Positions 1-60,494 of a DNA stretch of 60,494 nt are shown here, piece by piece; position 1 is the first letter of the stretch, and every line of letters starts with the position of its first letter. The stretch lies in the NCBI GenBank assembly GCA_964636275.1, contig CAZWRN010000005.1, positions 1 through 60,494 of the forward strand, read 5' to 3'. The stretch is from an uncultured Gammaproteobacteria bacterium. Its GTDB lineage: Bacteria; Patescibacteriota; Microgenomatia; Daviesbacterales; UBA10151. The notes beneath the pieces are model-generated. The model saw only the letters and a list, made by a program, of their open reading frames with translations. It was not told the DNA's origin and ran no database searches. A program made the position numbers and the translations under genes.

Positions 1-14
1 GTTTAGGGAGTATT

Positions 15-728
15 ATGCCTAGAAAAAATTATATTATTTGTTATCATAGCTTTTCTCGAGTGGGAAATAGTTATTCAATTGCCCCAAGTATATTTAAGCA
101 GCAAATTTTGTCTTTGTCTTCAAAATTTAACTTTGTAAGTTTGGATGAAATTTTAAAAACTAATAAAAAAAATTGTATCGCACTGACAGTCGATGATGGA
201 TATGAAGATGTTTTAGCTATAATGCCATTTATTGAAAAGTATAAAATCCCCTTAACGCTCTTTGTCTTAGGAAATCCACAACAGGCCAACCGAGTGGAGC
301 TATCTCATCCGGGCAAACTTTTAAATTTTTCGCAGTTAAAGTTGCTTCATAAGAAAGGTGTCACAATCGGATGTCATAGCATGACTCATGCCAATTTTGG
401 CTCTTTGAATAGCAAACAACTACGTGAAGAGATAGTGGATTCGAAAAAAATACTTGAAAACAAACTTGGTATCAAAATCCAATATTTTGCTTTTCCTAAA
501 GGAATATATACCAAAGAAGCATTAAAATATGTCAAACAATCAGGCTATAAAGCCGCCTTTACAGTCAATTCGGGCGCAGTAAAAGGTATCGATTTTTTAA
601 CTCCTCGCACCATTATTGATCAATTTTATTCGGTTGATGAAATTCATTCTTTATTAAACCCTATGATAATTGAAGTTAAAAACTTTTTAAGCAAAATGCA
701 ACTTTGGAGGGTGATGCCAAATATATGA
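15..728 (+). CDS. Polysaccharide deacetylase (NodB/CE4 family)
   Basis: LTVDDGY, GCHSMTH and FAFPKG motifs; stop overlaps the next ATG (ATGA at 725-728). Confidence 0.88.
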   Translation: MPRKNYIICYHSFSRVGNSYSIAPSIFKQQILSLSSKFNFVSLDEILKTNKKNCIALTVDDGYEDVLAIMPFIEKYKIPLTLFVLGNPQQANRVELSHPGKLLNFSQLKLLHKKGVTIGCHSMTHANFGSLNSKQLREEIVDSKKILENKLGIKIQYFAFPKGIYTKEALKYVKQSGYKAAFTVNSGAVKGIDFLTPRTIIDQFYSVDEIHSLLNPMIIEVKNFLSKMQLWRVMPNI

Positions 729-1723
729 AAAAACCTACTATTTCGGTTGGAATTAGTGCATACAATGAACAACTCAATATTGCCAATGTAATTACTTCTT
801 TATTATACCAAAAAGAGACTAATTTTATCTTAAAAGAGATAATAGTAATATCTGATGGAAGTACAGATAAAACAGTAGAGTTAATTGAGCAATTTGGTGA
901 TGATCGGTTACATTTGATTGCTCATTCTGATCGGGTTGGAAAAGCGAGAAGGCTCAACGAAATAATTTCACTTTTTTCGGGAGATTTTTTATTACTCACA
1001 GATGCCGATGTTTTGCCTGACGATCAGTTTGTATTTGAAAAAATAGTCGATAAGTTTCTGAAAGACAGCAAAACTGATATGGTTTTGGCAAATGTTCGGC
1101 CTCTTCCTGCGATGACTTTTTTTGAAAAAGCAATTAACAATTTCTTTTATGCTAGGGAAGACCAGAAAAGACAGTTTGATTTTTATTCAACTATTCATGG
1201 GGCCAGAGGTGCCGGACTGGCTTTAACGCGAAAAGTGGCTAAAAAGCTTATTTTCCCAGACAACCTAATTATTGACGATGCTTTTATATATTTATTTATT
1301 AAACAGTCTGGATATAAAGTAGTTGCAGCTAAAGAAGCAATTATTTGGTTTCGCTCAGTCCAAACAATTGCAGATTTTAAAAAACAGATAATGAGATACA
1401 TGAGAGGTGGCGAACAGCTTCATAACTTTTACAATGCAGAGTTGATATATACCACATCCTATATTCCAAAACATATAATGATTAGAGTCCTTGTAAGTCA
1501 GCTAAAGAGGGACACTTTGGGATATCTACTTCTAAAGGCAGTATTCACTTACTGTCGTTTTTATCTGCGATACAATAAATATCGAACTACCACCAGATGG
1601 CTTGTATCAAAATCATCTAAAAATCTGCAGGTGCAAGCAAATATACAGACTTCCATTTCCCATCCAAGGGTTGATAGACTTGGTCTGTTGAAAGGACTGC
1701 TTTTTGTATGGTTCACAAACTAA
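725..1723 (+). CDS. Glycosyltransferase family 2
   Basis: ISAYNEQ, SDGSTD and TDAD (DxD) motifs; start moved from 704 to the ATGA-coupled ATG at 725. Confidence 0.9.
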   Translation: MKKPTISVGISAYNEQLNIANVITSLLYQKETNFILKEIIVISDGSTDKTVELIEQFGDDRLHLIAHSDRVGKARRLNEIISLFSGDFLLLTDADVLPDDQFVFEKIVDKFLKDSKTDMVLANVRPLPAMTFFEKAINNFFYAREDQKRQFDFYSTIHGARGAGLALTRKVAKKLIFPDNLIIDDAFIYLFIKQSGYKVVAAKEAIIWFRSVQTIADFKKQIMRYMRGGEQLHNFYNAELIYTTSYIPKHIMIRVLVSQLKRDTLGYLLLKAVFTYCRFYLRYNKYRTTTRWLVSKSSKNLQVQANIQTSISHPRVDRLGLLKGLLFVWFTN

Positions 1724-2640
1724 AACCTCTATTAACGGTTGGTGTCCCAGCTTATAATGAGGAACGAAATATCGCAAATTTGATAGCATCAATCATCAAA
1801 CAAACTTCTATAAAGTTTGAACTAAAGCAGATATTGGTTGTCTGCGATGGTTGTACTGATAAAACTGTTCCTATAGTTAAAAAGTTGGCAAAGAAATATA
1901 AAAATATTCGTTTGATTGAAAGAAGTATCAGGTCAGGGAAAGCGGCGGCATTAAACTTGATATATGAAAAATCAAATACTGACTTTCTAATGACTATTGA
2001 TGCAGATGTGGCATTTGCAAACAAAAGTAGTATTGACTTGCTTGTTTCAACACTGATTCAAAATCCTAAATTGAATATGACTGGCCCCCGTCACATACCA
2101 GCGCATTCCAATACTTTATTTGGTAATTTTGCGAGAGTTTCTTATCAAAGTTTTGAAGATGCTTTTTTAAAAATTAACCAAGGCAATAATTTTTATGCCG
2201 TAATGACAACTGAAATGATGAGAAAAAGTTTTTATAAATCTTTTGTTTTTCCACAAGGAACTGTCTCTGACCAATGTTTTGTTTATGCGAAATCAATTGA
2301 GAAGAATAGAGAAGGCTTTAAACTTGTAAAAGAATCTAAAGTAGTGTTTGGAACTGCCAAAACTTTTCACGATTGGAGAATACTCTCTGCGCGTTCCGTT
2401 GTAGGAGATAAAGAAGATGTTTTGAAACACTTTGGTGACTGGATTTTGAAATATTATAGTATGCCCAAGAAAATATATTTTCAGTCCCTTCTAAAATGGT
2501 TATTTAAAGAACCTTTTTACCTCATAGGTGCTCTAATTATGAACATTTATATTAGGAAGTTTCCTTATAAAAAAAATATTGTTAGAAATGGAATTTGGGA
2601 GCTTGTGAGTTCCTCAAAGGATTTAATATATGTCAATTAA
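1708..2640 (+). CDS. Glycosyltransferase family 2
   Basis: VPAYNEE, CDGCTD, GKAAALN and IDAD motifs. Confidence 0.9.
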   Translation: MVHKLKPLLTVGVPAYNEERNIANLIASIIKQTSIKFELKQILVVCDGCTDKTVPIVKKLAKKYKNIRLIERSIRSGKAAALNLIYEKSNTDFLMTIDADVAFANKSSIDLLVSTLIQNPKLNMTGPRHIPAHSNTLFGNFARVSYQSFEDAFLKINQGNNFYAVMTTEMMRKSFYKSFVFPQGTVSDQCFVYAKSIEKNREGFKLVKESKVVFGTAKTFHDWRILSARSVVGDKEDVLKHFGDWILKYYSMPKKIYFQSLLKWLFKEPFYLIGALIMNIYIRKFPYKKNIVRNGIWELVSSSKDLIYVN

Positions 2641-3556
2641 TATTAAGAAATCTACTCTAACCATAGGTATACCGGCATTTAATGAGGCAAACAATATAGG
2701 CCATTTGCTTTTAGATCTCAACAAACAAAAAGTTGCGAATGCAAGATTGAAAGAGATTATTGTAATCTCTGATGGAAGTACTGATGAGACGGTAGCTATA
2801 GCCAGACAACATAACACTCACAGGGGTGTTTCGTTGAAGGTAATTCAACATAAAGTAAGAAAAGGTCGAGCTGAAAGACAAAATGAAATTATGAAACTTG
2901 TACAAACCGATGTACTAGTATTACTTGATGCAGATGTGATGCTGAAGAAAAGTAATTTTATTGATGAGCTGATTAAACCAGTTGTTTTAAAGAAAGCTGA
3001 ATTAACATCGGCTCGAGTTCAGGAGATAGAGGAAACAAGTTTAATCGGAAAAATATTGCAAGCAAGTATGAAATTCAAAAAAAACTTGTTTGAATCCATC
3101 AATAATGGACATAATCTTTATACCTGCCATGGCAGATCACGTGCATTTGCAAAAAAATTGTATAAGCAGATTGTTTTTCGCGAAAGTGTAGGAGAAGACG
3201 CATACTCATACTTATATACAGTTTCTTGTGGACTTCGTTACCATTTTGTCAGACAAGCTGAAGTTTTTTATAAACTTCCTGTAACCTTTGCAGATCATGA
3301 GAAGCAGAGTATCCGTTTTTATAACACGCAGAAAATGTTTGAAAAAGAGTTTGGCAGAGATTTTATTTCTAAAGAAAACTACCTAAGTACAGCTTTTATT
3401 TTAAAGCATTTTTTTGCTGAAATATTTAAAAATCCATATTTACTAATGTATATACCAATGGCTGCATTTTTAAAATTTAAATCACTTTTTAGTGCTAACT
3501 TTGCGAATGACTGGATAGTTTCACAGACATCGAAAAATTTTAGGAGGACTATTTAA
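2630..3556 (+). CDS. Glycosyltransferase family 2
   Basis: IPAFNEA, SDGSTD and LDAD motifs. Confidence 0.9.
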   Translation: MSINIKKSTLTIGIPAFNEANNIGHLLLDLNKQKVANARLKEIIVISDGSTDETVAIARQHNTHRGVSLKVIQHKVRKGRAERQNEIMKLVQTDVLVLLDADVMLKKSNFIDELIKPVVLKKAELTSARVQEIEETSLIGKILQASMKFKKNLFESINNGHNLYTCHGRSRAFAKKLYKQIVFRESVGEDAYSYLYTVSCGLRYHFVRQAEVFYKLPVTFADHEKQSIRFYNTQKMFEKEFGRDFISKENYLSTAFILKHFFAEIFKNPYLLMYIPMAAFLKFKSLFSANFANDWIVSQTSKNFRRTI

Positions 3557-4699
3557 ATGGTCAAAAACAAAAATGAATTAACAATATGTTTTTTTGGGAC
3601 ATATGACAACACATATACTTCGAACAAGATGGTACTACAGGGTCTTAAAGATAATGGGGTAAAAGTCGTTGAAGTTAATTCTCATACCAAAGTAACAAGA
3701 CTTGATAAAAAAGCTGAGATGAATTGGTTAAATTTGCTTGCCAGAGTGTTTAGTAAAGTTAAAATTATTCAAGAGATAATTAAATATTGGTCTGCTATCA
3801 AACAATCGGATGCCATATATGTAGGGTATCCGGGTCATGTTGATGTATTCCCAGCATTTGTAATAGCAAAAATATTAAGCAAGAAATTAATATTTAATCC
3901 GTTACTTATTATATATATTGGTTTTGCTGAAGAGCAGGGGATTTTAAATAAACAATCACTGATGGGTTGGGTTATTAAGCAATCTGAAAGCTTGGTTTAC
4001 AAAATGTGTGATTTAGTTTTTGCGGATACTCCTTTTCAGGAGCAATTTTTACGTAAAGATTTTGGTGTGCCATCTCATAAACTCAAAGTATTACCAATTG
4101 GAGCTGATGATAGGTTTTATTCCTATACACCATATACCAATAAATCTAAAAAAATTAATTGTTGCTACTATGGTTTATATAGTCCAGTTCATGGAGTTGA
4201 ACATATTATCGAAGCCGCGAAAATACTAAAGAGTAATAAGAATATCACTTTTAGCATGATTGGGAATGGTAATACTTTTGAAGTAAATTACCAAAAAGCC
4301 AAAAGATTGGGTTTATCGAATATAACTTTTTATCATGATACACCTGAATCAGAGCACCCTAAAATAATGGCTAAATCAGATTTATTTTTTGGTTTTTTAG
4401 CCAATACCCCCACCGTTGACCGAGTAATTCCAAATAAAGTTTATCAGGGAATGGCACAAGGAAAATTGGTTGTTACAGCAGATGCTCCTGTGACAAGAAG
4501 TGTGTTTAAAAATGATGAAAATATGGTATTAGTGAAGCCAGCCGATCCTAATGCTTTAGCTCAAGCCATAGCTGATCTATCCGAGAATCCTCAAAAAAGG
4601 GTTAAAATGATAAATCAATCATATCAGTTATTTAAAAGTAAATTTACACCAAAAGCTGTGGGCAAACAAATAAAAGAGGATGTTTTGGAGATATTATAA
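3557..4699 (+). CDS. Glycosyltransferase family 4 (GT-B fold)
   Basis: C-terminal YYGLYSPVHGVEHII and PNKVYQGMAQGK..V..D, LVKPADPNALAQAI segments. Confidence 0.85.
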   Translation: MVKNKNELTICFFGTYDNTYTSNKMVLQGLKDNGVKVVEVNSHTKVTRLDKKAEMNWLNLLARVFSKVKIIQEIIKYWSAIKQSDAIYVGYPGHVDVFPAFVIAKILSKKLIFNPLLIIYIGFAEEQGILNKQSLMGWVIKQSESLVYKMCDLVFADTPFQEQFLRKDFGVPSHKLKVLPIGADDRFYSYTPYTNKSKKINCCYYGLYSPVHGVEHIIEAAKILKSNKNITFSMIGNGNTFEVNYQKAKRLGLSNITFYHDTPESEHPKIMAKSDLFFGFLANTPTVDRVIPNKVYQGMAQGKLVVTADAPVTRSVFKNDENMVLVKPADPNALAQAIADLSENPQKRVKMINQSYQLFKSKFTPKAVGKQIKEDVLEIL

Positions 4700-4707
4700 A
4701 AAGAATT

Positions 4708-6444
4708 ATGAATTTTTTATCATACATACATAAATACTTTCCCTTGAATTGGTTGAAGAGTTCTTTTGGCATGGGTTTATTTGTCCTTTTTATTGTTGTG
4801 TTGTTGATGGGGGTTTTTAAAGGGCAACCAGGCGATCCTTTGGCTTTTCAATACAGCTATCAAACTAGTGTTGGTTCTCCATTCGAAGGAACCAATAGCA
4901 CGTCAAGATATGCTTTAACCCAAGCAATAGTAGACAATGGCAGGTTTTATTTTGATGAAACACAGGCTAGATTTTCTAGTCCGGATACATCTTTTTATAA
5001 CGGAAAATATTTTTCTTTATTTACACCAGGTGTTTCCTTTTTGGCTGCTCCTTTGTATTTTGTAGGTAAATTTTTTGGATTACCTCAATTTTATACATTC
5101 CTAACAAATATTGTTTTTGCCGTGATAAACGTATATTTAGTTTATCGGGTAACTAGAAAACTTGGTGTAAATACTTATCTGGCTTTACTATCTGGCGTGG
5201 TTTTTTTATTTGGATCAAATGCATTGGCTTACTCTTTAACATTGACTCAACATCATATTGCAGCAGCTCTTGTTTTAACAGCCATTTTATTAGCACTTGA
5301 AAGGGTAAGTACTCTGAATAATTTCTTATTTGGAGCATTGTATGGGTTTGGATTATTGGTTGATATCCCTGTTGGGTTTTTGATGATGCCATTAGGATTT
5401 TATTTTGTATACAAAAATTTTGAAAAAATAGAGACGGCACAAAATGTATTGATTAAAGTACGTTATGCGATGATAGCACTTTTGATAGGGGCTATTCCTT
5501 TGTTAGCTATCTTTGGATGGTACAATCACCAACTAACTGGGAGTTATACCAAGCTTGCTCAGTTGATTGGCCGAGTTGATGTACCAGATAATAATCCTGA
5601 TGTTCAAAACCAACTAAGAGAGGAGATTCCCGTACCTGGCCCTAAAGAATTTAAAATATTCGAAACACCTTTTAATACTAGAAACTCATTAGATGGTTTT
5701 TATGTGTTGCTGATAAGTGATGAAAGAGGTTGGTATTATTTTAGTCCTGTTTTAATTCTTGCGACGATAGGAATCTATCTTAGTATTAAAAGGCCGGTTA
5801 CCAGGAGATTGGGTTTGTTATTAGGTACTGTCGGAGTTGGTAATCTGCTTTTATATTCAATGTTTGGAGATCCATATGGCGGATGGTCTTTTGGTCCTCG
5901 ATATTTAATTCCGGCGACGGCTGTGATCGCTCCTGGAATTGGGGTATTTCTTCAAAGATGGGGTAAAAATAGTGTGGCACTTCTGGTGTTTTATGGGTTA
6001 GTAGTATACAGCGTTTGGTTGGCTACCATAGGAGCTATGACTACCAATTCAATACCTCCAAAACAGGAAGCGATGTATCTTTCAACACCGATTCCGTACA
6101 CATACCAGTATAATTTGGATTTTATACAAAGTAATTTTTCAAGTTCATTGATTTTTAATATGTTTTTGAAAAATCAGATTACTGTTGACTCATATGTAAA
6201 AATTTATATCGGATTAGTTATGGTATTAATAACAATTCTGTATGGAGCTCACCTTTATTCTGACTCAAAAAGAAAAATTAAAATAAATTTCAAGGAATGG
6301 AATATTAAATTTCCACGAATTAAATTGCCTGTTTTCATAAAGAAAAGTTCAAACCAGACTACAGATCAATCAGCTGTGACCCCTTTGCCAGTACAACCAT
6401 CAGTTAGAACAATTATAAAAAGGACAAGGAGAAATAAAAAATGA
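4708..6444 (+). CDS. Polytopic membrane protein, probable GT-C glycosyltransferase
   Basis: Many TM segments, SRYALT..IV near the N-terminus, GGWSFGPRYLIP motif. Confidence 0.6.
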   Translation: MNFLSYIHKYFPLNWLKSSFGMGLFVLFIVVLLMGVFKGQPGDPLAFQYSYQTSVGSPFEGTNSTSRYALTQAIVDNGRFYFDETQARFSSPDTSFYNGKYFSLFTPGVSFLAAPLYFVGKFFGLPQFYTFLTNIVFAVINVYLVYRVTRKLGVNTYLALLSGVVFLFGSNALAYSLTLTQHHIAAALVLTAILLALERVSTLNNFLFGALYGFGLLVDIPVGFLMMPLGFYFVYKNFEKIETAQNVLIKVRYAMIALLIGAIPLLAIFGWYNHQLTGSYTKLAQLIGRVDVPDNNPDVQNQLREEIPVPGPKEFKIFETPFNTRNSLDGFYVLLISDERGWYYFSPVLILATIGIYLSIKRPVTRRLGLLLGTVGVGNLLLYSMFGDPYGGWSFGPRYLIPATAVIAPGIGVFLQRWGKNSVALLVFYGLVVYSVWLATIGAMTTNSIPPKQEAMYLSTPIPYTYQYNLDFIQSNFSSSLIFNMFLKNQITVDSYVKIYIGLVMVLITILYGAHLYSDSKRKIKINFKEWNIKFPRIKLPVFIKKSSNQTTDQSAVTPLPVQPSVRTIIKRTRRNKK

Positions 6445-8150
6445 ATAATATGGGAATGACTCTAAGGTTCAATAAAAATATAGGATCGCAGCTATATCAA
6501 TATTTTAATAAAAATCTTTTTCTTTTACTAACTATTTTTTTGATAGGTTTTTCTATTGTTCATTTTCTTTTCTTTTATTGGAATGGCTTGGGTTTGGCCT
6601 ACAATGATGCCCGATCTCATTTGGATATCGCCCGCCGAGTAGTTGAAGGATTGAAACCCGGTTTAGCACAGATCGGTTCAGTTTGGCTGCCTTTGCCCCA
6701 TTTACTTATGGTGCCATTTGTCTGGCATGATTTTTTCTGGCACACAGGTTTAGCAGGAGCTATCACTTCAATGATCGCATATGTGATAACAGGAATACTC
6801 ATGTATAAGTTTATGTTAGAGTTAAAAGTTGGTTTATTAGGGCGATTAATCGGGGTGGTAGTTTTTGCAACCAATATTAATGTTTTGTATCTGCAATCAA
6901 CAGCTATGACGGAACTGTTATTAATTGCAACAACATTGGCTGCTGTGTATTACCTTTTGCTCTGGAGTAAGAAAGAAGAAGCGATCAATTTAATTAAAGC
7001 AGCATTTTGGACAATGATGGCGACACTGGCACGATATGATGGTTGGTTTTTACTTGCCACTATGACTGGATTGATCGGGTTGCATTTTTTGGCTAAAAGA
7101 TTGGGTGATGAAAAGTTGGAGACAAAAAACCGTGTTGTCAATTTTCTACCAATCAAATTTATTGTTTTATTTTTTAAATCATTTTTCAAGGAATACAGTA
7201 AAATTGAAGGCACCTTGGTGCTATTTTTAACCATGGGATCTTTGGGCGTAGCCTTATGGTTTTTATGGAATTTATTGATCTTTGGTGATCCGCTCTTTTT
7301 TGCATTTGGTCCTTATTCTGCCCACTCACAACAACTTCAGCTGGAAAGTGCCGGGGACCTGATCACTAAATACAATTTAATTCAGTCGATTGAAACATAC
7401 AGTTATGCGATGTTTTTTAATATAAATGCTTTCACGGGGTTTGTAGGTCTATTCGCTGGTTTATTTATGCTCTTTGATAGAAGTATAAAATTATCGATGA
7501 GACTTGTGAGTTTAGCCTTGTTATCACCGTTACTTTTTAATATTATCGCGCTTTTCTTTGGGCATTCAGTTTTGTTTGTTCAAGGCATCAATGGTAATAC
7601 TTGGTTTAATGTTCGTTACGGTATTATGATGATTGCTTCGATTGGTATATATCTGGGTGTTTTGATCGATCGGGTTAAACCAATACGAGCTCCTTTAATC
7701 GGATTACTAATTTTTGTCATAGTGTTTAATTTCTTAAACTTTGACGCTGTAACTATCGATGATGCACGGGTTGGATCAAGTCAAAAAAATGTTTCAGAAG
7801 TGTCTGGCTATTTGAAAACTCATGCGAAAGATCAAGAAGGTTTTATTCTGATTTCTGCTGCATCACATGACGCGATTATATTTTCATCAACTTTGCCAAT
7901 GAAACGATTTATCCATGAGGGTACTGGGGATTATTGGAAATCAGCAACGTCATCTCCAGATCGTTGGGCCAGATGGATAGTCATGCGGACATATGATGAT
8001 AATGACAGTACCTGGAGATTGGTTAAAGCAAGTGATGGTTTGGCGAAATATACTTTAGTTGCGAAATATCCGTTTGCCGATGTCTATCAGCTCAACGATC
8101 AATACATACATGAACTCAATACTAAGCCGATTTTGCCAAAACAAAAATAA
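6441..8150 (+). CDS. GT-C (ArnT/PMT-like) membrane glycosyltransferase
   Basis: YNDARSHL..ARR, WLPLPH, STAMTE, RYDGW and NVRYG motifs in a polytopic protein. Confidence 0.65.
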   Translation: MNNMGMTLRFNKNIGSQLYQYFNKNLFLLLTIFLIGFSIVHFLFFYWNGLGLAYNDARSHLDIARRVVEGLKPGLAQIGSVWLPLPHLLMVPFVWHDFFWHTGLAGAITSMIAYVITGILMYKFMLELKVGLLGRLIGVVVFATNINVLYLQSTAMTELLLIATTLAAVYYLLLWSKKEEAINLIKAAFWTMMATLARYDGWFLLATMTGLIGLHFLAKRLGDEKLETKNRVVNFLPIKFIVLFFKSFFKEYSKIEGTLVLFLTMGSLGVALWFLWNLLIFGDPLFFAFGPYSAHSQQLQLESAGDLITKYNLIQSIETYSYAMFFNINAFTGFVGLFAGLFMLFDRSIKLSMRLVSLALLSPLLFNIIALFFGHSVLFVQGINGNTWFNVRYGIMMIASIGIYLGVLIDRVKPIRAPLIGLLIFVIVFNFLNFDAVTIDDARVGSSQKNVSEVSGYLKTHAKDQEGFILISAASHDAIIFSSTLPMKRFIHEGTGDYWKSATSSPDRWARWIVMRTYDDNDSTWRLVKASDGLAKYTLVAKYPFADVYQLNDQYIHELNTKPILPKQK

Positions 8151-8162
8151 ATATATTGTAGG

Positions 8163-8191
8163 TTGATATATTACACACTATAAGTTAAAAT
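8163..8191 (+). promoter_or_regulatory. Sigma70-type promoter, probably giving a leaderless mRNA
   Basis: TTGATA-N17-TAAAAT; ATG 7 nt after the -10. Confidence 0.6.
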
Positions 8192-8198
8192 TCGCATT

Positions 8199-9494
8199 AT
8201 GGATCAAGTTATTCAACAAGCTATTTCAAAACGCCAAAAGCCAGTAGATGTAATTGTGGTGGGTTTGGGTTTTATGGGTTTAGGATTTATTTCAGGAGTA
8301 GGTCACATTGAGGGTATGAGAATTGTCATGATAATTTCTCGACGTCCGGATGAAGCTGTCAAACAACTCAAAAAGAAGGGTCTGAAGAGTAAAGTAATAA
8401 AGTCGGTTCAGGAAGTATCAAAGAATATCCAGAAAAATATTATCTCCATTTCAGATAATTTAGAATTTATTCATGAAGCGCCAGCTGATGCGGTCTTGGA
8501 AGTGACAGGTACGGTCTCGTACGGAGTTGAAGCTTCATTAGCGGCGTTAAAAGGGAAAAAACATCTGATAACTATGAATCCAGAGCTTCAGGCGACTGTT
8601 GGTACTGAACTTAAAAAATTGGCCGATGAAGTTGGGGTTGTTATATCTGATGTTGCTGGAGATCAACCTGGTAGCCTGTCAAATTTGATTGCTCGGGCTA
8701 AACTGATGGGTTTTAATATTTTAATCGCAGGTAATATGAAGCGTTTTCTAAATCGTTATGCAACTCAAGAGGAGATGGCTGCCTGGGCAAAAGACAAAGG
8801 CTTGGCAGTGAGACAAACAACTTCATTTACAGATGGTACAAAACAGTCAATTGAAATGAATCTAGTAGCAAATTATTTTGGTTTAAATATTTTAAAAACT
8901 GGTATGGAGGGACCTCAGGTGGAGGAGGTTCATGGTTCAATTATAGCCTTTGATCTGGAAAAAATTCCTGCAGGAGGAGTTGTTGATTACGTAATAGGAA
9001 GAACACTTTTCCCCGGGGTTTTTTTGATTGCAACGCACCCTGATCCCAATCAAAAACAATATTTAAGATATCTTGGATTGGGTGAGGGTCCGTATTATGT
9101 GTTGTTTGAGCCATATCATCTGTGTCACCTGGAAGTTCCAAGTACTATATTTAAAGCAGTGTTGTTTAATACCGAAACTATAAATAATGGCCTTAATCCA
9201 GTAGTAAGAACGGCTAGTTTTGCAAAAAGAAATTTAAAAAAAGGTGAGACATTGGATGGTATCGGAGGAAATTGTGTTTATGGCAACATTGAAAAATATG
9301 AAAAAGCGAGTGATTTGTTACCAGTTGGTTTGTCAGAGGGAGCTATACTGAAGAAAAGTATTAAAAAAGATCAGCCGATAAAAATTTCCGATGTGATCTT
9401 ACCAGAAAATGCGGCAACCCGACTTTTGGGGTTAGTAAAAGATAAGAAAAAAGTTGTTTCTGATATTCATGACTACCTTTTTTTAACTAAATAA
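8199..9494 (+). CDS. NAD(P)-dependent oxidoreductase with C-terminal SAF domain (homoserine-dehydrogenase-like)
   Basis: VVGLGFMG Rossmann motif, MNPELQATVG, GDQPG, DGTK, C-terminal LDGIGG/LLPVGL SAF segment. Confidence 0.8.
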   Translation: MDQVIQQAISKRQKPVDVIVVGLGFMGLGFISGVGHIEGMRIVMIISRRPDEAVKQLKKKGLKSKVIKSVQEVSKNIQKNIISISDNLEFIHEAPADAVLEVTGTVSYGVEASLAALKGKKHLITMNPELQATVGTELKKLADEVGVVISDVAGDQPGSLSNLIARAKLMGFNILIAGNMKRFLNRYATQEEMAAWAKDKGLAVRQTTSFTDGTKQSIEMNLVANYFGLNILKTGMEGPQVEEVHGSIIAFDLEKIPAGGVVDYVIGRTLFPGVFLIATHPDPNQKQYLRYLGLGEGPYYVLFEPYHLCHLEVPSTIFKAVLFNTETINNGLNPVVRTASFAKRNLKKGETLDGIGGNCVYGNIEKYEKASDLLPVGLSEGAILKKSIKKDQPIKISDVILPENAATRLLGLVKDKKKVVSDIHDYLFLTK

Positions 9495-9548
9495 TTTAAC
9501 CAAATTTAGTGTAGATTGTTTTTCAATTTAAATAGGAGAAATAGTACA

Positions 9549-10829
9549 ATGAAGAGAAGTTCATACCCGATGAATACAACTATTAAACTGCTAATTATTT
9601 TATTTGTAGTAATTTTATTTGGGTTTTTATTTGCAATTTTGACTCGACCTCAGCTTTTTGAACCAGAACCTTTGGTAAATCCTTGGCAATTTCGAGCCAT
9701 AGATACGATGAAATATTCGCGAGATGTGGCGGGTGAAAAGCTTAATGATCCTTCCTATGATCAAGAAATCGAAACAGAAGTAAAAAATATCGCTGCTACT
9801 GGTGCAACTCATGTGGCAATTGCGACACCTTATGATGAACAATTTCTTCCCTTTTTAAAACGTTGGGTTGAAGCAGCAAGAAGACATCATCTAAAAGTCT
9901 GGTTCCGCGGTAATTGGTCAAACTGGGAAGGATGGTTTGGCAGAGAAAGAAAGATGACTTTTGATGAACATACTCGGAAAACTGTTGAGTTTATCAAAAA
10001 TCACCCTGAACTTTTTGAAAATGGTGATGCTTTTACTGGCTGTCCGGAGTGTGAAAATGGTGCTCAGGGAGATCCTCGAATGACAGGTAAAGTTAATGAA
10101 TACAGAAAATTTTTGATTGAGCAGCATGTTGAAAGTGAAAAAGCATTTCAATCAATTGGAAAAACCGTCAATACCTCACTAATGTCAATGAATAAAGATG
10201 TGGCTGATCTGATAATGGATGAAGCTACGGCTAAAGGTGTAGGAGGCTTTGTCACTATCGATCATTATGTTGGGGAAGCAAAGAGGGTGGCTCGGGATGT
10301 TAATCAGATTGGTGAAAAAACTAAAGCAAAAGTTGTTTTAGGTGAATTCGGGGCACCTATTCCGGATTTAAACGGAGAGATGACAGAAGACCAGCAGGCC
10401 GCTTGGATCGACGAGGCGCTGGCTGATTTACAAAAAAGCCCATACTTGTATGGAATATCATATTGGGTAAATAAGGGTGGAAGTACTGCGATTTGGAACG
10501 ATAACAATACTCCCAAAAAGGCGGTTAATACGCTGACAAAATATTTTCAACCAATGCAGCTTTATGGTTCACTGACAGATGAGCTTGGGTTTAAAGTATC
10601 TGATGTACTGATTGATGCAAATGGTAAACATTATCGATCCGAGAATGGCGAATATTTGATACCACTTTATGGTTATCAGACGGTGAAGTTTATTAAAGAG
10701 GGATATTTTATGGAGACAGTTGAAGTCAGCGCTGCGCCCAATGGGAGACACAATATTAAGATGAAACCTCAAAGTCCAAGTGTATTTTATTCGTTTTGGG
10801 TCAGTATGAGAAGAGCGATTTTTAAATAA
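9549..10829 (+). CDS. Membrane-anchored glycoside-hydrolase-like (clan GH-A-like) protein with small C-terminal beta domain
   Basis: N-terminal TM; ECENG and LGEFG candidate catalytic glutamates; start at ATG 9549 behind AGGAG. Confidence 0.5.
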   Translation: MKRSSYPMNTTIKLLIILFVVILFGFLFAILTRPQLFEPEPLVNPWQFRAIDTMKYSRDVAGEKLNDPSYDQEIETEVKNIAATGATHVAIATPYDEQFLPFLKRWVEAARRHHLKVWFRGNWSNWEGWFGRERKMTFDEHTRKTVEFIKNHPELFENGDAFTGCPECENGAQGDPRMTGKVNEYRKFLIEQHVESEKAFQSIGKTVNTSLMSMNKDVADLIMDEATAKGVGGFVTIDHYVGEAKRVARDVNQIGEKTKAKVVLGEFGAPIPDLNGEMTEDQQAAWIDEALADLQKSPYLYGISYWVNKGGSTAIWNDNNTPKKAVNTLTKYFQPMQLYGSLTDELGFKVSDVLIDANGKHYRSENGEYLIPLYGYQTVKFIKEGYFMETVEVSAAPNGRHNIKMKPQSPSVFYSFWVSMRRAIFK

Positions 10830-11913
10830 ATTTCTGCAGTATTTTTTTTGTCACATTTTGTAAGACATAAGCCAAAAATAAAAATTCGATCAAATAAATA
10901 AGAGTAGCTATTGATGCTGGTAGATATTGATAAAATACATCATAACGAACAAGAAGTGGCCAGTGTAATAGATAAATTTCGTAGGAATACTTTCCAAAAA
11001 TACTGAAAAGTTTAAATTTAATATTTTTAGCTATAAATATAAATATTATTGAAAACATAGTAATCAAAGAAATTGTTTGTTCAATCTCTTTTTCAAGTCC
11101 GACTCCTGAGTTGATAGATGTATAAGCGAAAACCCCAAGAAAAAGTGGTATTAAAATAAATATTAAATTTGATCTCAGAAAAATATTTTTAAAATGAAAT
11201 CTAAGTAATCCCAGGCTTTTATCCTGGATAATTAGAGAAAATAAGACACCTAGAGGAAATGACACAAAATGAACTTTATATAGATTTAGAACATCCTTAG
11301 TGACTGGCAGATCAAATTTAAATAGAATAAATGGGATCACTAGTAATAATAATGGTGCTAGATAGGCAATTTTTTTATGAAATACCAGCGGATAGAGCAG
11401 GTAGTAGAATAAAATCATAGTGAAATACCAGAGGGGAGAATTAACATCTAAAAACAGATCCGCTCTGGGGGAAAAACCAAGAAAATTTTCTAAGGTGATA
11501 TTTAAAGGGTAAGTACGACGTAAAAATATCCAGTCCATCAATAAATAAATTCCCAAAACCACCCACATTGGGATAAAAAGGCGGGGTAATCTTTTTAGGT
11601 AAAATGTAAAAATAGGAACGGACTGTTTAAGAGATGAAAAAGTCAGACCCATTCCTGATAAAAATAAAAATAAATTTACTCCGACTCCGGCGATAGTTGA
11701 GAGAGGAAATAGAAAACGATGATCAGATATTAAAAAATAACCAATATGGGAGAAAATGACCGCAAGTATAGCCAATCCTTTTAGTTCTTCAGTCAGTTGA
11801 GGAGTAAAGGAATGATTGGTTTGAAATTTTTTAGTAGAAAGTATTAATGCGAGCAGAAAAATATTAATAAATATTAAGTTTTCTGCAGGACCGTTGATGA
11901 TATCAATTTGCAT
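10822..11913 (-). CDS. Acyltransferase family 3 (OafA-like)
   Basis: ELKGLAILAVIFSH, GVNLFLFLSG, RLPRLFIP and SYEIYLLH motifs. Confidence 0.88.
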   Translation of the reverse strand: MQIDIINGPAENLIFINIFLLALILSTKKFQTNHSFTPQLTEELKGLAILAVIFSHIGYFLISDHRFLFPLSTIAGVGVNLFLFLSGMGLTFSSLKQSVPIFTFYLKRLPRLFIPMWVVLGIYLLMDWIFLRRTYPLNITLENFLGFSPRADLFLDVNSPLWYFTMILFYYLLYPLVFHKKIAYLAPLLLLVIPFILFKFDLPVTKDVLNLYKVHFVSFPLGVLFSLIIQDKSLGLLRFHFKNIFLRSNLIFILIPLFLGVFAYTSINSGVGLEKEIEQTISLITMFSIIFIFIAKNIKFKLFSIFGKYSYEIYLLHWPLLVRYDVFYQYLPASIATLIYLIEFLFLAYVLQNVTKKILQKFI

Positions 11914-11930
11914 ATAAAAGTGTTGCTATT

Positions 11931-12698
11931 TTACCATTGTGGTAGGATGGTATCTGCCCAGAGGCGATACCCTTTGTCAGAAGGATGAAATTGGTCAATT
12001 GAGTACAAATCGGAACTTTTGATAAATTGATTTTTTGTCGCAGTATAAAGATCGATAACTTTAATATTTCTTTTTTTAGCTACCTCTTGAATAATTTTGT
12101 TAAAATCTTGCATTCGCCAATCTAAAATAGTATTCCATGGCGAAAGCAAGATTTGATCAGATCCGATAAAAGGTATATTTACTACGGTAATTTCCGCTCT
12201 GGTTTTATTGTTTAATTCATCAAGCATCTTGGAGTATTGCTGTTTAAACTCCCAGGGAGTAATTGGGTTGTGAATATCGTTTGTGCCAATCATAATTAAA
12301 ATATAATCAGGATATAAATCTATGGCTTCAGGAACTTGGTTGGTTATGACATCTTTTGTGGTAGCACCTGCTTGAGCAAGCTTGGTTAAGGTTCCCGATT
12401 TCTGTTGATTTTGTAAATGTCCGGCAAAGATAGCGGGTAAAGTTGCTCCAGGATCGATATTCCCTACGCCATCCATCAGGCTGTCACCTAATAAAACATA
12501 GTTAAGTTCGCCAGCTTCACGAGTGCCAAAATTATAGACTTTTTGACTGACAGGTGAGAGGTGGTGAGCTTTTAAGAAGTTAAAAAAATGAGCATAGGAC
12601 GCATGAAGATTCAGGAAGAGGAATGTGAGTAAGAGTACGGTTAGGCAAGTAATTAAAAAGATGATATAAGACTTTTTACTTTTGATGGCTTTCTTCAT
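11931..12698 (-). CDS. SGNH/GDSL hydrolase, N-terminally anchored
   Basis: LGDSL, IGTND and DQFHPS blocks. Confidence 0.9.
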   Translation of the reverse strand: MKKAIKSKKSYIIFLITCLTVLLLTFLFLNLHASYAHFFNFLKAHHLSPVSQKVYNFGTREAGELNYVLLGDSLMDGVGNIDPGATLPAIFAGHLQNQQKSGTLTKLAQAGATTKDVITNQVPEAIDLYPDYILIMIGTNDIHNPITPWEFKQQYSKMLDELNNKTRAEITVVNIPFIGSDQILLSPWNTILDWRMQDFNKIIQEVAKKRNIKVIDLYTATKNQFIKSSDLYSIDQFHPSDKGYRLWADTILPQW

Positions 12699-12725
12699 AT
12701 ATTTACTATACTATAGCTTGGGAGA

Positions 12726-13238
12726 ATGGAAAAACGATCAGTATTATTTATAGGTAGATTTCAGCCGTTTCATAAGGGGCATCTAGGAACCATCAAAAAA
12801 ATTGTGGATTCAGGCGAGGTAGCTTCTTTATTAATAGGGATCGGTTCTTGCGAGCAGTTCCATACTGCTTACAATCCCTTCACTGCCCAAGAACGGGAGG
12901 AGATGATTCGCGCCAGTTTAAAACTAAATATACCATATGAAATCAAGCTGATTCCGGATAATCCAGACAACGACATTTGGACGAAAGACTTACTTGCTAA
13001 ATACTTTAAAGGTGATTTAGTTTATTCAGGAAATTCATTGGTTCAAGAGTTGCTTACAGCCGCTGGTCTGGAAGTCAGAATTCCACCACCAATTGAAAAT
13101 CCTAGTGGAACACAGATAAGAGAAATGATGAGAAAAGGGGAGAAATGGGAGGATTTTGTGCCTAAAGGAACTCTGCAAATGTTGTATAAAATCCGTGGTC
13201 AAGATCGGGTTAAGCGAATTCTGGTCAATGCTTTTTAA
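12726..13238 (+). CDS. Nicotinamide-nucleotide adenylyltransferase (NadM-like)
   Basis: FIGRFQPFHKGH, NPFTAQER and SGTQIRE motifs. Confidence 0.85.
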   Translation: MEKRSVLFIGRFQPFHKGHLGTIKKIVDSGEVASLLIGIGSCEQFHTAYNPFTAQEREEMIRASLKLNIPYEIKLIPDNPDNDIWTKDLLAKYFKGDLVYSGNSLVQELLTAAGLEVRIPPPIENPSGTQIREMMRKGEKWEDFVPKGTLQMLYKIRGQDRVKRILVNAF

Positions 13239-13263
13239 GTAATAAAAGGGTATTAATTAGGTG

Positions 13264-13292
13264 TTGACTATCGGCTGGATTTCTGGTATATT
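13264..13292 (+). promoter_or_regulatory. rpoB promoter
   Basis: TTGACT-N17-TATATT with extended -10 TG. Confidence 0.7.
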
Positions 13293-13486
13293 TGCACTTA
13301 ACTGAATAAAATATTTTGGTATTAAAGTATCAAGATATTCATGGTAGGCATGCTACTGGAGTATGCGTACCTTTTTTGCGTAATACCGTTTTTGAAGCTA
13401 GCCAGATCAAAAATGAAATAAATACAAAGTATTGGTCGCTTTGTAAATAAGTTTAAAAGTTAATAAAAAGAGCAGGAACTCACCTA

Positions 13487-16400
13487 ATGCAGGCAGCACA
13501 ACAACCTAACACTATCAATAAACGAGTATATTGGGGTAAAAACCGCAATATTTTGAGTAATGTTCAACTCACAAAACAGGATCTAACTCGTTTGCAAAAA
13601 GAATCTTATCAGCGTTTTCTTACTGAGGGTATCGGTGAATTACTAAATGAAATTTCTCCGGTCACTGATTTTACTGGAAAAAATTGGAAATTAGAGTTCG
13701 GTGATTTTTTCTTTGGAAAAACCCGTTTTACTCCAGAGCAGTGCCATGTTAAAGGGATCTCTTATGATGCACCGTTACGAGTTAGAGTGACCTTAACCAA
13801 TCTTCAGACCAACCAAGAATACAAGCAAGAGGCTTTTTTTGGTGATATCCCCCAGATGACAGATAAAGGCACCTTTATTATTAATGGTGTTGAAAGAGTA
13901 ATAATCAATCAGATAGTGCGCTCACCAGGAGCGTTTTTTTCTGCCTCAGATGATCCTATCACTGGACGAAAATTATTTGGTGCTGAAATCCGCCCCCAAC
14001 ATGGTTCATGGCTCGAATTTGGTGTGTCTAGATCAGATGTGTTAACCGTTAAAATTGATCGCCGACGAAAATTTGCCGCTACTACTTTGCTTCGCGCATT
14101 GGGTTATTCAGAAGAGCAGATGCGAGAAGAGTTTAAATCAGTTGATAACAATGATGATCATCAATACATTGAATCTACTCTGGCTAAAGACACTACTAAA
14201 GATCAGAATGAAGCCTTACTTGAGATTTTCCGAAAAATGCGACCAGGTGATCCAGTTGTATTAGAAACAGCTAAATCTTTATTACAAAATATGTTCTTTA
14301 ATGCCAGAAGATACAATTTGACTCGAGTTGGTCGTTTTAAAATGAATAAACGACTTGGTTTGGATGTGCCAAATACTCCTGAAAATTGGACTTTGTCAAA
14401 AGAAGATATCATCTCTACCTTGAAATATTTGATCAGTTTGGCTAATGGTAAAGGTCGAGTAGATGATATTGATCATTTGGCCAATCGTCGAGTTCGAATG
14501 GTTGGTGAATTGGTAGCTCAAAATGCTTTCTGGATCGGTTTGCAGCGACTTGAAAGAGTTATTAAAGAAAGAATGAGTCTGTTATCTCTGGATCAGGAGA
14601 TTACCGCTGCTGGTTTGGTTAATGCTCGTCCAGTTATTGCCGCTATTAATGAATTCTTCCGATCTTCCCAGTTATCGCAGATCTTGGATCAAACTAATCC
14701 ACTATCTGAAATCGATCATTTGAGACGACTTTCAGTAACGGGTACTGGTGGTATTTCCCGAGATCGAGCTTCATTTTCGATTCGTGATATCAACCACTCT
14801 CAGTATGGTCGGATTGATCCGATCCGCTCTCCTGAAGGTCCAAATATTGGTTTGGTGACCTATTTAGCTTTATTTGCAAGAGTAAATGAGTATGGATTTT
14901 TAGAAACTCCGTACAGAAAAGTTGTTGCTGAAGGTAATAAAATGAAGATTACTGATGAAGTAGTGTATCTGACAGCTGATGATGAAGAGGATACCTATAT
15001 TACTGAAGCAAGTATTGCGGTAGATGAAAAAGGTTATATTACTGCCAATCGGGTGCCTGTTCGTTTCCAGGGCAGTTTCTTTGAGACAGATGTTAAAAAT
15101 GTCCAGATGATTGATGTGTCTCCTCAGCAGATTGTTGGAACTTCAGCTTCTTTGATTCCATTTTTGGCTCATGATGATGCGAACCGAGCTTTGATGGGTA
15201 CTCACATGCAATGTCAGGCTGTTCCATTGTTGCTTCCAAAAGCTCCAGTTGTTGGGACTGGTATGGAGGAGTTAATTGCGGATTCAATGGCTCGGGTTGT
15301 CCGCTCTCCATTGGAAGGTACAGTAACTTTGGTAGATGGTGATCGGGTAGTTGTGGAAGGTAAAGAAGGTAAACACGAATTTAAAGTTAATAAATTTGTA
15401 AATTCACCCAACATGACTTGCTATTCTCAGAAACCAGTTGTAAAACTCAATCAAAAAATTAAAGTTGGTGATCTTTTGATCGAAGGTACCTCTTCCGACG
15501 GAGGAGAGCTAGCTTTGGGTACCAACCTTTTGATCGCTTACATGTCTTATGATGGTTTGGGGTACGAGGACGCTATCGTGATCTCAGATCGATTGGTTAA
15601 AGACGATGTGCTGTCTTCTATTCATATTGAAGAGTACTCCACCGATGTAGTTGAAACTAAATTGGGCCCAGATGAGGTTACTCCGGATATTCCAAATGTA
15701 TCCGAAGAAGCTTTAGCAAATCTGGATGATCGAGGTATTGTTCGAATTGGTGCTGAAGTCGCACCTGGTGATATTTTAGTTGGTAAAGTTCAACCAAAAG
15801 GGGAGACTGAACTGACAGCAGAGGAACGACTTTTGAGAGCTATCTTTGGTGAAAAAGCTAAAGAAGTTCGAGATACTTCTTTGCGAATGCCTCATGGTGA
15901 GAGGGGCACAGTTATTGGTATTGAAATCTTATCACGAGAAGCTGGTGATGATTTGGGCGCAGGTGTATTGCAGAGGATTAAAGTTAAAGTAGCTCAGCTT
16001 CGAAAAGTCACCGCTGGAGACAAGTTGGCTGGCCGACATGGAAACAAAGGTGTTATCTCAAAGATAGTTCCAGAGCATGACATGCCACATTTGGAAGACG
16101 GTACCCCAGTGGATATCATTATCTCCTCTGTGACGGTGTTGTCTCGTATGAATTTGGGACAGTTGCTGGAAGCTCACTTGGGTTTTGCAGCTAAGAAGCT
16201 TGGTTATAAAGTCGCTGCTCCAGTTTTTGAAAAGATTCCTGAAGATATTATTGTTGATCAATTTAGAAATGCTGGTATGCAGGATAGTGCTAAAAGCCGA
16301 TTGATTGATGGTCGAACAGGTGAGTATTTCAAACAAGATGTTGTAGTAGGGTATTCTCATTTCTTGAAATTGATTCACATGGTTGAAGATAAAACTCATG

Positions 16401-16951
16401 CTAGATCAACAGGTCCATACTCTTTGGTTACCCAACAGCCTTTGGGTGGTAAAGCTCAGATGGGTGGTCAGAGACTTGGAGAGATGGAGGTATGGGCACT
16501 GGAAGCATACGGTGCAGCGAATATCTTGCAGGAGATGTTAACTATCAAATCAGATGATGTAGTAGGGCGAGCAAAAGCTTTTGAAGCAATCATTAAAGGA
16601 ACGGAGATCCCACAAGCTTTGATCCCAGAATCATTTAAAGTGTTGGTTAAAGAGTTGCAATCTCTGGGTATTTCAGTTGATCCAATTGGTGTTAAAGAAG
16701 CTGTTGAAGAAGAGCCAACTGAAGAAGTTTCTAAAGAGCAAGAACAGATGATTAACCAAGCTAAAGAGGCCTTGGATGTTGAAAATGTCGGTGTTGAGCA
16801 GGAATTGACTGCAGAAGATGGTGCCATGGAGGTAGTTGACCCTGCGGTTGAAGTCGAGGATAATATGGACGCTTTAGCTGATGAAGCTGCCGCAGCTATG
16901 GAAAGTGGCGATCTGGAAGAAATGGAAGAAAAAGAGGAGGAATTAAGTTAA
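13487..16951 (+). CDS. rpoB: RNA polymerase beta subunit with long acidic C-terminal tail
   Basis: INGVERV, TPEGPNIG-like, GDKLAGRHGNKG and GQRLGEMEVWALEAYGA motifs. Confidence 0.99.
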   Translation: MQAAQQPNTINKRVYWGKNRNILSNVQLTKQDLTRLQKESYQRFLTEGIGELLNEISPVTDFTGKNWKLEFGDFFFGKTRFTPEQCHVKGISYDAPLRVRVTLTNLQTNQEYKQEAFFGDIPQMTDKGTFIINGVERVIINQIVRSPGAFFSASDDPITGRKLFGAEIRPQHGSWLEFGVSRSDVLTVKIDRRRKFAATTLLRALGYSEEQMREEFKSVDNNDDHQYIESTLAKDTTKDQNEALLEIFRKMRPGDPVVLETAKSLLQNMFFNARRYNLTRVGRFKMNKRLGLDVPNTPENWTLSKEDIISTLKYLISLANGKGRVDDIDHLANRRVRMVGELVAQNAFWIGLQRLERVIKERMSLLSLDQEITAAGLVNARPVIAAINEFFRSSQLSQILDQTNPLSEIDHLRRLSVTGTGGISRDRASFSIRDINHSQYGRIDPIRSPEGPNIGLVTYLALFARVNEYGFLETPYRKVVAEGNKMKITDEVVYLTADDEEDTYITEASIAVDEKGYITANRVPVRFQGSFFETDVKNVQMIDVSPQQIVGTSASLIPFLAHDDANRALMGTHMQCQAVPLLLPKAPVVGTGMEELIADSMARVVRSPLEGTVTLVDGDRVVVEGKEGKHEFKVNKFVNSPNMTCYSQKPVVKLNQKIKVGDLLIEGTSSDGGELALGTNLLIAYMSYDGLGYEDAIVISDRLVKDDVLSSIHIEEYSTDVVETKLGPDEVTPDIPNVSEEALANLDDRGIVRIGAEVAPGDILVGKVQPKGETELTAEERLLRAIFGEKAKEVRDTSLRMPHGERGTVIGIEILSREAGDDLGAGVLQRIKVKVAQLRKVTAGDKLAGRHGNKGVISKIVPEHDMPHLEDGTPVDIIISSVTVLSRMNLGQLLEAHLGFAAKKLGYKVAAPVFEKIPEDIIVDQFRNAGMQDSAKSRLIDGRTGEYFKQDVVVGYSHFLKLIHMVEDKTHARSTGPYSLVTQQPLGGKAQMGGQRLGEMEVWALEAYGAANILQEMLTIKSDDVVGRAKAFEAIIKGTEIPQALIPESFKVLVKELQSLGISVDPIGVKEAVEEEPTEEVSKEQEQMINQAKEALDVENVGVEQELTAEDGAMEVVDPAVEVEDNMDALADEAAAAMESGDLEEMEEKEEELS

Positions 16952-17026
16952 AAATAATCAAGTTACAAGATAACAAGAAACAAATAATTTGTATCTTGGT
17001 TATTGTATCTTAAAACTTAAATATAT
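16952..17026 (+). repeat. Heptamer-periodic hairpin spacer (CAAG/CTTG type)
   Basis: aatcaag ttacaag ataacaag ... ttgtat cttggtta ttgtat ctt. Confidence 0.75.
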
Positions 17027-20000
17027 ATGCAAAACAATTTAGTTGATTTTAATGCACTACAAGTACTGATTGCTTCACCAGAGCAGGTACGCTCATGGTC
17101 TTTTGGTGAGGTTACCAGACCAGAGACTATCAATTACCGAACTTTGAAAGCTGAAAAAGATGGGCTGTTTGCCGAGAATATTTTTGGTCCAACTAAAGAT
17201 TGGGAATGTTATTGCGGTAAATACAAAAGAATTCGTTATCGAGGTGTGATCTGTGATAAATGTGGTGTTGAAGTTACTCAGTCAAAAGTGCGACGAGAAA
17301 GAATGGGTCACATCACTTTGGCTACTCCAGTTGCTCATATTTGGTTTGTTAAAGGTGCTCCATCAAAACTGTCTTTGATTTTGGATTTGACTATGAAAAA
17401 CTTAGAAGCAGTTATTTACTTTGCTTCTTACCTGGTCATCTCTGTTGATGCTGATGCTAAAGCTAAAGCTATCGAATCTTTACAGAAACAACTTGATGCT
17501 AAACAAGAAGAATCCAAGAAAAACCTGGAAAAACAGATTGCTGAACTCGAAAAAACTCAAGAGGATGCCTCAAAAGAGCTAAAGAAAAAGATCACTGATA
17601 ATGAAAAGTTTGAATTAGCAGCATCTGAATCTCAGTTGCAAAGCCGAATGCAGATCGCTAAATTGCGAGAACAAAATCAAGTTGAACAGGGTCAGTTGGA
17701 AGAGATTTATAAAACAGTTACTGAGCTGGTCAAATCAATAGCTCCATCCAAGCTGATTTCTGAAGACGAATATAGTAAATTGTTTGAATACGATGTAGCC
17801 GAATTTTTGAAAGTTGGTATGGGTGCTGAAAGTTTGTTAGAAGTACTTTCTACCATTGATCTTGATAAATTGGCAGCTGATCTGCGACTTGAAGTATCTA
17901 AATCTTCTGGCCAGCGACATATCAAAGCAACTAAAAGACTTCGACTGATCGAAGGAATGAGAAGTGCTAAAGTCAATCCAGCCTGGATGATCATGAGCGT
18001 GCTTCCCGTCTTGCCACCAGATTTGCGACCAATGGTTCAATTACCTGGAGGTCGATTTGCTACCTCTGATTTGAACGATCTGTATCGACGAGTGATTAAC
18101 CGTAACAATCGATTGAAGAGACTGATCAACTTGGGTGCCCCAGAGATCATTTTGCGCAATGAAAAACGTATGTTGCAGGAAGCAGTTGATTCTTTGATCG
18201 ACACTACCAACCGCACAACTAGACGAGCAGGCACACACCAATTGCGATCTTTGTCTGAAATGTTGCGAGGAAAACAGGGCCGATTCCGACAAAACTTGTT
18301 GGGTAAGCGTGTGGATTACTCTGGTCGATCCGTTATCATCGTTGGTCCAAAACTCAAACTTCACCAAGTTGGTTTACCAAAAGAGATGGCTTTGGAGATG
18401 TTCAAACCATTTGTATTGCGGGAATTAATTTCCCGAGGTTTGGCTTCCAATGTTAAAGGAGCTAAAAATGTGCTGGAATTCCGACCACCAGAAGTTTGGG
18501 ATATTTTGGAAGAAGTTATCAAAGACCATCCAGTATTGATCAATCGTGCTCCAACTTTGCATAGATTGGGTATTCAGGCTTTCTTCCCTGTTTTGATTGA
18601 TGGAAATGCTATTCAAATCCACCCATGTATTTGTGCTGGATTTAATGCTGACTTTGATGGAGATCAGATGGCTGTTCACGTCCCATTGTCTGAAAAAGCT
18701 AAAGAAGAAGCTAAGAACTTGATGATGGCAAAAGAAAATATTTTACGACCATCAAACTCTAGTCCAATCAACGTTCCAAACCGAGAAATGGCGTTGGGTT
18801 CTTACTATGTCACTTCAGTTGATAAAACATTTGAACTTGGTGAAAAAGTTTATGGTGAGCAGGATGCAGTTTTTGCTTATCAGATGGGTGAACTAAATCT
18901 TCGAGCTCTTATTAAGGTCGCTATGAAGGGTGACGTAGTTGAAACGACTGTTGGACGAATTATCTTTAATAGTTTCCTCCCTGAACAGTTGCGATTTGTT
19001 AATGAAACTATCAACAACTCAGGAATTGCTAAGATCATCATGAAAGCTTTTAAACAGTTCCCTAAAGATGAAGTGGCGAAACTGATTGATGATATTAAAG
19101 AGTTTGGTTTCTGGGGTGCTACTATCTCAGGTTTGTCAGTTGGGATATTTGATAATAATATTATCTCGGAAAAAAGAGATTTGATCGCCAATGGTGATAA
19201 AGAGATTTTGGAGATTGAAGAAAATCTAGCCAAAGGTTTGATCACTGATGAAGAACGACGAGCCTTGGCTCAAGAGGTTTGGACCAGAGTTGGTGATGAA
19301 ATCGTGCGAAAGACAATCGCAGCTATCCCAAGTGATTCTCCAATTGAGATCATTATGAGATCTGGAGGTGCTCGTGCAACTACCGCCCAGATCGCGCAGA
19401 CTGCTGGTATGCGAGGATTCTCAGTTGATCCAACTGGTAAGATCGTAGAATTGCCTACCAAGTCTAACTACCGAGAAGGATTGGGTGTGTTTGAGTACTT
19501 TACCTCTTGTCGAGGTGCTAGAAAAGGTGTGGCTGACCGTGCTATCCGAACTGCTGATGCTGGTTATCTGACTCGAAGATTGGTTGATGTGTCTCACGAT
19601 GTCATCATTCGAATTGAAGATTGTAACACTACAAATGGGACTGTTCTGGAAGTTCCTAAAAACAATCCAGGTCAGGTATCTACTCGATTCTTGGGTCGAA
19701 AAGTGGTTGGTAAAGTAGTTGATGCTAAGACCAAAAAGACCATTATTGAAGATGGAGCATTTATTGAAGAAGCTGAAGTAGATGTGTTGGCTTCTGCTGA
19801 TGTTGAAGAGATCACTGTTCGAACTCCTTTGACTTGTGATTCTAAGTATGGACTTTGTGCAGCTTGTTACGGTTTGGATCTATCAAGTCGAAAACCAGTG
19901 GAACTTGGTACGCCAGTAGGTGTTATTGCTGCTCAAGCTATTGGTGAGCCAGGTACTCAGCTGACTATGCGTACCTTCCACTCAGGAGGTGTTGTTGGTG

Positions 20001-20719
20001 CGGATATTACACAGGGTTTGCCACGTGTTGAAGAGCTGTATGAGGCACGGGTACCAAAAGCAGTGGCCCCAATTGCTGAAATTGCAGGTAAAGTAACCAT
20101 CTCAGAAACTGAAGAAGGTACAGTAGTTCGGGTTCGCACAACATCTAAACCTCATACTGAGAGAGAATACGCTATTCCAAAAAATGCGACCTTACTGGTA
20201 AATGATGGTGACACTATCGAAGCTGGTACTCAAATAATTGGTGGTCATTTGGATATTAGAGAAGTTTTGCGAATTCAGGGGCTACGAGCAGCTCAGCGAT
20301 ATATCGTTGATGCAACTCGTGAAGTGTATGAATCTCAGGGTGTGCAGATCAACGAAAAGCATTTTGAAGTGATCGTACGAAAGATGTCTGATAAAGTTCG
20401 TGTTGAGTCACAAGGTGATACAGTATTGCTTCCAGGTGAAGTAATCAACCGAACCAAATTTGAAGAAGAAAACACTCGGATTTTGGCTGAAGGTGGTGAA
20501 CCAGCAACTGCTGCAGTGATCATCTTGGGTATTACCAGAGCTTCACTTCAGACTGAAAGCTTCTTGTCAGCTGCCTCATTCGTTGAGACAACTACAGTCC
20601 TTTCAGAGGCTGCAACTACTGGAAAGATTGATAAGTTGCTTGGATTGAAAGAAAATGTTATTATAGGACGTCTGATACCTACGAGCGAAGATAGAGCGAA
20701 GCTCAACCAAGTTGCTTAG
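17027..20719 (+). CDS. rpoC: RNA polymerase beta-prime subunit
   Basis: Zn-finger [33 protein letters not shown]. Confidence 0.99.
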
Positions 20720-20828
20720 GTATTAGATCAGACGTCCTTAACCTTGAGGTTTGTAAAAACCGAAAGGAGTTATAGGTCGACTAATTCCAACAAGTGAAGA
20801 TCGAGCAAAGCTCAATCAAGTAGCTTAA
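20661..20828 (+). other. 109-nt insert with synonymously recoded duplicate of the last 18 rpoC codons
   Basis: TTATAGG direct repeat (20661/20770); [18 protein letters not shown] encoded twice; 12-bp antisense arm. Confidence 0.9.
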
Positions 20829-20957
20829 TGGTTTAGAACACTGCAAAGTTTTTTAACTTTGTAGAGTAATCGCCTAAAAGCGATGAAGGGTTTTTTAGAA
20901 TTACTTTTGTATTCTTCAGATCCTTCATTTGCTTTCAGAAAATTAGGAAATTATAAA

Positions 20958-21380
20958 ATGCCGACGATTAATCAATTAGTTAAAAAAGGACGATCAAAAG
21001 TAGTCAAGAAAGTGAAGGCTACCGCTTTGCGACGTTCTTACAACGGATTACACCGGGTTTATAGCAGTACATCAAATCCTCAAAAACGGGGAGTTGTGAC
21101 ATTGGTTCGAACTATGACTCCAAAGAAACCTAACTCAGCTTTGCGAAAAGTGGCTAGAGTCCGACTTTCCAACCGTACTGAGGTAACAGCCTACATTCAG
21201 GGGATTGGGCATGATTTAGCTGAGCACGGTATCGTTTTAGTTCGAGGCGGACGTGTTAAAGATTTGCCAGGTGTGAAATACCATTTAGTACGAGGCAAGC
21301 TCGATTTGGGTGGAGTTCAAAAACGAACAACCTCCAGATCAAAATATGGTGCTAAAAAACCAATGGCTAAAGCAGCCTAA
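20958..21380 (+). CDS. rpsL: 30S ribosomal protein S12
   Basis: [28 protein letters not shown]; start moved to ATG 20958. Confidence 0.99.
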
Positions 21381-21507
21381 AAGAAAGGAATAACCAAGAA
21401 ACAAGATACAAGTACCAAACAAAAACCATTTAATCAATTAAATAATTATTAAATTGAAAATTGTTTGGAGAACTTGAATAATTGGAAACTTGATTAATTA
21501 ACTAAAA
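21381..21507 (+). repeat. Heptamer-periodic hairpin spacer (CAAG/CTTG type)
   Basis: aaccaag aaacaag atacaag ... gaacttg aataattg gaaacttg; preceded by AAGAAAGGAA. Confidence 0.7.
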
Positions 21508-21981
21508 ATGCGAGGAAGAAAAGCAATCAAACGAATAGCTCTGCCAGATCCGATCTATAACAGTCGGGTTTTGACCAAGCTGATAAATAAAATTATGTTG
21601 GATGGTAAAAAAACCATTGCGCAATCTTTGGTTTATAAAGCTATGGCCGAGATTGAAAAATCTGGTAAAAATCCTATGACTGTCTTTGATACAGCCATGG
21701 CTAATATCTCTCCAAAAATGGAAGTTCGACCACGACGAGTTGGTGGTGCTTCTTATCAGGTACCAGTTGAAGTAAGAGGAGATCGAAAAGAATCGTTAGC
21801 AATTCGATGGTTGGTAGACGCTGCTCGAAAAAGAGGTAATGGTCAGTACAAAACATTTGCCGCTAAGCTGGCAGCTGAGATCCAAGATGCAGCAAATGGT
21901 GCAGGAGCTGCTGTACGAAAGAAAGAAGATACATTGAGAATGGCGGAGGCGAATAAAGCTTTTGCCCACTTCAGATGGTAA
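21508..21981 (+). CDS. rpsG: 30S ribosomal protein S7
   Basis: [24 protein letters not shown]. Confidence 0.99.
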
Positions 21982-22049
21982 GCTAGTGGTGCAAAACCTT
22001 TGATTTCTCCTTCGTCGAAATTAAAGCCTTCGCGCATTTCCGCTGGTAA
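21954..22049 (+). other. 68-nt insert with synonymously recoded duplicate of the last 8 rpsG codons
   Basis: TAAAGC direct repeat (21954/22022); KAFAHFRW* encoded twice; antisense arm plus 10-bp hairpin. Confidence 0.88.
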
Positions 22050-22078
22050 ATTTCTTTTACAACTGGATCAAGTATCCT

Positions 22079-22104
22079 AAGCCTCCTTGTGGGGCTTTTT
22101 ATTT
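22079..22104 (+). terminator. Intrinsic terminator after rpsG and its duplicate end
   Basis: AAGCCTC-CTTGT-GGGGCTT followed by a T-rich tract. Confidence 0.7.
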
Positions 22105-22182
22105 GTTCAAACAAGTCAGGTTGGTGTCCGGACATTCCAAGATTTATACTATAAAATGTAAGATATAATTCTGGTTTATAAG

Positions 22183-22211
22183 TTGACTTTTTTTGAAGCA
22201 CAAGGTAAGAT
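22183..22211 (+). promoter_or_regulatory. Promoter of the GreA-N gene
   Basis: TTGACT-N17-TAAGAT. Confidence 0.7.
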
Positions 22212-22276
22212 TTACATTCCTAAACAGGTTACTGAGACCCCGAATAGGGGTTTTTGCTTGTTAGGACAATCTAATT

Positions 22277-22537
22277 ATGACTAAGCCAATTGACGAAAAA
22301 TTACTCCGACAAAAGCTGGAGATGTGGACAAAAAAAGTTAACGATCTAGAAAAAGAATATGAAGTAACCATGGTTGCTCGAGGTGAAGCGGCTCGTGAAG
22401 GTGATTTGCGAGAAAATGCCGCTTATCAGATGTTGACTGAAAAAGGTGAATTCATTTCAGCTCAAATTGGAAACACTAAAAAGATTATTGTCGAATTAAA
22501 ATCCCAGCTAGGTGAAGAGTTGTCCGAAGTCGCTTAG
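22277..22537 (+). CDS. GreA/GreB N-terminal coiled-coil domain protein (no C-terminal domain)
   Basis: ARGEAAREGDLRENAAYQ matches the Gre acidic tip; only 86 aa. Confidence 0.8.
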   Translation: MTKPIDEKLLRQKLEMWTKKVNDLEKEYEVTMVARGEAAREGDLRENAAYQMLTEKGEFISAQIGNTKKIIVELKSQLGEELSEVA

Positions 22538-22553
22538 CTGATATAGTTTGTGA

Positions 22554-22582
22554 TTGACTTGAAGCTAAATTTAGGTTAATAT
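22554..22582 (+). promoter_or_regulatory. fusA promoter
   Basis: TTGACT-N17-TAATAT. Confidence 0.65.
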
Positions 22583-22625
22583 ACCCGTATAAGTCCTCTG
22601 AGGAGGATTTTTTTATAATCAAGAT

Positions 22626-24767
22626 ATGGCATCACAAAATAAAACAAAAAGAGATTTTCCATTAAATCAAATCCGCAATATCGGTATTATTGCGCATATT
22701 GACGCCGGTAAAACAACTACGACTGAACGAATCCTTTTCTACACTGGTCGAACCTACAAAATTGGGGATATTGACGATGGTACAACTACTACTGACTGGA
22801 TGGAGCAAGAAAAAGAACGAGGTATTACTATCGTATCAGCGGCTATCACTACATTTTGGACTCCAAAGAGTGGTCCTTTTAAAGATCAAGAATTTCGAAT
22901 CAATTTGATCGATACTCCAGGTCACGTCGATTTTACTGTTGAAGTAGAGCGATCACTCCGTGTACTTGATGGGGGTGTAATCGTTTTGGATTCAGCTTCA
23001 GGTGTTCAGTCACAGACTGAAACTGTCTGGAGGCAAGCTGATAAATATGGAGTTCCTCTGATTGCTTTTTCCAACAAAATGGACGTTTTGGGTGCTGACT
23101 TTTTAGGAACTATTCAATCTGCTCGTGATCGGCTTGGTGCAAATGCATTAGCTTACAACTTACCAATTGGATCTGAAAATGATTTTAAAGGAATTGTTGA
23201 CCTTTTGACTAAGAAGGCCTTTATTTGGCTGGGGGATGAAACCGGCGCTAAATTTGAGGAACGAGAAATTCCTGAAGATATGGTTTCAGAAGTTGAAAAA
23301 CACCGAGAAAAATTAGTTGAAGAAATTGCTGCAACCGATGAAGGTTTGATGGAAAAATATCTTAATGGGGAAGAGCTTTCGATCGATGAATTAAAAGCAG
23401 CTTTGCGACAAGCAGTAATCTCTAAAAAGATAGTCCCTGTTTTGGCTGGATCTTCTCTACGTAACAAAGGTGTTCAACCGATGCTTGATGCAGTTATGGA
23501 GTTTTTACCTTCTCCACAAGATATTCCAAGTGTAAAAGGTGTTATTCCTGAGACTGGTGAAGAAAGAACGCAAGAAAATACTAAAGATGCACCTTTGGGG
23601 GCTTTAGCCTTTAAAATTCAGATTGATCCACACGTTGGACGACTTACCTATGTTCGTGTTTATTCCGGAACCCTAAAAGCAGGATCAACTATTTATAACT
23701 CGACTAAACAGGTTAAAGAGCGAGTAGGTCGTGTGCTTTTAATGCACGCTAATGAACGGGAAGAGATTGATGAAGCCTACGCAGGAGAAATTGTGGCAGT
23801 GGTTGGTTTGAAAGATACTATCACTGGGGATTCATTGGTAAACGAAGGAAATCCATTAGTTTTGGAATCCATTACTTTTGCTGAGCCGGTGATTTCCCTG
23901 GCTATTGAACCAAAAACCAAATCTGATCAGGAAAAGTTGGCTTTAGCTTTACAACGACTGGCCGAAGAAGATCCAACATTCCGGGTTAAGGCTAACGCCG
24001 AGACCGGTCAAACCATCATTTCTGGAATGGGTGAGTTGCATCTGGAAATTATCGTGGATCGCATGAAGCGAGAGTTTAAAGTGGAAGCAAATATTGGTGA
24101 ACCACAAGTCGCTTATAAAGAGACGATTACCATGCCAGCTCAGGGTGAGGGTAAATACATCCGACAAACTGGTGGTCGAGGTCAATATGGTCACGCTATG
24201 ATTAAAATTGAGCCACTGCCACGAGGGACAGGACGTGAATTCATTTCCGAAGTTGTTGGGGGTAGGATCCCACGTGAATTTATCGCACCTATAGGCAAAG
24301 GTATTGAAGAAAAAGAGGATAGTGGATTGTTGGCTGGTTTCCCTGTTGTTGATGTCAAAGCGACTGTATATGATGGTTCATTCCATGATGTTGATTCTTC
24401 AGAGGTAGCCTTTAAGATCGCGGGAAGTATGGCTTTGGCTGATGCTGCGCAAAGAGCGGGATTGATCCTGCTTGAGCCAATTATGAAGGTTGAGGTTTCA
24501 ACACCTGAAGAGTTTATGGGGGACTTGATCGGTGACCTATCTTCAAAAAGAGCTCAAATTTTGGGGACTGAAAAACACGGAAATTCATCGATTATTAACG
24601 CTTTGGTTCCGTTAGCTGAATTGGGTGGGTATATAACGGCAATTAGATCGATGTCCCAAGGAAGAGCAACCGCTTATATTGAGCCATCTCATTATGAAGA
24701 GGTTCCCGCCAACATTACTCAAAAAGTTGTAGCTGCTTCTGGTTTTACGGGCCGAGTTGAACACTAG
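22626..24767 (+). CDS. fusA: Elongation factor G
   Basis: [31 protein letters not shown]. Confidence 0.99.
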
Positions 24768-24922
24768 TACTATAGTATTTATTTAGATTATCCCCAAAAT
24801 AAGATTTTTAATATTTCTTTTTAAAACCAGTCTATTGCATTTTAATTAAAGCTATAGTATATTTACTAAATCAGCTTGTATTTTGAGCTGTTTTTTCTTC
24901 GGACGTAGCTTAAAATAACCTA

Positions 24923-24951
24923 TTGACAAGCTAAGAAGAATACGGTAAATT
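24923..24951 (+). promoter_or_regulatory. tuf proximal promoter (second candidate TTGCAT-N17-TATATT at 24835-24863)
   Basis: TTGACA-N17-TAAATT. Confidence 0.7.
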
Positions 24952-24978
24952 ATCAGAACCTAACAAGGTAATAAAATT

Positions 24979-26154
24979 ATGGCAACATTTGATAGATCAA
25001 AACCACACGTAAACGTCGGAACCATGGGTCACGTTGATCATGGAAAGACAACATTAACTTCAGCTATCACTAAAGTATTGGCTGATAAAGGAAAAGCAAC
25101 CTTCCGCGCTTATGAAGATATCGACGGTGCGCCTGAAGAAAAGGCTCGCGGTATTACCATCAACATTTCTCACCAAGAATACGAAACAGAAAAAAGACAT
25201 TATGCTCACATTGATATGCCTGGTCACGCTGACTATATCAAGAACATGATTACTGGTGCAGCTCAAACTGACGGTGCTATCTTGGTTGTATCAGCTCCAG
25301 ATGGACCAATGCCTCAGACCCGTGAGCATTTGCTTTTGGCTAAACAGGTTGGTGTACCAGCTATCGTTGTATACCTCAACAAGTGTGACATGGTTGATGA
25401 TGCTGAGCTTTTGGATTTGGTTGAAGAAGAAGTCCGAGATCTTTTGAAGAAATATGAATATGATCCAAATTCTCCTATTATCCGAGGATCAGCCAAAAAA
25501 GCTCTTGAAGGTGATGCAGATGCCGTAAAATCTATCGAAGATTTGATGAACGCTGTTGACGAATGGATTCCAACACCGGCTCGAGAAAAAGATAAACCAT
25601 TCCTGATGGCTGTTGAAGATGTTTTCTCTATTAAAGGCCGAGGAACAGTTGTTACTGGAAGAATTGAAAGAGGCGTTGTTAAAATCAACGAAGAAATTGA
25701 AATCGTTGGAATTAAACCTACTACTAAATCGGTTGTAACTGGTATTGAAATGTTCCACAAACAGCTTGATCAAGGTGAAGCTGGAGACAATGCAGGTGTA
25801 TTGCTTCGAGGTATTGAGAAAGATGATGTAGAAAGAGGACAGGTATTAGCAAAGCCAGGATCTATCACTCCTCACTCTGAATTTGAATCAGAAGTCTACA
25901 TTCTTTCTAAAGAAGAGGGTGGAAGACATACTCCATTCTTTAAAGGATACAGACCACAATTCTATATTCGAACAACAGATGTAACTGGTGAAGTAACTTT
26001 GCCAGAGGGTGTTGAAATGGCTATGCCAGGTGATACAGCTAAGTTTAATGTTAAGCTGATCACCCCAGTGGCTATGGAAGAAGGACTTCGATTTGCTATC
26101 CGCGAAGGTGGAAAAACAGTCGGAGCTGGAGTTATTACCAAAGTTGTAAAATAA
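24979..26154 (+). CDS. tuf: Elongation factor Tu
   Basis: [32 protein letters not shown]. Confidence 0.99.
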
Positions 26155-26171
26155 ATTTGGTAGTCTTCAAT

Positions 26172-26196
26172 AAGGGGCCCGAAAGGCCCTTTTTTT
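26172..26196 (+). terminator. Intrinsic terminator after tuf
   Basis: GGGCC/GGCCC stem plus T7. Confidence 0.85.
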
Positions 26197-26277
26197 GTGA
26201 ATATAGCAATTTTGTGCCTAAGTGTGTTAGAATACATGCAGTTAAGAAGGCAGCACGTTAAAAGGAAGTGATTTTAT

Positions 26278-26586
26278 ATGGCAAAAGGACGAATTAGAGT
26301 ACGACTTAAATCATACGACTATAGAGTACTAGACGCTACTTGTGAGCAGTTGCTTGATACTGCTTTACGAACAGGTGCTAAAATTGCCGGACCTATCCCA
26401 CTTCCAACTAAAAGATCTACAATAACAGTTCCTAAATCTCCATTTACAGATAAAAACTCACAAGAAACTTTTGAAATAAGAGTTCATAAAAGAATCGTGG
26501 AAATCATTGAACCAACGGATAAGACTATTGATTCTCTCATGCACCTAGAGCTTCCAGCCGGTGTAGACATCGAAGTTAAGATGTAA
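26278..26586 (+). CDS. rpsJ: 30S ribosomal protein S10
   Basis: [29 protein letters not shown]. Confidence 0.99.
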
Positions 26587-26613
26587 TTTTATTTACGAAA
26601 AGAAATTAGTTGC

Positions 26614-26635
26614 AACCACCGAAAGGTGGTTTTTT
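26614..26635 (+). terminator. Intrinsic terminator after rpsJ
   Basis: AACCACC-GAAA-GGTGGTT plus T tract. Confidence 0.85.
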
Positions 26636-26643
26636 ATTGCCTA

Positions 26644-27025
26644 CGTCATTTTGAGGAGCGAAGCGATGTAAGAATCTTAATCAATTATGTCTCTATAAAG
26701 GTCAGTGAGTGAAGGATTAAATTTTTTGATTAGCTGCGCTTTCTTTTTACGAGAATACTTCTTTAACTGTTGTTCCCTTTCGACCATTGAATGAGCTGAA
26801 CCAATGATTTCATAATATAGTAGATCATGACATTTGTATCTTTTCGTAAATCCTTCGAATTGTTCATTTTTGTGTTGCCAAATCTGCCTGCCAAGTTGCT
26901 TGATGATCCAACGCAAAGAACTGTTCTAGTGAAATTGCTAACAATGTAAACTGAATAAATTTTGTTTTTCATGTTTTAATTAGATCATGACGCGTATATA
27001 CTTTGTAAGTTCGCTCATGATGACG
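26644..27025. mobile_element. REP-like (CGTCAT...ATGACG) cassette enclosing a GIY-YIG gene
   Basis: Left arm CGTCATTTTGAGGAGCGAAGCGATGTAAGAATCT; right arm AGATC...CGCTCATGATGACG; terminal 6-bp inverted repeat. Confidence 0.5.
26677..26972 (-). pseudogene. Frameshifted GIY-YIG nuclease (UPF0213/YhbQ-like)
   Basis: YSVYIV..LCVG in one frame joins WQHK..GFTKRY..LLYYE..REQQLK in another; one base missing near 26883. Confidence 0.8.
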
Positions 27026-27085
27026 GTTGAGGGTTTATTATATAAACTAACTTGATGCATGCCGGCCGGCTGATTGCATTGTTAA

Positions 27086-27343
27086 TTAGGCTGCTGCCTG
27101 TTCCTGAAGAAATCCAGTGATTTCACTCATACGAGACTGAAAATTTTGAACTTCTTCTGGAAATAAAACAACTGAATTTCTTTTAGCAGGCTGCCCAGTC
27201 TCAACTAAACGAGATTCAGTTATTTTTAAGTATCGTTTGTTGTTGGAAGCTTCTCTGATGTCAAAGAAATATGTTTTCTTACCGCAGTTTAAAACTGAAG
27301 ATTTAATAGCTTTTTTTGGTTCTGTTTGATCCAATTCACTCAC
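27086..27343 (-). CDS. DUF3276/PUR-like single-stranded nucleic-acid-binding protein
   Basis: KTYFFDIREASNNKRYLKITESR...RNSVVLFPEE. Confidence 0.8.
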   Translation of the reverse strand: MSELDQTEPKKAIKSSVLNCGKKTYFFDIREASNNKRYLKITESRLVETGQPAKRNSVVLFPEEVQNFQSRMSEITGFLQEQAAA

Positions 27344-27622
27344 CCCCTTTCCTTAAATGTCGTTACCCTTGAGTTCTAAAAGTTAAACCTGACCAATCAA
27401 TGCTTACTTGATGAGTTTTCTCGAATTTTATTCTTTGGCTTAACCCTTGAATATGTAACTCGCTTGAAAATTGTAGCGAGTTACATGCATCTGTCAAACT
27501 TGATTTGTAGTTAAATCTGAATATGACAGCTGTAGTGAACTCTCCATTAAAATACCCGAATAAAACCCTACTGTCAAGAGATTAATTTGAATTTGTTTTT
27601 ATGAAGATATATACTGCTCCTG

Positions 27623-28387
27623 ATGGAAATATTTTGGATTGTCTTAGCGGTGTTAGCTATATTCCTATTTTTTTCTTCGGTGCGGATTGTACAAGAGTAT
27701 GAGCGGGCGGTTATTTTCTTTTTAGGCCGATGTACAGGTGTCAGGGGTCCAGGGTTGATTCTTTTAATTCCTATATTGGAGTCGATGCAAAAAGTGACAT
27801 TGAGAACAATCACGATGGATATTCCTGCTCAGAAGATTATTACCAAAGATAATGTTTCGATTGATATCTCTGCTGTGGCTTACTATCACATTATTGATCC
27901 TAAAAAATCTGTGATTGCAATTGAAGATGTTTATGACGCTGCCAATCAAATTAGTCAAACAACGGTTCGTAATGTGGTTGGTCAATTTACACTTGATCAA
28001 TTACTTTCGGATCGGACTAAAGTAAATGAGCAGATTCGGAAGGTGATTGATGTTCATACAGAGCCTTGGGGTATTCAGGTAAGCATTGTTGAAATTAAGG
28101 ATATAGTTTTACCGGAAAATATGCAGAGGGCGATGGCTAAAGAAGCGGAGGCTGAAAGAGAGAGAAGAGCTAAAATCGTGGCTGCTGAAGGTGAATTACA
28201 GGCTGCAGAAAAGCTAGGTTTGGCTGCTGATGTGATGCAGAAACATCCAGTGGCTTTGCAGCTTCGAACTTTGCAAACAATGGCTGAAATATCGGTGGAA
28301 AAGAATTCAACAATTATATTTCCGGCTCAATTTATGACTACGGTCCAAGAAGCTATTAAAATGTTGAAAACTGATTCTATTAAGTAA
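27623..28387 (+). CDS. SPFH/stomatin (band 7) family protein
   Basis: ERAVIFFLGR, TKDNVSI, AMAKEAEAERERRAK, ALQLRTLQT. Confidence 0.93.
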   Translation: MEIFWIVLAVLAIFLFFSSVRIVQEYERAVIFFLGRCTGVRGPGLILLIPILESMQKVTLRTITMDIPAQKIITKDNVSIDISAVAYYHIIDPKKSVIAIEDVYDAANQISQTTVRNVVGQFTLDQLLSDRTKVNEQIRKVIDVHTEPWGIQVSIVEIKDIVLPENMQRAMAKEAEAERERRAKIVAAEGELQAAEKLGLAADVMQKHPVALQLRTLQTMAEISVEKNSTIIFPAQFMTTVQEAIKMLKTDSIK

Positions 28388-28408
28388 TCTCTTTAAAATA
28401 CCTATAGC

Positions 28409-28593
28409 TTGCAATTAGCTTCAATTCTGTGTTAAAATTACGAAAGAACTGAATGATTACGTCAGGATAGTTTTTACAGTTTTAAAAAAATCAGTAAGTT
28501 GTGCGTCCTCCGATGGGATACGACAATTGAAACAGGCACATTTTACTGAGTGAGAGCCCGCAAGGCCTCACTTTTTTTGTTGTTAAAGGCATT
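28409..28593 (+). promoter_or_regulatory. rplC promoter and structured leader with terminator-like hairpin
   Basis: TTGCAA-N18-TAAAAT (extended -10); AGTGAG..GCC/GGC..CTCACT plus T7 at 28549-28578. Confidence 0.6.
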
Positions 28594-29421
28594 ATGATCA
28601 ATACATTAATTGGTATTAAAAAAGATATGACTTCAGGTTATGACCAGCGTGGTAGACGTGTGGGTGTAACTAAAATTTCTGTGCCTTCAAATTTCATTAC
28701 TCAGGTAAAGACTTCTGACAAAGATGGCTACAACGCTGTACAGATTGCGACAGGTAGTAAAAAGAGTGTTCTCAAACCACAACGTGGTCATTTTAAAAAA
28801 GCCGGTGTCGCAGAGACTATGCGTTACATCGCTGAAGTACGAACTGAGGAAGTAGCAGATTTTACAGGAGGCCAGGAGATAAAACCGGCCTCTGTTTTTA
28901 AAGTTGGGGATATTGTCAAAGTTACCGGAGTTAGTAAAGGAAAAGGGTTTCAGGGTGGAGTAAAACGACACGGTTTTCATGGCGGACCAAAAACTCACGG
29001 TCAGTCAGATCGACATCGAGCTCCCGGATCTATTGGTTCTGGTACCACTCCAGGTCGAGTTTATAAAGGTAAAAAGATGGCTGGTCACATGGGTTCTGAG
29101 ACAGCAACTGTTCGTAATCTGGAAGTGATTGCGGTAGATCGAAAAGAAGGTGTTTTAGTTGTTAAGGGTGGTGTTCCAGGACATATTGGTTCAGAGCTTC
29201 GAATTACTAAACTAGGTGTTTTGAAGGGATATACTCCACCACCTGAGCCAGAAGAGGAAGAAGAAACTCCTTCTGATGTTGAACAGATGGCCGGAGTAAC
29301 TGAAGAGCAGGCTCAAGAAGAAGTACCAGCAGCTGAAATCGTAGAAGCCGTTGAGGCTGCAGATACTCCTGCTGAAGAAGTAAAAGCAGAAGATACTTCA
29401 GTCGAAGAGGAGGCTAAATAA
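28594..29421 (+). CDS. rplC: 50S ribosomal protein L3
   Basis: KGKGFQGGVKRHGF, GRVYKGKKMAGHMG; acidic tail. Confidence 0.99.
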   Translation: MINTLIGIKKDMTSGYDQRGRRVGVTKISVPSNFITQVKTSDKDGYNAVQIATGSKKSVLKPQRGHFKKAGVAETMRYIAEVRTEEVADFTGGQEIKPASVFKVGDIVKVTGVSKGKGFQGGVKRHGFHGGPKTHGQSDRHRAPGSIGSGTTPGRVYKGKKMAGHMGSETATVRNLEVIAVDRKEGVLVVKGGVPGHIGSELRITKLGVLKGYTPPPEPEEEEETPSDVEQMAGVTEEQAQEEVPAAEIVEAVEAADTPAEEVKAEDTSVEEEAK

Positions 29422-29426
29422 TAGCT

Positions 29427-30155
29427 ATGGCAACTAAACAAGTAAAGACAGAAAAAGTTGAAGTAAAAGCAGAAGCTCCTAAAGTTGCTGTAAAAACAGC
29501 AAAAACTGCTGGCCTGACAGTTACTACTTATTCTGTTGGTGGTAAAGAAGCTGGCAATTTGGAATTGCCGAAAAGTATTTTTGAAGGTCCAGTAAATAGT
29601 GCATTAATTGCTCAAGCCATGCGAGTGTATATCAATAATGAAAAAGGTCATTATTCAAATACTAAAACTCGAGGTGAGGTAACTGGTTCAACTAGAAAGA
29701 TTTACAAACAAAAAGGGACTGGTAGAGCTAGACATGGAAGTATTATGGCACCAATCTTTGTAGGGGGAGGTATCGCTTTGGGGCCTAAATCTAGAATTAC
29801 CAATATGGAGTTACCAAAAAAGATGAAAAAAGCTGCGCTGGTCGCTGCTTTACGGGAGAAATTGAATACAAATGAGTTGAGTGGGGTTGATTTGGGTAAA
29901 TTGACCGGTAAAACCAAAGAAGTGGGTAATTTCTTAAAGGGAGTTAATAAAAAAACAGCTTTGGTTGTGGTTGATGGATTGAATGAAATGGTTCAAAGAG
30001 CTACCCGAAATGTTCAGGGTTTGTCAGTAATGACTGCTACTGAGATAAATGTTTTTGAAGTTATAAAGCACCAGAGTGTGTTTATGACTCAAGAAGCCGT
30101 TGTAAAGTTGGAAGAAAGAATGGCCGGTAAGAAAGTTGAGGAATCAAAAAAATGA
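29427..30155 (+). CDS. rplD: 50S ribosomal protein L4
   Basis: KQKGTGRARHGS, GGGIALGPK. Confidence 0.98.
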   Translation: MATKQVKTEKVEVKAEAPKVAVKTAKTAGLTVTTYSVGGKEAGNLELPKSIFEGPVNSALIAQAMRVYINNEKGHYSNTKTRGEVTGSTRKIYKQKGTGRARHGSIMAPIFVGGGIALGPKSRITNMELPKKMKKAALVAALREKLNTNELSGVDLGKLTGKTKEVGNFLKGVNKKTALVVVDGLNEMVQRATRNVQGLSVMTATEINVFEVIKHQSVFMTQEAVVKLEERMAGKKVEESKK

Positions 30156-30637
30156 GAGCTGTTATCTTAAAACCTTTAATTAATGAGAAATCAATGACTT
30201 TGGCTAAAACAGATTTTTATACTTTTTTGATCGATCTTTCAGCATCAAAAGATCAGGTGGCGAAAATAGTTCGTGAAAAATTTGGAGTAACTGTGTTATC
30301 AGTTAAAACTGTTACTATTCAACCAAAAACTAAAAACCAGAGAACTCGTCGAGGCACTTATACGACAGCTAAAACAAAAAAAGCGATCGTTCAGGTTGGT
30401 AAAGGTCAGCGAATTGCTTTGTTTGAAGAAGCTACAAAAGAGCCTGAGGAAGAAGTAGAAGTGAGAACTGCAGAGGGTGAGAAAGTAACTGAAGTAAAAG
30501 AGAAAAAAAGTTTACTGAAAGGTACTAAAGTAAAAATTGAAAAAGCTGCGACAGGTAAAGTGGCAGATAAAGCTGAAGTAGCAAAAGAAGAGACTCGGAA
30601 GCAATCGCAGAAACAATCAGAGAAAGGTGGAAAATAA
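30152..30637 (+). CDS. rplW: 50S ribosomal protein L23
   Basis: KPLINEKS, KKAIVQV; long Lys/Glu tail. Confidence 0.96.
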   Translation: MRAVILKPLINEKSMTLAKTDFYTFLIDLSASKDQVAKIVREKFGVTVLSVKTVTIQPKTKNQRTRRGTYTTAKTKKAIVQVGKGQRIALFEEATKEPEEEVEVRTAEGEKVTEVKEKKSLLKGTKVKIEKAATGKVADKAEVAKEETRKQSQKQSEKGGK

Positions 30638-30649
30638 GAGTAAGGTAGT

Positions 30650-30711
30650 GCTTCGACTCGCTACGCTCGCTCAGCATGACAAATTGAATGAAAATTATAT
30701 TCAATTTGTCA
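30650..30711. repeat. REP-like half element plus perfect 13-bp inverted repeat
   Basis: GCTTCGACTCGCTACGCTCGCTCAGCATGAC; TGACAAATTGAAT (30677-89) / ATTCAATTTGTCA (30699-711). Confidence 0.65.
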
Positions 30712-30727
30712 AAAAGCAAAAGATAAT

Positions 30728-31549
30728 ATGGCATTAATAGAGTACAAAGAGAAAACCAATACTAGAAGATTTAGCTCTCGAATTGAGAAGCCAAAAAAGA
30801 CTGGTAAAAAGATTAAAGCGTTGCAGACTTTGCTGAAAAAGCACGCTGGTCGTTCTAAAGGTCGGGTTACCGTGAGACATCAGGGTGGACGACACAAAAG
30901 ACAGTATCGATTGATCGATTTTAAGCGAAATAAGTCAGGTGTAGAAGGTAAAATTGAGGCCGTAGAATATGATCCAAATCGAAATGTTGATATCGCTTTG
31001 ATCAACTATAGTGACGGCGAAAAAAGATATATTTTGTTGCCAGGTGGAATGAAAAAAGGCGATACTGTAGTAGCTGGTGACCGGGTTGAAGTACGAACTG
31101 GAAATGCGATGAAACTGAAAAGTATGCCAGTTGGTACTTTGGTTCACAATGTTGAACTAACACCAGGTCGAGGTGGTCAGATTGGAAGAAGTGCGGGAAC
31201 TAGTTTGATTATTCAGGCTAAAGAAAGTGGCTATGCACACTTGAAAATGCCTTCAGGAGAGATTAGAATGGTCTCTTTGGAAGCTATGGGTACGGTTGGG
31301 GTACTTGGTAATGAAGAATGGAAAAATGTCGTATTGGGTAAAGCTGGAAGATCACGACATATGGGTATTAGACCAGCTGTTCGGGGTGTAGCTCAGGATC
31401 CTCGCTCACACGCTCATGGTGGAGGTGAAGCGAAATCTGGAGTTGGTCGAAAGAGTCCAATGACTAAATACGGCAAGAAAGCTGTTGGAAAGACTCGAAA
31501 TAAGACTAAATGGACAAATAGATATATTGTTAAAAGGAGAAAGGCATAA
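30728..31549 (+). CDS. rplB: 50S ribosomal protein L2
   Basis: YRLIDFKR, EYDPNR, GKAGRSRH, HGGGE. Confidence 0.99.
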   Translation: MALIEYKEKTNTRRFSSRIEKPKKTGKKIKALQTLLKKHAGRSKGRVTVRHQGGRHKRQYRLIDFKRNKSGVEGKIEAVEYDPNRNVDIALINYSDGEKRYILLPGGMKKGDTVVAGDRVEVRTGNAMKLKSMPVGTLVHNVELTPGRGGQIGRSAGTSLIIQAKESGYAHLKMPSGEIRMVSLEAMGTVGVLGNEEWKNVVLGKAGRSRHMGIRPAVRGVAQDPRSHAHGGGEAKSGVGRKSPMTKYGKKAVGKTRNKTKWTNRYIVKRRKA

Positions 31550-31552
31550 ATT

Positions 31553-31837
31553 ATGGCAAGAAGCTCGTATAAAGGTCCATATGTGGACGAAAAATTGATG
31601 AAAAAAGTTATGGCACAGAAAAATGGTGCTCCAAAAGTGTCCATCAAAACATGGGCTCGAAGAAGTACTATTCCGCCTGAGTTTGTGGGGCATACTTTTA
31701 TGGTTCATCAAGGTAAAAACTTTATTACTGTCTATGTTTCTGAAGCCATGGTAGGACACAAACTCGGTGAGTTTGCTCCAACCAGAACTTTCAAAGGACA
31801 TGGAAAGATGACTGATAAATCAACATCAAAGACATAA
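31553..31837 (+). CDS. rpsS: 30S ribosomal protein S19
   Basis: [23 protein letters not shown]. Confidence 0.99.
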
Positions 31838-31913
31838 AAGGAATGATAAGTCGCAAGTGACTAGAGTCTAGGAAGACAACCTTGATTCTTGACTCTTGCC
31901 ACTAGAAACTAAA
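31838..31913 (+). repeat. Heptamer-periodic hairpin spacer
   Basis: tgataag tcgcaag tgactag agtctag ... cttgatt cttgact cttgcca ctagaaa cta. Confidence 0.8.
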
Positions 31914-32351
31914 ATGGAATATATAACGATACAGAAGAATATTACACAGTCACCTCGAAAGGTGCGACTAGTGGCTGATATGGTCAGAAAAATGGATCCA
32001 TATCGAGCATTGGATGTTTTGCAGTTTACAAACAAAGCTGCTGCACTTCCTTTGGCTAAAGCGATTAAATCTGTTTTGGCAAATGCAGGTAATGCTGAAG
32101 GTTTGAGTTTTGTCAGTATTCAGGTAAATGAAGGTCTGAAGATGAAAAGATATCGAGCAGGTACTGCTGGTCGAGGTCGTGGTCGTCCATACAGACGTCG
32201 AATGAGTCATATCAAGATTGTGGTTTCTGATGAGGGAATGGTAAATGTACCAGTTACTATGCCAGCACCTAAAGTAGAAACTTTTGAAAAAGTTGAAGCA
32301 ATTGAAGCAGCTGAAATTAAAGAAGTAAAGGAGGATAAAGCTAAGAAATAA
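31914..32351 (+). CDS. rplV: 50S ribosomal protein L22
   Basis: QSPRKVRLVAD, RRRMSHIKIVV; start moved to ATG 31914. Confidence 0.97.
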   Translation: MEYITIQKNITQSPRKVRLVADMVRKMDPYRALDVLQFTNKAAALPLAKAIKSVLANAGNAEGLSFVSIQVNEGLKMKRYRAGTAGRGRGRPYRRRMSHIKIVVSDEGMVNVPVTMPAPKVETFEKVEAIEAAEIKEVKEDKAKK

Positions 32352-32395
32352 TAATTGGAATACTTGATTATTGTTTCTTGGATACTTAATTAAAA
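32352..32395 (+). repeat. Partial heptamer spacer (3' arm type)
   Basis: taattgg aatacttg attattg tttcttg gatactt. Confidence 0.5.
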
Positions 32396-33037
32396 ATGGG
32401 ACAAAAGATACATCCAATTGGTTTTAGACTTGGTGTGGGTTCTCCTTGGGAAGCCAGATGGTTTGCTCCTGGGAAAAAATATCAGCAAAATCTGATGGAA
32501 GATATTAAAATCAGAAATTTGTTGATGAAAAAATTGCGACCGGCTGGTATTTCAAAAATTGAAATTGAACGAGCTGTAAGCAAGTTAAAAGTTATTTTGC
32601 ATGTTTCACGCCCTGGTGTTTTGATTGGTCGGGGTGGAAGTGGTTTGACTGATTTGAAGAAATACCTGATGAAACAGTTGGGTGTCAAAGAAGAAAGTAA
32701 TCTAGAGATTGCTCCAATGGATGTTAAAAATCCAGATATGTCAGCTTATTTGGTTGCGCAGTCAGTTGCTGAACAGCTAGTTCGACGAATGCCTGCGGCT
32801 CGAGTGATGAATCAGACTTTGGATCGTGTTATGCACGCCGGGGCTAAAGGTGTGAAAGTAGTGTTGTCTGGACGAATTGGTGGAGCTGAGATTGCTCGAC
32901 GAGAATCAAAGTTTGCTGGAAGCATTCCACTTCATACTTTGAGAACAGATATCGACTTTGCGGTATATCCAGCGTTGACTAAATCTGGTTATGTTGGTGT
33001 GAAAGTTTGGATCAATAGAGGGGAGAATAAGATATAG
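32396..33037 (+). CDS. rpsC: 30S ribosomal protein S3
   Basis: MGQKIHPIGFRLG, SGRIGGAEIAR, GVKVWI. Confidence 0.99.
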   Translation: MGQKIHPIGFRLGVGSPWEARWFAPGKKYQQNLMEDIKIRNLLMKKLRPAGISKIEIERAVSKLKVILHVSRPGVLIGRGGSGLTDLKKYLMKQLGVKEESNLEIAPMDVKNPDMSAYLVAQSVAEQLVRRMPAARVMNQTLDRVMHAGAKGVKVVLSGRIGGAEIARRESKFAGSIPLHTLRTDIDFAVYPALTKSGYVGVKVWINRGENKI

Positions 33038-33080
33038 AGTCTAGTCGCAAGTGACTGGAGTCTAGAAACTAAAAACTAAT
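33038..33080 (+). repeat. Short heptamer spacer
   Basis: agtctag tcgcaag tgactgg agtctag ... ctaaaaa ctaat; shares units with 31838-31913. Confidence 0.7.
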
Positions 33081-33500
33081 ATGCCATTATTAACACCAAA
33101 AAGAGTTAAATTTAGAAAAGCTTTTCGAGGGAAAAGAGGCGGTGTAGCAACTCGAAATAACACTATCTCTTTTGGTACGTTTGGTTTGAAAAGTGAAGAA
33201 GCTGGGTGGGTAACATCACGACAGATTGAAGCTGCTAGACGAGCTATGGCGCGATATACTCAGCGAGGTGGTCGTATTTTTATCCGGATCTTTCCAGATA
33301 AACCGATTACCAAACATCCGGCTGAGGCTCGAATGGGTTCAGGTAAGGGTGACGTGGTGGGATATGTAGCGGTGGTAAAGCCGGGTACTATTATTTTTGA
33401 AATGGGTGCAGTAGCTGAGGATATTGCCAGAGAAGCGATGCGATTGGCTTCGCATAAGATGGCATTAAAAACTAGGTTTATTACGAAAGGAGTAAATTAG
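33081..33500 (+). CDS. rplP: 50S ribosomal protein L16
   Basis: [25 protein letters not shown]. Confidence 0.99.
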
Positions 33501-33574
33501 AGATTAGCAAGTAGAGATTAGAAAATAGTTTAAAAAATCTAATCACTAATTACTAATTACTAATCACTAAAATT
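33501..33574 (+). repeat. Heptamer-periodic hairpin spacer (TAG/CTA type)
   Basis: agattag caagtag agattag aaaatag ... ctaatca ctaatta ctaatta ctaatca cta. Confidence 0.88.
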
Positions 33575-33808
33575 ATGGCTGACAAAATGGATGTAACAAC
33601 TATTAAAAATATGGATACTAAATCTGTTCAGGCAACTGCTCAAAAACTAAGAGGAGAGATTTCTGATCTAATGGTTGATAAAAACTTAAATAAATTAAAA
33701 GATTTAAAATCTATTGATAAAAAAAGAAAAGATTTGGCTAGAGTTTTGACTATCTTAAATCAAAAACAAGTTCTGGAAAAACTTGAAGCTGGAAAGGAGG
33801 CTAAATAA
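33575..33808 (+). CDS. rpmC: 50S ribosomal protein L29
   Basis: Position between rplP and rpsQ; RKDLARVLTILNQK. Confidence 0.92.
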   Translation: MADKMDVTTIKNMDTKSVQATAQKLRGEISDLMVDKNLNKLKDLKSIDKKRKDLARVLTILNQKQVLEKLEAGKEAK

Positions 33809-33810
33809 TT

Positions 33811-34200
33811 ATGATCGGACGAGTTGTTTCAAATAAAACTGCAAAGACAGTGACTGTTTTGGTAGAAAGCCGAAAAAGCCATCCTTTGTACAAAAAAACC
33901 TTTGCATGGAGTAAAAAATATTTAGTTCATGATGAAATAGGTGCTCAGATGGGTGATATCGTTGACATTAAAAAGAGTCGGCCATTTTCTAAAAGGAAAC
34001 ATTGGATGGTAGCAAAAATTGTTGGTCGAGATATTGTACCGATGAATGAAGAAGCTTTGAAAGAAGTCTCTCAGGATGTGATCGAAGAAGTAATGCCGGT
34101 TGAAGTAGAAACTGAAAATGTTGAAGCTGAAGTGATAGTTGAAGATAAAGCTGATGAAAAACCAGCTAAAAAAACTAAAAAAGCGAAGGAGACTAAATAA
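33811..34200 (+). CDS. rpsQ: 30S ribosomal protein S17
   Basis: GRVVSNK, HPLYKK, SRPFSKRKHW; Glu/Lys tail. Confidence 0.98.
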   Translation: MIGRVVSNKTAKTVTVLVESRKSHPLYKKTFAWSKKYLVHDEIGAQMGDIVDIKKSRPFSKRKHWMVAKIVGRDIVPMNEEALKEVSQDVIEEVMPVEVETENVEAEVIVEDKADEKPAKKTKKAKETK

Positions 34201-34203
34201 ACA

Positions 34204-34572
34204 ATGGTACAACACAGATCAGTTTTAAATGTGGCAGACAATAGTGGTGCTAAGAAATTGCAGGTTATCCAGGTTTTGGGTGGATCAGCGAAAAAGAAAG
34301 CTACTTTAGGTCAGTTGGTTGTCGCTGTTGTTAAAGGGGCTGACCCAAATGGTCAGGTTAAAGATCATGAAGTAGTCAGAGCAGTGATTGTACGAACCAG
34401 AAAAGAAGTTGGTCGGACTGATGGTTCTCATATCAAATTTGATGACAATGCCGGAGTAGTAGTTGGTAATGATGGTAATATGCGAGCTACTCGTATCTTT
34501 GGGCCGATTGCCCGGGAAGTTCGAGATGCTGGTTATACTAAGATTGTTTCTTTAGCAAAGGAGGTTTGGTAA
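34204..34572 (+). CDS. rplN: 50S ribosomal protein L14
   Basis: [20 protein letters not shown]. Confidence 0.99.
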
Positions 34573-34576
34573 ACAT

Positions 34577-34885
34577 ATGAACAAAATACGAAAAGACGAT
34601 AATGTGATTGTTTTAACTGGTAAAGACCGTGGTAAAACGGGAAAAGTTTTGCGAGTGATGACTAAAAAAGATCAGGTTTTGGTTGAAGGTGTGAATACCT
34701 ATAAAAGACATGTCAAAGGTCAGGCGCAGATAGAGGGGGGTATTATCGATTTGGTAAAGCCAATCCATATTTCCAATGTGTCGTTGGTCGATCCCAAAAC
34801 AAAAAAGGCTGCTCGAGTGGGCTTTAAAATGAAAGATGGTAAAAAGATGCGGGTTTTTACCAAATCCGGGGAGGAAGTTAAATAA
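34577..34885 (+). CDS. rplX: 50S ribosomal protein L24
   Basis: VIVLTGKDRGKTGKV, IHISNV. Confidence 0.99.
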   Translation: MNKIRKDDNVIVLTGKDRGKTGKVLRVMTKKDQVLVEGVNTYKRHVKGQAQIEGGIIDLVKPIHISNVSLVDPKTKKAARVGFKMKDGKKMRVFTKSGEEVK

Positions 34886-34887
34886 AT

Positions 34888-35433
34888 ATGAATAGACTAA
34901 AACAGAAATATACTGATGAAGTAAAAAACAAACTGCAGGAAGAGTTTGGCATTAAAAATGTCCACGCTTTGCCAAAACTGACTAAAGTTGTTATCAATAT
35001 GGGACTTGCCGAAGCGAAAGATTCTGATTCAGTGCTTGATAAATCAGTAACCAACCTAACAGCAATAGCCGGACAAAAACCTGTTGTGACAAAAGCTAAA
35101 AAATCGATTGCGGCTTTTAAAGTTACTCAAGGGCAGACTATTGGTGTAATGGTGACATTGCGAGGAGAAAGAATGTACGCTTTCTTAGATAAACTGATTA
35201 ACATCGTTTTGCCTAAAGTTAGAGATTTTCGTGGTGTTTCGCCGACTGCTTTTGATGCACAGGGTAATTACAATTTGGGTATGAGAGAACAGGTGTTGTT
35301 CCCAGAAGTTGATTATAAAAATGTCGATAAAATTCGTGGGATGCAGATCACTATCAACACCAATTCTCAGAATGTCGAGCAAGGTCGACGATTTCTGGAG
35401 TTGATGGGTATGCCTTTCATGAAGGTTGCTTAG
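34888..35433 (+). CDS. rplE: 50S ribosomal protein L5
   Basis: VTLRGERMY, RDFRGV, FDAQGNY, GMPF. Confidence 0.99.
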   Translation: MNRLKQKYTDEVKNKLQEEFGIKNVHALPKLTKVVINMGLAEAKDSDSVLDKSVTNLTAIAGQKPVVTKAKKSIAAFKVTQGQTIGVMVTLRGERMYAFLDKLINIVLPKVRDFRGVSPTAFDAQGNYNLGMREQVLFPEVDYKNVDKIRGMQITINTNSQNVEQGRRFLELMGMPFMKVA

Positions 35434-35490
35434 TGAGTGCAATTTGAGATAGTTTGATCTATAATTATAGGTCGGAAGGATAAAGAATAG
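35421..35490 (+). other. 54-nt insert creating an alternative rplE 3' end
   Basis: GAAGG direct repeat (35421/35475); precise removal gives ...MPFMKDKE*. Confidence 0.6.
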
Positions 35491-35564
35491 AGATTAGCAA
35501 ATAGCGATTAGATAATAGTTAATTAATTTAGAAATCTAATCACTAATCACTATTCACTGATAAA
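35491..35564 (+). repeat. Heptamer-periodic hairpin spacer (TAG/CTA type)
   Basis: agattag caaatag cgattag ataatag ... ctaatca ctaatca ctattca ctga. Confidence 0.85.
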
Positions 35565-35744
35565 ATGGCAAAAACATCGAATGTAGTAAAAAAGAAATTT
35601 AAATTTGAAGTTCAGAAAGTGAACATTTGTTCTCAGTGCGGACGTTCAAAAGGTTATTTAAGAAGATTTGGTATTTGCCGAATTTGTTTTAGAGAATTCG
35701 TTTACAAGGGATATCTTCCTGGTGTTAAAAAAGCATCTTGGTAA
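35565..35744 (+). CDS. rpsN: 30S ribosomal protein S14, zinc-binding type Z (59 aa, not in the ORF track)
   Basis: MAKTS...[23 protein letters not shown]...LPGVKKASW. Confidence 0.97.
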
Positions 35745-35823
35745 AGCTTCTAGCTTCGTCTAGAAAGAAAGGAAAACTAAATATATTTCGGATTTCGAAA
35801 TTCGGATTTAGAGTTTATTAATT
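35745..35823 (+). repeat. Small hairpin plus heptamer run
   Basis: TTCTAG-CTTCGT-CTAGAA; AAGAAAGGAA; tcggatt tcgaaat tcggatt tagagtt. Confidence 0.6.
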
Positions 35824-36219
35824 ATGGATATCGTAGCTGATGCATTAATTAGAATTAAAAATGGTTACTTGGCTCAAAAAGATGAGGTGTTGTTGCCTTA
35901 TTCTAAATTGATCAGTTCAATTTGTGATGTATTGAAAAAAGAGGGATACATTGCGGGTTGGAGTGAGAAAAAAGCTGAAAAAAGTAAAGTAAATATGGGT
36001 GTTACTGTCACTTTGCAATACAATGATCGAAAACCAGCTATGACGGAGGTTCGAAGAATCTCAAAACCTGGTCTGCGAGTATACAAAGGTGCAAGTGCTT
36101 TGCCCTATGTATTAAGTGGTGTTGGAATGGCATTGATTTCTACACCAAAAGGTGTGATGACGGATAAAGCAGCCCGCAAAGCCAAATTGGGCGGAGAGGT
36201 AATGGCTTACGTTTGGTAA
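35824..36219 (+). CDS. rpsH: 30S ribosomal protein S8
   Basis: DALIRIKNG, RISKPGLRVY, STPKGVMTD. Confidence 0.99.
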   Translation: MDIVADALIRIKNGYLAQKDEVLLPYSKLISSICDVLKKEGYIAGWSEKKAEKSKVNMGVTVTLQYNDRKPAMTEVRRISKPGLRVYKGASALPYVLSGVGMALISTPKGVMTDKAARKAKLGGEVMAYVW

Positions 36220-36297
36220 GAAAGGAATAAACCAAGAAATAATATAACAAGAAACAAATAATTGTATCTTGAATATTGTCTCTTGGAAAACTTAATT
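36220..36297 (+). repeat. Heptamer-periodic hairpin spacer (CAAG/CTTG type)
   Basis: aaccaag ... aacaag aaacaa ... ttgtat cttgaata ttgtct cttgg; preceded by GAAAGGAA. Confidence 0.75.
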
Positions 36298-36849
36298 ATG
36301 AGTAGAATCGGTAACAATCCAATAGTTTTGCCACAAGGAGTTGAAGTAACTCTAAGTGATGATATGGTAGCTGTTAAAGGGCCAAAAGGTGCTTTGGAGA
36401 TGCCACTTCATAAATCCATTAAGGTTGAGCAGGAGGATGGTAAATTGATTATAAAAAGAAAAAGAGGCAATCAAGAAGGTCGTTCCATGCATGGTCTGAT
36501 GAGAACATTGGTAAATAATATGGTTGTTGGTGTAACTACTGGTTGGACCAAAAATTTAGAAATGGTTGGTGTGGGGTATCGGGCTCAGGGTGGTGGAAAT
36601 GCGTTGATATTAAATGTAGGATACTCTCATCCGGTGAAGATGGAAGCGCCTGAAGGGATCACATTTGCAGTTGCGGAGAATACAAAATTATCAGTGACTG
36701 GAATTGATAAAGCCTTGGTTGGACAGATTGCTGCCAATATTCGGGCTGTAAAACCACCTGAGGTATATAAAGGTAAAGGTATTCGTTATGTTGGTGAATA
36801 TGTCAGAAAGAAAGCTGGTAAAGCTGGAAAGGCCGCCGGAGGAAAATAA
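36298..36849 (+). CDS. rplF: 50S ribosomal protein L6
   Basis: MSRIGNNPI, GVGYRA, PEVYKGKGIRY; start moved to ATG 36298. Confidence 0.99.
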   Translation: MSRIGNNPIVLPQGVEVTLSDDMVAVKGPKGALEMPLHKSIKVEQEDGKLIIKRKRGNQEGRSMHGLMRTLVNNMVVGVTTGWTKNLEMVGVGYRAQGGGNALILNVGYSHPVKMEAPEGITFAVAENTKLSVTGIDKALVGQIAANIRAVKPPEVYKGKGIRYVGEYVRKKAGKAGKAAGGK

Positions 36850-36919
36850 ATAGGCAGTAGTAAGTAGGATTTGATACATTCCTACTAACTACCACCTACA
36901 GCCTACTAACTAAATATAT
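36850..36919 (+). repeat. Heptamer-periodic hairpin spacer (TAG/CTA type)
   Basis: taggcag tagtaag tagga ... ctactaa ctaccac ctacagc ctactaa cta. Confidence 0.8.
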
Positions 36920-37255
36920 ATGTTTAAAGCTAAAAGAATACATCGACATACAAAAGTACGAAAAAAGATCTCTGGTAATGGAGAAAGACCTCGAGTGGCT
37001 ATTTTTAGATCAACTCAACATATTTATGCTCAGATCATTGATGATATGCAGCATAAAACACTGGTTTCTGAGTCAGATCTGAAAATTAAATCTGGAAATA
37101 AAACGGATAAAGCTACTCAGGTGGGGGAAGCTTTAGCCAAAAAAGCGGTCGCTCAAAAGATCAGTAAAGTAGTATTTGATCGAGGAGGTTTTTTGTATCA
37201 CGGTAGAGTGAAAGCTCTCGCTGAAGGTTTGCGAAAAGGAGGGTTAGATTTCTAA
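36920..37255 (+). CDS. rplR: 50S ribosomal protein L18
   Basis: RPRVAIFRS, VFDRGGFLYHGRVKALA. Confidence 0.99.
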   Translation: MFKAKRIHRHTKVRKKISGNGERPRVAIFRSTQHIYAQIIDDMQHKTLVSESDLKIKSGNKTDKATQVGEALAKKAVAQKISKVVFDRGGFLYHGRVKALAEGLRKGGLDF

Positions 37256-37256
37256 T

Positions 37257-37883
37257 ATGGATCGAAATATGGACAATCAGAATAATCGAGGAAATAGGCC
37301 AGGTGGAAATCGTCCGGGTGGTCAGAGACCAGGTGGTCGTTTCCAAAGAGGACAAAATGCTACCCCATCTGAATTTTTTGAAAAAGTAGTTCAGGTCAAT
37401 CGAGTTTCTAAAAAGACTAAAGGTGGAGATAAACGAGGGCTATCTGTCTTGGTTGTCGTTGGTGATCGAAAAGGTCGAGTTGGTGTTGGTTTGGGTAAAG
37501 CTGCCGATGTACAGTCTGCGGTTCGAAAAGGAACCTTATATGCTAAAAAACATTTGATCCGAGTCCCTTTAAAAGCTGATCGGACTATCCCGCATGAGAT
37601 TTATTTGAAGTATGGTGCAGCTAAATTGATCATGAAACCAGCTCCAGAAGGTACTGGTGTGATTGCGGGTGGTCCTGTACGTGTAGTTGTTGAGGCTGCT
37701 GGTATTAAAGATATCGTGACCAAGCTGTTGGGAACAAAAAACAAAGCTTCCAATGTCTATGTCGCTTTGGAATCTTTGCGACGAATTAAAGCTGGTTCCG
37801 GAGATGCTCCAAAAGTTGAAGTAAAAACTGAAACAAAAGAAGAGCCTAAAGTTGAAACTAAAGAGAAAGCAGAGGAGAAATAA
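37257..37883 (+). CDS. rpsE: 30S ribosomal protein S5
   Basis: VNRVSKKTKGG, PAPEGTGVIAGG. Confidence 0.99.
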   Translation: MDRNMDNQNNRGNRPGGNRPGGQRPGGRFQRGQNATPSEFFEKVVQVNRVSKKTKGGDKRGLSVLVVVGDRKGRVGVGLGKAADVQSAVRKGTLYAKKHLIRVPLKADRTIPHEIYLKYGAAKLIMKPAPEGTGVIAGGPVRVVVEAAGIKDIVTKLLGTKNKASNVYVALESLRRIKAGSGDAPKVEVKTETKEEPKVETKEKAEEK

Positions 37884-38317
37884 TGCAAATTAATTCATTA
37901 CAAAAAGTTACAACCAGGACAGCTAAACGAGTTGGACGTGGTATTGGATCTGGAAAAGGAAAGACCTCTGGACGCGGTATGAAAGGTCAGAAATCCCGTG
38001 GTAAAATTCCGGCGGCCAACGTTGGAGCTGGTTTAATTTATTTTAAAAAGCTGCCATATCGAAGAGGTTGGGGTAATACCAAAGTTTCTGCCAAACCTGC
38101 TTTAGTTAAAGTCGACCAGCTTAATGTATTTGCTGCAGGAGCGGTTGTTACAATTGCGTCCCTTTTGGAGCATAAAGTTATTAATGAAACATCATCTAAA
38201 AAAGGTGTTAAAATAGTTAACGGAGGAGCTTTGACTGTGAAAAACTTGAGTGTTGAACTGCCAGTTACTCAATCAGCCAAATCAGCTATAGAGTCCTCCG
38301 GAGGTAAAGTTGTCTGA
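37883..38317 (+). CDS. rplO: 50S ribosomal protein L15
   Basis: [24 protein letters not shown]; follows rpsE directly (no L30). Confidence 0.98.
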
Positions 38318-39599
38318 GTTATTAAAACCGATCACACAAGCACTTAAAATCCCTGAACTTCGACGTAAACTTATTATTACTGCAGTTATACTAGTTATTT
38401 TTCGTATTATTGCGCACGTTCCTTTAGGAGGTATTGATCTAGTTGGGTTGAGAGCAATCTTTGAAGGCAACCAACTATTGGGGTTGTTGAATATTTTCTC
38501 AGGAGGCACTTTAGCAAACTTTTCTATTTTAGCAATTGGTCTTAATCCATATATTAATGCATCGATTATTATTCAGCTGCTAACTATTGTTTTTCCTAAA
38601 CTTGAAGCTTTAGCCAAGGAGGGTGAGTATGGGAAACAAAAAATTAACCAATATACTCGCTATTTGACGGTACCCTTGGCGTTGCTGCAGGCAATAGGGG
38701 TGTATACTTTGCTCAAAAATCAGGGGTTGGTTACTGTGGAGTCACCAATGCAAATAATAGCAATTGTTTTGGGTATGGTAGCAGGTACCATGATTGAAGT
38801 ATGGCTGGGTGAATTACTGACAGAGTATGGTATTGGTAACGGTATTTCGGTTTTAATTTTTGCGGGTATTATTGCTAGCGCTCCGGCATTGCTGCTTCAG
38901 ACAGCTTCTATTTTAGATCAGCAGCAAGTACTTAATTTACTGATTTTTGGGGCCCTGGCCTTTGCTGTAACTTATGCAATTGTTTTTGTAAATGAAGGTA
39001 GAAGACAAATAGCGGTCAACTATGCCAAAAGATTTGCTAACAATAAAGGCAGTGGACCAGTTCAAACATATCTGCCATTGCGAGTAAATCAGGCCGGAGT
39101 AATTCCGATTATTTTTGCAGTATCTTTAGTTTTGATACCTTCGTTTGGTGGACAATTTTTAACCACTGTTAATCAACCTCAAGTGCAGGATCTAGGACGC
39201 TGGTTGGCAGCCAATTTTAATCCTAATTCAATAGCATATAATCTGACGTACTTCTTGTTGGTAATGGGTTTTACTTTTTTCTATACTGCTGTTATTTTCA
39301 ATCCAACTAAGATTGCTGATGAGATTAAAAAGTACGGAGGATTTATTCCGGGTATTCGACCTGGGGCAGCGACAGCGGCTTATTTAAATTATATCTTGAT
39401 AAGAATTACACTCGCTGGAGGTATTTTCCTGGGATTAATTGCAATTTTACCATCATTAGTGTCTAGCTTTACTGGTGTGACCACTTTGGCAATTGGAGGA
39501 ACATCCCTTTTGATTGTTGTATCGGTGGTTTTGGATACAGCTAAACAATTTGAAAGTAAGCTGATTGAACGTAATTACGATAAATTCCTGCAAAGATAA
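38310..39599 (+). CDS. secY: Preprotein translocase SecY
   Basis: [42 protein letters not shown]; TTG start. Confidence 0.99.
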
Positions 39600-39613
39600 T
39601 GGAGAAATAAAAC

Positions 39614-40138
39614 ATGAAAGTTTTAGTATTAGGATTACCAGGCAGCGGGAAAAGTACTCAAGTTGATAAATTAGCTGAATATTTGCAGGTGCCAACTCTG
39701 AAAATGGGAGCTATTTTGCGAGATATTGTTCATCAAAATGGTGAGTTGGGGCAGAAAATTAGTTCGGTCATGTTGCAAGGGCATTTGGTTGAGGATGAGA
39801 TTGTTGAAGAGATCATGCGGGAAAAGGTAAATTCTATAGGTGTTGACGGCTTTGTAATGGAAGGATATCCTAGAACTCTTCACCAAATAGAAAGCTACGA
39901 TCCGGGATTTGAAAAGGTATTTTACTTAAAATTGGACACTGAGCTAGCTCATCAGCGAATGGTGTCTAGAGCCAGAGAGGATGATAATAAAGAGGCAATT
40001 GAAAACCGGTTTAATGAACAGATGAAGGATTTGGATAAAATCTTAGAACATTATCAAGCGATCTTAACTACGGTTGATGCAACAAAAGGAATCGATGAGA
40101 TATTTGAAGAGTTAGTTAGTAACTTGCCAAAGATGTGA
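39614..40138 (+). CDS. adk: Adenylate kinase (short, LID-less type)
   Basis: GLPGSGKST P-loop, EGYPRT, REDDN; position after secY. Confidence 0.88.
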   Translation: MKVLVLGLPGSGKSTQVDKLAEYLQVPTLKMGAILRDIVHQNGELGQKISSVMLQGHLVEDEIVEEIMREKVNSIGVDGFVMEGYPRTLHQIESYDPGFEKVFYLKLDTELAHQRMVSRAREDDNKEAIENRFNEQMKDLDKILEHYQAILTTVDATKGIDEIFEELVSNLPKM

Positions 40139-40252
40139 GAAGTTTGATGTGCGAAGCTAGAGAAAGAAGTGAGAGGTGGGATTATTCACACTTCAAAAAT
40201 TCAACAATCCATCTTCACATTTCCCAAATCTCACAACCAAAAGAATAAAAAT
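40139..40252 (+). repeat. Heptamer-periodic hairpin spacer (GA/TC type)
   Basis: tgtgaga agtttga tgtgcga agctaga ... tccatct tcacatt tcccaaa tctcaca. Confidence 0.7.
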
Positions 40253-41032
40253 ATGGGATTAATACCAGTAAACAAAGATCAGTTGGAGCTAATGCGCAAA
40301 AGTGGAGTCATCAGTGCAAAAGCTCTAAAAAAAGCCTTAGAAACCGCGCAAGTCGGGGTTTCTGAGCTCGAGTTGGATAAAGCAGCCGGAGATGAGATCT
40401 ATAAACGAGGTGGTGATTGGTCGTATAAAACGGTTCCTGATTATCATTGGGCAACTTGTGTAACGGTCAATCAAGAAGTAGTTCATGGCATCCCCAAAGA
40501 GAGAAAAATTCAAAATGGGGATTTAGTGAGTGTAGATTTGGCGGCTATGTATAAAGGATGGCACACTGATAATGCCTGGACGATATTGGTGGGTCAGGAG
40601 ACATCTGACAAGAGTCAAGAATGGGAAGAGAAGAAACGATTTTTACAGGTTGGAGAAGAAGCTCTATTTTTGGGTATCAAGCAGGCAGTGGCAGGAAACC
40701 GAGTGGGTGACATTTCAGCAGCTATTCAGAAAAAGGTTGAAGGAGCTGGATACCATGTAGTTAGAGCATTAGTAGGACATGGGGTAGGAAGAGAGATGCA
40801 TGAGGAGCCAGAAGTGCCGGGTTATGGTCGTCCGGGGACTGGACCTGTATTAAAAGAAGGTATGACGCTGGCAATTGAAGTGATATACGCGGCCGGGACT
40901 TCCGAAGTAGTTATTGCCGATGACAACTGGACATATGAGAGTGAAGATGGATCAATGTCTGGACTTTTTGAAATGAGTATTGTGGTAGGCAAAAAGAAGG
41001 CTGAAATACTGACTGATTGGCGCAATGTGTAA
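40253..41032 (+). CDS. map: Methionine aminopeptidase type I
   Basis: VVHGIP, SVDL, HTDNA, GHGVG..MHEEP, AIE; start moved to ATG 40253. Confidence 0.97.
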   Translation: MGLIPVNKDQLELMRKSGVISAKALKKALETAQVGVSELELDKAAGDEIYKRGGDWSYKTVPDYHWATCVTVNQEVVHGIPKERKIQNGDLVSVDLAAMYKGWHTDNAWTILVGQETSDKSQEWEEKKRFLQVGEEALFLGIKQAVAGNRVGDISAAIQKKVEGAGYHVVRALVGHGVGREMHEEPEVPGYGRPGTGPVLKEGMTLAIEVIYAAGTSEVVIADDNWTYESEDGSMSGLFEMSIVVGKKKAEILTDWRNV

Positions 41033-41197
41033 AATCGGTTAGCAGTTTTCTGTTGTCGGATATCAGATTTGAGTTTGCCTGGTTTCAGTTATCTGTAATA
41101 AGTGTTTTTTGATTTAACAGAATTGACCGAAAACGGATCAACTTTTTTCAGATACCTGAGAACGGAAAACCGATAACTGCCTTTATAGGCTTCTACC

Positions 41198-41226
41198 TTG
41201 TAAATCTGTGCGTAGTTTGTTACAAT
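41198..41226 (+). promoter_or_regulatory. infA promoter
   Basis: TTGTAA-N17-TACAAT with extended -10 TG. Confidence 0.6.
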
Positions 41227-41284
41227 AACCAAAGTCCTTTTTAAGGCCCAATTATTTTGTGCTAAAAAGGAGTAGAAAAGTGTC

Positions 41285-41536
41285 ATGGATCAGATACCAG
41301 ATGAGATTGAAGTCGAGGGAGTAGTGCTAGAGGTGTTACCAAATACCTTATTTCGGGTGGAGATTACTGCTTCCCGAACTATCCCTGAACTGGTAAAAAG
41401 GGTGATTTTATGCCACATTTCTGGTAAGATGCGCAGACATTACATCAGGTTGCTACAAGGTGATCGAGTAGTTGCTGAAATGAGTCCGAAATATGATTTG
41501 GACAAAGGACGCATCAAGCTGAGATTGAGATCTTAG
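41285..41536 (+). CDS. infA: Translation initiation factor IF-1
   Basis: [36 protein letters not shown]. Confidence 0.97.
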
Positions 41537-41613
41537 AAGTGACAAGAGTCTAGAGTCAAGAGTCTAGGCAGAAAGGGTCACTAGTCACTAGACTCTAGCG
41601 ACTAGTTACTAAT
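41537..41613 (+). repeat. Heptamer-periodic hairpin spacer
   Basis: tgacaag agtctag agtcaag agtctag ... ctagtca ctagact ctagcga ctagtta cta. Confidence 0.88.
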
Positions 41614-41730
41614 ATGAAAGTAGCAGCAAGTATTAAAACAAGATGTACTGGATGTAAAGTTGTTAAACGCGAAGGTGTTTTGTTCGTGATCTGTTCACGT
41701 GATCCAAAACACAAACAGAGACAAGGATAA
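41614..41730 (+). CDS. rpmJ: 50S ribosomal protein L36 (38 aa, not in the ORF track)
   Basis: [38 protein letters not shown]. Confidence 0.98.
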
Positions 41731-41830
41731 GAAAGGAAAAAATTATAAAGTCAAAATTATAAATGATAAAACAAGGTTAACTTCGTTCAAGTTTTATAAT
41801 TTATACTTTATAATTTGAAATTTAAATTAA
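41731..41830 (+). repeat. Heptamer-periodic hairpin spacer (AAA/TTT type)
   Basis: aaattat aaagtca aaattat aaatgat ... ataattt atacttt ataattt gaaattt; preceded by GAAAGGAA. Confidence 0.75.
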
Positions 41831-42205
41831 ATGGCTAGACTTGCAGGAATTGATATACCAAATGATAAAAGAGCTGATATTGGATTGACCTACATTTTTG
41901 GTGTGGGCAGATCCAATGTGCGCCAACTTTTGGAAAAAGCTAAAGTTGAAGGATCAAAAAGAGTTAAAGATTTATCTGAGGAAGAAGTTAATAGATTGCA
42001 GAAAGCTTTGGAAGGTTGGGTTGTTGAAGGTGATTTAAATCGAGAGATCGCGCAGAATATTAAAAGATTGGAAGAGATCGGTTCATATCGAGGTTTGAGA
42101 CACCGAAAAGGTTTACCAGCCAGAGGTCAGAATACCAGACGTAATTCACGAACTAAAAAAGGTAAGAGAAAAACAGTCGGTACAGTAAAGAAGGAGACGA
42201 AATAG
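41831..42205 (+). CDS. rpsM: 30S ribosomal protein S13
   Basis: [28 protein letters not shown]. Confidence 0.99.
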
Positions 42206-42282
42206 CTTATAGTTGTTAGCTTCCAGCTTTTAGTCTAATCACTAGAAGCTACAAGCTTAAAGCTGAAAGCAAAAAAATAAAT
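42206..42282 (+). repeat. Heptamer-periodic hairpin spacer (AGC/GCT type)
   Basis: ttatagt tgttagc ttccagc ttttagt ... ctagaag ctacaag cttaaag ctgaaag. Confidence 0.8.
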
Positions 42283-42681
42283 ATGGCTAAAAAAGTTCAG
42301 ATTAAAACTAAGAAAAAAGCAGTAGAGCAAAAAACTATTGAAAAAGGTCGAATTTATGTTACAGCGACTTTTAACAATACTTTAGTAACTCTGACTGATA
42401 CAGCGGGAGCTGCTTTGACCTGGAGTTCATCCGGAAATGTTGGATTTAAAGGCGCCAGAAGGGCAACTCCATTTGCTGCAATTACGGCAGTTGAAAAAGT
42501 TGCGGCTAAAGCCAAACAAATGGGAATGAATTCAATGGAGGTCTATATTAAAGGACCTGGTCCTGGACGAGATGCATCTATCCGGGCTTTGAAAAATGTT
42601 GGTATGGGTATTACTATGATCGCCGATATGACACCGGTTCCACACAATGGCCCACGGGCTAAGAAAAGGAGAAGAGTATAA
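42283..42681 (+). CDS. rpsK: 30S ribosomal protein S11
   Basis: ATFNNT, GFKGARRATPFAA, TPVPHNG. Confidence 0.99.
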   Translation: MAKKVQIKTKKKAVEQKTIEKGRIYVTATFNNTLVTLTDTAGAALTWSSSGNVGFKGARRATPFAAITAVEKVAAKAKQMGMNSMEVYIKGPGPGRDASIRALKNVGMGITMIADMTPVPHNGPRAKKRRRV

Positions 42682-42760
42682 GTAGAGAATAGCAATTAGA
42701 GATTAGTAATTAGTTTTGAAACTATTTACTATTTGCTATTTACTAATTACTAAATCAAAT
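42682..42760 (+). repeat. Heptamer-periodic hairpin spacer (TAG/CTA type)
   Basis: agaatag caattag agattag taattag ... ctattta ctatttg ctattta ctaatta cta. Confidence 0.88.
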
Positions 42761-43363
42761 ATGGGTAAATATAACGGACCAAAACGAAGATTATCACGCC
42801 GAGAAGGTGTAGCATTATTTAAGAAAGATCTTAAAGCAATTGAAAGAAAAGGAGCAGTCCCTCCAGGTATGCGAGGCACTAAAACTCGTTCACGAGTTAC
42901 AGAATATGGTACTCAGTTGCGAGAAAAACAAAAAGCCAAACGGATGTTTGGTATGACAGAAAAGCAATTTAGAAAAACCTATGAAGAGGCTGCTCGAGTA
43001 AAAACAGCAACTGGTAAGAAAATGTTGGAATTGCTGGAAACTCGTTTGGATAATGTTGTCTATCGTCTTGGTTTTGCTGCTTCTCGAGCCCAGGCTAGAC
43101 AGTTGGTAGGTCACGGACATGTGGTTGTGGATTCTAAAAAACTCAACATTCCTTCCGCACAAATACGGGTAAATTCAGTAGTTGCAATTTCTCCAAAAAT
43201 AGTAGATAATACACAGATCAAAAAGAATTTGGATGAGAATCCAGATGTTCCTGCATGGCTTGAAAGAAAAGGCCTGTCAGGAAAAATTGTGCGTCTCCCA
43301 GAAAGAGATGAGATGGAGAAAGGTGTATCTGAACAGTTGATCGTTGAGTTCTACTCTCGATAA
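42761..43363 (+). CDS. rpsD: 30S ribosomal protein S4
   Basis: EYGTQLREKQK, LETRLDNVVYRLGF, IVEFYSR; start moved to ATG 42761. Confidence 0.99.
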   Translation: MGKYNGPKRRLSRREGVALFKKDLKAIERKGAVPPGMRGTKTRSRVTEYGTQLREKQKAKRMFGMTEKQFRKTYEEAARVKTATGKKMLELLETRLDNVVYRLGFAASRAQARQLVGHGHVVVDSKKLNIPSAQIRVNSVVAISPKIVDNTQIKKNLDENPDVPAWLERKGLSGKIVRLPERDEMEKGVSEQLIVEFYSR

Positions 43364-43397
43364 AACTATAATAAAGAGATACTGTTAAATAAAATAT

Positions 43398-44312
43398 ATG
43401 AAATTTAAAGTAAAAGTTGAATCAGAAAATAAAAACACCGCAACTATTGCGATCGAGCCATTAGAAGCTGGATACGGTTATACCCTTGGAAATGGTTTAA
43501 GAAGAACTTTACTTTCTTCTTTGCAGGGAGCTGCTATTACTTCAGTTAAAATCAGTGGTGTATCTCATCAATTTTCAACAATTCCAGGAGTGATTGAAGA
43601 TGTTATTCAAGTGATATTAAATCTTAAAAAAGTTAGAGTTAAACTTTATGGTGATAAACCAGTTAAAATGAGACTTACATCAACTGGTTTGGGTGAAGTA
43701 AAAGCTGGTGATATTGACACATTGGGTCAGGCAGAAATTACAAATCCAGAACAACCAATTGCAACTGTTTCAGACGCTAAAGCCAAACTAACTATGGAGC
43801 TTTCAGTAGAGCCAGGAGTTGGTTATATGATAGCTGATGAAAGAAAAAGTACTGAGATCGGTGTTATTCCAGTCGATGCTATTTTCTCTCCAGTATCAGC
43901 TGTGAACTACACAGTAGATCAGACTCGAGTTGGTCGAAGAACCGATTTTGATAAATTGACTTTGGAAGTTACAACCGATGGTAGTTTAACTCCTTTAGAA
44001 GCTGTAAATAAAGCTGCAAGTATTTTAAGTGGATACTTTCACCAGATTTATGAACCAGTAGCTGATGATGAAGTTGAAGAGGTAAAGGCTCCTTCTTTTA
44101 TGGCTAATGATATGATGAAGGCCTCAATCGAAGAACTGGATCTACCTGTTCGTATAAGTAATGCTTTGAAAGCTATTGATATTGACACTATTGGTAAATT
44201 GACGACTACTCAACCAACTTTGTTGATGAAAGCTAAAAACTTGGGAGCAAAATCTTTAACTCTTATATCAGAAAAGTTAGCAGAGAGGGGGCTGTCTTTA
44301 GGTGAGGCATAA
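43398..44312 (+). CDS. rpoA: RNA polymerase alpha subunit
   Basis: EPLEAGYGYTLGNGLRR, TRVGRRTDFDKL, alpha-CTD. Confidence 0.99.
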   Translation: MKFKVKVESENKNTATIAIEPLEAGYGYTLGNGLRRTLLSSLQGAAITSVKISGVSHQFSTIPGVIEDVIQVILNLKKVRVKLYGDKPVKMRLTSTGLGEVKAGDIDTLGQAEITNPEQPIATVSDAKAKLTMELSVEPGVGYMIADERKSTEIGVIPVDAIFSPVSAVNYTVDQTRVGRRTDFDKLTLEVTTDGSLTPLEAVNKAASILSGYFHQIYEPVADDEVEEVKAPSFMANDMMKASIEELDLPVRISNALKAIDIDTIGKLTTTQPTLLMKAKNLGAKSLTLISEKLAERGLSLGEA

Positions 44313-44727
44313 TGTTTATGGCGCACATCTTGGTCGAAATAAAAATCAACGGACAGCTCTTTTTAAAAGCTTAGTCCAATCTCTTTTTTTATCCGAATCG
44401 ATTCAGACCACAGAAACCAAAGCCAAAGCTGTTAAAGGTTTAGTTGATAAAATTATCAATCAAGCCAAAGATACATCTTCCCGGAGACTAGTGTCTCAGT
44501 TTTTGACAGCAAAAACTACTCAGGATAAATTAATCAAAGACTTGCTACCTCGTTTGAAAGATCGAAATAGCGGATATACCAGTACTGTTCGATTGGGTGC
44601 TAGACAGGGTGATGGCGCTGTTATGGTGAAAATGAGTTTATTACTGTCGGAAGCAAAAAAGGAAGCTAAAGCTGCAAAAGAAGAAAAAGCTGAAGTTCAA
44701 GAAGAGGTAAAGGAGAAGAGTAAATAA
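44302..44727 (+). CDS. rplQ: 50S ribosomal protein L17
   Basis: MRH..LGR, TTETKAK, GYTS..RQGDGA; GTG start overlapping rpoA. Confidence 0.97.
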   Translation: MRHNVYGAHLGRNKNQRTALFKSLVQSLFLSESIQTTETKAKAVKGLVDKIINQAKDTSSRRLVSQFLTAKTTQDKLIKDLLPRLKDRNSGYTSTVRLGARQGDGAVMVKMSLLLSEAKKEAKAAKEEKAEVQEEVKEKSK

Positions 44728-45179
44728 TGTCGACAAACACAGTATCAGCTAAAAGTGTTAAAAGAGCTTGGTATCATATTGATGCCAAAGGTCAGGTTTT
44801 AGGTCGATTGGCTGTACAAGCAGCTGACAAACTTCGAGGTAAATCCAAAGTTAATTTTGTTCCTTATTTGGACATGGGTGACTATGTGGTAGTGACCAAT
44901 GCTGCCTTGGTAAAAGTCACTGGTAAAAAAGCGACAGATAAAAAATATGCCCGACACTCTGGTTTCCCAGGCGGTTTGAGAGTTGAGACTTTTAATCAGA
45001 TGATTGAGACCAAACCAGAAAGAGTAGTAGAGCATGCGATCAAAGGAATGTTGCCAAAGGGAAAATTAGGTGACCAGCTTTTTACCAAACTGCATGTATT
45101 TGCTGGCAATGATCATCCATATAAAAAACAGCTCAAAGTAGAGAAAGTTGAAGAAGTTACTGAGGAGGTCGCTCAATAA
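44727..45179 (+). CDS. rplM: 50S ribosomal protein L13
   Basis: IDAKGQVLGRLA, DMGDYVVV, HSGFPGG. Confidence 0.99.
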   Translation: MSTNTVSAKSVKRAWYHIDAKGQVLGRLAVQAADKLRGKSKVNFVPYLDMGDYVVVTNAALVKVTGKKATDKKYARHSGFPGGLRVETFNQMIETKPERVVEHAIKGMLPKGKLGDQLFTKLHVFAGNDHPYKKQLKVEKVEEVTEEVAQ

Positions 45180-45586
45180 TGGCAACTGTACAAGACAATC
45201 ATCATCAAGCAGTCGGACGCAGAAAGTCTGCGGTAGCACGAGTTCGTCTTTTTCCAGGCCAATCCCAGATGACCGTTAATGGTAAGCCGATTTCCGATTA
45301 TTTTAAAGGCCCAGTAGCTCAGAAAGCTTATCAAAAACCATTTGAACTGACTAAAACACTTGGTAAAATGACTGGGACCGTTAAGATCATCGGTGGTGGC
45401 CCAAAAGCTCAATTGGATGCATTAGTGCACGGTATAGCAAAAGTATTAGAATCAGCTGATTCAGCTTCTCACAGGAAACCACTTAAATCAGCGGGTTTAT
45501 TAACTCGTGATGCGAGAGTCCGTGAACGACGTAAATTTGGTCGAGCTGGTAAAGCCCGAGCTCTCAAGTCATCTCCAAAACGATAA
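45179..45586 (+). CDS. rpsI: 30S ribosomal protein S9
   Basis: GRRKSAVARV, GGG..Q, RDARVRERRKFG, SPKR. Confidence 0.99.
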   Translation: MATVQDNHHQAVGRRKSAVARVRLFPGQSQMTVNGKPISDYFKGPVAQKAYQKPFELTKTLGKMTGTVKIIGGGPKAQLDALVHGIAKVLESADSASHRKPLKSAGLLTRDARVRERRKFGRAGKARALKSSPKR

Positions 45587-45623
45587 GTTTCGATAGATTA
45601 TTCTTTGATATAATTCTTCTCAA

Positions 45624-46394
45624 ATGCAAAATAAAGTTAGTTTACGGAACATTCAATTACTAAGAGAGGATCTCTTTGGTTGGAAAAAATATCCGTTTAA
45701 TATTCCCGTAATTAAAAATTTAGACAGATTGGATATAAAAAGCCGAGTATGTTTTTTTATTGGCGAGAATGGAACTGGTAAATCAACTTTACTAGAAGCC
45801 ATAGCTGCGGTTTATGGATTTGGCAAAGAAGGAGGCAGCAAGAATATCGGATTCTCGACTGCTGATAAAGACACCAATGATTTGGCCGATCATATTCGAT
45901 TAAGCTGGTCTAAAAAGTTATTAGGGGGATATTTTTTTAGAGCTGAGAGTTTTTTTAATTTGGCAACTTATCTGGATGATATGAAAAACACTTTGGGAGG
46001 AGAGAGAGCTTACGATTCCTATGGTGGAGAGTCGCTACATATTAAGTCCCATGGGCAATCATTATTAGCACTATTTAATAATCGTTTCTCAGGGGAAGGC
46101 TTTTATCTATTAGATGAACCGGAAGCAGCACTGTCCCCTCAGAGACAATTGTCATTGCTGATTATTATCCGAGATATATTAAAGCATTTCCCTGATTCTC
46201 AGTTTATTATTGCGACGCATTCGCCGATATTATTAGCTTTTCCTGATGCTCAAATAATGACCTTTGATGGTAAAACCATTGAAGAAATTCAGTATGAGGA
46301 TACAGCTATCTATCAGATTTCAAAGGCTTTTTTAGCTTCTCCGGAAAATTTTATCGAAAAACTTTTTGTTCAAGACTCCAAAAAAAACCGCTAA
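45624..46394 (+). CDS. ABC/SMC-like ATPase (COG3910-like)
   Basis: GENGTGKS, SHGQS signature variant, LLDEPE, IATHS. Confidence 0.88.
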   Translation: MQNKVSLRNIQLLREDLFGWKKYPFNIPVIKNLDRLDIKSRVCFFIGENGTGKSTLLEAIAAVYGFGKEGGSKNIGFSTADKDTNDLADHIRLSWSKKLLGGYFFRAESFFNLATYLDDMKNTLGGERAYDSYGGESLHIKSHGQSLLALFNNRFSGEGFYLLDEPEAALSPQRQLSLLIIIRDILKHFPDSQFIIATHSPILLAFPDAQIMTFDGKTIEEIQYEDTAIYQISKAFLASPENFIEKLFVQDSKKNR

Positions 46395-46415
46395 CTTGCG
46401 TTAACGGTTTTTTTT
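46381..46415. terminator. Bidirectional terminator between the convergent ATPase and pilin genes
   Basis: A7-CCG-C-TAAC-TTGC-GTTA-A-CGG-T8. Confidence 0.8.
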
Positions 46416-46437
46416 GTTACCTTGATGTAACTTAAGA

Positions 46438-46995
46438 TCAGTTTATGATAGTGTAATCTGATCCGACTTCGTAAACGTTGTCGTTATCTCCACCATCATT
46501 TGCCATCTTTGTTTGGTATTTTTGTGATTCCAAGATAGCATTGATCTCCCATTTATCACCAGCAGAGTTGGTTGTATAGGTATAATGATAGGTTGCATCA
46601 TTAACAGGATCAGCTGGTAGAGTTGGAACTGTAACACTTCTTTGTCCACTTAAATTCACCTTAACCCAGCCAGTACCATCGGCTTTACGAGTAGTACTTT
46701 GAGGTAAAGTGTTGGATGTGCCAGTACATGGAGCAGTGGCAGGTGGATTACAAAGTGTGCCTGAGTTCGAAGCCTCCTGGACAGCTACATTTAGTGCGTT
46801 GTTTAAGCTGGTCAAATCACTCATACGAGCGGTATCCCGGCTTTGTTTTGTCAATTCCATAGGATTAATGATCAAAATTACAACAGCTGCCAGAACAGCG
46901 ATGATTGCGATAACTACTAAAAGTTCCACCAAAGTGAAACCATTTGATTTAGAACGAAGCAATGAGCTTCGTGAATATTGGGCAGTTTTTCTCAA
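46438..46995 (-). CDS. Type IV pilin
   Basis: G|FTLVELLVVIAII class III signal; TTG start 46995 behind a perfect AAGGAGGTGA SD. Confidence 0.92.
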   Translation of the reverse strand: MRKTAQYSRSSLLRSKSNGFTLVELLVVIAIIAVLAAVVILIINPMELTKQSRDTARMSDLTSLNNALNVAVQEASNSGTLCNPPATAPCTGTSNTLPQSTTRKADGTGWVKVNLSGQRSVTVPTLPADPVNDATYHYTYTTNSAGDKWEINAILESQKYQTKMANDGGDNDNVYEVGSDYTIIN

Positions 46996-47140
46996 CAGTC
47001 TCACCTCCTTAAGGTTTTAGATTTAATTCTAGCAGTTTGATTAAATACTAGATGATTTACTGCAGAGGATATAAACGTCCAAGGCAGTAAACGTACATTC
47101 ATTGTACACATAGGATAGATGGTAACGTCAAGTCGCAATC

Positions 47141-47713
47141 TTACAAAACTTTAGGCAGAAGATCCGCCAATTTTTGGAAATCACTAGACAAAACCTCTTT
47201 AAATTGTCGTCTACGCAGGGCAGCAGCTGGATGATAAAGAGGAAAAACTATGATACTGAGACCATTGAATGTTATAGGGTGAGGAATCCCGTGAACTTGA
47301 GAGATTTTGACATCCGGCAAAAATTTATTCAACGAAAATCTACCCAGAGTGGCGATGATTTTAGGTTTTAAGATAGCTATTTCTTTGTCAACATAGGGTT
47401 TAAAAGCCGCTATTTCGTCTGGTTTTGGGTCGCGATTTTTGGGAGGCCGATAACGCAAGACACTGGTAATATAGACCTCTTCTCGTTGAAGACCAATTTG
47501 TTCAAGCATAAGGTTGAGTAATTTGCCTGCCTGTCCGACAAATGGAAGCCCAGACAGATCTTCGTGTCTACCGGGAGCCTCACCCAGAAAATAAACTTTT
47601 GGATCAGTGCTGCCTTCACCGAATACCAGATTGGTAGCGCTGTCACGTAAAGGGAGGGTCAAATCGTTGGCCATTTCTTGTCTGAGAAGTTCTAACAGTT
47701 GTCTTTTAGTCAT
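47141..47713 (-). CDS. Uracil-DNA glycosylase, family 4-like, cysteine-free
   Basis: GEAPG, PFVGQAGKLL, RPPKNRDP, YHPAA; start at ATG 47713. Confidence 0.9.
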   Translation of the reverse strand: MTKRQLLELLRQEMANDLTLPLRDSATNLVFGEGSTDPKVYFLGEAPGRHEDLSGLPFVGQAGKLLNLMLEQIGLQREEVYITSVLRYRPPKNRDPKPDEIAAFKPYVDKEIAILKPKIIATLGRFSLNKFLPDVKISQVHGIPHPITFNGLSIIVFPLYHPAAALRRRQFKEVLSSDFQKLADLLPKVL

Positions 47714-48416
47714 CTTTATAATTGCCAAAAAAATAAGGAACTTTATTGGCTAGTTTAAACTGATTGGTAGAAAAAAGAAATGACAAAACCAGATATTGAA
47801 TGACAGTATATAGTATTCCCTGTTTGTAAAATCGGCGAGGGGAAACTTTAATCCAAAAAGGTAGTATGCGATAAGAATGGTCTCGGCTGAGTCTTCTGAT
47901 CAGCTCGATATCTTCAAATTTATAGTTCAAAGAAAATCCGGCAGAGGTGATAAAGACATTTTTTTTAATGATCAGGCAGGTACTAGCGCCAGAAGGTACA
48001 ATTTTTTGCAGGAGCCAAAACATCGAATTAAAAAATAAGTAGATCCCCAAAATGAGGGGATTATAACTCATTGGTATAAACCACGGACAACCTAACTGGG
48101 TGGGATTTTTTGAAAAATACTGGTCAACTTTTTGCAGGAATTGTCTGGGGATTGTCGTATCAGCATCTAAAAATACCAGTAACTTACCGGATGCTTTTTG
48201 AGCACCGATATTTCTTTGGAGTGCTACAGAAGGTTTAGAGTAGAAAAGTTTGGTTTTTTTAAATTTGCTTACTATTTGGACAGTATTATCCTTTGAATGA
48301 GCGTCAACAACTATTATTTCCAAGGCTGCTTTAGTTTGATTTTGCAGTGACTCGAGAAGAGGCCCGATATACTGCGCTTCATTTAGGGTTGGAATAATAA
48401 CTGAGATTGAGCTCAT
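47706..48416 (-). CDS. Glycosyltransferase family 2
   Basis: IIPTLNEA, QRNIGA, FLDAD, SPRRF. Confidence 0.88.
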   Translation of the reverse strand: MSSISVIIPTLNEAQYIGPLLESLQNQTKAALEIIVVDAHSKDNTVQIVSKFKKTKLFYSKPSVALQRNIGAQKASGKLLVFLDADTTIPRQFLQKVDQYFSKNPTQLGCPWFIPMSYNPLILGIYLFFNSMFWLLQKIVPSGASTCLIIKKNVFITSAGFSLNYKFEDIELIRRLSRDHSYRILPFWIKVSPRRFYKQGILYTVIQYLVLSFLFSTNQFKLANKVPYFFGNYKDD

Positions 48417-49252
48417 ATTTTTTCCAGTACTACTAAGATAAAGAGAAGAAACCCTAGCAGATTGTTGAGCCAGGGAAAATACCAGTAAATTCTACTCAGA
48501 GAAATCTTATTATTAAATACGGCTATAAGAGGTATTAAAGGATATAACATTGTTAGTAGGGAATAAGGATACAGCTGGGATATCTGTAAAGTTATGCCGG
48601 CAAAAATAATCCATAGTAATGAGCACAAAAGGAGTGATGGGGTTTGTCCAAAAAAAATTGCTGAGGTTTTCAGCTGAGCTTTTTTATCGGCTTCAATATC
48701 GGGAATAGCGGAGAAAAGATGCATGGCGACAGCCCAGCAAGAGATTGCCAGCATGATTGGCCAACTCAGCTGATTGGCTGTCAGTTGATATCCAATAAGT
48801 CCCGGCAAGATATATAGCACATTGGAGGCAGAATCTATAATTGGTTTAGATTTAAATCGGAGTGGGGGGGCTGAATAAAATGCAGCTAAAAAGATGAACA
48901 GAATAAAAAAAATTCGAGCAATCAAAGAAGGTAACAATAAAAAGGCCGGTAGTGCCAGTAAGAGTGAAAGCAAAAGGAATAATACTAATTTGGTTGATTC
49001 GGTTTTTTGAAGTCGATGTTCCTGCTGGCCTTTTTTACTATTATACTGATCGGTGTCTTGGTCGAATAAGTCATTTATGCCATATAAGAAAAAATTAGCT
49101 GGTAATAGGAAAAAAAAGAGCAGATAAAAAAAGGTGAGTGTGTAAAATTCAGTTAAGTCTTGGATCCCGATGGTATAACCGACTAAAAACGTCCCGCCAA
49201 GATAGCCCCAAAATTTTGGTCGGGATATTTCAATCAAGGTTGAGATCTTCAT
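48413..49252 (-). CDS. UbiA-family prenyltransferase, lycopene elongase (CrtEb/LyeJ)-like
   Basis: ISRPKFW, YGINDLFDQDTD, YSAPPLRFK, IPDIEAD; next to crtI/crtB. Confidence 0.7.
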   Translation of the reverse strand: MKISTLIEISRPKFWGYLGGTFLVGYTIGIQDLTEFYTLTFFYLLFFFLLPANFFLYGINDLFDQDTDQYNSKKGQQEHRLQKTESTKLVLFLLLSLLLALPAFLLLPSLIARIFFILFIFLAAFYSAPPLRFKSKPIIDSASNVLYILPGLIGYQLTANQLSWPIMLAISCWAVAMHLFSAIPDIEADKKAQLKTSAIFFGQTPSLLLCSLLWIIFAGITLQISQLYPYSLLTMLYPLIPLIAVFNNKISLSRIYWYFPWLNNLLGFLLFILVVLEKI

Positions 49253-49707
49253 AGTGATAAAGAGTTGCGTCCCAGCTGATATAAAATATGAGAGACTGGT
49301 GGTTTGACTTTAGTCCGATAGACGATAAACGGGTCCCGATAAATCTGCTCTGCTGTCCATTCATACATATTGGTGGCGGTTTTGACTGGTATTAATAATT
49401 CAGTTGGTAAATAAGCAAATCCAATTTTGCCTTGTTGATTGATCTGCCGGTATTTTTTTACTTGATGGCGGATAAATTTTTTAAATTGTTCTGGTTGTTT
49501 TTGGGCTGTTTCATAATGAAGTTCTTTGTTAAACTGGTAAAACTGTTTTTTTTGCTGAGGAATGATATCGACATAGTTGTCTGCAGTTCTGACAAAGCTA
49601 TAAAAACTAAATACATCATCGCGAATAGAGGCTGGGAAAAATAAACTCGAGTAAAAAAAAGTCTTGCTACCTTTTCTGAAAATATTAAAAATCTTACTAT
49701 TTATCAT
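49249..49707 (-). pseudogene. Phytoene/squalene synthase (CrtB-like) with apparent large in-frame internal deletion
   Basis: GSKTF...FVRTADNYVD N-terminus joined to the ...IPVKTA..Y.W...I...P..VY C-terminus; 152 aa; second Asp-rich motif missing. Confidence 0.6.
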
Positions 49708-51172
49708 TTTTTAATATCTCTTCAGCGACAATTTGCGAAGAGATCATGACCATAGGGACTCCGGTGCCAGGATGATTGTAGAGTCCAGTGTAGTATAAAT
49801 TTTTAACTTTTTTACTTTGATGACCTGGTCTAAAAAAGGCCGACTGAAAAAATGTTGGAGCCATTCCCAGAGCCGTTCCTTTAAAGGCGTGATAATCTTT
49901 AATAAAATCACGTTGAGAGTATATTCTTTTGACTACGATATCTTGTTCAAATTCATCACCAATATTTTTTTGTAAATCTTTAATAATTTTTTGATAATAT
50001 TTTTCTCTGACTAAGTCTGTATCACGCAAACCAGGAGCAACTGGTACGAGTATAAAGATATTCTCCATCCCTTTTGGCGCAACGCTGGGATCTGTTTTAG
50101 AGGGACAGCTGATATAGTAAGAGGGATTTGAGTGCCAGGATGGCTGATCAAAAATTGCGTTAAAATGCTGATTCCAGTCATTGGCCAATACCAGGTTGTG
50201 ATGTTGTAAATTTTTAACTTTTCTCTTGACACCCAAATAAATAATAAAAGCAGAGGGGGAGATGATCTTTTTATTCCAATATGCATCAGGATAGGATTGA
50301 GAGGATTTTGGTAAAAGCTTTGTTTCGGTAAACTGCATATCGGCATTGGATATGACTACATCGGCCATATATTGGCCTTTGGTTGTTTGAACTCCGACAA
50401 CCTGGTTGTTATCTAGCAGGATTTTTTTAACTTCATTATTATATAGGTACGATACCTGATATTTTTTACCTAAATCGACCATTTTTTCAACTATTGCACC
50501 AAATCCCCCCATCGGATACCAAACACCTAGATTCATATCCATATGTGCCATAATGGCGTACATGCCGGGAGTGTTTTTGGGTGACCCCCCAAGAAAGACC
50601 ATAGTATATGACACTATTTTTCTGGCTTTATCTGATGAAAAAAATCTGGCTGTAAATTTTTCCATGGTATCAAAGACATTTAATTTAGGACCTTCTTTAA
50701 GAAGTCTTTTATTTACAAAGCTGAAAATGTTTTTATACTCCTTATAAATAAAATGCTCCATTGAAACATCGTACTGATATTTAGATTGAGCCAAATATTT
50801 TTTTAATTTTTCGGCACCATTTTCTTCTAGACTGTCAAACAACTGATAAACTTGGTTTAGATCGGGTGAAATATCTAGTTTGTCCTCTGGAGAGAAAAAT
50901 ATTCTGTAAGCCGGATCGAGTCTTTTAAGTTGGTATAAATCAGTTGGTTTAAGACCAAATTCAGCAAAGTATTTTGCAAAGATCTCTGGCCCGAGATACC
51001 AGGAAGGCCCCATGTCAAAAGTAAAGCCTTTTGTTTTCCAGACTTGCGCTCTTCCCCCGGCCATTTTATTTTTTTCAATCACCTGAACTTTGTAGCCTTG
51101 TTTGGCTAGTAGGGGTGCAAGAGAGAGTCCTCCGAAACCTGCGCCGATAATAATAGCTTTCTTTTGTTTCAT
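49697..51172 (-). CDS. crtI: Phytoene desaturase family protein
   Basis: IIGAGFGGL, GFTFDMGPSW, YPMGG, SNAD, HPGTGVPMV. Confidence 0.85.
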   Translation of the reverse strand: MKQKKAIIIGAGFGGLSLAPLLAKQGYKVQVIEKNKMAGGRAQVWKTKGFTFDMGPSWYLGPEIFAKYFAEFGLKPTDLYQLKRLDPAYRIFFSPEDKLDISPDLNQVYQLFDSLEENGAEKLKKYLAQSKYQYDVSMEHFIYKEYKNIFSFVNKRLLKEGPKLNVFDTMEKFTARFFSSDKARKIVSYTMVFLGGSPKNTPGMYAIMAHMDMNLGVWYPMGGFGAIVEKMVDLGKKYQVSYLYNNEVKKILLDNNQVVGVQTTKGQYMADVVISNADMQFTETKLLPKSSQSYPDAYWNKKIISPSAFIIYLGVKRKVKNLQHHNLVLANDWNQHFNAIFDQPSWHSNPSYYISCPSKTDPSVAPKGMENIFILVPVAPGLRDTDLVREKYYQKIIKDLQKNIGDEFEQDIVVKRIYSQRDFIKDYHAFKGTALGMAPTFFQSAFFRPGHQSKKVKNLYYTGLYNHPGTGVPMVMISSQIVAEEILKNDK

Positions 51173-51768
51173 AGTTTTGAAATTTTATAGTCTCCTTCTC
51201 TGATTAATTCAAAATTTTCATCTAGCAATTTAATTATAGTAGATGAACGACCAGTTTTATCCCCATCATCCAGATAAAAATCAATCTGGTTTTCAAAATA
51301 TTGTTCAGCCTCTTCAATATTTGATGCCGGCTTTTCACCCTCAAAATTGGCGCTTGGTGCGACCAATGGGCCCGATATTTTTAACAGTTGAATCAGCCAG
51401 TTAGTTTTTGGTAATCGAAAAGCTAAAGAGTTTTTTCCCCGATGCAGATAAGCTAAATTTTTACCAATAGCTGGAACTATAATGCTGACTGGATTAGGCC
51501 AGAGTTTTTTTAAAATTATTTCTTGCTTTGGGTCAATTATGATTCCAAAATTTTTTATATCCTGGAGGGTAGGTATTAATACAATTAATGGCTTATCACT
51601 TGATCTTTTTCGAAGTTGATAGACCTTTTCGACTGATTGTTGGTTGAGAGCTGAGGTAACAATTCCATATTGAGTGTCAGTAGGAATTATTGCGATTGCG
51701 CCACTTTTTAACTTATTCCCCAGATCTTGTATTTGAATATTTGTCAGATTTTTCAACTGATATTTCAT
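51169..51768 (-). CDS. L-threonylcarbamoyladenylate synthase (TsaC/Sua5/YrdC)
   Basis: PTDTQYG, KRSSDKPL, WPNP, APSAN, SSTII. Confidence 0.9.
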   Translation of the reverse strand: MKYQLKNLTNIQIQDLGNKLKSGAIAIIPTDTQYGIVTSALNQQSVEKVYQLRKRSSDKPLIVLIPTLQDIKNFGIIIDPKQEIILKKLWPNPVSIIVPAIGKNLAYLHRGKNSLAFRLPKTNWLIQLLKISGPLVAPSANFEGEKPASNIEEAEQYFENQIDFYLDDGDKTGRSSTIIKLLDENFELIREGDYKISKL

Positions 51769-51790
51769 GCTTGAATACTAACATTGAAAA

Positions 51791-52099
51791 TCAGAAGTTA
51801 AAAGAGCGAAATTTGATCAAAATACCAGCCAGATCGGGGATTGTTAAAAATAAAATCAGTCCAAAAACAACTAAGCCGAGGACTGTTATAAAAAAACTGG
51901 TACTTTTGCTTTTACCCAGCAAAATCTCTAAACCAGAAAATATCAGTAAAACTGGCCAAAAAGGAGATAACTGCTTCCATATACTCCAAGGAATAATATT
52001 AAAGTTGTTTAGTAAAAAGATAAATCCTACGATTACTAAAAATAGCGGCCAGAAAATACTGACTGATTGTTTGGAGGAAGAATTAGTGTCTTCGGTCAT
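51791..52099 (-). CDS. DUF5668/LiaF-like small membrane protein
   Basis: LVIVGFIFLLNNF...WKQLSPFWPVLLIFSGL. Confidence 0.65.
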   Translation of the reverse strand: MTEDTNSSSKQSVSIFWPLFLVIVGFIFLLNNFNIIPWSIWKQLSPFWPVLLIFSGLEILLGKSKSTSFFITVLGLVVFGLILFLTIPDLAGILIKFRSFNF

Positions 52100-52560
52100 T
52101 TTTTTATTAAAAAGATTAGTCCGGCAATTATTAAAATGATTGGCCAGAAACGGCCAAGGTCAAGATTGTCAAAAACGCCAAAGTTTTTAAACAAAAAGAA
52201 AAACCCTGCTGAAATTATCAATACAGCCCACCAAAAGCGAGAATTTTCTTTTGATGATTTATTCAAACCCAATGTATGTGTAAATGATTTGGCGCGGTCT
52301 TTTATCTCTTCTAGATTGGACTGGACACGGCTATTTGGTTCTTTATCAATTTGAGATTTTGTTGGTATCAGCAGCCACATGACTAAATAGATTATCGCCC
52401 CAACCCCATTTAATAATGTGAGTAAAATAAAACCAATCCGAATAATAGTGGGATCAATATTGAGATATTCACCCAAACCCCCGGCAACTCCCCCAATCAT
52501 TCGATTGGCTGTTGAACGGTAAAGTTGGTTTGAAGTTGGGAGATTGGCGGCTTTTTTCAT
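52096..52560 (-). CDS. PspC-domain membrane protein with C-terminal DUF5668-like segment
   Basis: LYRSTANRMIGGVAGGLGEYLNIDPTIIR. Confidence 0.9.
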   Translation of the reverse strand: MKKAANLPTSNQLYRSTANRMIGGVAGGLGEYLNIDPTIIRIGFILLTLLNGVGAIIYLVMWLLIPTKSQIDKEPNSRVQSNLEEIKDRAKSFTHTLGLNKSSKENSRFWWAVLIISAGFFFLFKNFGVFDNLDLGRFWPIILIIAGLIFLIKK

Positions 52561-52599
52561 GTCTGTATTTTAACAAATGTTGTCAAACAAAGTATAATT

Positions 52600-52691
52600 A
52601 ATTAGTTAGTAGGTGATAGTTGGTAGTTTGTAGGATAGCTACAATTGATTTATTTCTACTAACTACAACCTACTGACTACTTACTAACTAC
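52600..52691 (+). repeat. Heptamer-periodic hairpin (TAG/CTA type) outside the ribosomal operons
   Basis: gtgatag ttggtag tttgtag ... ctactaa ctacaac ctactga ctactta cta, ending at the ATG. Confidence 0.8.
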
Positions 52692-53810
52692 ATGAAAGAA
52701 TTTATTATTCCATTTATCATCCTATTGGTTGGTTTTGGGGCCTATTTTTTATTTATTGGTAAAGGTGTTTTTTTCTTGCCTACCAAAGAGATGGTTGCCC
52801 ACCAAAAAGCTCAACCGGCCTATTATCCGCCGGCAAGTGGTTTGCCTGCAGCAACTGTACCTCCACAGACTTTGACACTTGAGTCAATTTTTAAATCAAC
52901 CCACGTCTTACCCGTCAGGAGCGGATTACCTGTTATTACTTTGGTTGCAACTGGAGATGTGATACCAGCTAGAAGTGTCAATTATCAGGTGATCACTAGA
53001 AAAGATTTTACCTGGCCTTATTTAAAAACGGCGGACAAGCTTAAAGAAGCAGATATTACCTTTATCAACTTGGAAACTCCGCTGATCAAAAATTGCCCGG
53101 TGACTCAGGAAGGGATGAATTTTTGTGGAGATGCCAGAAATATTGAGGGGCTGATATATGCCGGAGTAGATGTAGCCAATCTGGCCAACAACCATCTTGG
53201 TAACAAAGGCAAAGCTGGAGTTGATGAGACAATAGCCGGACTGAAAAAAGCCGGAATTCAAACGACCGGTAGTGGCGACAATCTAGCTATATTAGAAGTT
53301 AGAGGGATCAAGTTTGCTTTTTTGGGATACAACGATATTGAGAAAACTCCTTTAGTGACTTCAGCCGATGAAAAATTGGTGGAAAAAGAGGTGTCAGAAG
53401 CCAAAAAGAAAGCGGATGTGGTGGTGGTGCAGTTTCACTGGGGGACAGAGTATAAAACTGAAGTTGAAGACAGGCAAAAAGCGTTGGGTAGACTAGCGAT
53501 AGATAGTGGAGCCGATCTAGTAATTGGTAATCATCCGCATTGGATAAAGCCGATTGAGCTCTACAAGGATAAATTGATCACCTATGCTCATGGTAATTTT
53601 GTCTTTGATCAGGAATGGTCACAAAAGACCAAAGAGGGAGTTGTAGGAAGATATGTTTTTATTGGCAAAAATCTGGTTGATGTGGAGTTTTTGCCGGTTG
53701 AGATCAAAGATTATGGACAACCTTATTTTCTGGAGGGTGATGCTAAGCAAAAGATTTTGGATGAGATGTATGAAGCTAGTAAACAGATGAGATCGGATGA
53801 GATCAGATAG
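52692..53810 (+). CDS. CapA/PGA_cap family metallophosphoesterase-like protein
   Basis: ATGDV, NLETP, ANNH, HWGTEY, GNHPH, HGNFVFDQ. Confidence 0.9.
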   Translation: MKEFIIPFIILLVGFGAYFLFIGKGVFFLPTKEMVAHQKAQPAYYPPASGLPAATVPPQTLTLESIFKSTHVLPVRSGLPVITLVATGDVIPARSVNYQVITRKDFTWPYLKTADKLKEADITFINLETPLIKNCPVTQEGMNFCGDARNIEGLIYAGVDVANLANNHLGNKGKAGVDETIAGLKKAGIQTTGSGDNLAILEVRGIKFAFLGYNDIEKTPLVTSADEKLVEKEVSEAKKKADVVVVQFHWGTEYKTEVEDRQKALGRLAIDSGADLVIGNHPHWIKPIELYKDKLITYAHGNFVFDQEWSQKTKEGVVGRYVFIGKNLVDVEFLPVEIKDYGQPYFLEGDAKQKILDEMYEASKQMRSDEIR

Positions 53811-53946
53811 ATCGGATGAGATCGGATAGATCGGATAGATCGGATAGATCGGATAGATCGGATAGATCGGATGAGATCAGATAGATCGGATGAGATCAGA
53901 TAGATCGGATGAGATCAGATAAATCGGATGAAATCGGATAAATCAG
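53787..53946 (+). repeat. Tandem array of 17 9/10-bp units (ATAGATCGG / ATGAGATCRG)
   Basis: Hand-parsed: eight 9-mers, six 10-mers, three degenerate units; overlaps the capA stop. Confidence 0.95.
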
Positions 53947-54025
53947 ATAAGTAAACTTGAAGCATCGCATTAGATCGGATTTATCTGTAATTGACTTCAG
54001 CTTATAAAAGTGTAATTATAGGGTT

Positions 54026-54556
54026 ATGCCGGAGCAATCTTCGCCAAGTAGTACACGAGGAATACTGACAGCAATTGTAGTTATTTTACTACTGGCTGGT
54101 GGGTATTTTTTCTACAACAAATCTCAGCCCAAATCCCTGCCGGTGCCAGCTCCTACTCCCGAACAATCGGTGACTATTGAGCCATCACCTTCGATGGCAG
54201 CTATGGAAGCCACACCTTCTGTCAAACCGGGTGAACAGATGACTATCACTTTGCTTGAGCAGAACAAATCTAAACAAGCAGGGATTGCAACTATCACTGA
54301 GCTGGGGGATAAAGTTAGTGTTAAATTGCAGATAGCGGGAGCCTCTTCTTCAGCTGAACCGGCTCATATTCATCTGGGCAAATGTCCTAAGCCAGGTGAG
54401 GTCAAGTATCCTTTGACCGACGTTGTCGGGGGGATTTCGGAAACTATGCTGAATGTCTCGATGTCGACATTGAAGTCGATGTTACCACTGTCGATCAACG
54501 TGCATAAATCTAAAGCAGAGATTGGTGTTTATGTCGCCTGCGGCGACCTTAAGTAA
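54026..54556 (+). CDS. Membrane-anchored protein with CHRD-like domain
   Basis: N-terminal TM, Pro/Ser linker, PAHIH..C, INVHKS, VACGD. Confidence 0.5.
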   Translation: MPEQSSPSSTRGILTAIVVILLLAGGYFFYNKSQPKSLPVPAPTPEQSVTIEPSPSMAAMEATPSVKPGEQMTITLLEQNKSKQAGIATITELGDKVSVKLQIAGASSSAEPAHIHLGKCPKPGEVKYPLTDVVGGISETMLNVSMSTLKSMLPLSINVHKSKAEIGVYVACGDLK

Positions 54557-54564
54557 CCGCGTAT

Positions 54565-54687
54565 CTTGTCATCCCGAACTTGTTTCGGGATCTTCCAATT
54601 CAGTTTTCAACTAAAGATTAATGTTTATCATTTAAAGATCATTTTTTACTAACTTGGAAGATGCTGAAACGAGTTCAGCATGACAAG
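54565..54687. repeat. REPIN-like inverted doublet of GTCAT-tagged palindromes between convergent genes
   Basis: CTTGTCATCCCGAACTTGTTTCGGGATCTTCCAA ... TTGGAAGATGCTGAAACGAGTTCAGCATGACAAG. Confidence 0.8.
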
Positions 54688-54695
54688 AAGGGAGA

Positions 54696-55247
54696 TCAGC
54701 TGTTGTTGTGGATTTGGTCCATGGTTTTGCCAGAGTAAGCTGAGATATCATCTTTCTTGGCGTCATAGTCTGGGATGACGTGATCGTCTTTGTGTTTGAT
54801 CATTAGCCAATTGTCTTTGGTGGAGCCTGGAGGGAAGTTTTTGGTTTTGATCAGAGCGAAAGAGCCATGGAGTTTTTTGCCGTGCAAAGTAAATTTGAGT
54901 TCGCCTTTTTTTAGCCCCTCTTGCATGACTTTTTGTCCTTCGTCATGATCTTTAATCAACTGTCTTTCACCAGGAGCAGTTTCTATTTCAGGAATATAAT
55001 AGCCTTCGTCCCATCTCATGACAGGGCCAGCGCCTTCGCTACCTTCTTTTAAGTTACCTTCAAATTCGCGGTAAGCTAGTTTGTGATCATCCATTCTGAC
55101 AGACAGTCTTTTTTGAGTGGGATCCATTGTCGGACCTTTGGGGATAGCCCAAGACGGCATGACTTTGCCGATCTGAAGTCTGAGATCAAAATGCAAAGCT
55201 GTGGCATGATGTTTGTGAATCACAAAAACTAGATGTTTATCAGCCAT
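54696..55247 (-). CDS. Stand-alone LigD 3'-phosphoesterase domain protein
   Basis: FVIHKHHATALHFDLRL, SWAIPKGP, DHKLAY, WDEG, LHGKKLHG, WLMIK. Confidence 0.9.
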   Translation of the reverse strand: MADKHLVFVIHKHHATALHFDLRLQIGKVMPSWAIPKGPTMDPTQKRLSVRMDDHKLAYREFEGNLKEGSEGAGPVMRWDEGYYIPEIETAPGERQLIKDHDEGQKVMQEGLKKGELKFTLHGKKLHGSFALIKTKNFPPGSTKDNWLMIKHKDDHVIPDYDAKKDDISAYSGKTMDQIHNNS

Positions 55248-55281
55248 GCGATTATTTTAACACTTTGGTACAATAGCTATC

Positions 55282-55629
55282 ATGCCAAAGGTCGTAATAG
55301 TTTTGGAAAATCTAGCAATTTTTCTGTTTGCTGTTTATATGTTTCATGTTTTTGGATCCAGTTGGTTGCTATTTGCGGCTTTATTTATGGTACCCGATCT
55401 ATCAATGGTGGGGTATTTGATTAATCCAAAAATTGGTTCTTATCTATACAATGCTATCCACAACTATGCTCTGGCGGCTGGACTTTTAATATTGGCGTCA
55501 ATTTTTCACTGGGATATGGTGGCACAGATAGCATTTATATTAACTGCCCATGTGGCATTAGACAGAGTGCTTGGTTTTGGACTCAAATACCACACCCATT
55601 TCAAAGACACCCATATTCAACATCTGTAG
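55282..55629 (+). CDS. DUF4260 family membrane protein
   Basis: PDLSMVGY, YNAIH, HVALDRVLGFGLKY. Confidence 0.85.
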   Translation: MPKVVIVLENLAIFLFAVYMFHVFGSSWLLFAALFMVPDLSMVGYLINPKIGSYLYNAIHNYALAAGLLILASIFHWDMVAQIAFILTAHVALDRVLGFGLKYHTHFKDTHIQHL

Positions 55630-55681
55630 AGTTGTGACAGAGATCACATTCATATTTACTCTCACTGATTAAAATCTTGCT

Positions 55682-56293
55682 ATGTTAGAAATAGCAGGAG
55701 GAGCTGTTCAGCCTAATAGAAGATTAACCGAATTGGGTTATGTTCAGCCGGATTTTATGCGGCGGTTTACTTATGACCGTCGGATTGATTATGGCAATGT
55801 AGTAGTAGAATTGGTTAGAGACCCGCGATTTAACAGCTTAAATGTCTTTATTGCGCCTCATGATGAGACTGCTGGTTTACGAAGGATGGTTTTGATCAAT
55901 CCAACTCGATATTCAGATCAGGCACATGCTCAAGAAGGATTTGAAAAATTTGGAGTTTTTCCTTTAGGTGTTCATCCCTGTGAAGGGGTGATGGCCGAGA
56001 TAGAGATCAGGACAGATGCACCAGAGGGTTATCCGGCGTATTTAGTATTACCCGAATTTAAAATAAAAGGTGAGCATGATGATATGACGGAGTATTTACA
56101 GCGGGGACTTAGACGTCACAGTGAATATTGTCGAACGCATCGGATGGCTCAGTTAGAAGACCAGCATATCGTATTGGAAGATCCAGAGCAAAGATATGCG
56201 GCTTTAGCGCATGAGCATGCAACGGCCTTTTTAAATTCTCCGGATATTTTTAGAGATGCTCCGATTTTGAAAATGCCGGCTGTAGTCCGTTAA
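55682..56293 (+). CDS. Hypothetical protein
   Basis: 203-aa ORF with a -10 box 6 nt before the ATG; no family recognised. Confidence 0.6.
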   Translation: MLEIAGGAVQPNRRLTELGYVQPDFMRRFTYDRRIDYGNVVVELVRDPRFNSLNVFIAPHDETAGLRRMVLINPTRYSDQAHAQEGFEKFGVFPLGVHPCEGVMAEIEIRTDAPEGYPAYLVLPEFKIKGEHDDMTEYLQRGLRRHSEYCRTHRMAQLEDQHIVLEDPEQRYAALAHEHATAFLNSPDIFRDAPILKMPAVVR

Positions 56294-56337
56294 TAATTCT
56301 CAATTCAGACTCAATTGTGTTATTCTACTTTTTACTT

Positions 56338-56979
56338 ATGAGTCAAAAAATCCTCACTCATTTTCAGACAGCGGATCCGGTTTTATATCAAGTACTTTTA
56401 TTAGTCCACCAGGAACATGGGGACAAACTGTTTGAATTAAAAAAGGCAGACAATCTGTTTGAGACTTTATGTGAATCAATTGTCTCTCAGCAGCTATCTG
56501 TCAAAGCCGGGGACACTATTTTTGGCAGAGTACTGGATTTATTACCCAACAGAAAATTAACTCCGGAAAGTATTTTAAAACTTAAAGATCAGGATTTGAG
56601 GGATGCTGGATTGTCTTGGGGAAAGGTCAGCTATTTAAAAGATCTGTCGCAAAAAATCAAAGACAAAGAAGTGATACTTGAAGATCTGGATCAACTGTCG
56701 GAAGAGGATGCGATCAAGGAATTAACGAAGATTAAAGGGATTGGTAAATGGACTGCAGAAATGTTTTTAATGTTTGCACTAGGTAGGGAGGATGTTTTTT
56801 CACACGGAGACGTCGGACTGCAAAATGCGATCAAGAAAATTTACAAAGACAGGTTGCCTTTTGATAAAGATGGGAAATGGAAATATGATCCGCAGCTTGT
56901 TGAGGAAATAATTATTAAATGGAGCCCTTTCAGGACAATAGCGGCGAGGATACTGTGGCGAAGTTTGAGTTTGAAATGA
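56338..56979 (+). CDS. DNA-3-methyladenine glycosylase 2 (AlkA-like, HhH-GPD)
   Basis: SIVSQQLS, GLSWGK, IKGIGKWTAEMFL, DVG, WSPFR; start ATG 56338. Confidence 0.92.
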   Translation: MSQKILTHFQTADPVLYQVLLLVHQEHGDKLFELKKADNLFETLCESIVSQQLSVKAGDTIFGRVLDLLPNRKLTPESILKLKDQDLRDAGLSWGKVSYLKDLSQKIKDKEVILEDLDQLSEEDAIKELTKIKGIGKWTAEMFLMFALGREDVFSHGDVGLQNAIKKIYKDRLPFDKDGKWKYDPQLVEEIIIKWSPFRTIAARILWRSLSLK

Positions 56980-57134
56980 GTGAAGAGATTTAAGATTCAA
57001 GATATTGTTACTTATTTCTTTTTCATTTATTACTACTTCAATAAGATTACAAATTATAATGTGCGTCATATGAAATGGTTGATGGCGTTTATTTTGTTTT
57101 ACTGTTTACTTTTTACAATTGTCAGTGTGAGTTA

Positions 57135-57854
57135 TCAGGGTTGAGATATTTTAAGCCAGTGTTTTAAAGTAAAAATCCAGTCGTCATTGTCTTTGTCATT
57201 TTGTTCCATTGAACTTAGTAACCAGACTAAATATTCTTTGTCTTTGTAATACACATCTTTGACTAGCTGATCTCTGTATTTACCAAAATTAAATCTTTTG
57301 ACCAAAAATGGATTTTTGGAAACATCGATCATCTTCTCGATAGCGGTATCTTCACTGCCAGTGATCTGCATCATGTGGTCAAGCAATTTTTTAAATACTC
57401 CTTCCAGTACCATCACATCACTTTTAGCATCATGGGCCAAAGCCTCAATTTCCAGTTCATGGTGATAGCGCAGGTACTGCAAATTGTACTCAGGAATCAC
57501 TCCATCTTCATCAAGGTACCGCGCAACTTTCAAAGTGCAAATATATTCTTTCGTCTCAACATCTTCTTTCGCCAACATCGCAATATCAAACTTCGCATTG
57601 TGTGCTACCAGCACATGCGATTGCAAAAGATTTTGCAAATCTTTCTTCATTTGTGAATCCGCAAAGGCAGGTTTGTCCGCCACCATTTTGTTGGTCACAT
57701 GAGTGATAGATTGAGCTTTGACAGAAATAGCAACCGGCGGCTTAAAAAGCTCCTGATAAATTTCTCCACCAGTAGAATAGCAAACTTCAAACAGGTGATC
57801 TGTGAGTAAATTGTTGCCGGTAGTCTCGGTATCTAAAAAGACTAACTTTTTCAT
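57135..57854 (-). CDS. DEDDh 3'-5' exonuclease (ExoX-like) with C-terminal FGKY-type domain
   Basis: FLDTETTG, AHNAKFD, AHDAKSD, FNFGKYRDQ. Confidence 0.88.
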   Translation of the reverse strand: MKKLVFLDTETTGNNLLTDHLFEVCYSTGGEIYQELFKPPVAISVKAQSITHVTNKMVADKPAFADSQMKKDLQNLLQSHVLVAHNAKFDIAMLAKEDVETKEYICTLKVARYLDEDGVIPEYNLQYLRYHHELEIEALAHDAKSDVMVLEGVFKKLLDHMMQITGSEDTAIEKMIDVSKNPFLVKRFNFGKYRDQLVKDVYYKDKEYLVWLLSSMEQNDKDNDDWIFTLKHWLKISQP

Positions 57855-57892
57855 AAAGGTATTTTAGCTGTTTAAGATTTAGAATGACAGTC

Positions 57893-59149
57893 TTAATAAA
57901 ACCAATCATATTCTGGCTCAATAACTTCTTTTATGCTGCTTTTGAGCATTTTATAGATGCCGTCTTCCAAAATGGTTTGCCAGGTTCCTTCGTAATAGTG
58001 ATAGGACACCTCTTGTCCATCCCAAATTTTGGTTGAAAATTTTACGAAAACAGTATCATCAGTATTGTTATATATGCTGGTTTCTAAAATTTCTACATCT
58101 AAAACATCTCTAAAACGATGAGTCCACTCTTCGTAATTGGTTTTTTTGAGATATTCAGTACTTAGAAGTTTAAATCCTTCGGACATATTTCTGGCTTTTA
58201 AATAGGTGTAAAAGGCTTTAACTGACTCCTCGGGAGAGAGGGATGGATTCACAACAATTTTTTTTATATTTTGATCGGAAAATCCGGGAAGTACATGGTT
58301 AGCCTGGTATCCTGATACAAATAATGACAACCCAGCTAAAGATTGGGTGTTAATGCCAACTACTTTACCACACTGATCAGTCAGAGGCCCACCGCTCATA
58401 CCACTCACGACACTGATATTTGTCTGAATGTATACGATCCCATCTTTTTTTGACTGACGAAAATCAATAAAGTTTCCCCTCACTGTAGTTGCCCGCCCTG
58501 TGAGACTGGTTCCCAATGGATAACCGGTTGAAAGAAGTGGTTCATCTTTAGTGATCAGATCTTCATTTGGTAGGGGTAAAACATATTCAGGAAAATTTTT
58601 ATCCGTATAAAGCAGTGCCAGATCCACTTCTTTAGTACCAGTTATTTTGACTGGTGTAATAAATGTACCATCGGGGAAGATAATTTTCGGACTTGGTTCA
58701 CCATCGATAACATGAAAATTGGTAATTACCTGATCCGGTTTGATAAAAAATCCAGATCCCTCCGAATTTCCACCTACAATTCTGACTACAGAATCCTGTA
58801 CTTTGTCTTTGGCACCGTAAGCACAGAAAAATTTGCCAATATATCCGTACTGGCTGCTAAGATAGTCGATCATGACGAAAAGAGATACCGGGATATATAA
58901 AACCAAAAAAATAATAAACAGGCTTTTTAAAAAGTTTTTTAAACTTCTAAAGGGGAAAAATAGACATTCAAAAAAGATTTTTATCAGCGAAAAAACCAGA
59001 CCAATCAAAAATTTTAACAAATAATATAGAGAGTAGGTGACAAGTTTGAGTGGAAATAAATGAAGAGGAAAAAGCAGTCTTTTGAAATAAGCTTTTAGTC
59101 TATTTTTTAGTTCTCTTATTTTAGATTTAGCGCGATTCAACAGCGTCAT
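57893..59149 (-). CDS. Membrane-anchored trypsin-like (S1) serine protease
   Basis: TNFHV (His), DLALL (Asp), GMSGGP (Ser); start probably ATG 59149 (ORF track gives 59176). Confidence 0.85.
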   Translation of the reverse strand: MTLLNRAKSKIRELKNRLKAYFKRLLFPLHLFPLKLVTYSLYYLLKFLIGLVFSLIKIFFECLFFPFRSLKNFLKSLFIIFLVLYIPVSLFVMIDYLSSQYGYIGKFFCAYGAKDKVQDSVVRIVGGNSEGSGFFIKPDQVITNFHVIDGEPSPKIIFPDGTFITPVKITGTKEVDLALLYTDKNFPEYVLPLPNEDLITKDEPLLSTGYPLGTSLTGRATTVRGNFIDFRQSKKDGIVYIQTNISVVSGMSGGPLTDQCGKVVGINTQSLAGLSLFVSGYQANHVLPGFSDQNIKKIVVNPSLSPEESVKAFYTYLKARNMSEGFKLLSTEYLKKTNYEEWTHRFRDVLDVEILETSIYNNTDDTVFVKFSTKIWDGQEVSYHYYEGTWQTILEDGIYKMLKSSIKEVIEPEYDWFY

Positions 59150-59255
59150 TATGGTTGAGTATATCAAAAGAAACACAAAATAGAATACCGCTATGTAAAT
59201 GGATTCCTAGCATGACGAAGATATGGTGTGCATCCAGTATATACCTAGATTGGAT

Positions 59256-60494
59256 CTACATTCCTTCAATAAAGGTTTGAATAAATTCGTTTATTCTGTT
59301 TGCTACTCTTTTAATTATAGAGCCTCGTTCCAATATTCTAGGTTTTTCATTGAGCGTACTTACTAATTCGTCATTTCTAAGTTTTCTTCCGCTAAAAATA
59401 TACTCATCAAGAAGATTTTTTAGTTTTTCTTGATTGATTCCTTCGTCATGGCAAAGCGTGTTAAATGCTTCGAGTTCTTCTGTTTTCCAAAATGAGTTAA
59501 ATTCAGTCTCAACGTCATCAGAATTATCAATATATGGGATATTTTGATCTATAAATTTCAAAATTAGCTCTTTTTTGCTTCTTAAAACAGAATCTGAAGA
59601 TACAGCATCCGTTATTCTTTTGATGATTTTTCTTGAGTCTTCAATATCCGCATTTACCAATTTAGCCAGAAGTCGGAGGATATAGTCAACATTTATGTTG
59701 TCTATTCGGATTAACTCAAGTTCAAAGTCGACATCATCAAGAATTGAAACTTTTTCTTTTTCATTATTACTCTTTACCTTACTGTATAAATCTAAATATT
59801 TACTGGTAAAATCAACAAAAGTTTGTTCGTTAATAAGTGTGTCACTATACTTAAAATCAGCAAAAGTAATCAAAATATTTCTTAATCTCATTAACTCTCG
59901 AAAGGCCTTAACGAATGCAAGTTCAGATTCTTCTCCGAATAAGTTATCTACATCTGAAGGAGTAGGAGTAATCTCAAACAAATTTTGAACCGCATCATTA
60001 AACATCTGAACATAATCTTCGTATGGTTTTATGAAAATAATCTCTTTGGCTTCTTTATTACTAAATAAGGCAACCGCATCATCTGTCGCTTTTTTCAAAT
60101 TTCTGAAAACAACAATATTACCTTGAGATTTTCTTTCATCAAGTATTCTATTTGTTCTTGAATAAGCTTGTAATAAACCATGATATCTGAGGTTTTTATC
60201 AACATAGAGAGTATTTATTTTTTTAGCATCAAAGCCAGTTAAGAACATATTTACAACTAGAAGAATATCTATTCTGTTTTCTGGTAAATCAGCTGCTTTC
60301 TCTCTATTTTTTAGTTTTTCACCAATATCTCGATAATAGTTATAAAAACTCTTAGTATCTTTTGTTGTGAAGTTAGTACCAAACATTTTGTTGTAATCGG
60401 AGATATAGGAGTCTAACTTGTCGCGTGAGTGTTCGTTTATTGGGCCTTTTTCTGAAATATCAATATCATCATCTAAAAGTCCATTTGCATCTTT
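59256..60494 (-). CDS. hsdR: Type I restriction enzyme subunit R, C-terminal part (5' end outside the window)
   Basis: VVNMFLTGFDAK..NTLYVDKNL..HGLLQAYSRTNR; frame stays open to the window edge. Confidence 0.93.
   Translation of the reverse strand, partial: KDANGLLDDDIDISEKGPINEHSRDKLDSYISDYNKMFGTNFTTKDTKSFYNYYRDIGEKLKNREKAADLPENRIDILLVVNMFLTGFDAKKINTLYVDKNLRYHGLLQAYSRTNRILDERKSQGNIVVFRNLKKATDDAVALFSNKEAKEIIFIKPYEDYVQMFNDAVQNLFEITPTPSDVDNLFGEESELAFVKAFRELMRLRNILITFADFKYSDTLINEQTFVDFTSKYLDLYSKVKSNNEKEKVSILDDVDFELELIRIDNINVDYILRLLAKLVNADIEDSRKIIKRITDAVSSDSVLRSKKELILKFIDQNIPYIDNSDDVETEFNSFWKTEELEAFNTLCHDEGINQEKLKNLLDEYIFSGRKLRNDELVSTLNEKPRILERGSIIKRVANRINEFIQTFIEGM

Follow-up and report, generated by a model that had tools for sequence, protein, structure and literature searches.

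To our knowledge, only two genes, both of phage T4, have been demonstrated to use a split ribosome-binding site (RBS), in which a stem-loop brings a distant Shine-Dalgarno sequence (SD) to its start codon, and the arrangement has been treated as a curiosity. Intercistronic hairpins are also familiar as RNase III sites, as in the early mRNA of phage T7 and in rplJL-rpoBC of E. coli. In T4, mutation and probing showed that folding shortens the spacing from 22 to 5 nt in gene 38 and from 27 to 11 nt in gene 25 (Nivinskas et al. 1999; Malys & Nivinskas 2009; both as reviewed in PMC3014915). Heptamer direct repeats of the TAACTGA type, in turn, precede start codons in Beggiatoaceae, Cyanobacteria and Bacteroidetes (MacGregor 2015, PMC4679880).

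The window, that is, the entire 60,494-nt stretch analysed here, contains 15 junctions at which a stem-loop separates the stop codon of one gene from the ATG of the following one: 13 within the S10/spc/alpha cluster and, beyond what the preliminary description had noted, rpoB-rpoC and rpsL-rpsG. The stem-loops measure 45-105 nt, with helices spanning 27-98 nt, and the linear stop-start distance is 43-131 nt. At 13 of the 15, a strong SD is located 2-10 nt 5′ of the helix and 50-118 nt from the start codon, with duplex scores of -6.9 to -10.9 (the anti-SD was taken as canonical, since the 16S gene lies outside the window); the exceptions are rpsS-rplV, with a weak AAAGGA, and infA-rpmJ, with an SD-like motif only in the apical loop. 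An SD adjacent to the ATG is absent from every hairpin junction (0/15), but is present at 12 of the 14 spacer-free junctions, where it belongs to the end of the upstream gene at a native spacing of 10-13 nt; both observations had been made earlier and were reproduced. As in T4 genes 25 and 38, the SD is distant (more than 15 nt upstream at 13/15 junctions), none occurs at normal spacing (0/15), and a stem-loop lies between, with use of the layout here predicted from sequence; T4 gene 25 is likewise intercistronic (26-25). The T4 cases, however, are single phage genes with a structure conserved in close T-even phages, whereas here the structures occupy 15 essential-operon junctions, are built of repeats, evolve fast and are not conserved, and their residual spacing is mostly 12-20 nt, as opposed to 5-11 nt in T4.

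Taken together, the seven family genomes compared have an adjacent SD at 59 of 89 short junctions, but at only 4 of 67 long ones (Fisher p = 2e-15), while control loci from outside the CPR lack this contrast (48% of short and 40% of long junctions). SD-like matches occur in 17.7% of 32-nt coding windows, and chance is excluded as the source of the difference between short and long junctions. Where the SD is non-coding (rpsL-rpsG, rplE-rpsN, rpsN-rpsH, rpsH-rplF and rpmJ-rpsM, as well as in relatives), it is found 5′, and not 3′, of the hairpin. The motifs placed at the upstream stops in the preliminary description are indeed there, with GGAGG in rplF, AAGGAG in rpsM, and GAAAGGAA after rpsL, rpsH and rpmJ. 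Outside the r-protein cluster, a strong adjacent SD precedes only 4 of 39 window genes (starts not curated), so that SD-independent initiation may be usual in this genome.

At the rplP-rpmC junction, the SD GAAAGGAG (33485-33492) lies within the final rplP codons, and its position 82 nt from the rpmC ATG (33575), near which there is no other SD, bears out the original claim of a remote SD. It scores -10.0 against the 16S tail template and has a predicted P(unpaired) of 0.67. The stem-loop at 33496-33564 (MFE -14.6 kcal/mol, z = -3.56 against dinucleotide shuffles) has a 5′ arm of TAGAGAT/TAGCAAG repeats, which includes the rplP TAG stop (33498-33500), and a 3′ arm of CTAATCA/CTAATTA in 4.6 copies, followed by a 10-nt tail before the ATG; TRF reports period 7 at 33496-33522 and 33539-33570. 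With the MFE helix, 3 + 10 = 13 nt from SD to ATG remain unpaired, while the 10-nt spacing first proposed is obtained with an outer register, 33498-33569, which pairs at 9 of 10 positions by eye and is not the MFE. A contig from the same species (L144) carries one extra heptamer in this hairpin, and the hairpin is missing from the relatives L089 (17-nt spacer) and L082 (2 nt).

The remaining junctions, all on the forward strand, vary this arrangement. At rpoB-rpoC (16933-17026), the SD AGAGGAGG (16933-16940) precedes a helix at 16943-17013 (z -3.65) with the stop codon (16949-16951) within it, leaving 15 unpaired nt after loop-out; the ATG is at 17027. The non-coding SD AGAAAGGA (21382-21389) at rpsL-rpsG (21382-21507) is situated immediately 3′ of the TAA stop and is followed by a compound stem-loop (21395-21492, z -3.85) and the ATG at 21508. 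At rplW-rplB (30621-30727), AGAAAGG (30621-30627) is separated from the ATG (30728) by two stem-loops (30638-30717), one GC-richer and the other AT-rich; a hairpin occupies this site in all four lineages compared, with a different sequence in each. The rpsS-rplV junction (31837-31913) is a partial exception, with its weak AAAGGA (31837-31842) before a stem-loop at 31849-31910 and the ATG at 31914. The 5′ arm of the helix at rplV-rpsC (32327-32395; SD AAAGGAGG 32327-32334, helix 32341-32381, ATG 32396) consists of the final rplV codons plus the stop, and the short stem-loop at rpsC-rplP (33017-33080; SD AGAGGGGAG 33017-33025, stem-loop 33035-33064, ATG 33081) begins at the TAG stop and leaves a 16-nt tail, for a looped-out spacing of 25. 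Where L089 and L082 have the corresponding empty site, the sequence is 'TAA act/att ATG', and the same SD is then 14 nt away from the ATG.

Further downstream, rplE-rpsN (35474-35564) combines the non-coding SD GGAAGGA (35474-35480) with a stem-loop of the TAGAGATTAG / CTAATCACTAA type (35485-35555, z -3.79) before the ATG at 35565, and in L081 and L089 another hairpin type follows an identical conserved GGTCG(G/A)AAGGA. The non-coding SD AGAAAGGA recurs at rpsN-rpsH (35766-35823; SD 35766-35773, a weak stem-loop at 35777-35811, ATG 35824), at rpsH-rplF (36219-36297; SD 36219-36226 at the stop, a CAAGAAA-type stem-loop at 36232-36286 with z -6.90, ATG 36298) and at rpmJ-rpsM (41730-41830; SD 41730-41737, stem-loop 41740-41816, ATG 41831), where the hairpin is built of TTTATAA heptamers (z -4.60) and the junction is shared with L081, with uncompensated differences. 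At rplF-rplR (36838-36919), GGAGG (36838-36842) precedes a TAGGCAG/CCTACTA-type stem-loop (36851-36898, z -4.08), a 21-nt tail with additional repeat units and the ATG at 36920; the earlier estimate of a looped-out spacing of about 15 nt can be reached by an outer, non-MFE register, but the MFE gives 29 nt. The infA-rpmJ junction (41534-41613, z -2.85) is an exception to the split-RBS layout: its stem-loop starts with the TAG stop and ends 3 nt short of the ATG (41614), no SD precedes it, and the apical loop contains AGAAAGGG (41570-41577). In L081 the same junction reads 'TAA ggagattaaacag ATG', with a spacer SD that has been replaced in the window genome. The last two junctions of the series are rpsM-rpsK (42190-42282; SD GAAGGAG 42190-42196, stem-loop 42205-42270, z -4.94, ATG 42283) and rpsK-rpsD (42665-42760; SD AAAGGAG 42665-42671, stem-loop 42675-42751, z -2.97, ATG 42761), where the stem-loop takes in the TAA stop. 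A hairpin of the same repeat type, with TAGTTGG / CTACTAA heptamers, lies in the 5′UTR of a CapA-like (PGA_cap) gene (52598-52691, forward strand, -34 kcal/mol, z -6.22, ATG 52692), leaving 8-12 unpaired nt to the ATG depending on the fold; no gene lies upstream, and outside the helix there is no SD.

Every hairpin tested folds more stably than shuffled sequences do (z -2.9 to -6.9), and the stems are imperfect, with 11-34 predicted base pairs. Predicted P(unpaired) ranges over 0.62-0.86 in the SD, 0.20-0.45 in the interior and 0.46-0.92 at positions -12 to -1, and the distance from helix end to AUG is mostly 9-16 nt, with extremes of 3 and 21 nt. When spacing was measured by folding the SD-to-ATG segment, the linear 50-118 nt contracted to 12-20 unpaired nt in most cases (25 and 29 at the extremes); compared to the native 10-13 nt, these spacings are longer and more scattered, and they vary with the pairing register. 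Automatic d1/d2 values calculated with 35 nt of upstream coding sequence were noisy because the SD was pulled into spurious pairs, and were dropped, as was a window-wide 80-nt MFE scan, which was unspecific, coding sequence folding equally well at the threshold. We also rejected a negative d1-d2 correlation or tight spacing as proof of selection, since a palindrome inserted neutrally into a fixed SD-ATG spacer would yield the same geometry. Neither the comparison of sense and antisense stability (-841 vs -812 kcal/mol, no sense excess) nor that of G-U counts (92 vs 78, p = 0.38) revealed an RNA-level asymmetry, and none was seen in the 1x1 mismatch types checked for RNA-level selection.

The arms of the hairpins are composed of 7-8 nt tandem repeats, the 5′ arm being purine-rich and TAG-phased and the 3′ arm G-poor and CTA/TAA-phased, with 3′ arms forming period-7 arrays of 3.3-5.3 copies in forward orientation; lag-7 identity is 0.50 in spacers vs 0.25 in coding sequence. 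The upstream stop, often TAG (26/63 long vs 9/89 short junctions), is frequently found within the 5′ arm, and some hairpin copies overlap the final codons of the upstream gene and provide its stop codon. About six hairpin sequence types with 1-4 copies each can be distinguished in the window, all but one in translation/transcription operons, and no conserved sequence is common to the types; Rfam covariance models gave no match at the gathering threshold over the whole window, and nothing relevant at E <= 1 over 16000-46500. The octamer-type pattern matched only r-protein contigs in the MAGs of relatives, which are fragmentary, and G-poor octamer direct repeats are found directly upstream of ATGs in unrelated phyla.

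Like the TAACTGA repeats, these arrays are G-poor forward tandem heptamers located a few nt before starts without a canonical RBS (helices with arrays end 3-21 nt before the ATG), and both show indels in 7-nt steps between strains (PMC4679880). Unlike those direct-only repeats, they have different units (CTAATCA, TTTATAA, GTCACTA etc.), a complementary 5′ arm and, usually, a preceding SD, and they belong to a CPR lineage. They also resemble REP, BIME and MITE elements in forming families of imperfect intergenic palindromes with presence/absence polymorphism and strand symmetry at the DNA level; in contrast to REP and MITE, they have internal heptamer periodicity in the arms but no terminal inverted repeats or target-site duplications, and are placed almost exclusively between the stop/SD and the next ATG of a few operons, in some cases supplying the stop.

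Relatives were identified by a SecY search, as an L16-based search returned only distant phyla because L16 peptides are too conserved. Among close relatives (SecY 88-96% identical), hairpins have been gained, lost or swapped: filled and empty orthologous sites can be compared at rpsC-rplP, rplP-rpmC, infA-rpmJ and rpsH-rplF, and, conversely, L089 has hairpins at rplN-rplX, rplX-rplE and rpsQ-rplN. In filled vs empty sites the spacer is replaced, often together with the stop codon (TAA to TAG), and this comparison disclosed no target-site duplications or terminal inverted repeats. At rpsH-rplF, filled sites have the form TAA-GAAAGGAA-hairpin; L081, L148 and L149, in which the site is empty, lack an adjacent SD, so that the SD of this junction is confined to hairpin-bearing sites. 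At rplN-rplX of L089, a synonymous GAG-to-GAA change weakens the SD within the gene, and the hairpin is preceded by a new AGAAAGG; in L149, AAGAAAGGAGAYRGYAAATAG (SD and stop) and the 5′ arm were copied as one module at three junctions. Repeat number varies even between contigs of the same species. Compensatory changes were found neither among same-species contigs nor among close relatives, in which substitutions are uncompensated; what recurs among relatives is the SD-hairpin-ATG layout, and not the individual hairpins. Across family-level divergence, non-coding SDs keep their place 5′ of the helix even as the hairpin itself changes in sequence. In Levyibacteriota (L008), about half of the analogous hairpin junctions are without an SD.

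We interpret the hairpins as labile palindromic repeat modules that are tolerated, and probably used, as split RBSs, a reading to which we would assign a probability of roughly one half. By insertion, copying or expansion, repeat stem-loops would have come to lie precisely where the SD-bearing end of a cistron meets the next start codon. The operons concerned are highly expressed, serve translation and transcription, and belong to a Daviesbacteria-related bacterium (Microgenomates, CPR). In the mRNA, pairing of the arms would loop out 45-105 nt and leave SD and AUG about 12-20 nt apart, near the native distance, so that the junction would continue to work as a T4-type split RBS; we infer that the distal SD is used. 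The terminating ribosome would have to melt the helix, since the upstream stop is often within its 5′ arm, and a 30S subunit that stayed bound to the SD when termination was over would get its AUG once the helix re-forms, so that a single layout could serve both reinitiation and de novo initiation. Such coupling would resemble termination-reinitiation, which likewise involves an SD in the upstream 3′ end and subunits of stoichiometric complexes (PMC6728339, PMC10666635); the stop-start distances of 43-131 nt are, however, far past the range for which reinitiation is reported, and proximity would be restored only by folding.

The preliminary description had inferred that folding, by restoring the RBS, allows the inserts to be tolerated or used. 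In favor of this, the geometry recurs systematically, with an SD that abuts the helix and is predicted to be free of pairing, paired intervening 45-105 nt and an open ATG region, and both the restriction of the rpsH-rplF SD to hairpin-bearing sites and the module duplication in L149 fit. The evidence supports this inference only in part, as SD-less hairpins are found in L008 and at 52598-52691, compensation and G-U excess are lacking, spacing is loose, and neutral palindrome insertion would give the same geometry; the hairpins thus do not exist for the SD. A more elaborate version, which we consider rather doubtful, would have a portable cassette of SD, stop (often TAG), heptamer stem-loop and A/U-tail copy-pasted among essential-operon junctions of Microgenomates, sometimes rewriting r-protein C-termini. 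The cassette would function as a coupling device or a structured split RBS, and its 7-nt phase might be read by a protein or the ribosome.

Somewhat unlikely, in our judgement, is that the hairpins are selfish or neutral palindromic insertions, slippage-expanded or copy-pasted, with no role in initiation. Translation of downstream genes would then begin without help from the SD at the A/U-rich and G-poor tail, or would follow from simple termination-reinitiation, and the upstream SD would be a relic, a coding by-product of Lys-Gly-Glu codons, or kept only in hairpin-free phases. The rapid turnover and type swaps, the variation of repeat number within species, the strand symmetry of the palindromes without G-U bias, the SD-less hairpins and the scarcity of SDs at non-operon genes all agree with such an origin, as do the frequent inclusion of the stop in the repeat, the octamer repeats of unrelated phyla, the TAACTGA repeats (PMC4679880) and the loss of the spacer SD upon insertion at infA-rpmJ; moreover, a palindrome landing in the only free non-coding target would create the split-RBS geometry without selection. 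It is more difficult to reconcile with the consistent 5′ position of non-coding SDs across family-level divergence, with the inclusion of the SD in the duplicated L149 module, and with the near absence of new adjacent SDs at the 67 long junctions, and PMC10666635 reports that reinitiation needs overlaps or very short distances.

We consider it improbable that the stem-loops are elements of RNA processing, stability or protein binding to which the SD is only incidentally close, either as RNase III substrates comparable to the sites between T7 cistrons or as heptamers read by a Csp- or S1-like protein, setting the relative stability or translation of single cistrons. Long imperfect stems (11-34 bp) between cistrons of long, highly expressed operons, in which nearly all of the window's elements are found, are indeed reminiscent of RNase III hairpins, the strict 7-nt phasing would suit a protein reader, and for the TAACTGA repeats it has been suggested that Csp binds the heptamers (PMC4679880). 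In a comparison of the cluster with four public runs, two of them wastewater metatranscriptomes, several contig ends fell within hairpins, but in these low-depth assembled contigs they are indistinguishable from assembly breaks, and ends at repeats are expected from assembly alone. The runs do show that wastewater communities contain this organism. Furthermore, no sequence is conserved across hairpin types, the missing adjacent SD is left unaccounted for, and cleavage at the window's stems would part the SD from the AUG, unlike at known RNase III sites. That the stable intergenic hairpins are attenuators or terminators tuning operon polarity is hardly credible and is ruled out on anatomy, as the stems are AT-rich (not GC-rich) and followed by A-rich tails (AAAATT, TTAATT) without U-runs, occur at up to 15 consecutive junctions of essential stoichiometric operons, and differ in appearance from the window's single clear terminator-like hairpin (46370-46425).

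CPR organisms are not culturable alone. If split RBSs are routine at more than 12 essential junctions of stoichiometric operons, SD-AUG proximity could be supplied by RNA folding on a genomic scale, which would illustrate how tightly packed operons withstand repeat invasion and provide a natural test set for 30S subunits accommodating long helices at the platform. Heptamer phasing, embedded stops and shared C-terminal peptides are all testable features. Finally, ORF callers put false TTG or GTG starts within hairpins in the window, affecting rplV, rplF, rpsD and map; for instance, the listed TTG starts of rplV (31896) and rpsD (42716) fall within the rpsS-rplV and rpsK-rpsD hairpins, respectively.

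To score ribosome-binding motifs (SDs), ungapped duplexes were formed against the canonical 16S tail, and the aligned spacing to the ATG was measured. Of the 14 window junctions whose gap does not exceed 15 nt, 12 carry an adjacent SD, usually at a distance of 10-13 nt from the ATG (range 4-14). None of the 15 hairpin junctions does; at 13 of them, a strong SD precedes the helix by 2-10 nt. Counts over seven genomes of the family gave adjacent SDs at 59 of 89 short junctions and 4 of 67 long ones (Fisher p = 2e-15), whereas the same analysis of about 100 control loci from other phyla yielded 48% and 40%, respectively. SD-like matches occur near 62% of the stop codons preceding long spacers, as compared with 17.7% of 32-nt coding windows. 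At rplP-rpmC, where L16 and L29 were confirmed by Pfam on identical contigs, the upstream gene ends in ...acGAAAGGAGtaaatTAG and is followed by a 74-nt spacer, which forms one stem-loop (z = -3.56, dinucleotide shuffles), and by the rpmC ATG at 33575; each of the 11 hairpins tested was more stable than its shuffled versions (z, -2.9 to -6.9). The preliminary description, which placed hairpins between a distal SD and the start codon, is thus borne out with regard to layout; its list of junctions fits but is incomplete, as rpoB-rpoC was missed and rpsL-rpsG was only implicit, and both of these fit as well.

When the RNA was folded from the SD to the ATG, unpaired nucleotides of the minimum free energy (MFE) structure, counted from the last SD base, numbered 12 at rpsK-rpsD, 13 at rplP-rpmC and rplE-rpsN, 15 at rpoB-rpoC and rpsN-rpsH, 16 at rpsH-rplF and rpmJ-rpsM, 20 at rpsL-rpsG, rplW-rplB, rplV-rpsC and rpsM-rpsK, 25 at rpsC-rplP, and 29 at rplF-rplR. 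Boltzmann medians of the aligned SD-ATG spacing are 11-20 at folded hairpin junctions, and spacer-free ones have spacings of 10-13, so that folding is predicted to return the SD to roughly, though not exactly, its native distance. Since both arms consist of tandem repeats, they can pair in other registers, each changing the spacing by a step of ~7 nt, and the loop-out spacings proposed earlier, 10 nt at rplP-rpmC and ~15 nt at rplF-rplR, are found among such registers, but not in the MFE structures. The predicted unpaired fraction is 0.62-0.86 for the SD, 0.20-0.45 for the interior and 0.46-0.92 for the 12 nt before the ATG, a pattern of accessibility that fits a split site.

The hairpins are regarded here as labile repeat palindromes, which may persist at junctions because they fold aside, leaving the SD and AUG as a working, if stretched, split RBS. 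With the stop codon in or at the helix, a terminating ribosome would have to open it; the SD, 5-12 nt ahead of the final sense codon, would be well placed for retaining the 30S subunit as termination occurs, and the helix could then deliver the AUG to the held subunit by zipping up again. Split RBSs were demonstrated for T4 genes 25 and 38 (PMC3014915), and our literature search found them for T4 only; it returned no intercistronic repeat hairpins in CPR operons, and no Rfam family matched. The window junctions resemble the T4 sites in layout and are candidate split RBSs, but their hairpins are operon-wide, cellular, modular and repeat-built.

It is possible, if rather doubtful, that the hairpins are purely selfish or neutral insertions and that translation is SD-independent. 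A neutral palindrome entering the SD-ATG spacer, the only free non-coding target, would give identical geometry. Sense and antisense MFE totals (-841 vs -812 kcal/mol; Wilcoxon p = 0.38) and G-U pairs (92 vs 78) indicate that the palindromes are symmetric at the DNA level, and no compensatory substitutions were seen among the compared hairpins. Also unfavorable or neutral to distal-SD use are the TAG-heptamer hairpins with 8-10 nt tails at 10 of 14 junctions in a Levyibacteriota genome, about half without an upstream SD; the same hairpin type in the 5′UTR of the CapA-like gene in the window, with no SD outside the helix; the infA-rpmJ insertion, which removed a spacer SD that is present in the relative L081; and the scarcity of strong adjacent SDs outside the r-protein cluster (4 of 39 genes, the starts of which are uncurated). 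In favor of such use, however, non-coding SDs are always located 5′ of the repeat hairpin and never between it and the ATG; the rpsH-rplF SD is present only in genomes with the hairpin; at rplN-rplX of another relative, L089, the in-gene SD is synonymously weakened, with a new AGAAAGG ahead of the hairpin; and a proximal SD has evolved at almost no junction. A role of the hairpins as processing or protein-binding elements appears improbable; it has a parallel in TAACTGA heptamer repeats, which occur upstream of start codons without an RBS (PMC4679880). The anatomy of the hairpins rules out a role as terminators. At infA-rpmJ (41570-41606), the CTAG-rich 3′ arm can fold without the 5′ arm (-12.4 kcal/mol). 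In this alternative conformer, 9 unpaired nt (aligned spacing 7) would separate the loop motif AGAAAGGG from the ATG, and opening of the 5′ arm would thus restore a split RBS.

Hairpin arms are composed of 7-nt tandem repeats (8-nt in some relatives), and self-identity in the long spacers of the window is 0.50 at lag 7 and ~0.30 at the remaining lags, with coding sequence at 0.25. Purines dominate the 5′ arms, often with TAG phasing; G is scarce in the 3′ arms, which are phased on CTA/TAA. Several types coexist (TAGAGAT/CTAATCA, CAAGAAA/TTTCTTG, AGAGTCT/GTCACTA, TTATAAA, TAGGCAG/CCTACTA and TAGCTTC/GAAGCTA). Frequently, the 5′ arm includes the stop codon of the upstream gene, and TAG is the stop at 26 of 63 long versus 9 of 89 short junctions (p = 1e-5). 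In the metagenome contig L148 (SecY 72-74% for this contig and L149), rplV and rplQ (3602 and 16310) have the same end, ...ctagtagcTAG, encoding SS*. In L149, rplW, rpmC and rpsQ (2294, 5415 and 5935) share the end AAGAAAGGAGAYRGYAAATAG followed by an identical 5′ arm, so that the C-terminal residues KKGD(S/G)K recur in three different proteins; judging from these sequences, SD, stop and arm behave as a single copied module.

Junction occupancy differs among relatives: the window hairpins at rpsC-rplP, rplP-rpmC, infA-rpmJ and rpsH-rplF are missing from L081, L089 or L082, and L089 conversely has hairpins at rplN-rplX, rplX-rplE, rpsQ-rplN and rplB-rpsS, where the window has none. An rpsQ-rplN hairpin is also present in another strain (a metatranscriptome contig with a loose end at 34191). 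At rplE-rpsN, the TAGAGATTAG type in the window is replaced by the CAAGAAA type in L081 and L089, and all three hairpins are preceded by GGTCG(G/A)AAGGA. Despite this downstream swap, a non-repeat segment between rplE and the rpsN SD, tgagtgcaatttgagatagtttGATCTATAATTATAGGTC (35434-35473), is kept in all three, and may be a separate regulatory hairpin. A same-species contig has one extra 3′-arm heptamer and two uncompensated 5′-arm changes; the changed 5′ arm is identical to the rplE-rpsN arm of the window, which suggests exchange among hairpin copies. Inserts of ~300-400 nt in relatives (rpmJ-rpsM, 375 nt in L107 and 298 nt in L082/L147; rplB-rpsS, 395 nt in L082/L147) resemble small ORFs with a proximal SD after them, and not hairpins.

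The window (37.7% GC) contains, all on the plus strand, rpoB-rpoC, rpsL-rpsG-fusA-tuf, rpsJ, rplC to rplO without rpmD, secY, adk, map, infA, rpmJ, rpsM, rpsK, rpsD, rpoA, rplQ, rplM and rpsI. The absence of L30 and the closest relatives point to a Microgenomates (CPR) host: the nearest named relative is the Candidatus Daviesbacteria MAG L082 (SecY 73%), and L081 (96%) and L089/L107 (88-92%) are closer. The sequence is present in DNA runs from wastewater and freshwater. Mechanical ORF starts (TTG/GTG) fall in hairpins or spacers at rplV (31896), rplF (36262), rpsD (42716) and map (40169), with the true ATGs by homology at 31914, 36298, 42761 and 40253; mis-annotation of these starts by gene callers is likely. 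Long Lys-rich C-terminal extensions relative to Pfam domains are seen in L23 (161 aa, 30152-30637), L3 (275 aa, 28594-29421) and S17 (129 aa, 33811-34200). The S10 operon is split between rpsJ and rplC by a ~2-kb insert (26587-28593) with minus-strand small ORFs (DUF3276, 27089-27343; a weak GIY-YIG fragment, 26680-26916) and a plus-strand SPFH/Band-7 gene (27623-28387), flanked by terminator-like hairpins after rpsJ and before rplC. A tandem array at 53784-53949, with 8.7 copies of the 19-nt unit CAGATAGATCGGATGAGAT and a 9-nt sub-period AGATCGGAT (17 copies), overlaps the 3′ end of the CapA-like ORF (52692-53810) and extends into the spacer before 54026. Finally, G-poor arrays of octamer direct repeats (CTAATCAA/CTAATTCA) were found in four contigs, L136, L139, L140 and L141, binned as Phycisphaerae, Chitinophagales, Pirellulales and Saprospiraceae (Planctomycetes, Bacteroidetes); they are located directly upstream of an ATG in L136 and L140, and are paired into a hairpin in L141.
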